Assembly: GCA_965215365.1 (NCBI GenBank) | Contig: CBDCDS010000003.1 | Span: forward strand, 416,001 to 480,000 | Direction of reading: 5' to 3' | Source: Gammaproteobacteria bacterium | Lineage (GTDB): Bacteria; Pseudomonadota; Gammaproteobacteria; Eutrophobiales; Eutrophobiaceae | Length of the DNA stretch: 64,000 nt | In this document: positions 1 to 64,000 of the stretch, piece by piece | Layout of the letters: each line of letters begins with the position of its first letter | How positions within the stretch are numbered: position 1 is the first letter of the stretch | Translations under genes and position numbers: made by a program | The notes under the pieces: generated by a model | The model's database searches: none | What the model was told of the DNA's origin: nothing | The model's input: only the letters and a program-made list of their open reading frames with translations

Positions 1-761
1 AGATCACCTGGATGCGTAGCATTTTCGGCGCCGCGGCGCTGCTGCTGGCCGCGGCGTTGACGTCTAACTTGCGGGCGCTAAAGACCCGCCGGCCGGCCTG
101 GCATGTTGGCCGCAGCATCGCCAGCGGTGTTATGGTGCTGGGCGTCTTTTACGGCTTGAAGAATATTCCCCTGGCTGAGTTTGTAGCGATCACGTTCTCC
201 GTGCCTTTTTTTATTGCCGTGTTTTCCCCCCGGTTGCTGAAAGAACAGGTCGCAAAACAGTCCTGGATTGCCATCACTCTGGGGTTCATCGGGGTGCTGT
301 TCGTATTAAGACCCACCCCGGACCACTTCCATATTGCACACCTGACGACCCTGGGCCTGTCCCTGGTAATCAGCCTGATGCTGCTCAGCGCGCGCTACCT
401 GTCCACCACCGAGAGCGGCTGGTCGCTTAATTTCTACTTGCCTGTTGCCGCCATCGCCCTACTCGGCTATCCCACTCTGGTTTACTGGATCGACCCCAGC
501 AACCTGGACTGGGTGTTATTCGCCATGCTGGGCGTGTCACAAACTATCGCGCTGGGCTGCTACATAGAAGCCCTGCGGCTGGCCCGCGCCGCAGTCATAG
601 CCCCGCTGGACTACCTGCGCATGATCTGGACTATCATCGTCGGCTACCTGATCTGGCAGGAACTGCCGGACTCCTACACCTGGACCGGCATCGCCATCAT
701 CGTCGCCAGCGGCATCTACATCGTGCGCCACAGCTACGTGAACCGGACCGAGCATGCTTGA
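1..761 (+). CDS. DMT/EamA family transporter (5' end runs off the window)
   Basis: Hydrophobic multi-TM ORF with EamA-like motifs (GVLFVLRP, APLDYLRMIW, WTGIAIIVASGIY). The frame is open to the window edge. Confidence 0.85.
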   Translation, partial: ITWMRSIFGAAALLLAAALTSNLRALKTRRPAWHVGRSIASGVMVLGVFYGLKNIPLAEFVAITFSVPFFIAVFSPRLLKEQVAKQSWIAITLGFIGVLFVLRPTPDHFHIAHLTTLGLSLVISLMLLSARYLSTTESGWSLNFYLPVAAIALLGYPTLVYWIDPSNLDWVLFAMLGVSQTIALGCYIEALRLARAAVIAPLDYLRMIWTIIVGYLIWQELPDSYTWTGIAIIVASGIYIVRHSYVNRTEHA

Positions 762-835
762 ACAGAAGGCTTGACGGCGAGACAATGGAAACAATACCTG
801 CTTAGCCAAAATCTAATCTATCGCCGGGAAGTAAT

Positions 836-940
836 TAGTATGGTATATTGCCGGGCAAATTGTTTGAATGAGAAAGGGCCCGCTGCTTTTCTCATACCAG
901 TGTTGTCCGTTTGCCATAAGGAGACCAATCATTTCTTCCA
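836..940 (+). repeat. Copy 1 of the duplicated tkt promoter/leader/RBS
   Basis: 867-940 aligns with 2707-2780 (offset 1840) at 68/74 nt, and the last 41 nt are identical. TAGTATGGTATATT (836) matches TAGTATGATATATT (2675). Confidence 0.9.
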
Positions 941-1169
941 CATGTTCGTGTACCCTTAAACGAATCTCAGCGATCAAGCATGTCAGGCCCCTATCCGTAT
1001 TGTGGCGCCAACGGGGTCCTTGATTATGTGAACGACTTCGTCCTTGACGATGACGTAGAAACAACGCTTGAACAAAACCCAAGCCATCAAGCAGGGCATG
1101 ATGCAGCAACTCCTCACAGGTCGCATTCGATTACTCAGGCCTGCTACATCAGGCAAAGAGAAAAACTGA
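941..1169 (+). pseudogene. hsdS: Type I R-M specificity subunit (hsdS) remnant with an internal deletion
   Basis: One frame reads RVPLNESQRSSMSGPYPYCGANGVLDYVNDFVLD (TRD-like). Another reads KQRLNKTQAIKQGMMQQLLTGRIRL...* (typical HsdS C-terminus). Confidence 0.75.
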
Positions 1170-1172
1170 AAG

Positions 1173-2387
1173 ATGACGCCTATCCGCATCTTCATCAGTA
1201 GCGTCCAGACGGAATTTGCTCAAGGGCGCGAGGCATTGCGCGACTACCTGCGCGGTGACCCATTGATGAGGCGCTTCTTCAATGTATTTCTGTTCGAGGA
1301 TGTCCCCGCATCGGACCGTCAGTTTGCTGAGCTTTACCTGGACGAAGTTGATCGATGTGATCTGTACGTGGGCTTGTTCGGCAACGACTACGGAAATGAG
1401 GATCAAGATGGGGTATCACCTACAGAACGGGAGTTTGATCATGCGACAGTGCTTGGGAAACATCGTCTGATTTTTGTAAAGGGTACAGATGATGCTGCCC
1501 GACATCCGAAGATGCTGACCTTGGTTAAGAAGGCTCAAGAGGTAGCCAAACCGATCCCGTCTTACCAAGTTTACAAAGGCACAGTGTTCGATTTGGTTGA
1601 TCAGGCTGCCGACTTCGTATTAAGCAAGATTAACCGGTGGATAGGCACACGGGCGGAGGGTGTTCAAGCGCCCCGAATCTATGAAATCCCAGAAGAAGTC
1701 ATCACCGAGGCAATCGTCAACGCGGTGGTTCATCGCGACTACACGGACAACGGTAGTGTTCAGGTTATGCTCTTTGCAGACCGCCTGGAGGTGTGGAATC
1801 CCGGTCGTCTTCCAGCGTCCCTGACACTGGAGGAACTGCGTGTTCCTCACCAGTCCGTGCCCGGCAACCCTTTGCTTGCAAATGCTATGTATCTGGTTGA
1901 ATACATAGAGCGGATGGGGACGGGAACGCTGGATATGATTCGGCGCTGCACGGATGCAGGATTGCCGGAACCGGAATTTGAGATTACCGGTAGTTTTGTA
2001 ACGAAGATCTGGCGCAAAGTATCCACCGGGCAGCCAGATTCTCTCATCAGTCAGGATAGTGCAGTGAGTGAAATAGAGGGTAAACCGGTGACTACCCCCG
2101 AAGTCACCCCCGAAGTCACCCCCGAAGTCACCCCCGAAGTCACCCCCGAAGTCGTGCGGTTCTTGTCAGTGATCAAGGGGACAATGAGTCGCCAGGAAAT
2201 TCAGGCTGAATTGGGCATCAAGGATGAGAAGCATTTCCGGAAGTTCTATCAGCAACCTGCGGTTACCCGAGATCTGATTGAGATGACTATCCCTGAAAAA
2301 CCGACAAGCCGTTTGCAGAAGTACCGCTTGACGGGAAAAGGTCGTGCCGTTATCGAAAACCTTAAATCGAGCGCCGAAGAACAATGA
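1173..2387 (+). CDS. DUF4062 + HATPase_c_4 (RecG C-terminal-like) + C-terminal wHTH protein, probably internally deleted
   Basis: N-terminal RIFISSVQTEF, EAIVNAVVHRDY, IERMGTG and C-terminal IPEKPTSRLQKYRLT. The abrupt junction KKAQ|EVAKPIPSYQ suggests a lost middle segment. Confidence 0.75.
   Translation: MTPIRIFISSVQTEFAQGREALRDYLRGDPLMRRFFNVFLFEDVPASDRQFAELYLDEVDRCDLYVGLFGNDYGNEDQDGVSPTEREFDHATVLGKHRLIFVKGTDDAARHPKMLTLVKKAQEVAKPIPSYQVYKGTVFDLVDQAADFVLSKINRWIGTRAEGVQAPRIYEIPEEVITEAIVNAVVHRDYTDNGSVQVMLFADRLEVWNPGRLPASLTLEELRVPHQSVPGNPLLANAMYLVEYIERMGTGTLDMIRRCTDAGLPEPEFEITGSFVTKIWRKVSTGQPDSLISQDSAVSEIEGKPVTTPEVTPEVTPEVTPEVTPEVVRFLSVIKGTMSRQEIQAELGIKDEKHFRKFYQQPAVTRDLIEMTIPEKPTSRLQKYRLTGKGRAVIENLKSSAEEQ
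2094..2153 (+). repeat. 12-bp tandem repeat ACCCCCGAAGTC x5 (TPEV)
   Basis: Read directly from the sequence. Confidence 0.95.
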
Positions 2388-2677
2388 GCGTAGTCGGTGA
2401 ATTAGAAACTCTGGCGCAGCAGCGTGTGGTCAGGTTCTTTCAGGATGAGCTCGGCTACACTTACCTCGGCGACTGGATTAACCGTCCCGATAACAGCAAT
2501 GTCGAAAAAGAGATACTTGCCAACTGGCTGAAACGTCAAGGTCACAACGACAAGCTCACCGACAAAGTGCTGCACCAACTGGAAAAGGCAGTTGCAATCA
2601 GTACTGATCGAACTGAGTTGGATGAGCAGATAGAGGAAACTTTCCTGGGCGTAAGTGTGTCGCTGACAAGCGGATAG
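2384..2677 (+). pseudogene. hsdR: Type I restriction subunit hsdR remnant
   Basis: HsdR-like N-terminus (QQRVVRFFQDELGYTYLGDW) joined in frame to the internal helicase motif TDRTELDEQIE, followed by a stop. Confidence 0.75.
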
Positions 2678-2780
2678 TATGATATATTAAGCCGCATAAT
2701 AGCCTAAATGAGAGAGAACCCGCTTCTTTTCTCATGCCGGTGTTGTCCGTTTGCCATAAGGAGACCAATCATTTCTTCCA
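2675..2780 (+). promoter_or_regulatory. tkt promoter/leader (copy 2) with hairpin ATGAGAGAG..CTTTTCTCAT and SD TAAGGAG
   Basis: Extended -10-like TGATATATT; SD at 2757-2763. Confidence 0.6.
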
Positions 2781-4762
2781 GACGCCAGCTTGCCAATGCC
2801 ATCCGGGCTTTGAGCATGGACGCGGTGCAGCGCGCGCACTCCGGGCATCCGGGCACCCCTATGGGCATGGCGGATATCGCTGAAGTGCTGTGGAATGATT
2901 TCTTCAGGCACAACCCGGCCAACCCCGGCTGGGCGGATCGCGATCGCTTCGTCATGTCCAACGGTCACGGTTCCATGCTGTTGTACTCCATCCTGCACCT
3001 GAGCGGTTACGACCTGCCCATGGAGGAGCTGCAGAATTTCCGCCAACTGCATTCGAAAACACCCGGCCACCCGGAGTACGGCTACACCCCTGGCATAGAG
3101 ACTACCACCGGGCCGCTAGGACAGGGCCTGGCCAATGCCGTCGGCATGGCCCTCGCCGAACGCACCCTGGCCGCACAGTTCAACCGTCCTGGTCTGGATA
3201 TCGTCAACCACCACACCTATGCCTCAGTCGGTGACGGTTGCCTGATGGAAGGCATCTCCCATGAAGCCTGCTCGCTGGCCGGCACCCTGGGCCTGGGCAA
3301 GCTCATCGTCATTTACGACAGCAACCGCATCTCCATCGACGGCGAGGTGGAAGGCTGGTTTACCGAAGACATACCCAAACGTTTCGAGGCCTATCGCTGG
3401 CAGGTGCTTGCGGACCTTGACGGGCATGACCCGGAGGCAGTGCGTGAGGCGCTCGGCGCGGCACAGGCGGAGACTGGCAGGCCCAGCCTGTTGTGCTGCC
3501 ACACCACCATCGGCCTGGGTTCGCCCAACAAGCAGGGCAAGGCCTCAAGCCACGGCGCGCCGCTGGGCGCGGCTGAGGTGGCGCTGGTACGGGAAACCAT
3601 AGGCTGGCCCTGGCCGGCGTTTACGATACCTGAAGAGATCTACCAGGGTTGGGACGCCCGGGCCCGGGGCGCGGCGCTGGAAACAGAATGGGACGAGAAA
3701 TTTTCCGCTTACCGGAAGCATTACCCCGAGCAGGCAGCCGAGTTCGGGCGCCGGCTCCGGGGTGACTTGCCTCAAAGCTGGCAGGAAATCAGCCGCGCCT
3801 ACATTGAGACTACCCAACAACAGGGCGAAAGTATCGCTTCGCGCAAGGCCTCACAGAATGCCTTGAACGCCTACGGCCCGGCGCTGCCGGAACTGGTCGG
3901 CGGTTCGGCAGACCTGACCGGCTCCAACCTGACCCTGCGCCAGGACTCCGGCGTCATCAGTGCGACTGTCGCGGACGGCAATTACCTGTACTACGGCGTG
4001 CGCGAATTCGGCATGGCCGCCATCAACAACGGCGTAGCTCTGCATGGCGGTTTTATCCCTTATGGCGGCACCTTTCTCATCTTCACCGAGTACGCCCGCA
4101 ATGCCTTGCGTATGGCGGCCTTGATGAAGCAACGCAATATCTTCGTGCTCACCCATGACTCAATCGGCCTAGGTGAAGACGGCCCCAGCCACCAGGCAGT
4201 GGAACAGACCGCAACGCTGCGCCTGATTCCGAACATGTCGGTCTGGCGCCCGTGTGACGCGGTGGAGACTGCGGTGGCCTGGAAAGCCGCGCTGGAAAAC
4301 CGGGATAAGCCCACCTGCCTGTTGTTGTCACGGCAATCCCTGCCGGCCCTGGCCAGAAGCGCAGAGCAGCTTGCTGAGATTGAACGAGGCGGCTATATTC
4401 TGGTCGAGCCTGACGGCGGGCCGGACCTGATTATCATCGCCACCGGTTCGGAAGTCGCCATTGCCGTGGCAGCCGCACAACAACTGAACGGCAACGGCGG
4501 ACGGGCGCGAGTGGTGTCCATGCCCTCGACCGATGTGTTCGACAGCCAGCCGCAAGCGTACCGTGAACAGGTGTTGCCCGGCGCCTGCCGGCGGCGCATT
4601 GCCGTGGAAGCCGGCATACCGGATTACTGGCGCAAGTATGTCGGTCTTGACGGCAGGATTCTGGGCGTGCCGAGCTTCGGCGAGTCGGCACCCGGCGCCG
4701 TCGTGTTCGAGCATTTCGGCATCAACACGGACGGCCTCATACAACTGATTGAGGCACTTTAA
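2771..4762 (+). CDS. tkt: Transketolase, probable ATT start
   Basis: [25 protein letters not shown] matches TktA from residue 1. [11 protein letters not shown] motif and [12 protein letters not shown] are present. Confidence 0.95.
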
Positions 4763-4770
4763 GGAATCCT

Positions 4771-4790
4771 CTGAAAATGGCAGTATATCC
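4771..4790 (+). promoter_or_regulatory. 20-bp motif CTGAAAATGGCAGTATATCC upstream of gap
   Basis: 19/20 identical to 8795-8814 upstream of fba. Confidence 0.5.
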
Positions 4791-4840
4791 GTAATACTGC
4801 ACAGGCGCCTCATAAACACCAAAACCTGGAGTTACACAAA

Positions 4841-5854
4841 ATGACGATAAACATAGGAATTAACGGCTACGGCAGGATTGGCAGAAACATCTTGCGGGCG
4901 CTGTATGAAAGTGGCCGCACCGACGAGCTTCGCATCGTCGCGGTCAACGACTTGGGTAATGCCGAAACCAACGCGCACCTGACCCGCTATGATACTGCAC
5001 ACGGCAAGTTCCCCGGCACGGTCGAAGTGGACGGTGACTACATGCTGGTCAACGGCGACCGCATACGGGTGTTATCCGAACGCGACCCGGCACAACTGCC
5101 TTGGGGCGAACTGGGCGTGGATGTCGTGCATGAATCCACCGGCTTTTTTGCCAGCAAGGCCAAAGCCGGCGCGCACCTGCAAGGCGGTGCCCAAAAAGTC
5201 ATCATCTCCGCGCCGGGCGGTAACGATGTGGATGCAACCATTGTTTACGGCGTGAACCACGGTGTCCTGAAAAAAACGGATACCGTGATCTCCAACGCGT
5301 CCTGCACCACTAACTGCCTGGCCCCGCTGGTAAAGGTGCTGCATGACCATATAGGCGTGGTCAACGGCGTTATGACCACGGTTCACGCATATACCAACGA
5401 TCAGGTACTGACCGATGTATATCACTCCGATTTGCGGCGTGCCCGTTCCGCCACCATGTCCATGATCCCGACAAAAACCGGTGCCGCGGCCGCAGTCGGT
5501 CTGGTGTTGCCGGAACTGAACGGCAAGCTGGACGGTTATGCAGTGCGCGTGCCGACGATTAACGTCTCACTGGTGGACCTGTCCTTGCAGGCCGCACGTC
5601 CGACCTCGAAAGAAGAGATCGATGCGCTGATGCAAACCGCCGCGGACGGCCCGCTGCATGGCGTTTTGGCCTGCAACAAGGCACCGCTGGTGTCCATCGA
5701 CTTCAACCACGACCCGGCCTCTGCAACCTATGACTCTTCGTTGACCAAGGTGATTGAAGGCACGATGGTGAAAGTGGTGGCCTGGTATGACAACGAATGG
5801 GGATTTTCCAACCGTATGCTGGATACTACCTGCGCGTTGATGAATGCGAGCTGA
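4841..5854 (+). CDS. gap: Glyceraldehyde-3-phosphate dehydrogenase type I
   Basis: [29 protein letters not shown]. Confidence 0.97.
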
Positions 5855-5866
5855 CAAGAGCTGCGC

Positions 5867-7054
5867 ATGATGACCACCGACTTGCTTACCCTGGATGAGC
5901 TGGACCCGGCGCGCAAGACCGTGCTGATACGCGCGGATTACAACGTGCCGGTAGACGCCGGAGTGATACAGGACGACACGCGCATCCGTGCCGGCCTGCC
6001 CACTCTGAAACGCCTGCTGGACGCGCCGGCTGCGATCATCTTGGTGTCACACCTGGGACGCCCGCAAGCAGGACAATACGAAGCCCGATTCAGTCTGGCC
6101 CCGGTCGCCGCGCATGTCGCTGCCTTGTTGCAACGGGACGTACGCCTAGTGTCCGATTGGGAACAGGGCGTTTCCTTACAGCCGGGGGAAGTGGCAATGC
6201 TGGAGAATATCCGTTTTCTGCCGGGCGAAACGGACAACAGTGACGAACTGGCTCAACGTCTGGCGGGTCTGTGCGACATCTACGTCAACGACGCCTTTGC
6301 CACCGCCCACCGCGCCCAGGCCTCCACCCATGGCGTCGCCCGATATGCCCCGGTCGCCTGTGCCGGTCCGTTACTGCTGGATGAAATAGCAACGCTCACA
6401 ACTGCCCTGGAGCAACCCGGCCGCCCACTGACTGCGATCGTCGGCGGCGCCAAGGTATCCGGCAAGCTGCTGGTGCTGGAGAACCTGATCAAAAAGGTGG
6501 ATCGCCTGATCGTCGGCGGCGGGATTGCCAACACGTTCCTGAAGGCCGCCGGTCAGCCGATAGGCGGCTCGCTCTGTGAAGAAGACCTGATCGACGCCGC
6601 AGCCGGCATCCTTGGCTATGCCCGCGAGCACGGCAAGCAGATCCCGTTGCCGGAAGATGTGGTCTGCGCCAAAAACCTGGCGGCGGAGGCGCTGGCCCAG
6701 GTCAAATATCCGGCAGACATAGCCGCCGACGACTTCATCCTAGATGTGGGGCCGCAGACTATCGCCTTAAATGAGCAGATTATCAATTCCTCTGCCACAA
6801 TCCTGTGGAATGGGCCATTGGGAGTCTTTGAGATCGAGCAGTTTGCAACCGGCACTGCGGCGCTGGCCCGGGCTATTGCCGCCAGCCCGGCTCTGTCTGT
6901 GGCCGGCGGCGGCGATACCGTAGCGGCCATCAGCCGCTTCGGAGTGACTGACGGAATTTCCTGTATTTCAACCGGCGGCGGCGCCTTCCTGGAATTGCTG
7001 GAGGGAAAAACGTTGCCGGCTATCGCGCAATTAAGGAAGGTGGCTCAGGCGTGA
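5867..7054 (+). CDS. pgk: Phosphoglycerate kinase
   Basis: RADYNVP, NDAFATAHRA, GGAKVSGK, STGGGAFLE. Confidence 0.97.
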   Translation: MMTTDLLTLDELDPARKTVLIRADYNVPVDAGVIQDDTRIRAGLPTLKRLLDAPAAIILVSHLGRPQAGQYEARFSLAPVAAHVAALLQRDVRLVSDWEQGVSLQPGEVAMLENIRFLPGETDNSDELAQRLAGLCDIYVNDAFATAHRAQASTHGVARYAPVACAGPLLLDEIATLTTALEQPGRPLTAIVGGAKVSGKLLVLENLIKKVDRLIVGGGIANTFLKAAGQPIGGSLCEEDLIDAAAGILGYAREHGKQIPLPEDVVCAKNLAAEALAQVKYPADIAADDFILDVGPQTIALNEQIINSSATILWNGPLGVFEIEQFATGTAALARAIAASPALSVAGGGDTVAAISRFGVTDGISCISTGGGAFLELLEGKTLPAIAQLRKVAQA

Positions 7055-7082
7055 AGTTGGAAATTCACACCCGCATGGCGGG

Positions 7083-7301
7083 CTACCAGATTTTTGCAAA
7101 CAAGGCGAGATGGGACGCGACCAGTAGCACTAAGACCCATTTTATTGTCCTGATTTCCGCTTTTACCACCTTCATTTCAGCGTCGATATTAACCAGACGC
7201 TGTCCACTATCCGCGACGGCTTGTGAAGCTTTGCGCGCGGTTTCCTCGCTTGCGCCAGCTTCTGTCAAAGCGTCGTATAGTTCGGTAATCATCAAAGACA
7301 T
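7083..7301 (-). CDS. Small coiled-coil + C-terminal TM protein (DUF1640/CCDC90-like), antisense between pgk and pyk
   Basis: MSLMITELYDALTEAGASEETARKA...IKWVLVLLVASHLALFAKIW. Confidence 0.65.
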   Translation of the reverse strand: MSLMITELYDALTEAGASEETARKASQAVADSGQRLVNIDAEMKVVKAEIRTIKWVLVLLVASHLALFAKIW

Positions 7302-7323
7302 GCGCTCATTGTAGCAAAAATAA

Positions 7324-8757
7324 ATGCGTAGAACAAAAATTATCGCCACCATGGGGCCGGCCACCGACAAGCCGGAGATGCTGGACAATCTGATTACAGC
7401 CGGTGTGGACTTGTTTCGCATCAACTATTCCCACCAGACCCACCTAAAACACAAGGAACGGTCGCGGACGCTCCAGGAGATCAGTCTCAAGCGCGGGTTG
7501 GAGATTGGCCTGATAGCCGATTTGCAGGGCCCCAAGATCCGCTTGCGGCGCTTTCAAAACGGCGTAACCCTGCTTCGGGAAGGTGCGGAATTTACCTTGG
7601 ATCCGTCCCTGCCGGACACAGCCGGCGACGACACCCGGGTAGGCGTGACCTACCCGGCACTGGCCCGGGATGTGAAACCCGGCGCGACCTTGCTCATTGA
7701 CGACGGCCGTATCACCATGGAGGTGGTGCAGGTGGTCAAGACACAGGTGCGCTGCCGGGTCATCACGGGGGGGAAATTGTCGGACAACAAAGGTATCAAC
7801 CTCAAAGGCGGCGGTCTCTCCACCGGGGCGCTCACCCGAAAAGACCGCAAGGATCTGCTGCACGGGGTTGAAATCGGGGCCGATTATTTCGCCATCTCGT
7901 TCGTCAGCAGCGTCGCCGATATTGAGCAGGCGCGCGCGTTGCTGGAGCAAGCCGGGTCAAATGCCGGCATTATCGCCAAGTTTGAACGGGCCGAAGCGTT
8001 GCAGGACGCGACAGCCATCATCCGGGCCGCAGATGCCATCATGATTGCGCGCGGTGACCTGGGCGTGGAAATCGGTGACGCGGCCCTGCCGCCGGTGCAG
8101 AAAAAGCTCATCAAACAGGCGCAGAACCTGGATCGACCGGTGATCACCGCAACCCAGATGATGGAGTCCATGATCGACAACACCATCCCCACCCGGGCCG
8201 AGGTGTTCGATGTGGCCAACGCCATCCTGGACGGTACCGACGCAGTCATGCTGTCCGGCGAAACCAGCATCGGCAAATATCCCGACCGGGTGGTGCAGGC
8301 CATGGCCCGCATCTGTGAAGAAACAGAAAAACAGAAGGAAACCCGCGAGTCGCACCACCGCATCAGCCAGGAATTCGGACGTATCGACGAAGCCATCGCC
8401 ATGTCCACCATGTACGCGGCCAACCACATCAAGGCGCAGGCCATTGCGGCCTTGACAGAAACCGGTTCGACCTGCCTGTGGATGTCCCGCATCAGCTCCG
8501 GTATTCCGATTCTGGCGTTTACCCGCCACACGGCCACCATGCGCAAGGTAAGATTATACCGGGGCGTTTATCCGGTACAGTTTGATATTACCCACACGGA
8601 TCCGCTGGAGGCCAATGCAGAAATCATCGAGGTGCTGTTGCGGCGGCAACTGGTCAGCGCCGGCGATATTGTGCTGATCACCAAGGGCGACCTGCGCGGA
8701 CGGCGCGGCGGCACCAATAATCTGAAAATCATTCGGGTGGGTGATACCGCTGCATAG
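7324..8757 (+). CDS. pyk: Pyruvate kinase
   Basis: RRTKIIATMGP, DLQGPKIR, IMIARGDLGVE, TQMMESM. Confidence 0.97.
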   Translation: MRRTKIIATMGPATDKPEMLDNLITAGVDLFRINYSHQTHLKHKERSRTLQEISLKRGLEIGLIADLQGPKIRLRRFQNGVTLLREGAEFTLDPSLPDTAGDDTRVGVTYPALARDVKPGATLLIDDGRITMEVVQVVKTQVRCRVITGGKLSDNKGINLKGGGLSTGALTRKDRKDLLHGVEIGADYFAISFVSSVADIEQARALLEQAGSNAGIIAKFERAEALQDATAIIRAADAIMIARGDLGVEIGDAALPPVQKKLIKQAQNLDRPVITATQMMESMIDNTIPTRAEVFDVANAILDGTDAVMLSGETSIGKYPDRVVQAMARICEETEKQKETRESHHRISQEFGRIDEAIAMSTMYAANHIKAQAIAALTETGSTCLWMSRISSGIPILAFTRHTATMRKVRLYRGVYPVQFDITHTDPLEANAEIIEVLLRRQLVSAGDIVLITKGDLRGRRGGTNNLKIIRVGDTAA

Positions 8758-8794
8758 CAGCTGCAAAACCAGGTTTTGGCTTGCGGCAGACAAC

Positions 8795-8814
8795 CTGAAA
8801 ATGGTAGTATATCC
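8795..8814 (+). promoter_or_regulatory. 20-bp motif CTGAAAATGGTAGTATATCC upstream of fba
   Basis: Near-identical to 4771-4790. Confidence 0.5.
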
Positions 8815-8856
8815 TCTGATTTTTAATTTTATTTTTCACTGCGAGAGTAAGCAAAA

Positions 8857-9885
8857 ATGAGTAACATAACTGAACAGATGACGCAGACGGCCGCCGCCAT
8901 GGTAGCAACGGGCAAGGGCATTCTTGCTATAGACGAGAGCCTGCCGAGCATTAAAAAACGCTTCGATACCATTGATATTGAGTCCACCGAGGAGAATCGG
9001 CGCGCCTACCGGGAGCTGTTGATCACCGCCGCCGGTGGCGAGGAGTTCATCAGCGGCATGATCCTGTTCGACGAGACCCTGCGCCAGCAGACCCGGGACG
9101 GCGTGCCGTTCCCGCAGGCGTTGATAGCAAAAGGCATCATGCCCGGCATCAAGGTGGACACGGGCGCCAAGGAGCTGGCGCGCCACCCCGGCGAGAAGGT
9201 CACCGAAGGTCTGGACGGTTTGCGCGATCGGCTTGCCGAATATCGCGCACTGGGTGCCCGGTTTGCCAAGTGGCGGGCAGTCATTACCATCGGCGATCAC
9301 ATCCCCAGCCACGGCTGCATCGAAGCCAACGCTCACGCCCTGGCGCGCTACGCGGCGCTGTGCCAGGAAGCCGGCATCGTCCCCATGGTGGAACCGGAAG
9401 TGCTGATGGACGCGGATAATGACATCGACATCTGCTACCGGGCCACGGAAAAAACCCTGAGGACGGTGTTCAACGCCTTGTACGAACAGCGCGTGGCACT
9501 GGAACACACCATTCTGAAAACCAACATGGTGATCTCCGGGAAAAAGTGCCCGGTGCAAGCCGGCGTGCAGGAAGTCGCTGAAAAAACCGTGCGCTGCCTG
9601 CTGAGCACGGTGCCGGCAGCGCTGCCGGGAATCGTCTTCCTGTCCGGCGGTCAAAGTGCCACTCTGGCCACGGCCCACCTCAATGAAATGAACCGACGCT
9701 ACCGCGACCTGCCCTGGCCGCTCAGCTTCTCCTACGGCCGCGCCCTGCAAGAGGCGTGCCTGAAGACCTGGGCCGGCAACCCGGCCAACCTCAGTGCCGC
9801 ACAGACCGTACTGCTGCACCGGGAAAAATGCAACAGTCTGGCCTGCCTGGGACAATATACGGACGCGCTTGAACAAGCAGCGTGA
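8857..9885 (+). CDS. fba: Class I (eukaryote-type) fructose-bisphosphate aldolase
   Basis: GKGILAIDES, GIKVDTG, FAKWRAV, VFLSGGQS, SFSYGRALQ. Confidence 0.95.
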   Translation: MSNITEQMTQTAAAMVATGKGILAIDESLPSIKKRFDTIDIESTEENRRAYRELLITAAGGEEFISGMILFDETLRQQTRDGVPFPQALIAKGIMPGIKVDTGAKELARHPGEKVTEGLDGLRDRLAEYRALGARFAKWRAVITIGDHIPSHGCIEANAHALARYAALCQEAGIVPMVEPEVLMDADNDIDICYRATEKTLRTVFNALYEQRVALEHTILKTNMVISGKKCPVQAGVQEVAEKTVRCLLSTVPAALPGIVFLSGGQSATLATAHLNEMNRRYRDLPWPLSFSYGRALQEACLKTWAGNPANLSAAQTVLLHREKCNSLACLGQYTDALEQAA

Positions 9886-10172
9886 CTGAACTTGAACTCA
9901 ACCCGGAAACTGTCGCCGCTTGGCAAGCGTACCAGTCCATGAGCACCGGCAAGGACGCCTACTTCTCCCTGCTGCAAGCCCTAGACGAAAAATACCGCCA
10001 CGGCGGCAACCCCACCATCGCCGAAAACCTGAAGCTGGAACAGCTGCTGGGCGAACACGACCGGAAGGTAAAAGCGTTCAATCAGGCGCTATTAGCCATC
10101 ACCAACCCCGGCGCCAAGCAGCAACTGGTGGAACTGCTGAAGGATACGGCGAATACTGTCACCAGCCATTGA
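9882..10172 (+). CDS. Hypothetical helical protein coupled to fba
   Basis: GTGA overlap with the fba stop; host-like codon usage. Confidence 0.65.
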   Translation: MTELELNPETVAAWQAYQSMSTGKDAYFSLLQALDEKYRHGGNPTIAENLKLEQLLGEHDRKVKAFNQALLAITNPGAKQQLVELLKDTANTVTSH

Positions 10173-10248
10173 TAAATGGAGCACTGACGCATTCTATTGA
10201 TAAACAAATCAACTTGATTATTCAAATTATCATGATAGATTGAACTTT

Positions 10249-11403
10249 ATGTTCAATCGCAACCTCATACTGCCGGCAGCTGGGGTCGAGTCATTTTTTC
10301 TCTGGGGCCCTCGCCAAACGGGAAAGAGCACGTTACTTCGGCATACTTACAAAGATGCGCGCTGGGTTGACCTGTTAAAGTCTGAGGAATTTCGCAGGTA
10401 CATCGCTCATCCCGAGGCGCTGCGCGAAGAAATTGAAGCAACGGCAACAGACCCGGGGCAGCAGATTGTTATCGACGAGATCCAAAAGGCGCCGGCGCTG
10501 CTGGATGAGGTTCATTGGCTAATCGAGAATCACGGATTACACTTTGCGCTTTGTGGTTCCAGCGCCCGCAAGGTAAAGCGGGGCGCCGCCAACCTGCTGG
10601 GAGGAAGAGCCATTCGTTACGAGTTACACGGACTTTGCGCCGGCGAACTCGGGCCTGACTTTGAACTGGATCGACTACTCAACCATGGCTACCTCCCCCG
10701 CATCTATCAGGCTGACCGACCCAGTCGAATGCTCGATGCGTACATTGCCGATTATCTTAAAGAGGAAGTCGCCGCAGAAGGACTGGTTCGAAATCTGCCG
10801 ACATTCTCAGACTTCCTGGATATCGCGGCATTCAGTGATGGTCAGATAGTCAACTTCTCGAACATTGCCCGTGACTGTGGCGTATCGAGTCATACGGTAA
10901 AAAACTATTTCCGGATTCTGGAAGACACACTGCTCGCCAGCTGGCTGCCTGCTTACCGGACACGACCCAAACGGCGCGTGATCAGCGCGCCCAAGTTTTA
11001 TTTCTCTGATGTCGGGGTTGTCAACCGCCTGGCCCGGCGTGGCGAGTTGTTGGCTGGCTCGGAAAACTACGGCAAGGCCTTCGAGAACTGGGTCTTCCAC
11101 GAGCTATCCACTTATCTCAGCTACCATGAGTCCAATGCAAGACTTTCCTACTGGCGCCTCGCCAGCGGCGTCGAAGTGGACTTTATACTTGGTGATATGC
11201 AAGTCGCCATTGAAGCGAAATCCACCGCCCGCAGCCACGACGGCCACCTCAAGGGCTTACGCAGTATCATTGCGGACTACCCCCGCATCCAGCGCAGGAT
11301 GGTCGTCAGCCGAGAAGCCCGGGCGCGTAAAACCAGCGACGGTATAGAGGTGATGCCAGCAGCAGATTTTGTTGAACGACTCTGGGGCGGAGATATTCTC
11401 TGA
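10249..11403 (+). CDS. AAA_14 ATPase with DUF4143 / PD-(D/E)XK C-terminus
   Basis: GPRQTGKS Walker A, IVIDEIQ Walker B, PKFYFSDVG, EVDFIL..AIEAKS. Confidence 0.88.
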   Translation: MFNRNLILPAAGVESFFLWGPRQTGKSTLLRHTYKDARWVDLLKSEEFRRYIAHPEALREEIEATATDPGQQIVIDEIQKAPALLDEVHWLIENHGLHFALCGSSARKVKRGAANLLGGRAIRYELHGLCAGELGPDFELDRLLNHGYLPRIYQADRPSRMLDAYIADYLKEEVAAEGLVRNLPTFSDFLDIAAFSDGQIVNFSNIARDCGVSSHTVKNYFRILEDTLLASWLPAYRTRPKRRVISAPKFYFSDVGVVNRLARRGELLAGSENYGKAFENWVFHELSTYLSYHESNARLSYWRLASGVEVDFILGDMQVAIEAKSTARSHDGHLKGLRSIIADYPRIQRRMVVSREARARKTSDGIEVMPAADFVERLWGGDIL

Positions 11404-11500
11404 CACCTCTGACTAGTTCAGCGGGAGCGACTAGCCTCCGATGCAGTGCGCCTTGCCACAATAAAAGGGGCTGAAAGATGGTCTGCAAAGATAGCCACGC

Positions 11501-11587
11501 ATCATCGAACTGCAAAAAGAATACCGAACCGAGTTGATTTCCGAGGCAATGACAGGCAAGATTAAAGTGCCGGGATTACCAACCTAG
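11501..11587 (+). pseudogene. hsdS: hsdS C-terminal remnant
   Basis: IIELQKEYRTELISEAMTGKIKV* matches the conserved HsdS tail. Confidence 0.7.
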
Positions 11588-11598
11588 GAGGTGTCCGC

Positions 11599-13281
11599 AT
11601 GAGTGAGTTTATGCTAATGGAACCTGCCAACCAGACCTTTTCCGAACTGCTGAGTAACGGCGTTAAATACACCGTGCCGCGTTTCCAACGCGATTACTCA
11701 TGGGAACAGGAACAGTGGGAAGACTTATGGGCGGATATTGAAGGTCTGGAACAGGAAGGCTTCCACTACATGGGCTACATCGTATTACAACGGAAAAACC
11801 AGCAGGATTTTGAAGTGATAGACGGTCAACAGCGTCTGGTTACGCTATCTTTGCTGACCCTGGCCACAATGCGACATATTCAGGGATTGATTGAGAACGG
11901 TGAAGACGCTGATAAAAACCAGGAGCGTTTGGAAGAAATAACGAACCGGTATATTGGTTCGAAGGATATTGTATCGTTAAGAGTCAGTAACAGGTTGACG
12001 CTGAATCGCAATAATGGCCGCTTCTTCAAAGACATTTGTTCCAACCTGCATCCCCCTCAACAGCGGGGCATTACCGCAACTAATAATCTTCTCAGGCGAG
12101 CATTCAAATTTTTCTACGATAAAAATGTAGGCGGTAGTGGCGAGGAAATTGCTGAATTTATTAACAGGTTTTCATCCGGGCTAATTTTTACAAAAATTGT
12201 AGTGCAAGACAACCTGAACGCGTACAAGGTATTTGCAACCCTCAATGCCAGAGGAGTACAGCTTTCCACTCCCGACTTATTGAAAAACTATATTTTTTCG
12301 GTGGTTACCCAAAATGATGACGTCTCCGACGAGACTCTGGATGATCTTGATGAAACATGGTCTGGCATCCTGACCCAACTCGGTGAAAATGATTTTACTG
12401 ATTTCGTGCGCTACCACCATAATTCTCATAAGCCACTGATAAGCAAAAAAGAGTTATTCAAATCGGTCAGGCAACTTTATTCGGCCCCCGCCGCGGCGCA
12501 TGAGTACCTGAGATCGCTAACGGAAGCTGTTCCGGTCTACGCATCATTGTCCAATCCTTATGATGAATGGTGGCAACAGGAAACCGGCAAATATCGGGAT
12601 GCCGTTCATTTCCTGGATGGCCTGAAACTGTTTGGCATCCGGCAACCTTACACGATATTGATGGCGGCGTTCACCAACAAATTTTCACCGGAAGAATTTG
12701 TCAAAACGCTGAAATACATCTATATCCTGTCCATTCGTTATAACGTCATTTGCAGCTATTCACCCAGCGAGCAGGAAAAACGCTATAACAACATAGCCAT
12801 GAAAATAGCCCAGGGAGAATACCAACGCGCAAGTCACGTAAAAAAAAGCCCTGATTTTCGAGCGCTCTATCCTGCCGACGAAGTATTCAGGAATATCTTC
12901 GAGTACTGCAAATTGCCAAGTCGTCGTTCATCCAAAAAAATCCGTTTTTTATTAGCGGAGATAGAAAATAATGAGGGTGGTAACGTGGGATACTTAGATA
13001 CAACGCTTGAGCATATCTGTCCTTACAACCCCGACCAGGAGTGGTATCAGCATTTTGGTGAAGCAGCAAATGATATTGCTGACAGGTTGGGCAACATGGT
13101 TCTATTGAACCGGGATGAACTTGAACGCATGGATTTCACCACTAAGAAAATGCACTATCTCAAGACACCTTTCAAACTTGCCAAAAAGGTAGCCGAGTAT
13201 GAGCGCTGGGATCCGACCAGCCTGAACCATTATCAGTCTTGGCTTGCTGATCAGGCAGTACGAACCTGGCGAGTGGATTGA
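11599..13281 (+). CDS. GmrSD-like DUF262/DUF1524 protein (putative type IV restriction)
   Basis: VPRFQRDYSW, IDGQQRL, F.TLNARG, LEHICP..LGNMVLL. GC is lower than in the flanks. Confidence 0.85.
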   Translation: MSEFMLMEPANQTFSELLSNGVKYTVPRFQRDYSWEQEQWEDLWADIEGLEQEGFHYMGYIVLQRKNQQDFEVIDGQQRLVTLSLLTLATMRHIQGLIENGEDADKNQERLEEITNRYIGSKDIVSLRVSNRLTLNRNNGRFFKDICSNLHPPQQRGITATNNLLRRAFKFFYDKNVGGSGEEIAEFINRFSSGLIFTKIVVQDNLNAYKVFATLNARGVQLSTPDLLKNYIFSVVTQNDDVSDETLDDLDETWSGILTQLGENDFTDFVRYHHNSHKPLISKKELFKSVRQLYSAPAAAHEYLRSLTEAVPVYASLSNPYDEWWQQETGKYRDAVHFLDGLKLFGIRQPYTILMAAFTNKFSPEEFVKTLKYIYILSIRYNVICSYSPSEQEKRYNNIAMKIAQGEYQRASHVKKSPDFRALYPADEVFRNIFEYCKLPSRRSSKKIRFLLAEIENNEGGNVGYLDTTLEHICPYNPDQEWYQHFGEAANDIADRLGNMVLLNRDELERMDFTTKKMHYLKTPFKLAKKVAEYERWDPTSLNHYQSWLADQAVRTWRVD

Positions 13282-13362
13282 TGGATGTGGGACATAACCA
13301 GACAAAAGGCAGTAGGTCAGATTGCCAGCTCTTTGGTTTGCAGTATGGAGACATTCATAGTG

Positions 13363-14151
13363 CTACCTGCCCCGCCCCGACCAGCGGCGGGCGGCGTTTT
13401 CCAGTTGTGTGTCGTGGCCTTGCGGCCAGCGGGTGACGCGTTTGCTCCAGCGTTTGGAGCCGTGGGCTTTGTGCAGCAAGGTGACGTTACCGCGTTTGAA
13501 GAACGGGATCAGCGCCATGCCGGCGAGGAAGCCGCCGATGTGGGCGAACCAGGCTACGCCGCCGCCTTCTGATGAGGTGAGCGCCGAGCTGATGAGCTGC
13601 ATGGCAAACCACAGGCCCAGTACCCACAGCGCCGGCAGTCTTACCAGCTGCATGAAAAAACCCAGGGGGATCAGCACCAGCACCCGGGCCTGGGGATAGA
13701 GCAACAGGTACGCACCCAACACACCGGAAATGGCGCCGCTGGCGCCAATCATGGGGATCTCGGAGGCCGGGTTTTGCATGACCTGACCGAACACGGCGGC
13801 GATACCGCACAGCAGGTAGAACACGATGAAGCGGCCATGCCCCATCGCATCTTCCACGTTATTCCCGAAGATCCACAAAAACAGCATGTTACCGGCCAGA
13901 TGCATGAAGCCGCCGTGCAGAAACATGGAAGTGAATACGGTCAGGGTGGGCGGCACCACGGACAGTTCCGGGGGCAGCGCCGCCTGGTCCAATAACACCG
14001 CCGGGATGACGCCTAAGGCATAGACTGCGGCCTGGTAGCCCTGCGTGCCCAGCGACATCTGCCACAGGAACACCAGCACGCAGGCGGCGATGAAGGTGAC
14101 GGTCAACGCCGGGAAGATTTGAGTGGGATTGTCGTCGTGGAGCGGGATCAT
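13363..14151 (-). CDS. Rhomboid intramembrane serine protease
   Basis: SMFLHGGFMHLAGNM, GASGAISG, AHIGGF. Confidence 0.92.
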   Translation of the reverse strand: MIPLHDDNPTQIFPALTVTFIAACVLVFLWQMSLGTQGYQAAVYALGVIPAVLLDQAALPPELSVVPPTLTVFTSMFLHGGFMHLAGNMLFLWIFGNNVEDAMGHGRFIVFYLLCGIAAVFGQVMQNPASEIPMIGASGAISGVLGAYLLLYPQARVLVLIPLGFFMQLVRLPALWVLGLWFAMQLISSALTSSEGGGVAWFAHIGGFLAGMALIPFFKRGNVTLLHKAHGSKRWSKRVTRWPQGHDTQLENAARRWSGRGR

Positions 14152-14177
14152 GGGGCAAAGGGAATCCGTTTTCTACC

Positions 14178-14203
14178 GGATTCCTGCTTGCGCAGGAATG
14201 ACG
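14178..14203 (-). repeat. REP-like CGTCATTCC..GGAATCC palindromic repeat
   Basis: GGATTCCTGCTTGCGCAGGAATGACG; relatives at 15227, 23523 and 51971. Confidence 0.7.
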
Positions 14204-14264
14204 GGTGTGGCATTGATAACCGGTGCGGCAAAGGTGATGATTTCAGCGCTTTCACTGTGGCGAT

Positions 14265-15161
14265 TTATCCGTCCAGCAGTCGATCTTGCGCTTCCCGGTA
14301 CTTGGCTGCGGTGCGGTCGATGACTTCCTGCGGCAGGGCCGGGCCGGGGGCTTGTTTGTTCCAGTCCCGGGTTTCAAGATAATCCCTCAAGTATTGCTTG
14401 TCGAAGCTGGGCGGGCTGATGCCGACGCGGTAGGAGGCCGCCGGCCAGAAACGAGATGAATCCGGCGTCAATACCTCATCGATCAGGTATAGATCGTTGT
14501 TGGCGTCGAGGCCGAATTCCAGTTTGGTGTCGGCGATGATGATGCCTCTTTGCGCGGCATACTGCGCGGCCTGTTGATAGATGGTCAGACTGAGCCTGCG
14601 CACCTTTTCGGCCAGCTCGGCGCCCAGCAGTTCGACGGCTTGTGCAAAGCTGATATTTTCATCGTGGGCGCCAGCTGCGGCTTTGGTGGAAGGCGTGAAT
14701 ATGGGTTCCGACAGTTGCTGCGCCTGTTGCAGGCCCGCCGGCAACTCGATGCCACAGACTGCGCCGGTACGCTGGTAGTCTTTCCAGCCGGAGCCGATGA
14801 TATAGCCGCGCACGATGGCTTCCACCGGCAACGGCGACAGCCTTTTCACCACAATGGCGCGCCCGGCAAGCTGCCTAGCTTCGTCTGCGCCGAGGCCGAT
14901 GGCATCTAGGCCGCGGCCGGTGAGGTGGTTGTCAAGCAGCTGCCGCGTGCGCGCAAACCAGAAATTGGACACCGTAGTCAGCACCCTGCCCTTGCCCGGA
15001 ATCGGGTCGGGCAACACCACATCGAAGGCGGAGATACGGTCGCTGGTGACGATCAGCAGGTGGTCATCGTCCACCGCGTAGATGTCACGCACCTTGCCCT
15101 GGTTCAACAGCGACAGGCCGCTGATTTCGGATTGATAAAGAGATGTGTTTGAGTTTGACAT
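14265..15161 (-). CDS. purC: SAICAR synthase
   Basis: [38 protein letters not shown] precedes the ATG at 15161. Confidence 0.95.
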
Positions 15162-15226
15162 CCTGGCTCCTGATAAAGTGTTTACTGTTTTGTGGCTGTG
15201 TCGGCCTTGCTCGTCCCCTAATTCTT

Positions 15227-15252
15227 GATTCCGGGTCAAGCCCGGAATGACG
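15227..15252 (-). repeat. REP-like repeat
   Basis: GATTCCGGGTCAAGCCCGGAATGACG. Confidence 0.7.
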
Positions 15253-15272
15253 AGCGGAGTGGAATATATCGG

Positions 15273-16949
15273 TCATCCCTTACCCATCTTCACCCAGCTA
15301 TCGCGTAGCGTAACGATGCGGTTAAACACCGGCTGCTCTGGCTGCCAGTCCTGCCGATCGGCACAGAAGTAGCCCAGTCGCTCAAACTGGAAGCGCTGTT
15401 CCGGCGCGGCTCGGGCCAAGTCGGGTTCGAGCAAGCAATCATCCAGTATCTCCAGGGAAGCCGGGTTAAGACAGGATTTCCAGTCCTGCTCGCCCTGGTC
15501 GGGATTGGCAACGGCAAACAGCCGGTCATACAGCCGCACCTGCGCCGGCTGCGCGTGCCGGGCCGACACCCAGTGCAGCGTGCCCTTGACTTTGCGGCCG
15601 TCGGGGGCGTTGCCGCCGCGCGTGGCCGGATCATAGCTGCAACGCAACTCCAGCACGGCGCCGCTAGCCGCATCCCTGATGACCTCGTTACAGGTGATGA
15701 AATAGGCATAGCGCAGCCGCACTTCCCGGCCTGGCGCCAGACGGAAGAACTTCTTCGGCGCATCCTCCATGAAATCATCCTGTTCAATATAGAGTACTTT
15801 GCCGAACGGTACCTGACGCGTGCCCAGGGCCGGGTCCTGCGGATGGTTGGCGGCGTCCAGCAGTTCTTCCTGGTCGTCCGGATAGTTTTCGATGACCACT
15901 TTCAGCGGGCGTAACACCGCCATGCGGCGCGGTGCGGTAACGCCCAGCTCCTCGCGGATGGCATGCTCTAACATACTGGCGTCTATCCAGGTGTCATTTT
16001 TGGTCAGGCCGATGCGCGCACAGAAGGTGCGCAAGGAATGCGGGGTAAACCCGCGCCGGCGCAGACCGGACAGGGTGGGCATACGCGGGTCGTCCCAGCC
16101 GCGTACGTGGCCGTCCTCCACCAGTTCGACCAGCTTGCGCTTGCTCAGCACCGTGTACTCTAGGTTAAGGCGGGCAAACTCATACTGGCGCGGGCGGGCC
16201 GGCGTATCCAGGTTGTCGATAAACCAGTCGTACAATGGCCGGTGATCCTCAAATTCCAGGCTGCACAGGGAGTGGGTCACATGTTCCAGCGCATCCGACA
16301 GGCAATGGGTAAAATCGTACATGGGGTAAATGCACCAGGCCGCGCCGGCGCGGTAGTGCGGGGTCTTGCGAATGCGGTAAATCACCGGGTCGCGCAGGTT
16401 CAGGTTGGGCGCGCGCATATCGATCTTTGCTCGCAGCGACAGTTCGCCGTCGGCAAACTCCCCGGCTTTCATCCGCCGGAACAGGTCCAGGTTTTCGGCT
16501 ACCGGCCGTTCCCGGTAGGGGCTGTCCAGGCCCGGTTCGGTCAAGGTGCCGCGGTACTCTCGCATCTGCTCGGCGCTCAGCGCGTCCACATAGGCCTTGC
16601 CCTGCTCGATCAGTGCAACGGCAAACTCAAATAAGCGGGTGAAATAGTCCGAGGCAAAAAACAGCCGGTCCTCCCAGTCGAACCCCAGCCAGCGCACATC
16701 TTCCTGTATCGCTTCGACGTATTTCAGGTCTTCTTTTTCCGGGTTGGTGTCGTCCAGGCGCAGGTTGCACTTGCCCTGATATTCTGTGGCCATACCGAAA
16801 TTCAGGCAGATGGCCTTGGCATGACCGATATGCAGGTAGCCGTTGGGTTCCGGGGGGAAACGCGTGTGGATGCCGGCGGGACAACGGCCTTGGGCGATGT
16901 CATCCTCGATGATCTTGCGGATAAAGTGTGTGGGAGTCGAATTATTCAT
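15273..16949 (-). CDS. glnS: Glutamine--tRNA ligase
   Basis: [32 protein letters not shown]. Confidence 0.97.
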
Positions 16950-16979
16950 TGTCCACTATGACGAACCTGAACATCAGTG

Positions 16980-19628
16980 TCATAAATCGGGCAAATCACC
17001 CGCCATGCCAGCGGCGCGGCGCATGGTCAGATTTTTCAGCACCGGCAAGGAGTTATACAATTTCATTCCGGCATTCCTCAACGCCGGGACGGGCACGATC
17101 TGGTTTTCAAACAGATATTTTAACCCTTCTAGGGTCATCATGACCATAACATTTTCACCCTTGCGCCAACGCTCGTACTTTCTCAGCGCCACCCTGCCGC
17201 CGGGGTCACGCCCGGCGCGCCTGGCCGCGCCGATGACCTGGCACAAGGCGGCCACATCCAGCAGCCCCAGGTTGGCGCCCATGCCGGCCAATGGGTGAAC
17301 GCAATGCGCGGCGTCGCCGACCAGGGCAACACGCTCGGCACAGTAGCGTTGTGCCTGCGCTCTTTGCAGCGGAAAACTCTGTCTGAGCTCGACCCCACAG
17401 ACCGCGCCCAGGGTATGCTCGAATGCCTCTGCCAACGCGCGCTGAAACGTCGCCGCGTGCATGCTCAGCAACGCTTGTGCATGGTCGGGTGCGGTGGACC
17501 AGACCACTCCACAACGGTTGCGGTCGGCCATAGGCAGGAAGGCCAACGGGCCGTTCGTCAGGAAGCGCTGGCGGGCAACCTGCGCGTGCTGCAACTCTGT
17601 CTGCACAATACCGGCCACGGCTGTTTGCCGATAGCGGCGCACAGGATACCCGATACCGGCAAGCTGCCGCACCTGCGAGCGGGCGCCATCGGCGGCCACC
17701 AGCAGTTTTGCTGACAGCTGGCGACCGTCACTCAGCGCCACGCGCACGGCATTGCCCACCTCACTGAGCCGAGTCGGTTCGGCGCCGGCATGTATCGAAA
17801 TACCAGGCTGTGTTGCCCGAACTGCCTCCAGCGCGGCCGCCAGTACACTCTGCACGACGATATACCCCAGAGTCGGCAGGCCGATAGCGGCGCTGTCAAA
17901 GCACAACGCGCCGGCACCGTTCGCATCCCACACCTGCATTTGCCGGAAGCGACCGAGATCCTGCTCTGCCAGTAACGGCCAGACCTGCACCGTGTTGAGA
18001 ATTTGCCTGGATGCCGGAGTCAGCGCCAGCGCCCGGGCATCTTGGGCCGGCACGTCTTGGGTGCGCGCGCCTTGTACCGGCGTTGCGGTTGCCGGCCGGG
18101 CGCTGCGTTCGACCAGGATACAGTCCATACCGTGCGCCGCCGCCAGTAACGCCATGACGCTGCCGATGACGCCACCGCCGACGATGAGAAGTTCCGTATC
18201 CGGGGGCCGAGATGATGAGAGCCGAGATGATGAGGAGCGGGATAGTGGTTCGCCTGATGGCACGGTGTGAGACAGCGCGGCGTTGCGGTTGCCGGTCGGA
18301 ACCTGCGGGCTCGGGCCCGCCGTTCCCCGCGCCAGCCGTTGCCCGGCGGTAATTGCGGCCGGTTTCCGGTCCGCAGCTTGCAGTCCTGTACCGCGCAACT
18401 CCACGCCCGGGAAGTGCAGGCCCGTGGCACGGCGTATGAACGCCTGCTTAAAGCCAGGCAAGGTGTCCAGCGCCAGCATTGCGCCGGCGCGTAACGCGGT
18501 CGGCAGCGGGCGTCCCGTAGCGGAGATTTTTTGCAGCGTGTCGGTAAAACGGACAATGCGGTGCTGGTCGACCTGCCGGCATGAGGCGTAGTTGTCCAGC
18601 AGCGCCGGCGCGCCCACATCGCCGCCATCCCGTAGCGTCTCCCGCACCAACCTGGCCAGCGTCGCCGTGTCCCGCAGTGCCAGATTCAGCCCCTGGGCAC
18701 CGTTGGGGTGGATGGTATGGGCTGCGTTACCCAGCAGTACGACCCGTGCCGCCACCTGTCGTTCGGGCTGCAACAAAAACAGCGGCCAGGACTGCCTGGA
18801 GCCCGCCTCGGAGAAGGCGCCCAGGCGCTTGCCGAAAGTCTGTTGCAGTAAGCGCAGATAGCCATCATCATCCAGTTGCAGGTGATGTGCGGCGGTGGCC
18901 GCCGGCGCCACCAGTACCGTGACACAACGCCGGCCGCCGGGTAACGGCAACAGGGCTATCAGCCCGCCGGGAATAACGCGCTCGTAGGCTGTGTTACGGT
19001 GTTCCCGTGCCACAGTGACGTTGGCGACGATAGCGGTCTGCCGGTAGTCATGCGTCCTGGTCTGAATCCCGACCGCCGCTCTGAGCTGGGAGCGGGCGCC
19101 GTCGGCGATTACCAGCAGCCGGCAGCTGAGCGCAATCTCGGCACCGGCCTGCCGCACCTGTACTGAAATGGAAGCAGGATTATGCTCCACTGCTTGCGCC
19201 GTCGCAGGACAGAGCAGGTCGATGTTGGCGCGCCCCCCTAGTTGCTCGAACAACACCCGCCCCAGTGCCGGCGCGGGAACCACGTACCCCAGTGCCTCCA
19301 GGTCGAGCATGGCGGCAGTCAGCCGCACACAACCGAGACGGCCGCGGGCACTGATGTGCACCTGTTCAACAGGACCTGCGAGTGGCTGCAGTTGCCGCCA
19401 TAATCCCAGCTCATCTAGTATTTTTCGCGAGGACTGTGCCAGGGCGATACCCCTGGCGTCATCACCGTGGGGCCGGGTGTCATGGGGCCCGGCATCATGG
19501 GGATGTACGCTACGCGCCGGCTGCGCCTCAACCAACGCAATATGCACATTCTCCCCGGCCAGGGCACAGGCAAGCCCGGCCCCCGCCAAACCGCCGCCAA
19601 TAATTACGATGTCGTAATTGTATGTCAC
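16980..19628 (-). CDS. In-frame fusion of two UbiH/UbiI(VisC)-family FAD monooxygenases
   Basis: Two GxGxxG starts (IIGGGLAG, IVGGGVIG), two ADG.RS motifs and two G[ND]AAH..HP..G.G.NL motifs. It occupies the ubiH-visC position after pepP. Confidence 0.85.
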   Translation of the reverse strand: MTYNYDIVIIGGGLAGAGLACALAGENVHIALVEAQPARSVHPHDAGPHDTRPHGDDARGIALAQSSRKILDELGLWRQLQPLAGPVEQVHISARGRLGCVRLTAAMLDLEALGYVVPAPALGRVLFEQLGGRANIDLLCPATAQAVEHNPASISVQVRQAGAEIALSCRLLVIADGARSQLRAAVGIQTRTHDYRQTAIVANVTVAREHRNTAYERVIPGGLIALLPLPGGRRCVTVLVAPAATAAHHLQLDDDGYLRLLQQTFGKRLGAFSEAGSRQSWPLFLLQPERQVAARVVLLGNAAHTIHPNGAQGLNLALRDTATLARLVRETLRDGGDVGAPALLDNYASCRQVDQHRIVRFTDTLQKISATGRPLPTALRAGAMLALDTLPGFKQAFIRRATGLHFPGVELRGTGLQAADRKPAAITAGQRLARGTAGPSPQVPTGNRNAALSHTVPSGEPLSRSSSSRLSSSRPPDTELLIVGGGVIGSVMALLAAAHGMDCILVERSARPATATPVQGARTQDVPAQDARALALTPASRQILNTVQVWPLLAEQDLGRFRQMQVWDANGAGALCFDSAAIGLPTLGYIVVQSVLAAALEAVRATQPGISIHAGAEPTRLSEVGNAVRVALSDGRQLSAKLLVAADGARSQVRQLAGIGYPVRRYRQTAVAGIVQTELQHAQVARQRFLTNGPLAFLPMADRNRCGVVWSTAPDHAQALLSMHAATFQRALAEAFEHTLGAVCGVELRQSFPLQRAQAQRYCAERVALVGDAAHCVHPLAGMGANLGLLDVAALCQVIGAARRAGRDPGGRVALRKYERWRKGENVMVMMTLEGLKYLFENQIVPVPALRNAGMKLYNSLPVLKNLTMRRAAGMAGDLPDL

Positions 19629-19658
19629 GGCATTTCATCGATATGCAGAGGCACAGAA

Positions 19659-20966
19659 TCAGTTGGTCGCCATCACCGCCTCGATCTCTGTGATGGTTTT
19701 CGGCGTGTCCTTGCTCAGCACCTCGTGGCCGGTTTTTGTCACCAGCACGTCATCCTCGATGCGCACGCCGATGTTCCACCAGGCCTCGGCCAGCTCCTCC
19801 TGCGGCTGGAGATACAACCCCGGTTCGATAGTCAGCGTCATACCCGGTTCCAGCAAACGCCATTCCTCGCCGATCTTGTAATCACCCACATCGTGCACAT
19901 CCATACCCAGCCAGTGCCCGGTCTTGTGCATGAAATAGGGCTTGTAGGCTTCCTGTTCCTGCAAGGCCTCCGGGGACCCCTTGAGAATCCCCAGGTCAAC
20001 CAGCCCGTCAGTGAGCACCGCCACCGCTGCCTTGTGCGGCTGGTCCCAGTGGTTTCCCGGCCGCACCGCATCAATGGCGGCCAGCTGCGCGGCCAGCACC
20101 AGCTCATACACGGCCTGCTGGCGGCTGCTGAAGCGGCCGTTGACGGGAAAGCTGCGGGTCACGTCGCTGGCGTAACAGTCGTACTCGGCACCGGCGTCAA
20201 TTAACAGGATGTCCCCATCCTGCATTTCCCTGGTGTTATCGCTGTAATGCAGCACACAACTGTTGGCACCGCTGCCAACGATGCAGGGATAGGCCGCGCT
20301 GTGGGCGCCCTGGCGCATGAACTCATGCAACAGTTCGGCTTCGATCTGGTACTCCATCAGGCCCGGTCGGCATACCTGCATGGCGCGTCTGTGGGCAGCA
20401 GCCGTTATTGCCGCCGCTTTACGCAGCTTGCCGAGTTCTGCGCGGCTCTTGTACAGACGCATATCGTGCAGGATGTGGTTCAGGGAAACATATTCCTCCG
20501 GCGCATGCACCCCGCTACGCGCCTTGCTGCGCACCTGGTTGACCCAGCCCAGCACGCGCTGGTCAAATGCGGCGTCATTACCCATGGTGTAATAGATGCG
20601 CTCCCGGTTCTCCAACAAACCGGGCAGGATGTCATCCATATCGGCAAAGGGATAGGCATCATCTGCGCCATAATCGTTACGCGCGCCCTCCAGCCCGGCG
20701 CGCGCGCCGTGCCAGATTTCTTTTTCCGGGTCACGCTCGCGACAGAACAGGATAAACTCCCCCTGTTCCCGACCGGGGATCAGCGCGATCATGGCTTCCG
20801 GCTCGGCAAAACCGGTCAGGTAATAAAAGTCGCTGTCGGGACGATAGCGGAAGGATATGTCCCGATTGCGAATTTTCTCCGGCGCGGCCGGCAGGATGGC
20901 AATGCTGTCGTCCCCCAGCATATCCATAAACTTCTTGCGGCGCTTGCCGTATTCGCTGTGTTTCAT
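19659..20966 (-). CDS. pepP: Xaa-Pro aminopeptidase
   Basis: SDFYYLTGF, IDAGAEYDCYASDVTR, GHWLGMDVHD, RIEDDV. Confidence 0.95.
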   Translation of the reverse strand: MKHSEYGKRRKKFMDMLGDDSIAILPAAPEKIRNRDISFRYRPDSDFYYLTGFAEPEAMIALIPGREQGEFILFCRERDPEKEIWHGARAGLEGARNDYGADDAYPFADMDDILPGLLENRERIYYTMGNDAAFDQRVLGWVNQVRSKARSGVHAPEEYVSLNHILHDMRLYKSRAELGKLRKAAAITAAAHRRAMQVCRPGLMEYQIEAELLHEFMRQGAHSAAYPCIVGSGANSCVLHYSDNTREMQDGDILLIDAGAEYDCYASDVTRSFPVNGRFSSRQQAVYELVLAAQLAAIDAVRPGNHWDQPHKAAVAVLTDGLVDLGILKGSPEALQEQEAYKPYFMHKTGHWLGMDVHDVGDYKIGEEWRLLEPGMTLTIEPGLYLQPQEELAEAWWNIGVRIEDDVLVTKTGHEVLSKDTPKTITEIEAVMATN

Positions 20967-21027
20967 ATATGGCAGTGCGGGTTAAAAGCGTTACCGTACC
21001 GTTATACATGGTTAAAAGCAATCACTC

Positions 21028-21056
21028 TTGACCGTGATACAACTGCGTTTTATATT
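21028..21056 (+). promoter_or_regulatory. sigma70-like promoter TTGACC-17-TATATT
   Basis: Spacing counted directly; lies upstream of the zap genes. Confidence 0.55.
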
Positions 21057-21100
21057 GGTAGCATACTTCGTGGGGGAAAATTCATGACGGGGGCAAAACC

Positions 21101-21325
21101 ATGTCAGAGCAAAATCCGGACAACGTAGATCTGGCAGTGCTGGAGGCGCGGGTTGACGATCTGATCAAAACGGTTGACGCTTTGAAGGACGAGAATTCCG
21201 CATTACGCCACCAGCAAAAAAACCTGATCAGCGAACGCGCCGTGCTCATTGAAAAAACCGAGCAGGCAAGGTTTCGTATCGAGTCCATGATTGCGCGCCT
21301 GAAGGCGATGGAAACCCGCTCATGA
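21101..21325 (+). CDS. TIGR02449 / ZapB-like coiled-coil protein
   Basis: LEARVDDLI..RIESMIARLKAME; synteny with zapA. Confidence 0.85.
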   Translation: MSEQNPDNVDLAVLEARVDDLIKTVDALKDENSALRHQQKNLISERAVLIEKTEQARFRIESMIARLKAMETRS

Positions 21326-21621
21326 CGCCAGCCAAACCGGTGCGGGTATCGATTCTCGACAAGGAATACCTGATATCGTGCACGGATGACGAGCGCGAGC
21401 AATTATATTCCGTAGTGGAATTTTTGAATGACAAGTTGCTTGAGGTGAAAAACAGCGGCAAGGTCATTGGCACCGAACGCGTTGTAGTCATGGCGGCGCT
21501 GAATATCGCCAACGAGTTACTTGCATACAAGCAAAAAAACAAGCACTATACTGAATCTGTGGATTCGATGGTAAAACGCCTGCAAGCAAAAATTGATGAT
21601 GTACTGGTTGAGGAGGATTGA
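21322..21621 (+). CDS. zapA: Cell division protein ZapA
   Basis: ILDKEYLISC, VMAALNIANELL. Confidence 0.9.
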   Translation: MTPAKPVRVSILDKEYLISCTDDEREQLYSVVEFLNDKLLEVKNSGKVIGTERVVVMAALNIANELLAYKQKNKHYTESVDSMVKRLQAKIDDVLVEED

Positions 21622-21681
21622 TTTATCGGGTGAATGTTACAGGCTGCCCTGCAAACTTTATCTGGCAGCTGTTTCGGTTTA

Positions 21682-21868
21682 GGGTATCTTCTGTCGTGTG
21701 CGCTCACGGGCCTGCAAAAACTTGAGCTTATTTCGTGTAGAAAGGGAACTGAACTGCGCCGTTGTGTGCAAGCCCACTTGAGGCGGGAAGCCTGATACGG
21801 TGCTCGCTGTTCCCACTTGAACCCCTGGTTCAAGTTTATTGCCTGTAACGGCACGACGGTTGATACCC
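21682..21868 (+). ncRNA. ssrS: 6S RNA
   Basis: Lies directly after zapA, ~187 nt long. Its ends pair (GGGTATC/GATACCC) and it has the conserved CTTGAACC..GGTTCAAG and GAAGCCT segments. Confidence 0.85.
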
Positions 21869-21964
21869 GCTTAGTAACCTGAAAATGCCCTCCACGGCAC
21901 CTAAGCAGGGGCGCCTGCCTGAATACAGCGGGCTCATTGTCAAGGGCGGCGACGCCCCTGCACC

Positions 21965-23485
21965 TCAGCTCAGAAAAAGTCGATAGGCGGGGTTGTTGGT
22001 CTCCTCCGAATATTTGATACCCAGCCCGTCCAGGAATTGCTGGAATTCACCCGTCAGTTTTGGCGGCACCTGCAGGCCCATCAGCACGCGCCCGTAGGCG
22101 GCCCCGTGGTTGCGGTAATGAAACAGGCTGATATTCCAGCGACTGCTCAGTTGCGTAAGAAAATGCAGCAACGCCCCGGAGCGCTCGGGAAATTCAAACC
22201 GGTACAGCAGCTCATCACTGAGTGCCGGGGCATGGCCGCCCACCATATAGCGGATGTGCATTTTTGCCACTTCGTCGTTGCTCAGGTCGGTGACCTGGTA
22301 GCCCTTGTCGCGCAGGTTAGCCAGTAACTGGTGCTTCTCCCGGATACCATGGCGCAACTGTACGCCCACGAAAATACGCGCCACCTCGCGGTCGCAGTAA
22401 CGATAGTTGAATTCCGTGATCTGACGCGCACCTAGGTCATGGCACAAGGTACGAAAACTGCCGGGACGCTCGGCAATCGTAGTGCACAGCAAGGCCTCCC
22501 GTTGTTCACCCAGTGCCGCGAGTTCGGCAATGTAACGCAGGCGGTCAAAGTTGACATTGGCACCGCTGACGATGGCGACCAGCTCCCGGTCTTGTAGTTG
22601 TTGCCGTTGTACATATTGTTTCAATCCGGTCAGCGCCAGCGCTCCGGCCGGTTCCGGCATGGCGCGGGTATCCTCGTAAATGTCCTTCACCGCCGCGCAG
22701 ATTTCATCGACGTTGACTGTGAGCACCTCATCGACCAGTTCCCGGCAGATCCTGAATGTTTCCTCCCCGGCCTGACGCACTGCGGCGCCATCGGCGAAGA
22801 TATCGATATGCTCCAGTATCACCCTGGCCCCGGCTTGCAAGGCCCGATACATACTGGCCGCGCCGTCATGCTCGACGCCGATAATCCGGGTGTCGGGGCT
22901 GTGCGCTTGTACGTGCAGGGCAATCCCGGCAATCAGACCGCCGCCGCCAACCGGGACGAAGATGCAGTCCGGTTGCCGTTCACATTGCTGTAGCAGTTCC
23001 ACCCCTACGGTAGCCTGCCCGGCAATGACCAGCGGGTGGTCATAGGGCGGAATAAAGGTGCGGCCTTCGGTAACGGCGAGTTCTTCCGCGTGCTGGTATG
23101 CCTCATCGTAGGTATTGCCGTGCAGCGCGACCCTGGCGCCCAGCCGCCTTACCGCGTTGACCTTGATCTCCGGCGCGGTCTTGGGCATCACGATGGTGGT
23201 GCTGATATTCATCCTGGCGGCGGCCAGGGCAACACCCTGGGCGTGATTCCCGGCAGAAGCAGCGATGACACCGTTGCCTTTCTGCTCCTCATCCAGCGTG
23301 GCAATCAGGTTATAGGCGCCGCGCAACTTGTAGGAAAACACCGACTGCTGGTCTTCCCTTTTCAGCCACACCCGGTTACCCAACGCCTGCGACGCCTGTG
23401 TGGCATAATCCAGCGATGAGCGCCGGGCAACATCATAGACCCGCGCCGCCGCCGCCTGAATTAAGGGTTGGTATTCTGCAAACAT
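21965..23485 (-). CDS. ilvA: Biosynthetic threonine ammonia-lyase
   Basis: KREDQQSVFSYKLRGA, SAGNHAQG, ISLFHYRNHG. Confidence 0.96.
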   Translation of the reverse strand: MFAEYQPLIQAAAARVYDVARRSSLDYATQASQALGNRVWLKREDQQSVFSYKLRGAYNLIATLDEEQKGNGVIAASAGNHAQGVALAAARMNISTTIVMPKTAPEIKVNAVRRLGARVALHGNTYDEAYQHAEELAVTEGRTFIPPYDHPLVIAGQATVGVELLQQCERQPDCIFVPVGGGGLIAGIALHVQAHSPDTRIIGVEHDGAASMYRALQAGARVILEHIDIFADGAAVRQAGEETFRICRELVDEVLTVNVDEICAAVKDIYEDTRAMPEPAGALALTGLKQYVQRQQLQDRELVAIVSGANVNFDRLRYIAELAALGEQREALLCTTIAERPGSFRTLCHDLGARQITEFNYRYCDREVARIFVGVQLRHGIREKHQLLANLRDKGYQVTDLSNDEVAKMHIRYMVGGHAPALSDELLYRFEFPERSGALLHFLTQLSSRWNISLFHYRNHGAAYGRVLMGLQVPPKLTGEFQQFLDGLGIKYSEETNNPAYRLFLS

Positions 23486-23522
23486 GCGTAATAAGATAGC
23501 ACGTAACTACTCACCCCCTGGT

Positions 23523-23548
23523 CGTCATTCCCGCGCAGGTGGGAGTCC
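23523..23548 (+). repeat. REP-like repeat
   Basis: CGTCATTCCCGCGCAGGTGGGAGTCC. Confidence 0.7.
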
Positions 23549-23629
23549 AGTGGAAAAAAGTCCCGCAGGGACACTTTACAGGGTGTCGCAAGCGACTGTA
23601 ATTCTCCGAGGAACTCACAGGTTACCTGA

Positions 23630-24286
23630 ATGAGCCAGGAAAAAAAGCGGCGCGCCGCCAAGGCCGCGCTCGATTACATTGAAGATGACATGATCGTGGG
23701 CGTCGGCACCGGCAGCACGGTGAACTGCTTCATCGACGAGCTGGCGCAAATCAAACATCGTATCGACGGCGCCGTGGCCAGCTCGGTCGCCACCGAAGTG
23801 CAGTTGCGGCAGCACGGTATTCCCCTCATCGACCTGAACGGCGTGCGCGAGCTGCCGCTGTATGTGGACGGCGCCGATGAAGCCACCCGTCACCTGCAAC
23901 TGCTCAAGGGCGGCGGCGGCGCCTTGACCCGGGAGAAGATCAGCGCGGCGGTGAGCGAGAAATTTGTCTGTATTGTGGACGATACCAAACTGGTGGATGT
24001 GCTCGGCGCCTTCCCGTTGCCGGTTGAGGTGATTCCCATGGCACGCAGCTACGTCGCCCGGGAAATCGTCAAGCTGGGCGGCCAGCCGGTATTAAGAGAC
24101 GGTCGCACCACGGACAATGGCAACCACATCCTGGATGTACACAATCTCACTATCGTCAACCCGACCGAACTGGAACAGCAACTCAACCAGATAACCGGCG
24201 TCGTCACCAACGGCCTGTTCGCCGCCCGCCGCGCCGACGTGTTGCTGGTCGCAAGCGACCGCCGGGTCTTCAATCTGGCCGTGTGA
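23630..24286 (+). CDS. rpiA: Ribose-5-phosphate isomerase A
   Basis: [23 protein letters not shown]. Confidence 0.96.
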
Positions 24287-24315
24287 CGGGTCAAACCAGA
24301 ACCGGTCAGGCCAGA

Positions 24316-24381
24316 ATGAAAATCCTGTTACTCACAGCCGCAGGCGGCGCCTTGGGCGCGCCAGTCGTTACGGACCGATGA
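24316..24381 (+). pseudogene. Fluoride channel crcB/fluC 5' remnant
   Basis: MKILLLTAAGGALGA followed, after a frameshift, by ASRYG resembles the Fluc GGxxGAxxRY motif. It is truncated at the next gene. Confidence 0.5.
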
Positions 24382-25244
24382 AAACCATAAAACTGTACCT
24401 GTTACACGCTCTGGCTATTGCCGGTTGCAGCGCCCTGCCCCTGGCCGCAGCAGAGCTGGTCAGCATCGAAAATGTCACACTCGTTGACGCGCGCCAGAAC
24501 GATGGCGACAGTTTCAAGGTGAATGCCGACGGCCGTGAACTGCACCTGCGTTTGTACTATGTCGATTGCCCGGAGACGACGTACAACAGCAACTCTATGC
24601 TGGAGAGAATCCGCACCCAACAACGCCACTTCGGCCTTGCCGACCCCCACGATGTAGTGCGCTACGGCGAACTGGCTACTGCATACGTCAGGCAGGCGCT
24701 ATCACAGCCGTTCACGGTTCACACCAGTTACGCCCAGGCGCCGGGACGTTCCGCCGCGGTGCGTTACTACGCCTTCGTGGAGACTCACGACGGCCATGAT
24801 CTAGGACACCTGCTCATCGAACAGGGCCTGGCCAGGATACACGGCAAGACCCGCCCGCCCGCCGATGGCAGGCCCAGCCACAGCGTACTCGAAGAGCTCC
24901 AGGACTTACGCACCATCGCCCTGCTGAACCGCGCCGGAATCTGGCAATCGACCCAACCCGATATGCTCGCTGCAATGCGCAAACGCCAACGCGAGGAGGC
25001 CGAGGAACTGAAAACATTCCGCCAACAGGTGGCGCAGGTACGCAGCCGTACTGAGCAGCCCCTCAACTTAAACAGCGCCTCAAGGAAAGAACTCGAACAA
25101 ATCCCCGGCATCGGCCCGGTTAAGGCCATCAAGATCACCGATGGAAGGCCGTATAAGTCAGTGGATGATTTGCTGAAAATTCCCGGCATCGGGCCGAAGA
25201 CAGTGGAGGCTGTCGCGCCTTATGTTACGGTGGGCAGTGAATGA
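24378..25244 (+). CDS. Secreted thermonuclease (SNase-like) + ComEA-type HhH protein
   Basis: Signal peptide, DGDSF, RLYYVDCPET, GLAR; C-terminal NLNSAS..LEQIPGIGPVKA..IPGIGPKT. Confidence 0.8.
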   Translation: MKTIKLYLLHALAIAGCSALPLAAAELVSIENVTLVDARQNDGDSFKVNADGRELHLRLYYVDCPETTYNSNSMLERIRTQQRHFGLADPHDVVRYGELATAYVRQALSQPFTVHTSYAQAPGRSAAVRYYAFVETHDGHDLGHLLIEQGLARIHGKTRPPADGRPSHSVLEELQDLRTIALLNRAGIWQSTQPDMLAAMRKRQREEAEELKTFRQQVAQVRSRTEQPLNLNSASRKELEQIPGIGPVKAIKITDGRPYKSVDDLLKIPGIGPKTVEAVAPYVTVGSE

Positions 25245-25265
25245 GATATTGCTTCACTCACCGTG

Positions 25266-25442
25266 TCATTTTACCTCTCTGCAACGATATTCATCCGCAT
25301 AGTACTTCTTCGTGTATGTGTCCATAAAGTCCATGCAGGCAGAGGAATTATTGTAGTAACCAAAAAAAACCGTAGTCCTATCCCATTCCCCAAACATGTT
25401 CTGCTTCTCCAGCCATACGGCTTGACTGTATTGACATTCCGC
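25266..25442 (-). pseudogene. C-terminal fragment of a hypothetical protein (no start)
   Basis: Open frame ..AVWLEKQNMFGEWDRTTVFFGYYNNSSACMDFMDTYTKKYYADEYRCREVK* looks protein-like. Confidence 0.4.
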
Positions 25443-25459
25443 TCAGGCCGGTATACAAT
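25431..25459 (+). promoter_or_regulatory. Near-consensus sigma70 promoter TTGACA-17-TACAAT
   Basis: Counted directly; SD GGAG precedes the ATG at 25491. Confidence 0.7.
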
Positions 25460-25490
25460 AACTCAATTTGTAACCATCCGGAGATTAAAA

Positions 25491-26096
25491 ATGCTTAATT
25501 TGACTATTTGCCCCCCTCCCCATCACTATAAACGACTGACGGCTCTCGCCATCGTGCTTGCGGCACTGATGCTGTCTCCGCTGACTTCAGTAATGGCGCA
25601 GGATTTTTCTACAAATATTGACACCACCGCGGTTGCCAAGAACGAATCGCAGGCGATAGAGAAATGGGGCCAGCGCGTCTGTATCAGTGCTACTCTGAAC
25701 TCAGACGGGACTGGTGTCGCATCTATCGGGTTTGGTATAACAACTGATGATGATGATGATCCTAATACTCCTCCCGTACCTAGAACAGAAAATATTAACG
25801 CATGGTCCATCAAAAAAGACACCACAGGATACCCGGGCAATAGATACAAGGACTTCTCTGGGAATACTACCAACGTCTTCCGCGGTGTCACTGTTGCGGA
25901 TGGCGAGGACCATATTGGGAATGTGTACTGGATATCGAGTGCTTCGACCACAGGCTCAGGTACGTTCAAGGCGATGCAGCCAAAAGGTTATGGTCGAGGA
26001 GATCAACTATGGGTGGAGATTGACACCCCCGAAATCAAGGTCAACCAGTACAAGAGCCTGGCGACTGGAGCGATTGGAACTTGCGGCGGCTATTGA
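25491..26096 (+). CDS. Secreted hypothetical protein
   Basis: Signal-peptide-like segment (KRLTALAIVLAALML..VMA|QD), lower GC, own promoter. Confidence 0.65.
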   Translation: MLNLTICPPPHHYKRLTALAIVLAALMLSPLTSVMAQDFSTNIDTTAVAKNESQAIEKWGQRVCISATLNSDGTGVASIGFGITTDDDDDPNTPPVPRTENINAWSIKKDTTGYPGNRYKDFSGNTTNVFRGVTVADGEDHIGNVYWISSASTTGSGTFKAMQPKGYGRGDQLWVEIDTPEIKVNQYKSLATGAIGTCGGY

Positions 26097-26239
26097 TGGA
26101 ATAGCGATAATGTAGTTGGCCGTCCGGAAAGCCGGTAAAACGCCTAAAACCACCGAATCCAGGGCAAGGAGGGCCTCTGTGAGGGATTTTTCAGGGACGG
26201 TTGTGGTGGCGGGCGCCGGGCCGGTTGTTCGGAGTTTTC

Positions 26240-26356
26240 TCAGGCCGCAAGGGTTTCGATGACATCGCCCTTGCGTTGCAGTACGGTCACACCCCGCGCC
26301 AGGGCCGCCTGCTTCAGCTCGTCATGGAAGTGGAAGGCAGCCAGTGCCAAGCACTG
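26240..26356 (-). pseudogene. C-terminal gene fragment cut off at a MITE
   Basis: QCLALAAFHFHDELKQAALARGVTVLQRKGDVIETLAA* has host-like codon usage and begins exactly at the MITE boundary. Confidence 0.45.
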
Positions 26357-26415
26357 CCGGCGCGAGCTTCGCATCACTTGGTGAGATATGCGGGCTAGGT
26401 GAGATATGCGGGCTA
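26357..26415. mobile_element. MITE right end with tandemly doubled 18-bp TIR (GGTGAGATATGCGGGCTA x2)
   Basis: Matches 62145-62185. The terminal CTA is the stop codon of the TonB receptor. Confidence 0.8.
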
Positions 26416-28512
26416 AAACCGCCCGCTGATTGTCACGCGTGCGTTCAGCGGCGCGCCTACGGTGGCCTGGTGTGTACTGTGCGCGTTCGGGAAGTAGAGC
26501 TTGTCAGTCAGGTTCTCGACATTGACCTGAACACGCAGCTGGTCAGACACGTCATAGTAGGCCGAGGCGTCAAGGCGGGTATAGCTCGGCAGCGTCGCGC
26601 TATTGCCATTATTGATGAAACTTTCATCCTGGTAAGTCAGACCCAGGCCCAGGCCCAGCTTATCGGTGACCTGAAAGCTGTTCCACAGTGAGAACATATT
26701 TTCCGGCAGCTCGCGCGGGCGCAGTCCGGTCGGGCCGGCCCGATTGACCTGCTCACCGTCAAGATAGCTGTATCCGGCTGACACGAACCATCGGTCTGTG
26801 AGCAGCCCCTTGAGCTGCACCTCGACCCCTTCAATTTTTGTATCAATGACATCCAGGGTGGCCGGATCATTATCGGCAACCTGCGGCGAGCTTTGCTCAA
26901 TCTCGAACACCGCGGCCGTCAGGCTCAGGTCCTGGGCGAAATCCCATTTTATACCCGCTTCCAGGTTGGTGAACGTGTTCGGGTCCAACTGGTTATTGCT
27001 GCCATTGATGTTGGCGTACTGCTCGCCACTGCGCGGCAGGAAGGATTCACTGTAACTCCCGTACAATGAAATGTTTTCTCGCGGCTTGAAGACCAGGCCG
27101 ACCCGCGGTGTCACTTCTTCATCCTTGCGGCTGCGGGTTTCAGCCGCCGGGACATTGAACACCTTGATGTCGAAGCTGTCAAAGCGCGCGCCAACGATCA
27201 CATCCAGCCGCTCCGACACCTCAATCTCGTCTTGGATATAGACGGAAAACACCTCAATATCCACATGCGTATCGTCATTGAGATCGGCGCTGAAACTGTT
27301 TGTTGTGGTGACACCGGCGGCGTTGACACCGCTGTCTGCGCGCAGGTTGAGAGGGCGGCTGACGGTGAACACTTCATTGTCATCCGAGGTGGTGTCCCAG
27401 AACGAGTTAAAGCGATCCTGATTGGACGAGGTATCAATATATTCAGCGCCGACGACGACGGTGTGATTGATAGCGCCGGTGCCGAAGCCCCCGATCAGGT
27501 TGCCGGAGAACATCAGGCTTGCGCGCTGGGTCGTATCGATATAGCCATCGAGCGTCACCACCTCCGGCGTCGCTGCCTGATTATAGCCGGAGGCATAGAA
27601 GTTCTGGTACAGCTTGTCGTAATCCCCATAAAACAGGCTGACATTCGCTTTGAGTTGTTCTGAGAAGTCATGTTGCAGCGCGGCGCGCAGTACATGGGCT
27701 TGAAGCTGTTGATAGTTGCGTTCAGGGTCGCCGAAAACAATCTCGTGAAAGTCTTTGACCGGGCGGCCATCCGACCCGGTTGGAATGCCGCGATCAATCA
27801 CGCGGTCGTGATCGATGTATTCATAACTCAGATCAATAGTGGTATTCATGCCCGGTTCAAATTTAGCGGTCGGGTTGACGCCAAACCGATCACCGTCATA
27901 GAAATCGCGATGGTTGTTCAGCCCTTCATAAAACGCATTGATGCGAAAGGCCGAGTGCGCGCTGGCCGAAAAATTACCATCGACCTGAACATCAAATTCG
28001 CCGAAGGTATTTGAACTTGTCTTGTAGCCGGTGAAATTTTCGCCGATCACGCCTCTCTTGGTGACGCGGTTGAGGATGCCGCCAGTACCGCCACGCCCGA
28101 AAAAGAGCGCATTCGGGCCACGCAGTATTTCCACCTGTTCCAGGTTATACAGCGGGCGGTAATACTGAACGTCATCACGGACGCCGTCAATGAAGAAATC
28201 AGCCGTTGAGCGCACCCCCCGAAATACCACTGCGTCACGGTGACCCTCGCCCTGTGAGGTGTTGACGCCGGGGGTGTAGTCGATAATGTCGCCGACACTG
28301 GTGAAGCCCTGCAGGGTAATCTGGTCGGCGGTGACAATGGACAGACTCTGCGGCACATCAATGATAGGCGTCGGCGTTTTTAAGGCGTTCACCTGGTCTG
28401 TGTACAGATACTTCCCGGTGACGATGATCTCTTCCTGTTGCTGTTGCGCCAACGCCGTAAACGACAATCCGTACCAGACGACCAAGAGCCCGAACAAACG
28501 ATGATTATACAT
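26413..28512 (-). CDS. TonB-dependent (siderophore-type) receptor
   Basis: EEIIVTG TonB box, EQVEILRGPNALFFG, NVENLTDKLY, terminal F. Confidence 0.92.
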   Translation of the reverse strand: MYNHRLFGLLVVWYGLSFTALAQQQQEEIIVTGKYLYTDQVNALKTPTPIIDVPQSLSIVTADQITLQGFTSVGDIIDYTPGVNTSQGEGHRDAVVFRGVRSTADFFIDGVRDDVQYYRPLYNLEQVEILRGPNALFFGRGGTGGILNRVTKRGVIGENFTGYKTSSNTFGEFDVQVDGNFSASAHSAFRINAFYEGLNNHRDFYDGDRFGVNPTAKFEPGMNTTIDLSYEYIDHDRVIDRGIPTGSDGRPVKDFHEIVFGDPERNYQQLQAHVLRAALQHDFSEQLKANVSLFYGDYDKLYQNFYASGYNQAATPEVVTLDGYIDTTQRASLMFSGNLIGGFGTGAINHTVVVGAEYIDTSSNQDRFNSFWDTTSDDNEVFTVSRPLNLRADSGVNAAGVTTTNSFSADLNDDTHVDIEVFSVYIQDEIEVSERLDVIVGARFDSFDIKVFNVPAAETRSRKDEEVTPRVGLVFKPRENISLYGSYSESFLPRSGEQYANINGSNNQLDPNTFTNLEAGIKWDFAQDLSLTAAVFEIEQSSPQVADNDPATLDVIDTKIEGVEVQLKGLLTDRWFVSAGYSYLDGEQVNRAGPTGLRPRELPENMFSLWNSFQVTDKLGLGLGLTYQDESFINNGNSATLPSYTRLDASAYYDVSDQLRVQVNVENLTDKLYFPNAHSTHQATVGAPLNARVTISGRF

Positions 28513-28527
28513 TCTGTATCTCCTGTA

Positions 28528-28546
28528 AATAAGAATTATTATCATT
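28528..28546. promoter_or_regulatory. Fur box
   Basis: AATAAGAATTATTATCATT, 16/19 to AATGATAATCATTATCATT. Confidence 0.75.
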
Positions 28547-28634
28547 CAGCTTACCTTTTGAAAATAATATGTCAAGAATTTTTTTGAAATTTTTTGAGGT
28601 TCCCTTGAACGGGACATTGCTCATAAAAAATTTT

Positions 28635-28653
28635 GTTGCAAATAATTCTCATT
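28635..28653. promoter_or_regulatory. Second Fur box upstream of bfd
   Basis: GTTGCAAATAATTCTCATT, 13/19. Confidence 0.6.
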
Positions 28654-28704
28654 TATTCTATTATTCCTGACACTGATGAATTCGCAGGTGAGGAGTGTGT
28701 CCAG

Positions 28705-28941
28705 ATGTACGTGTGTGCATGTAACGCAGTAACAGAACGACAGATCCGGCAAGCCATCACTGACGGCGCCCGGACCAATGCCCAGCTTCGGCAACGGCTG
28801 GATGCCGCGCGCGTGTGTGGTTCTTGTGATGATTGTCTGGAGGAGTATCTTGCCGAAGCATCGGAACAACAGGAAAAACAGTATGAAATACCTACCCCTT
28901 TTGTTTTCCCTGCTCCTTGTTTTACCAACGGCGCCGGCTGA
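28705..28941 (+). CDS. bfd: Bacterioferritin-associated ferredoxin-like [2Fe-2S] protein
   Basis: MYVCACNAVTERQI..CGSC. Confidence 0.85.
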   Translation: MYVCACNAVTERQIRQAITDGARTNAQLRQRLDAARVCGSCDDCLEEYLAEASEQQEKQYEIPTPFVFPAPCFTNGAG

Positions 28942-29890
28942 GCAAGTCAACGTTTACTCCGGTCGCAAGGAAGCGCTGATTAAACCGCTGTTCGATAGGT
29001 TTACCCAGGAGACGGGGATCAGGGTCAACCTGGTCACCGGCAAGGCGGATGCTTTGATCAAGCGTCTGCAGCTTGAAGGCGAACGCTCCCCGGCCGACCT
29101 GTTGATTACTGTGGACGCCGGACGCCTGTACCGGGCGCAGGCGCTGGGCCTGTTGCAGCCGGTCTCGTCGGCGCAACTGGAACGCACAGTGCCGGAGGTG
29201 TATCGCGACCCGCAGGGCTATTGGTACGGCCTGTCAATCAGGGCGCGCGTGATCGTGTACGCCAGGGCGCGGGTAAACCCGGCGCAGCTTTCCACTTACG
29301 AAGCCTTGGCCGACCCCGTCTGGCGCGGGCAGCTTTGTGTGCGTTCAGCGGCCAATATCTATAACCAATCGCTGGTTGCCGCTATGCTTGTGCACCACGG
29401 CCAGGAAGCCACACAGCGATGGCTGCGCCGGCTGGTCGCCAATTTTGCCAGGGCTCCGAAAGGTGGTGACCGCGACCAGGTCAGGGCGGTGGCAGCCGGG
29501 CAGTGCCGGCTGGCGCTGGTTAATAGCTATTATCTGGCGGGTATGCTCAGTGCCAATATCGGCGCGGAAGTCGACGCGGCGCGCCAGGTGGCGCTGTTCT
29601 GGCCGAACCAGACCGACCGGGGCGTGCACGTGAACATCAGCGGTGCCGGGGTCACTCGTTCGGCACCGCACAAGGACCGCGCAGTGCGTCTGCTGGAATA
29701 TCTGGTGAGCGTACCAGCGCAGGAATGGTATGGTAAAACGAACCATGAATTTCCTGTCCGTGCCGGTGTGCCTCGGGGCGAGATACTGCAATCCTGGGGC
29801 GAGTTCAAGGCCGATGACCTGAACCTGACGGCGCTGGGAGAGAAAAACCATGCCGCCGTACGCGCCATGGACCGGGCCGGCTGGAAGTAA
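28883..29890 (+). CDS. Fe(III) ABC transporter substrate-binding protein (FutA/FbpA)
   Basis: VNVYSGR, SPADLLITVDAG, NIYNQS, NSYY, HVNISGAG. Confidence 0.9.
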   Translation: MKYLPLLFSLLLVLPTAPAEQVNVYSGRKEALIKPLFDRFTQETGIRVNLVTGKADALIKRLQLEGERSPADLLITVDAGRLYRAQALGLLQPVSSAQLERTVPEVYRDPQGYWYGLSIRARVIVYARARVNPAQLSTYEALADPVWRGQLCVRSAANIYNQSLVAAMLVHHGQEATQRWLRRLVANFARAPKGGDRDQVRAVAAGQCRLALVNSYYLAGMLSANIGAEVDAARQVALFWPNQTDRGVHVNISGAGVTRSAPHKDRAVRLLEYLVSVPAQEWYGKTNHEFPVRAGVPRGEILQSWGEFKADDLNLTALGEKNHAAVRAMDRAGWK

Positions 29891-30015
29891 GAGTTTTCTG
29901 CCTGCCCTCTGCTCGTCACTCCGGGCAGGCATGTTGCCTGACAAAAGGCAGATATACCATGGCCTCATGCCTTATCATGTATTCTGAATGTCTGTGGTTG
30001 CCATGATAAGCCTGT

Positions 30016-50260: not shown

Positions 50261-51541
50261 TTATCCCTGCTCCTCGGCTTGCAAATCTTCCGGCGTCAGG
50301 TCGTACAAATCCTGCACAGCCCGCAACATGGCCTGTTTTTCTCCGGCTTCAAGCCGGTGCAGCCGGGCGCTGGGGGGGTGCATCAATTTATTGGTCAGGG
50401 TGTGGGTAATCTCATGCAACAGGTCTTCGGGTTTGGCGCCGCCGCGCAGTTTTTGCAGCGCCGTTTCCAGCGCCTCCGCGCGCGCCTGCTGTGCCTGCCG
50501 CCGCAACGCCCGGATGGTGGCCACCGCGTCCTGCGAGTTGACCCAATCCATGAAATGGGTCACCTCGGTGTCGATAATCTGTTCCGCCTGCCGCGCCGCC
50601 GCCCGCCGGGTTTTGATGTTATCGTCGATAATGCCTTGCAGGTCGTCCACCGTGTACAGATAGACATCTTCCAGCTCGCCCACCTCAGCGTCCACATCGC
50701 GCGGCACCGCCATGTCGAGGATGAACACCGGCCTGTGTTTGCGCTTCAACAACGCGCGTTCCATCATGTCCCGGCGCAGCAACGGCGCCGGGCTGGCGGT
50801 GGCTGAGATGATGATATCGGCCTCGTCCAAGTGCTGCGGCAGTTCCTCCGGCGTTATGGTATAGGCGGAATACTGTCGCGCCAGACGCTGCGCCCGGTCC
50901 CGGGTGCGGTTGGCAACGATCATCTTTTGCAGGCCATTCTCATGCAGGTGTTTTGCGGCCAGCTCAATGGTCTCGCCGGCGCCGATGAGCAACACCGTTT
51001 GCCGGGACAGGTCGCCGAAGATATGCCGCGCCAGACGCACTGCGGCATAGGCCACGGACACCGGGTGGTTCCCGATCAGGGTATTGCTGCGCACCTCCTT
51101 GGCGACCTTGAACGAATGCTGAAACAACCGATTCAGCAACTTGCCGATACTACCGGCGGCAATGGCGGTCTGGTATGCCTGTTTCAGCTGCCCCAGCACC
51201 TGCGGCTCTCCAAGCACCATCGAATCCAGCCCGCTGGCCACCCTCAACATGTGTTTGACAGCGCCGGCGCCGGGGTGGGTATAGAGGTAGCTGCGCAATT
51301 CGTTATTCCGACAACCGTGAAACCCGGCGAACCAGTCGATGGGCCGGCTCGGGTCAGCCGCGTTCAGGTTGCAGTAAATTTCGGTGCGATTACAGGTAGA
51401 GAGAATGGCCGCCTCAGCAACGGCGCAGTCCCCGATCAACTCGGTCAACGCTCCGGACAACGCGTCGGCGCCGAAGGTCACCTTTTCGCGTACCTCCAGG
51501 GGAGCAGTCGTGTGATTGAGACCAAAAGCCAAAAGTGCCAT
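50261..51541 (-). CDS. hemA: Glutamyl-tRNA reductase
   Basis: GLNHTTAP, STCNRTE, GLDSMVLGEPQ, DMAVPRD. Confidence 0.96.
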   Translation of the reverse strand: MALLAFGLNHTTAPLEVREKVTFGADALSGALTELIGDCAVAEAAILSTCNRTEIYCNLNAADPSRPIDWFAGFHGCRNNELRSYLYTHPGAGAVKHMLRVASGLDSMVLGEPQVLGQLKQAYQTAIAAGSIGKLLNRLFQHSFKVAKEVRSNTLIGNHPVSVAYAAVRLARHIFGDLSRQTVLLIGAGETIELAAKHLHENGLQKMIVANRTRDRAQRLARQYSAYTITPEELPQHLDEADIIISATASPAPLLRRDMMERALLKRKHRPVFILDMAVPRDVDAEVGELEDVYLYTVDDLQGIIDDNIKTRRAAARQAEQIIDTEVTHFMDWVNSQDAVATIRALRRQAQQARAEALETALQKLRGGAKPEDLLHEITHTLTNKLMHPPSARLHRLEAGEKQAMLRAVQDLYDLTPEDLQAEEQG

Positions 51542-51619
51542 CGCGGTTACCCGAATATGATCTGTCACCGCTAATTTGCGGGACATTCAGACTGTGAGAG
51601 TTTACCACGAGTCACCAGA

Positions 51620-51882
51620 CCTTGTTTGTGCATCACAACTCATGACCCACCTGCCCATGCACACCTTCCGCCGTCGCGTCCAACTCTACCGCGGCAATCG
51701 CTACGTCAAGTCTTTCACCTGCCTCGACCAGTTCCTATGCCTGGCCTTCGCCCAACTCACCTAGGCGCACTTCCGCCAGACCAAGTCCGCCGTGAAACTG
51801 CATACCTTACTAGTACTCTTTCCATGTCTCCGACGGTACACTCCACGATGTCAAGGTCATTGACTTGTTCAGCCTCGATCCC
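51620..51882 (+). mobile_element. IS4-family (DUF4372) transposase remnant with internal deletions
   Basis: SQLMTHLPMHTFRR..KSFTCLDQFLCLAFAQLT, then AHFRQTKSAVKLHTLL, then HVSDGTLHDVKVID. Confidence 0.75.
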
Positions 51883-51970
51883 GCGCCTGCTATATCATAG
51901 ACCGCGCAGTCCTTTATTTTTCTTTGCTGTTCTGTTTTAATCAGCGCACGTTTGTCTGGTAAAGAATCTC

Positions 51971-52028
51971 GTTCGTCATTCCGGGCACTGCCTCAAGGCC
52001 AGGGCCGGCCCGCGCTGGAATGACGAAC
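51971..52028. repeat. REP-like hairpin GTTCGTCATTCC...GGAATGACGAAC
   Basis: 12-bp inverted repeat upstream of secA. Confidence 0.65.
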
Positions 52029-52072
52029 GCGGGAACACACTATTCGGCTCTGGCTCGTCACCCAAGGTTAGG

Positions 52073-54763
52073 ATGTTCAGAACTTTTTTCACAAAAATTT
52101 TCGGCAGCAGAAACGCCCGCGTCTTAAAGAGGATGCACAAGGCTGTGGCGCGCATCAACGCGCTGGAAGCGGAAATAGCCGCGCTGTCCGACGCAGAGTT
52201 CCCGCACCGGACTGCGCACCTGAAGTCTAGGTTCGAACGCGGCGAGACTCTGGAAGAGCTCCTGCCGGAGGCCTTTGCGCTGGTGCGTGAAGCCGGCAGG
52301 AGAACCCTGAACATGCGCCATTTCGATGTGCAACTGCTGGGCGGGATGGTGCTGCATCAAGGCAACATCGCCGAAATGCGCACCGGTGAGGGCAAGACCC
52401 TGGTGGCAACCTTGCCCGCGTATCTGAATGCCCTCACCGGTGCTGGCGTGCATATCATCACGGTCAACGATTATCTGGCGCAGCGCGATGCACAATGGAT
52501 GGGTGCCATCTACGCGTTCTTAGGAATGACGGTCGGGGTGATTGTATCCGGCCTCAACAACGAGGAGCGCCGGCGCGCATACAGCGCGGATATTACCTAT
52601 GGAACCAACAATGAGTTCGGTTTCGATTATCTGCGCGATAACATGAAGTTCCAACGCGACGATCAGGTACAAGGCAGCCTGAAGTACGCGATAGTGGATG
52701 AAGTTGATTCCATCCTGGTTGACGAAGCGCGCACGCCGCTGATTATCTCCGGCACAGTCGATGACCGTTCCGACCTGTACCTGAGCATGAACAGGATAGT
52801 GCCGCGCCTGACGCTGCAGCAGGATGAAGGCGCTGAGGGTGATTATGTGCTGGACGAAAAGAGCAAGCAGGCCTACTTGACGGAAACGGGGCACGACCGG
52901 GTGGAACAGCTGTTGCTGGAGCACAAGATCATGCAGCCCGGCATGAGCTTGTACGATCCGGTAAATATCCCTATCCTGCATCATCTGAACGCGGCGCTGC
53001 GCGCCCACGCCCTGTTCCACAACGATGTGGATTATATTGTGCAGAATAATGAAGTGGTGATTGTCGATGAGTTCACCGGCAGGACTATGCCGGGGCGGCG
53101 CTGGTCTGACGGTTTGCACCAGGCTATCGAGGCCAAGGAAAATGTCACCATTCAGAATGAAAACCAGACCCTGGCCACCATCACCTACCAGAATTATTTC
53201 CGCCTCTATGAAAAGCTGGCCGGCATGACCGGCACCGCAGACACCGAGGCGTATGAGTTTCAGCAGATCTACGGCCTGGAAGTGGTGGTGGCGCCCACGC
53301 ACCTGCCCATGATCAGGGATGACCAGGCGGACATGATCTACCTGAGCGCGCGCGAGAAGTTCAGTGCCATCATCGACGATATCAAGTCCTGCCAGACGCA
53401 GGGGCAACCGGTGCTGGTCGGCACCGTGTCCATAGAAGTATCGGAGTACCTGTCCGGCCAGTTGCAAAAGCAGAAGATCAAACACCAGGTGTTGAACGCC
53501 AAGTACCATGAAAAAGAAGCCGAAATCATCGCTCAGGCCGGTCGTCCGGGTACGGTGACAATTGCCACAAATATGGCCGGACGCGGCACTGACATCGTAC
53601 TGGGCGGCAACCTGGACGCAGAGCTCAAGAGCTTAGGAGAGGTTGACGCAGCGACGCTGGAACAGGCGCGCGCGGCGTGGCAGACGCGCCATGACCAGGT
53701 GGTCGGCGTCGGCGGGTTGCGCATTATCGGCACTGAACGGCATGAATCCAGGCGTATCGACAACCAGTTGCGGGGGCGTGCGGGACGCCAGGGCGACCCG
53801 GGTTCAAGCCGGTTCTATATCTCGCTGGAGGATGACCTGATGCGTATTTTTGCATCGGAACGGGTGTCGGCCATTATGCAGAAACTGGGCATGGAAGAGG
53901 GAGAGGCCATCGAATCCAACCTGGTGACCCGGGCCATAGAAAACGCGCAACGAAAAGTGGAAGCCCACAACTTCGATATTCGTAAGCATTTGCTGGAATA
54001 TGACGATGTCGCCAACGACCAGCGCAAGGTCATTTATGAATGGCGCAAGGAGCTGCTGGGCGGGGATGACATCTCCACGGATATCCTTACCATGCGCGCA
54101 GATGTTATCAAAGGTATTTTTACAACCCACATTCCTCCCGGCAGTGTGGAGGAGCTGTGGAATGTCGCAGACTTAACGGAGGCGCTCAGCAATGAATTGA
54201 ACGTGCAGCTGCCGTTGCAAGAGTGGTTGGACCAGGACGACAACTTGGATGAGGAGGCGTTGCTGGCAAAGGTTACTGCAAACGTGGCCGCTGAGGTGGA
54301 ACACAAGCATCACGCGCTGCCGGAAGAAATGGTGCGCCGGGTGGAAAAAGGGCTGATGCTCGATACCCTGGACCGGCATTGGAAAGAGCATCTGGTGGCC
54401 ATGGACCACCTGCGCCAGGGCATCGGGCTGCGCGGTTACGCAGCCCGGAATCCCAAGCAGGAATACAAAAAAGAGGCCTTCGCCATGTTTAGCGCGATGC
54501 TGGAAAATATCAAGTACGATGTTGTGACCCTGCTCGCCAAGATACAGCTCCGGGAAGGGCAGGAGGCGCAACTGTTGCCGCGCCGCGCCCAGCCTGCGGC
54601 CATGCAATTCAATCATCCGGCCGCGCCCGACACTCTGGGCAAACGGGAACAGCCGCCTCAACAAAAGCCGTTTATCCGTGAGCAGAGAAAGATCGGCCGC
54701 AATGAGCCCTGTCCGTGCGGTTCCGGGAAGAAATACAAACTTTGTCATGGCAAGCTGAGTTAG
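52073..54763 (+). CDS. secA: Preprotein translocase SecA
   Basis: [41 protein letters not shown]. Confidence 0.98.
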
Positions 54764-54794
54764 CTTTGCACGAGTACCAGGAAGCGAAATCAAT

Positions 54795-56000
54795 TTGAAC
54801 AAAGCTCTGTATCCTGTTAACGGTATCCGGCTGGCCGCGGCTTCGGCGGGTAGCTACGGCCAGGTGCGTGATGATCTGGCCCTGTTCGAGCTCTGTGACG
54901 GCGCTCGCCTCAGCGCAGTGTTTACCCGCAACCGGTTTTGCGCGGCGCCGGTGAGGGTTGCCAGAGAGCATCTGCGCCAGCGGGCGGCGCGTTACCTGCT
55001 GGTGAACGCCGGTAATGCCAATGCCGGCACCGGCGCCCGAGGGGTTACCGATGCCGTGCAGGTGTGCCGCGCACTGGCGTCTTGCGCCGGGTCTGAGCCG
55101 GAGGCAGTGTTGCCGTTTTCCACCGGGGTGATCGGGGAGTATCTGCCGGTCGATAAAATCTGTCGGGCGCTGCCGACTTTGCTCGACAAACTGACCGCTG
55201 AGGCCTGGCACGACTGCGCCCGGGCCATCATGACTACCGATACGCGCCCCAAGGCGCGCTCAGTACAGTTCAACCTTGACGGTAATACGGCGACCGTAAC
55301 CGGCATCGCCAAAGGCGCCGGGATGATCAAACCGGATATGGCCACCATGCTGGCGTTTATCGCCACGGACGCGGCGTTGCAGCAACCGGTGCTGGAGCGC
55401 ATTCTGGCCGCGGCCGTGCAGCAGTCATTCAACCGCATCTGTGTGGACGGCGACACCTCCACCAATGACGCCTGTGTACTGGTAGCCACCGGTCAGGGGC
55501 AGGCCGGCCACCCACCCATCACCGAACACAGCCCGGCTTACCAACAACTGCAGCAGCAGGTCACGGCGCTCTGTATCGGTCTGGCCCAGGATCTTGTTCG
55601 GGATGCCGAGGGCGCGACAAAATTCGTCACCGTCCAGGTGGATAATGCCGCCAGTGCAGCTGACTGCGACGCGCTGGCGGCAGCCATAACCACCTCGCCA
55701 CTGGTCAAAACTGCGCTCTACGCAAGCGACCCCAACTGGGGCAGGATCCTGGCTGCGTTGGGCCGCAGCAAAGCCGCCAGACTGGATATCAACAAGGTGT
55801 CCATATACTTGAACCAGGTGTGTATCGTAACCAACGGTGCCAGGGCCGCAGACTATACCGAGGAGCAAGGTGCCGCCGCCATGCAGCAGGAAGAAATCGA
55901 TATTCGCATCGACTTAAATCAGGGCGTTGCCAGCGCCTGCTACTGGACCTGTGACTTGTCCCATGATTACGTCACCATTAACGCAGAGTACCGGACCTGA
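54795..56000 (+). CDS. argJ: Bifunctional ornithine acetyltransferase
   Basis: GNANAGTG, KGAGMIKPDMATML, DTSTND, DPNWGR. Confidence 0.95.
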   Translation: MNKALYPVNGIRLAAASAGSYGQVRDDLALFELCDGARLSAVFTRNRFCAAPVRVAREHLRQRAARYLLVNAGNANAGTGARGVTDAVQVCRALASCAGSEPEAVLPFSTGVIGEYLPVDKICRALPTLLDKLTAEAWHDCARAIMTTDTRPKARSVQFNLDGNTATVTGIAKGAGMIKPDMATMLAFIATDAALQQPVLERILAAAVQQSFNRICVDGDTSTNDACVLVATGQGQAGHPPITEHSPAYQQLQQQVTALCIGLAQDLVRDAEGATKFVTVQVDNAASAADCDALAAAITTSPLVKTALYASDPNWGRILAALGRSKAARLDINKVSIYLNQVCIVTNGARAADYTEEQGAAAMQQEEIDIRIDLNQGVASACYWTCDLSHDYVTINAEYRT

Positions 56001-56022
56001 GGGCGGCTAACCCGCCAGGCCG

Positions 56023-57000
56023 ATGGGTAGCAGACAGCAGGTTGTGCTGGGTGTCATCTGCGACCCCAGCGGCAGCAAGGCGCTGGTCGCCCGGCGCGCG
56101 CCGGGTTCGCATCTTGGCGGTTTTTGGGAATTCCCCGGCGGCAAGGTGCGGCCCGGCGAAGCTGCGCTGGCAGCCCTCAAGCGCGAACTTCATGAAGAGG
56201 TGAATATAGAGGTTGGCGGCTGCACCCCGCTGCTCTCGTTCGATTACGACTACCCGGACCGGTCATTGCACTTCAAGGTATGGAAGATCCACGACTGGGC
56301 CGGCGCCGCAACCGGCAAGGCAGGACAGGAAACTCGCTGGCTGGACCTCTCGGCGCTATCGGTGCGGGATTTTCCTCCTGCCAACAGAGGCATTATCAAC
56401 GCCTGCCGGCTACCGCCGCTGTATCTTATCACCCCGCCCCTGCAGCGTGACCCGGCGGCTGCTGTAAAGCAGTTGCAGGAATATCTGGCCGCTGGCGTAA
56501 AACTGGTGCAATTCAGGAGTAAAACAGCGCCTCACCCCGACTCCGCGCTGGCGCAAATGATCGACGCGTGCACCAGCGCCGGCGCTGAGTTGCTGGTCAA
56601 TGCCACCCCGGAGTTGGCCCTGCGCGCCGGTGCGGCCGGCGTCCACCTCAACAGTCAGCGCCTGCGGCAAACCTTAACACGCCCGCTGCCTGCCGCGTCC
56701 TGGGTTGCCGCCTCCTGCCACGACCTTGACGAATTGCGTCATGCGGCACTAATCGGCGTTGACTTCTGTGTGCTGTCCCCGGTGCGCAAGCCCACCGGCA
56801 AGGACGGCATGGCGCTGGGCTGGGAGCGGTTTTCCGACCTGGTCGGCAAGTTGCCGATACCCGTTTATGCGCTGGGTGGAATGAAGCTGTCCGACCTCGA
56901 GCAGGCCCGACAATACGGCGCCCAGGGCATCGCCTTGATCAGCGACGTTTGGAGCCGGGCGGATGCTGCCGCAAGGCTTGGCCGGTTACACCTCGGTTAA
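56023..57000 (+). CDS. MutT Nudix hydrolase fused to a thiamine-phosphate-synthase-like barrel
   Basis: WEFPGGK..RELHEE Nudix box; GVHL, ASCH, YALGG. Confidence 0.9.
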   Translation: MGSRQQVVLGVICDPSGSKALVARRAPGSHLGGFWEFPGGKVRPGEAALAALKRELHEEVNIEVGGCTPLLSFDYDYPDRSLHFKVWKIHDWAGAATGKAGQETRWLDLSALSVRDFPPANRGIINACRLPPLYLITPPLQRDPAAAVKQLQEYLAAGVKLVQFRSKTAPHPDSALAQMIDACTSAGAELLVNATPELALRAGAAGVHLNSQRLRQTLTRPLPAASWVAASCHDLDELRHAALIGVDFCVLSPVRKPTGKDGMALGWERFSDLVGKLPIPVYALGGMKLSDLEQARQYGAQGIALISDVWSRADAAARLGRLHLG

Positions 57001-57062
57001 CCCGCAGAGCTCACCAAGTCGCTTGTTGCCTTATGAAACATTTTTGCTATCAAAAAGTTAGG
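56998..57062. mobile_element. MITE left end beginning in the TAA stop of the Nudix gene
   Basis: TAACCCGCAGAGCTCACCAAGTCGCTTGTTGCCTTATGAAACAT. Confidence 0.8.
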
Positions 57063-57135
57063 AGCATAGTGATACCTGAGGCTGTCTGGACACTGTTTCT
57101 GGTTGGCGAGCCAGTGATATATTCCAGAAACGTGC

Positions 57136-57240
57136 TTGAGTAGCGTTTTACAAGATCAAACATCGTGACTATAATCTATCGTTAGAATAGCATTTTACAA
57201 GATCAAACATCGTGACTATAATCAACCGTTGAGTAGCGTT
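57136..57240 (+). repeat. ~47-bp tandem duplication (about 2.3 copies) upstream of the glycine-rich-domain gene
   Basis: TTTTACAAGATCAAACATCGTGACTATAATC at 57146 and 57193; TTGAGTAGCGTT at 57136 and 57229. Confidence 0.85.
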
Positions 57241-57243
57241 AAG

Positions 57244-57750
57244 ATGAACAAACAGCAAATTTTACTGAAATTGGACCTCGAGCCCATCATCATCAAGGCC
57301 ATGGACGAGGATGAGGGTAGCGGATGGTCTCTTGGCCTTGCTTGTCGTATTGCGGAAGAATACCGTAAGTTTCTTATTCTCTGTTTTGAGAATCCGGATG
57401 AACCCGTTGTCCCTTCCAGTTTTGTCGATGACTTCTGGCACCTGCATATACTTGATACACAAAAGTACATGGAGGACTGCCACCAATATCTTGGTTACAT
57501 GCTGCATCACTTTCCTTATTTCGGGATGAGGGGCGAGGAAGATGCGAAAAATCTACGACAAGCATGGGAGAAAACGCTGGAGTTATATGAATCAACATTC
57601 GGTAAATCCGCGCCTTCCGATCTATGGCCTAAGTCCAATCGTTGTCCTAACTGCGGACGTCGTTCCAGCAGAGGAGACAGTGGGCACATAAACCGGCCTG
57701 TTTTTGATGAGAGAAGACCCAAGTTGGTTGATATGGGGCTTGTCATCTAG
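57244..57750 (+). CDS. Glycine-rich-domain (GRDP/DUF1399-like) family protein
   Basis: EYRKFL, PSSFVDDFWHLHILDTQKY, LHHFP motifs; C-terminal CPNC. Confidence 0.75.
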   Translation: MNKQQILLKLDLEPIIIKAMDEDEGSGWSLGLACRIAEEYRKFLILCFENPDEPVVPSSFVDDFWHLHILDTQKYMEDCHQYLGYMLHHFPYFGMRGEEDAKNLRQAWEKTLELYESTFGKSAPSDLWPKSNRCPNCGRRSSRGDSGHINRPVFDERRPKLVDMGLVI

Positions 57751-57766
57751 TTGTATGTTTTTGTAG

Positions 57767-58033
57767 GCTATTTTTTCAGTAGTAGTATCCTCATATATAT
57801 TTAGCGCTGATTTCAGTAACACCAAGCTTTCAAGAGTCAATTTTTCCGATAGTGTTTTGATCAATTGTGTTTTTGACAAGACAGATTTATCAGAATCCAA
57901 TTTTGTCGCGTCCAATCTGAAAGAATCATCCATCACTCAAGAACAGGTCAATAGAATAGGAGATACCAATCTCAAAGACGCTGTTCTGCCTGAGGGCTTA
58001 TCGCTGGCGAATAGAGAAGCCAACTCCAGCTGA
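57767..58033 (+). pseudogene. Pentapeptide-repeat protein C-terminal fragment (not in the ORF track; no start)
   Basis: ADFSN TKLSR VNFSD SVLIN CVFDK TDLSE SNFVA SNLKE..NLKDAVLPEG..*; in-frame TAG at 57764. Confidence 0.75.
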
Positions 58034-58074
58034 AACAAGATACACAAGTTCCAGTGAAAGCCACCCAATCACCA

Positions 58075-58107
58075 TAAGGCCACCTCTAATTAATAGAGGT
58101 GGCCTTA
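58075..58107. terminator. 14-bp stem hairpin between convergent genes
   Basis: TAAGGCCACCTCTA-ATTAA-TAGAGGTGGCCTTA. Confidence 0.65.
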
Positions 58108-58126
58108 ATACCAACTGACTTACCAG

Positions 58127-58849
58127 TCAGAACGCCAACCCGGTTCCGAGATCGAGGCCCAGCAATGCTGCCGCGCTGCCGCCGTTCACGGCAATCTCCA
58201 CCAGCCTTTGAGAGTTGCAATACCAAAAGGCTGTACCCGGCGGGACGGATGAAAAAGTGTGTGCGTGGGAAACCGTAAAACCGTTCACTCGTATTACCCT
58301 GTTATGTTCCGGTATCTCAGCCCTGATCCCGGTCATGCAGTTGCCGAAGTGGTCGATGTAGATAATCTCCGCAAGGTCGTCCGGCCAGTCGTGCCGGTCT
58401 TTCCAGAGTGTTTTCACACCGGGTATCTCATTGCTGCTGAGTCTGGCCGCGATCGGGGCGTACAAATCGCGGCCGTGGAAGCTGGCAGATAACGTTTGCG
58501 GTTCACAGTCAACATGCCAGCATTGCACCCCGGGACTACGCCGGCAGACGATGTCGAACAGGCCGTTGTCCGGTCCGACGTACCATTGTCCGTCCGCGCT
58601 GATGATGACGGGCTGATGCTGAAAATTACCGACGCCAGGATCTACCACGGCAAAGAAGATCGTCCCCGGCGGTGCCTCACAGGCGCGGCTGCACGAAGCC
58701 AGCAGGTACGCTGCGGCCCTGGGATCGTTACGGGGTGCATCAGCCAGTAGATTGATAACTTTCTCGCCCGGTGCCAACCGGTGCAACACCGCCTGCACCT
58801 GCCCCAGATAAGGCCCCGCCCAACCGTAATCGGTAAACAGCGCGATCAT
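58127..58849 (-). CDS. SAM hydrolase / SAM-dependent halogenase family (DUF62)
   Basis: LFTDYG, VVDPGVG, GPDNG, SFHGRD, YIDHFGN, EIAVNGGSAA. Confidence 0.9.
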   Translation of the reverse strand: MIALFTDYGWAGPYLGQVQAVLHRLAPGEKVINLLADAPRNDPRAAAYLLASCSRACEAPPGTIFFAVVDPGVGNFQHQPVIISADGQWYVGPDNGLFDIVCRRSPGVQCWHVDCEPQTLSASFHGRDLYAPIAARLSSNEIPGVKTLWKDRHDWPDDLAEIIYIDHFGNCMTGIRAEIPEHNRVIRVNGFTVSHAHTFSSVPPGTAFWYCNSQRLVEIAVNGGSAAALLGLDLGTGLAF

Positions 58850-58889
58850 GCTGCAATGATAGCATGAGCGGATTTGGGAATTTACACGT

Positions 58890-61583
58890 GCTTCAATGAG
58901 GCCGCAGCATCGATGCTGCGGAATATGCAAGGAGATTATCTGCGACACTGACGCGCTGCTAGTGCTTCAATGAGGCCGCAGCATCGATGCTGCGGAATAT
59001 GTCCAGTACGACAGACAAGCAGACTTTCAAAGATTCTGCTTCAATGAGGCCGCAGCATCGATGCTGCGGAATATGCCGGGGATAGAGGGATCACGCCAAA
59101 GGCCAGTGTAGCTTCAATGAGGCCGCAGCATCGATGCTGCGGAATATGGGCTTTCGGCGATTTGTCTGGTGCGGATATTATATGCTTCAATGAGGCCGCA
59201 GCATCGATGCTGCGGAATATCAGGCCTGTACATTGCACGATGCAAGAGAACCGCAGCTTCAATGAGGCCGCAGCATCGATGCTGCGGAATATGTGGCAAT
59301 GAGCGTGGAGATGATGATTAAAAAGATATGCTTCAATGAGGCCGCAGCATCGATGCTGCGGAATATGAAGTAGCTTATGTTAAAGGTAAGTTGGACGGGG
59401 TACTTGCTTCAATGAGGCCGCAGCATCGATGCTGCGGAATATTCCACTCTGGCGAAACGCTGGTTACATGCGCATATGGCTTCAATGAGGCCGCAGCATC
59501 GATGCTGCGGAATATCACAAATAACAGCAATATCCGGTCAGCGATGCCGGGTTGCTTCAATGAGGCCGCAGCATCGATGCTGCGGAATATTTTACCGCTG
59601 ATCCCCTGACCGAGTCACAGCGGAACGCTTCAATGAGGCCGCAGCATCGATGCTGCGGAATATCAGTCATGGCAGTCTCTCAGAGTTAGCTCCTGGCAAG
59701 CTTCAATGAGGCCGCAGCATCGATGCTGCGGAATATATATTTTACGCCTAAGTTTCGCGCCAAAACAAAATCGGCTTCAATGAGGCCGCAGCATCGATGC
59801 TGCGGAATATCACATCGACTGGCTGAACCGTTGGATCGTTCGTGGGCTTCAATGAGGCCGCAGCATCGATGCTGCGGAATATAACTGCTAATCTCATCAT
59901 GCGCGTTAAGCACTTCGCCGCTTCAATGAGGCCGCAGCATCGATGCTGCGGAATATATGCGCCGGATAGCGATGATAATGCACCGACCGATCCGCTTCAA
60001 TGAGGCCGCAGCATCGATGCTGCGGAATATGACGCTGACCTAGCCGGCGCCAACTTGGTCGGCGCGCTTCAATGAGGCCGCAGCATCGATGCTGCGGAAT
60101 ATCAGCGCGACTCGGCTAGCGAGTAATCGAATCCAGCGCTGCTTCAATGAGGCCGCAGCATCGATGCTGCGGAATATAACAGTAGTTCTGGATTATGTTT
60201 TTTTTACTTATAAGCTTCAATGAGGCCGCAGCATCGATGCTGCGGAATATGCTGCGATCATTGAGGACGGCGCCTCAGTTGATCGGCTTCAATGAGGCCG
60301 CAGCATCGATGCTGCGGAATATACGTCAAAGTAACAGTCACGATTAATCACCGTCCACTTGCTTCAATGAGGCCGCAGCATCGATGCTGCGGAATATTCC
60401 GAGGCCGGGGGATCTGGTCTATTACGACCGCACGCTTCAATGAGGCCGCAGCATCGATGCTGCGGAATATGTCCGACAGGCAAATCGGCGCCGACAAAAG
60501 CAGGCAGCTTCAATGAGGCCGCAGCATCGATGCTGCGGAATATGAAGTGATGCCCCGAATCTTCGTAAGTGATTTTTATAGCTTCAATGAGGCCGCAGCA
60601 TCGATGCTGCGGAATATAGTCGCGGACTGGCTAGCAGGACTTGGCGTTACGGATGCTTCAATGAGGCCGCAGCATCGATGCTGCGGAATATCATCGCTTT
60701 CAACACGCTCCGTCGTCGGCTTAAATTGCTTCAATGAGGCCGCAGCATCGATGCTGCGGAATATCCTGAATTGCCCGCCTGACGTGCCTTACACTGCCAC
60801 AGCTTCAATGAGGCCGCAGCATCGATGCTGCGGAATATGTCAGCAGACCGATTAATTTTGACAATCCTGAAAACGCTTCAATGAGGCCGCAGCATCGATG
60901 CTGCGGAATATCTATCGCGCGCAACAATCCGCCAATATCGCCAGGACCGGCTTCAATGAGGCCGCAGCATCGATGCTGCGGAATATGTGTAACTGGTTTA
61001 TCAGCGCTACCCATCCGGGTCCGCCGCTTCAATGAGGCCGCAGCATCGATGCTGCGGAATATTTGGTGCCATGATGGAATGTGTCAGGATGGAAGGTGCG
61101 CTTCAATGAGGCCGCAGCATCGATGCTGCGGAATATAACAGCAAGCCATCGAATTACAAGAACCCGTAACCCGCGCTTCAATGAGGCCGCAGCATCGATG
61201 CTGCGGAATATCGGCGTTCCGCGCTGAATCTTGTTTAGCCATACTCTCATGCTTCAATGAGGCCGCAGCATCGATGCTGCGGAATATACCATTACGGGAG
61301 CTGCATTCACTTGCACCGTTTCCGAGCTTCAATGAGGCCGCAGCATCGATGCTGCGGAATATACTCCACAGCAGCCCCGGCAACCACCCAGTAGGTGCCG
61401 CTTCAATGAGGCCGCAGCATCGATGCTGCGGAATATCCGAGATAAGCGCACTGTCATAGTCGGGAATCTCAAGCTTCAATGAGGCCGCAGCATCGATGCT
61501 GCGGAATATAAGGCGCCAATCTGAGCGGCGCCGACCTGAGCGCCGCGCTTCAATGAGGCCGCAGCATCGATGCTGCGGAATAT
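58890..61583 (-). CRISPR. CRISPR array with 37 identical 37-bp repeats (ATATTCCGCAGCATCGATGCTGCGGCCTCATTGAAGC) and 36 spacers of ~35-39 bp; type I-G-like
   Basis: Counted directly. The CCTCATTGAAGC 3' end and adjacency to the cas4/1 fusion support type I-G. Confidence 0.98.
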
Positions 61584-61787
61584 ACGCTGTTCATAACCTG
61601 TTGATTCACAAAAGGTATGGAGTACCATTTCGAGAGGTTTCGATAAATCATAAACCGGCTCCGTTACAGCTCTGTCCCAAGCGGATGTTATTGCTTATAA
61701 GCATTTATTGTTAAAGAACATTTTACCATTCGAGAACTGCCCGGGGAAGCGGTGACCACTCCAGCACTCGTTCGGCGCAGGCGGCGT
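61584..61787 (-). promoter_or_regulatory. CRISPR leader
   Basis: AT-richer non-coding stretch between cas2 and the first repeat. Confidence 0.75.
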
Positions 61788-62078
61788 TCAGACAACGATG
61801 GGTTCTTTCTGCACCGCTTGAAACTCCTTGCCCAGACTTACAACCTTGGGCTTCACCATATCCGCCTGACCCAGGTCCACAAGTATAACATGGTCTTCCT
61901 TATGGTGGATTATTTCATCCAGCGTGGCGACCAGTTCTGCATGACGCAAGCGCGACAGCCGGCATTGGAAGACGGAAAGCTGCAACCATTCTCCGTAGCC
62001 GTGCAGCAGCCTGAATATCTTGCGCCATCTTTTCTGGTCGGCAATGTCGTAGGCGATGATGTATAAATGTTCATCCAC
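61788..62078 (-). CDS. cas2: CRISPR-associated Cas2
   Basis: [24 protein letters not shown]. Confidence 0.95.
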
Positions 62079-62083
62079 GATGC

Positions 62084-62185
62084 TAACCCGCAGATCTCAC
62101 CAAGTCGCTTGTTGCCTTGTGAAACATGATGGTTCTCAATAGGTCCGGCGCGATCTTCGCATCACTGGGTGAGATCTGCGGGCTA
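62084..62185. mobile_element. Complete 102-bp MITE between cas1 and cas2
   Basis: TAACCCGCAGATCTCACC...GGTGAGATCTGCGGGCTA, with (C)TA on both sides. Confidence 0.88.
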
Positions 62186-63901
62186 TCTCGTCGTGAATTG
62201 CGGAAACTCGATCAATTCGCCGAGAAGAAACCGGCCCAGCAATCGGGCCTGTACCTCGAACAAGCGGCGATAGCTGATCTTGTAACCGAACAGGGGATGG
62301 GTAATCTCCTGACTCAGCCGGCGTTCATAGGCGCTGATGAAGCGCTTTCTTCCATCCGGCGTCAGGTTGACGCTACCGGCAGCGTATTTGAAATCGTCGG
62401 GGCTTACCTCGCCGTTGTTGATTGCCATCAGCACCGTAGAGTCGGCCACCAGCGGCCTGAACGGTTCCATCATGTCCAGCGACAGGGCCGGACGGCCGTA
62501 GCGTGGTTGATGGAAAAACCCACAATACACGTCAAAACCGACGGCGCTCAGGGTCACCGTCCAGGTGCGGGTCAGCAGACTGTAAGCGTAAGAAAGCAAA
62601 GCATTGATGGGGTCTGTCGGTGGGCGGCGGTTGCGTTTATGGAACTGAAAGGCAAACTCATCCGGGTTTTTTCTCTGTGCAAGCAGGTTTTGAAAGGCGC
62701 TGAAATACCGGCTTGCCGCATTGCCTTCAACGCCCAGCAACTCAGGCATGGACGCGACCCGGCGGGTGCGCTCGGCGTCACGTCTGAACAAGGCGGAAAG
62801 GTTCCCCGGACGCTCCCCGCGTTTCCAATTCCTGCGCATGATAGTGTGAGAATTGAGAATCTTGGCGCGCACCAACCCCTTCGATAACGACAGACAGATT
62901 TGTTCATCGAAACTGGCTTTGAATTGCGCGATGCGTAGTTCAACGTTTTTGTGCCCGGTGCCGACGGTATGTCCCAGAAACCAACCGCCGTAAGAATGCC
63001 AGGTTATCGGTATGCCCCGGCGCATCAATTCATGCAAGCTGGGAGTAGTCAGGTAAACGTTTCCCATCAGCGCCAGTTGTGAAACTTCCGCCAGACGCGC
63101 CCTGCGCACTTTTTTATCCTCAACTGAAATCTCCAGGGTTTCCCCTACTTTCGCGACCTTGGCCTTGTTGGCCTGCACATAAACAGGCAGCGCATCATCA
63201 CGCGCAACGCTCAATGGCCTGGGTGGTGTTTGCGCATGTTTCAGGAAATTTACCTCATCGGGTAGACAGATGCCGACCAGGGAACAACGCGGGCATTTCG
63301 GGCTGTCTTCCAGTGGCGGCGGCATCTGCCCGCCGGCGGCGATGAGGCGTAGCCCGGATACTGCTGACAGGGTCTGTGCTTTCAATTCCTCGTCGAAGAC
63401 CACGCGCACCCGCTCCCTAGACTCTGCGTAATACAAGATACCCTCATCGCACTGGTAGCCGTGTTCCGCCAGCAACATGCCTTGCAGACACAGTTGCACC
63501 CGTTCCGGGCTGTATGCACCCCGGGCCACATGGGGACGCTTGCCCTTTTTGTAGTCCACGGGCTTGACCTGATTCCCTTCCCCTTCCACCAGATCCAGTT
63601 TTGCGATAACCCCGAGCTTGACGGATGATAGCGTGATGGAACGCGCGTGAAATGTGTCTTCAGCTTCCGTAGCGTCTGGCTCCGGCAGTTTCCCTCCCGG
63701 CTTATCAACGCGGCGGTGTTGATATTTGCCCTGCACCGTATCGAAGGAATCCGCCCACTCCCCCTGCACCCACTCTAGGTACGCAAGCCGGGGGCAATAT
63801 TCAAATTCATTGACCATGCGCGCCGGCAACAGCGGCATATCGGCATCAAAGACCGGCAACGGCAGGGGTAATTCCTGCTGAATGATCTGTTCAGGTATCA
63901 T
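62183..63901 (-). CDS. cas4/cas1: Cas4/Cas1 fusion (type I-G)
   Basis: YCPR..LDLVE..VDYKKG..CPRCSLVGIC (Cas4); GVEGNAA, NALLSYAY, GFFH, LDMMEPFRP (Cas1). Confidence 0.95.
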   Translation of the reverse strand: MIPEQIIQQELPLPLPVFDADMPLLPARMVNEFEYCPRLAYLEWVQGEWADSFDTVQGKYQHRRVDKPGGKLPEPDATEAEDTFHARSITLSSVKLGVIAKLDLVEGEGNQVKPVDYKKGKRPHVARGAYSPERVQLCLQGMLLAEHGYQCDEGILYYAESRERVRVVFDEELKAQTLSAVSGLRLIAAGGQMPPPLEDSPKCPRCSLVGICLPDEVNFLKHAQTPPRPLSVARDDALPVYVQANKAKVAKVGETLEISVEDKKVRRARLAEVSQLALMGNVYLTTPSLHELMRRGIPITWHSYGGWFLGHTVGTGHKNVELRIAQFKASFDEQICLSLSKGLVRAKILNSHTIMRRNWKRGERPGNLSALFRRDAERTRRVASMPELLGVEGNAASRYFSAFQNLLAQRKNPDEFAFQFHKRNRRPPTDPINALLSYAYSLLTRTWTVTLSAVGFDVYCGFFHQPRYGRPALSLDMMEPFRPLVADSTVLMAINNGEVSPDDFKYAAGSVNLTPDGRKRFISAYERRLSQEITHPLFGYKISYRRLFEVQARLLGRFLLGELIEFPQFTTR

Positions 63902-63946
63902 CGCTCAGGCGCCGCCGGGCGGGTTCGAGGGGCGCGGGCGCGCCGG

Positions 63947-64000
63947 TCAGACCTTGAACCCGATTGCCTTGGCCACCGAACGCTGTCGCTTATCCAGCGT
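63947..64000 (-). CDS. 3' end of a probable PIN-domain (VapC-like) protein
   Basis: TLDKRQRSVAKAIGFKV* resembles the TxD..A...G C-terminus of PIN proteins. Only 17 residues are visible. Confidence 0.45.
   Translation of the reverse strand, partial: TLDKRQRSVAKAIGFKV

Follow-up and report, generated by a model that had tools for sequence, protein, structure and literature searches.

Copies of a short repeat and the genes beside them

The window, by which we mean the whole 64-kb stretch of DNA that was analyzed, contains parts of one short repeat at five loci and a 13-nt scrap at a sixth. The 16-nt motif found at the ends of this repeat has nine matches in the window when up to two mismatches are allowed, compared with 0.18 expected from shuffled sequences, and nine matches were reached in none of the 100 shuffles (0/100). 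All nine matches (9/9) are flanked by TA. We mapped the copies with nhmmer, using a profile of 20 full-length relatives, and they are as follows.

26357..26394, plus strand: right-arm fragment (nhmmer 26357-26397, profile 208-248, E=1.3e-9)
26395..26416, plus strand: CTAG, a second 15-bp right TIR (26398-26412) and CTAA (26413-16)
34629..34750, plus strand: complete short copy whose 15-bp TIRs are perfect; element proper 34633-34746 (114 bp)
39792..39810, plus strand: solo right TIR (1 mismatch) followed by CTAA (nhmmer 39789-39809)
39811..39942, plus strand: left 132 nt of the long (~240-bp) form (nhmmer 39808-39942, profile 2-137, E=3.5e-24)
45415..45427, plus strand: 13-nt scrap made of the tip of the right TIR and CTA (blastn-short E 0.05-0.09)
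56997..57075, plus strand: TTAA followed by 75 nt from the left of the element, whose TIR has 1 mismatch (nhmmer 56998-57075, profile 2-80, E=1.8e-13)
62083..62186, plus strand: complete short copy in the cas1/cas2 gap, its 15-bp TIRs also perfect; element proper 62087-62182 (96 bp)

The genes found at these copies are listed below with their Pfam support.

26413..28545, minus strand: TonB-dependent receptor (Plug and TonB_dep_Rec_b-barrel, E=5e-57)
34757..36748, minus strand: RTX-repeat protein (HemolysinCabind, E=4e-45)
39860..43033, minus strand: RND (AcrB-type) efflux pump (ACR_tran over residues 4-1019 of 1057)
56023..57000, plus strand: Nudix/thiamine-phosphate-synthase (ThiE) fusion (TMP-TENI E=3e-34, NUDIX E=2e-16)
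61788..62078, minus strand: cas2 (CRISPR_Cas2 E=4e-18)
62183..63901, minus strand: Cas4-Cas1 fusion (Cas_Cas1 E=2e-86, Cas_Cas4 E=5e-19)

A first reading of this DNA, made from the sequence only, had described three stop codons that coincide with an end of the repeat, and these overlaps are real and concern Pfam-supported genes. The TAG stop of the TonB receptor (26413-26415) lies inside the 4-mer flanking an element end, the TAA stop of the Nudix-ThiE gene (56998-57000) lies inside the flanking TTAA and the TAG stop of the Cas4-Cas1 gene (62183-62185) lies inside the flanking 4-mer of the copy in the cas1/cas2 gap. The C-terminus of the receptor reads ...SGRF*, a terminal Phe being the canonical end of TonB-dependent receptors. 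Past the other flanking 4-mer of the cas1/cas2 copy the GTG start of cas2 follows after 5 nt, and the empty site reconstructed for this junction reads as it had been written in the sequence-only reading. The RTX gene is near its copy without overlapping it, its TGA stop being located 6 nt past the right 4-mer of the element. At the RND pump the element contributes coding sequence, the last ~28 codons and the TGA stop being encoded by element DNA, and homology of the pump to solved RND pumps stops at residues 1016-1023.

Observation of the individual copies reveals how much of the element each of them retains. Next to the TonB receptor the right-arm fragment ends in a 15-bp right TIR at 26380-26394, which is an exact match, and is followed by the second right TIR (nhmmer match 26395-26415), and with these two TIRs the element end is tandemly duplicated within 26380-26416 (18 bp). 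The fold of 26395..26416 is weak (z -1.0) and this segment is therefore not a hairpin. The complete copy beside the RTX gene (nhmmer span 34630-34749) is flanked by TTAG and CTAA, which are non-identical and match at 2/4 positions, and its fold is one long hairpin, with a dG of -52 to -56 kcal/mol and a z of -8 to -9.7. The CTAA that follows the solo right TIR also serves as the left flank of the next copy, so that the two meet end to end, and this junction folds into a 13-bp hairpin (z -6.1). The next copy has no right part and is fused with the RND pump gene at that gene's 3' end. The right part is also absent from the copy at the Nudix-ThiE gene. Finally, the copy in the cas1/cas2 gap joins 60 nt from the left end of the long form to 40 nt from its right end (nhmmer match 62083-62185, profile 1-63 and 207-248), is flanked by CTAA and CTAT (3/4 positions match) and forms a hairpin with a dG of -45.8 (z -4.7 to -6.2). 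Where six loci had originally been thought to share the element end, five are recovered with nhmmer, but the significance of 45415-45427 is doubtful because it is only 13 nt long and is not recovered with the profile. Two of the locus ends first proposed, 39907 and 57062, were too short and are moved by nhmmer to 39942 and 57075.

A dispersed element with a 4-bp target duplication

One exact-pattern scan provided a related sample of 50 loci, spread over 9 MAGs of Ca. Azotimanducaceae and relatives, so that at least nine related genomes carry dispersed copies of the element. A right TIR was found at 34/50 of these loci with a strict regular expression and at 43/50 with a fuzzy search allowing up to two mismatches. 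The element proper measures 66-468 bp in the 43 two-ended related copies, with a mode of 239-242 bp, and 96-132 bp in the window, which holds four left ends. The ends CCCGCA...TGCGGG are present in all copies, and the TIRs are perfect over 15 bp, with the sequence CCCGCA(T/G)ATCTCACC ... GGTGAGAT(A/C)TGCGGG. Truncated and internally deleted copies occur. The element encodes nothing, no transposase lies between its ends, and at 66-468 bp it is too short for one. The sequence-only reading had proposed a MITE-like family on the grounds of TIRs, a duplicated target, dispersed copies and the lack of coding capacity, and this view is upheld.

As that reading had also stated, the Pfam search revealed no transposase, and no autonomous element with these TIRs, within the window. 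No autonomous parent with these TIRs was found among the 50 related loci with their 2-kb flanks and no transposase next to 7 truncated copies, and plasmid BLAST gave no match for the 120-bp window copy or for a 263-bp stretch of the relative OZ220714 that includes a 239-bp copy. At the level of titles and listings, the literature on the host family, on bacterial MITEs and on stop codons gave no description of this family. The MITE family is new, with uncultured marine Gammaproteobacteria as hosts, and related MITE systems are already known.

The copy of OZ220714 is located at the junction between a FAD monooxygenase gene and glnS, where the window is empty. The two regions are syntenic by blastn over window positions 14889-18863, and tblastn of the window against this locus gives 88.8% for GlnS and 70.5% for the FAD protein.

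16950..16979, no strand: empty orthologous site in the window, a 30-nt spacer from the stop of the FAD monooxygenase gene to the start of glnS (from the junction sequences)

We then consider the sequences that flank the two ends. In 31 of the 43 two-ended related copies one and the same 4-mer stands on both sides as a direct repeat, while shuffled pairings of the same 4-mers gave on average 11.5 identical pairs and at most 20 (10,000 shuffles). CTAG accounts for 16 of the 31 perfect pairs, CTAA for 8, TTAA for 4 and TTAG for 1, and CTAT and CTGG are also found. The 4-mers are non-identical in 12/43 copies, including both complete window copies. An extended target logo revealed no consensus outside the 4-mer YTAR, that is (C/T)TA(A/G).

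The sequence-only reading had taken the duplication to be TA, as in IS630-like elements, and had assigned to the terminal purine of the element the role of restoring the stop. An IS630/Tc1-mariner-like MITE of this kind would agree with the TA found at all the TIR matches of the window and with the purine that stands beside TA at every end, and IS711, of the IS5 family, is indeed described as duplicating only the TA of its YTAR target (PMC2266754). The outer positions 1 and 4 of the 4-mers, however, match as direct repeats in 38/43 and 37/43 copies, whereas the complementarity expected of element tips is seen in only 30/43. In addition, pairs such as CTAA/CTAA, TTAG/TTAG, CTAT/CTAT and CTGG/CTGG are impossible if TA is duplicated and the tips are complementary, and the off-consensus CTAT and CTGG are duplicated whole. 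A sibling element also argues against a TA duplication. It is 176 bp long, has related TIRs and lies nested at TTAA within two of the related loci (L042 and L043), while four others (L012, L016, L024 and L046) retain the unoccupied TTAA, the empty site having one TTAA and the filled site two. We consequently find an IS630-like origin of the pattern very improbable. The target duplication is 4 bp, (C/T)TA(A/G), and not TA. Because TAR is entirely part of the duplicated YTAR, the stop is not rebuilt by the first base of the element; what had been read as a first element purine is part of the duplicated target, and the entire stop codon is copied.

The stability of the hairpins (z -4.7 to -9.7, with 0/200 shuffles as stable), the conservation of a TCAA-N4-KTR motif at positions 47-48 in 39/54 copies and the fact that no transposase was found might instead suggest a structured repeat maintained by the host, REP/BIME-like or an RNA element, that stabilizes or processes mRNA and is spread by recombination. 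The hairpin stability follows trivially from the TIRs, and such a repeat fits poorly with the duplication of a target whose sequence varies between loci, with the sibling nested with its own duplication and with the truncated and internally deleted copies. Moreover, neither the window copies nor 7 related loci matched any Rfam family at the gathering score, and a promoter and terminator scan of 34500-40050 gave no promoter-like (sigma-70-like) site and a single terminator-like site, which is not at an element. A host-maintained repeat is thus, in our opinion, highly unlikely.

Stop codons and the background of target sites

Using gene calls, for the counts as for the background, from our own best-start codon-model caller, which was trained on the same sequences and is not a validated gene finder, we found a called gene stop inside a flanking 4-mer at 15 of the 50 related loci. 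The gene concerned has Pfam support in 12/15 cases. Seven left ends and nine right ends are on stops, so that the overlap occurs in both orientations, as had been supposed. The flanks of these loci (171,946 nt) contain 61 TA sites at stops and 611 in intergenic DNA, and for YTAR 110 sites in CDS, 87 in intergenic DNA and 24 at stops. YTAR sites are scarce (~1.3 per kb) in these genomes of 58-62% GC, and about a fifth of the non-coding ones are stop codons (38% for CTAG).

The outcome of the comparison depends on the background chosen. Stop overlap is enriched over TA sites, of which 9.1% are at stops (15/50 versus 0.091, binomial p=2.4e-5), but not over non-coding YTAR sites, of which 21.6% are (0.216, binomial p=0.105). 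A null weighted by 4-mer type predicts 12.1 of the 50 copies on stops compared with the 15 seen (P=0.19), and the odds ratio in the related sample is 1.55 (p=0.32). A target motif together with purifying selection is enough to explain the stop pattern, and homing to stops is unneeded because stop overlap is not enriched over the YTAR background. Between the two explanations initially offered, a dedicated stop-targeting strategy and a survivor bias in a TA-poor genome, the data favor the second.

Several observations nevertheless go in the direction of a preference for gene ends in addition to the 4-bp motif, steered by the transposase or by a host factor, either of which might respond to ribosomes at termination, to zones where transcription ends or to the local structure of the DNA. 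In the window 3/5 stop-YTAR sites are occupied versus 2/45 intergenic ones (Fisher p=0.005), but this statistic is post hoc, the window having been singled out for the very pattern that prompted the finding. When the samples are combined, 18/53 copies are on stops versus 0.216 (p=0.026). Copies of the CTAA/TTAG type are on stops in 7/14 cases compared with a background of 7/50 (14%), again post hoc, and 10/35 of the non-stop copies have a called stop no more than 35 nt upstream of them. Against these figures, the excess in the independent sample is the small one given above and no target signal extends beyond the 4-mer, and stronger selection against promoter or 5' insertions than against 3' insertions yields the same skew. 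We therefore consider an additional preference for gene ends unlikely.

Taken together, we estimate at roughly 0.8 the probability that the repeats are deletion derivatives of a ~240-bp MITE that inserts at YTAR and that their bias towards gene ends results from target and selection. For such a MITE, a DDE transposase from another locus of the genome would bind the TIRs in trans, make 4-nt staggered cuts at YTAR and insert the element. YTAR offers TAA or TAG on both strands, so that insertion at a stop preceded by a pyrimidine copies the whole stop, and the upstream stop copy still ends the gene whichever the orientation of the MITE. Selection would remove the copies inside coding sequence, and many surviving copies would be on gene ends because YTAR is scarce and about 1/5 of the non-coding YTAR sites are stops, with no sensing of stops.

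Target specificity alone can thus make a selfish element seem to home to gene ends, and in a GC-rich genome a target bearing TAA or TAG on both strands places ~30% of the surviving copies exactly on stops. The annotation of these marine Gammaproteobacteria, which are abundant, is affected as well, since gene 3' ends, and the C-terminus of one pump, are element-derived, and at least one start codon, that of glnS in the relative, appears to be so as well.

Judging from the junction sequence, the essential gene glnS of OZ220714 appears to start at an ATG carried by the TIR. The T variant of the TIR has, pointing outward, a Shine-Dalgarno-like GGTGA and then an ATG, which could restart a downstream gene, while the duplicated target would give the stop of the upstream gene. 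The TIR-borne ATG is in frame and open with 9/29 adjacent outward genes, about the one in three expected by frame alone (an estimate, not computed), and it is therefore not a general adaptation. The joint reading in which an IS1380/piggyBac-like transposase with a relaxed YTAR target moves an element with operon-compatible ends seems rather unlikely to us. If the ends were operon-compatible, the MITE could live in operons, as between cas1 and cas2, at almost no cost, and an IS1380/piggyBac-like parent would be a useful bacterial model of TTAA-type target choice.

Relation to known systems

By our comparison the parent would fit the IS5 group by its target duplication and IS1380/piggyBac by its CCC...GGG ends. 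Target duplications of IS1380 are 4-5 bp. The ends of the IS5 group start with GG, from which the CCC...GGG ends of the MITE would differ; no IS5-type transposase (DDE_Tnp_1) was linked to these ends, and the commonest target of the MITE is CTAG (16/31 perfect pairs). The IS5 (E. coli) group is described as having 4-bp target duplications of the form YTAR (PMC5009759). The MITE resembles it in its 4-bp YTAR duplication, in its TIRs of ~15-16 bp and in the bias of its survivors to non-coding DNA. Most piggyBac TIRs are reported to begin with 5'-CCC (PMC10813416), and piggyBac has been paired with IS1380-like elements (PMC5718144). With these the MITE shares the 4-bp duplication, TIRs starting with 5'-CCC and the presence of TTAA among its targets (4/31); piggyBac is, however, nearly strict for TTAA whereas the MITE uses mostly CTAG and CTAA.

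Like RUP and Correia/NEMIS, the MITE is a small repeat bounded by TIRs. The duplication of both RUP, which is tied to IS630-Spn1, and Correia/NEMIS is TA, whereas that of the MITE is 4 bp. Insertion at TA is also a property of Correia/NEMIS. The strict IHF core of the 155-bp Correia form was found in only 3/54 copies of the MITE. RUP is described as inserting at TA-containing targets, RUP and Correia/NEMIS as intergenic and located beside genes, and NEMIS transcripts as forming stem-loops (PMC2229807).

A parallel for the RND pump copy, which supplies C-terminal residues and a stop, is provided by QMITE1 and QMITE2 of Coxiella burnetii, which are reported to do so sometimes, copies of these MITEs extending 1-50 bp into functional genes at their 3' ends (PMC5896051). 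For QMITE2, duplications of 7-9 bp and TIRs of 23-29 bp are given (PMC10969869). Unlike in the QMITE elements, the overlap of the MITE described here with gene ends arises because the target itself includes a stop codon.

Copies of the element in the window

We searched the window by nhmmer with a profile made from 20 full-length relatives of the element, a MITE-like repeat of about 240 bp with 15-bp TIRs. The end motif occurs nine times (at most 2 mismatches) against 0.18 expected, none of 100 shuffles reached nine, and TA flanks all nine matches. The copies and fragments are as follows.

Element copies in the window
26357-26397, + strand: right-arm fragment (profile positions 208-248), then a second end copy at 26395-26415
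34630-34733, + strand: copy (profile positions 2-106), right TIR added at 34730-34749
39792-39806: solo right TIR, with one common CTAA between it and the left end of the copy that follows
39808-39942, + strand: copy (profile positions 2-137)
56998-57075, + strand: copy (profile positions 2-80)
62083-62144 and 62144-62185, + strand: copy (profile positions 1-63 and 207-248)

All window copies share one orientation, with left ends at 34633, 39811, 57001 and 62087 and the right-arm fragment at 26357, and from these alignments they appear to be deletion derivatives of a single master element of about 240 bp. Folding gives a long hairpin for both complete copies, with dG values of -46 to -56 kcal/mol and z scores of -4.7 to -9.7. 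Next to the TonB receptor stop, the element end consists of two exact tandem copies of an 18-bp unit (TIR plus CTA) at 26378-26413, which replication slippage or a nested or abortive insertion could have produced. At 45415-45427, a 13-nt TIR scrap scores weakly (E 0.05-0.09) and was not recovered by the profile search; its ATG is the dgkA start given by the ORF finder (45418). Beside this scrap lies a small hairpin of the AAAAATGCC-N-TCCGTGGCATTTTT type (45428-45452) which, with a similar one about 40 nt to the right of the element in one related locus (L033), may represent another short repeat family.

Genes at the element ends were checked by Pfam and by their translated C-termini, which bore out three stop overlaps first noticed from the sequence alone.

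Genes whose stop is overlapped by an element end
26413-28545, - strand: TonB-dependent receptor, C-terminus ...RF, then TAG stop
56023-57000: Nudix/TMP-TENI fusion, TAA stop
62183-63901, - strand: Cas4-Cas1 fusion, TAG stop

The element between cas1 and cas2 measures 96 bp and cas2 starts 5 nt past its other side; a CRISPR array (58890-61583, Rfam CRISPR-DR16) with 38 copies of a 37-nt repeat adjoins cas2 and the Cas4-Cas1 fusion. An RTX-repeat gene ends in TGA, and the copy at 34633-34746 follows 6 nt beyond. An RND pump gene (39860-43033, minus strand) enters the truncated copy for about 28 codons and stops inside it; of its 1057 residues, the Pfam ACR_tran match stops at 1019 and similarity to solved pumps at 1016-1023. 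Elsewhere, the window carries a 6S RNA gene (21685-21866, Rfam RF00013, 87.5 bits) downstream of zapB/zapA, and likely defence or foreign genes at 1173-2387, 10240-13281 and 32829-34613, in DNA of lower GC (0.50-0.52 at 10-14 kb). These are a GmrSD-type endonuclease, an AAA_14/DUF4143 ATPase and two paralogous HATPase_c_4 plus Fic-like_C proteins, one also with Schlafen AlbA_2.

Relatives of the element and its duplicated target

One exact-pattern scan of a species-representative genome collection, with the left TIR and subterminal bases as query, led to the identification of 50 loci (L numbers below), spread over 9 MAGs that carry the labels Ca. Azotimanducaceae, Ca. Azophilus, Gammaproteobacteria or Pseudomonadales. 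None of the 50 shares the flanks of the window, whose own genome therefore lies outside the scanned collection. The 64-kb window has 4 instances of the 28-nt scan pattern, against at most 13 in a MAG chromosome of 4.3-5.3 Mb, so that the genome of the window probably holds many more copies. All 50 loci have the T variant of the TIR and none the G variant (CAGATC), which makes up 4 of the 9 window TIRs. A right end (at most 2 mismatches) was found in 43 loci, the other seven being truncated (L007, L019, L021, L035, L037, L038 and L044). In the 43 two-ended copies the element proper ranges from 66 to 468 bp (mode 239-242 bp), and the longer forms have extra internal modules: the long copies L017, L027, L048, L014 and L004 vary in their internal GC-rich hairpin modules (about 50 nt) and tandem repeats (about 33 nt). 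The family is modular, perhaps with further nested small repeats as the source. Two pairs of loci are orthologous (L014/L023 and L015/L018).

In 31 of the 43 two-ended copies, one and the same 4-mer is directly repeated on the outer side of both TIRs (CTAG 16, CTAA 8, TTAA 4, TTAG 1, CTAT 1 and CTGG 1), whereas shuffling of partners gave a mean of 11.5 and a maximum of 20 in 10,000 trials. Position 1 of the 4-mer matches in 38/43 copies and position 4 in 37/43. This contradicts the TA duplication proposed by the sequence-only reading, whose prediction (left position 4 complementary to right position 1) is true in only 30/43. The duplicated target is 4 bp, YTAR, with no extended consensus outside it. 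It follows that the terminal purine, earlier taken as the element's own base, is part of the duplicated target and that the entire stop codon is copied. Imperfect pairs occur in both complete window copies (TTAG/CTAA; CTAA/CTAT) and in 12/43 relatives.

In L042 and L043 (OZ244830), a sibling MITE of 176 bp, whose TIRs are related (CCTGCATCCGTCACC...), lies nested inside the primary element about 175 nt from its left end, with a TTAA on each side; four other copies of the same genome (L012, L016, L024 and L046) have an empty site with a single TTAA. In two species (L025, OZ220714; L044, OZ241347) the element sits at TTAA before the same downstream gene, whose first 15 residues are identical when read from the TIR ATG. 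Opposite element ends face the gene, which points to independent insertions at a single site, or to inversion.

The window holds an empty counterpart of an insertion in L006 (OZ220714), a locus syntenic with window 14889-18863 (GlnS 88.8% and FAD monooxygenase 70.5% identical). In L006 a 239-bp copy lies between the monooxygenase gene, whose stop is within the flanking 4-mer, and glnS; at the same junction the window has a 30-nt spacer (16950-16979) with CTAT at 16956-16959 and no element. The flanking 4-mer of L006 includes nt 2031, where GlnS homology starts. This essential gene appears to take its start codon from the element, because the TIR ATG (...GGTGAGATATG...) is the sole in-frame start codon upstream and is preceded by an in-frame TGA. 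Read outward, the T-variant TIR gives GGTGA then ATG (L006:2014-2035; compare window 16947-16982). A general role of the TIR ATG as start codon was rejected: of 29 adjacent genes that read outward, 9 are open and in frame with it, close to the one in three that we estimate from frame alone.

Stop codons and the background of target sites

Genes were called with a home-made codon-usage model, for which the window and the loci served as training set; the best-scoring start was chosen. Out of the 50 loci, 15 have the stop of a called gene within the flanking 4-mer (L001, L004, L006, L007, L014, L016 on both sides, L026, L032, L036, L041, L042, L043, L046, L047 and L048), with seven stops at left and nine at right ends. 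Pfam backs the stop-bearing gene in 12 of the 15; those of L001 and L047 have no Pfam match and that of L004 is outside the Pfam set. L023, ortholog of L014, has a weak Pfam match to a gene that was not called and is not among the 15. As background we used 171,946 nt of flanks, excluding sites within 60 nt of a locus end and, for the seven truncated loci, the right flank.

Background sites
YTAR: CDS 110, intergenic 87, stop codon 24; stop codons 21.6% of non-coding sites (CTAG 38%)
TA: CDS 2959, intergenic 611, stop codon 61; stop codons 9.1% of non-coding sites

The 15 of 50 are a strong stop-codon enrichment over TA sites (p=2.4e-5) but not over YTAR sites (p=0.105; 15/48, p=0.078, with each orthologous pair counted once), and a null weighted by 4-mer type expects 12.1 copies (P(>=15)=0.19). 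Any extra bias to gene 3' ends beyond the target motif is at most modest. In its favour, window YTAR sites (elements and CRISPR array masked) are occupied at 3/5 stop codons versus 2/45 intergenic positions (Fisher p=0.005), although this stretch was picked for that very pattern; adding its three stop-sited copies to the 50 loci gives 18/53 (p=0.026). CTAA/TTAG-type copies are on stops in 7/14 cases versus 7/50 in the background, a post hoc comparison, and 10 of the 35 copies off stops lie within 35 nt downstream of one. We read the overlap as accounted for by target motif and purifying selection: the pattern is real, yet ordinarily explained.

Parent family and comparison with known elements

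Pfam found no transposase domain in 48 window ORFs, upholding what had been said from sequence, nor in 13 genes next to the seven truncated relatives, and plasmid sequences gave no match to the element. In title-level literature searches we found no published description of this family and no YTAR-type MITE tied to stop codons; the element adds a new family to an already known kind, the MITEs. An IS630-type origin, suggested earlier, is excluded by the duplication being 4 bp and not TA. The parent candidates are IS5 and IS1380, between which a transposase is needed to decide. IS5-group ends begin GG; IS1380 elements have CC ends and duplications of 4-5 bp.

The element resembles IS5 in its 4-bp YTAR duplication, the reported IS5 signature (PMC5009759); for IS711, another member of the IS5 family, a duplication of just the TA within YTAR is reported (PMC2266754). 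It resembles piggyBac in its CCC...GGG termini and 4-bp duplication with TTAA among targets (PMC10813416), and IS1380-like elements are reported as the prokaryotic counterpart of piggyBac (PMC5718144). A term search of a 2024 review of prokaryotic MITEs did not return "stop codon" (PMC10969869). Repeats with coding-compatible ends have been reviewed (PMC2229807), and Coxiella MITEs are reported to overlap the 3' ends of functional genes, at times giving C-terminal residues and the stop (PMC5896051).
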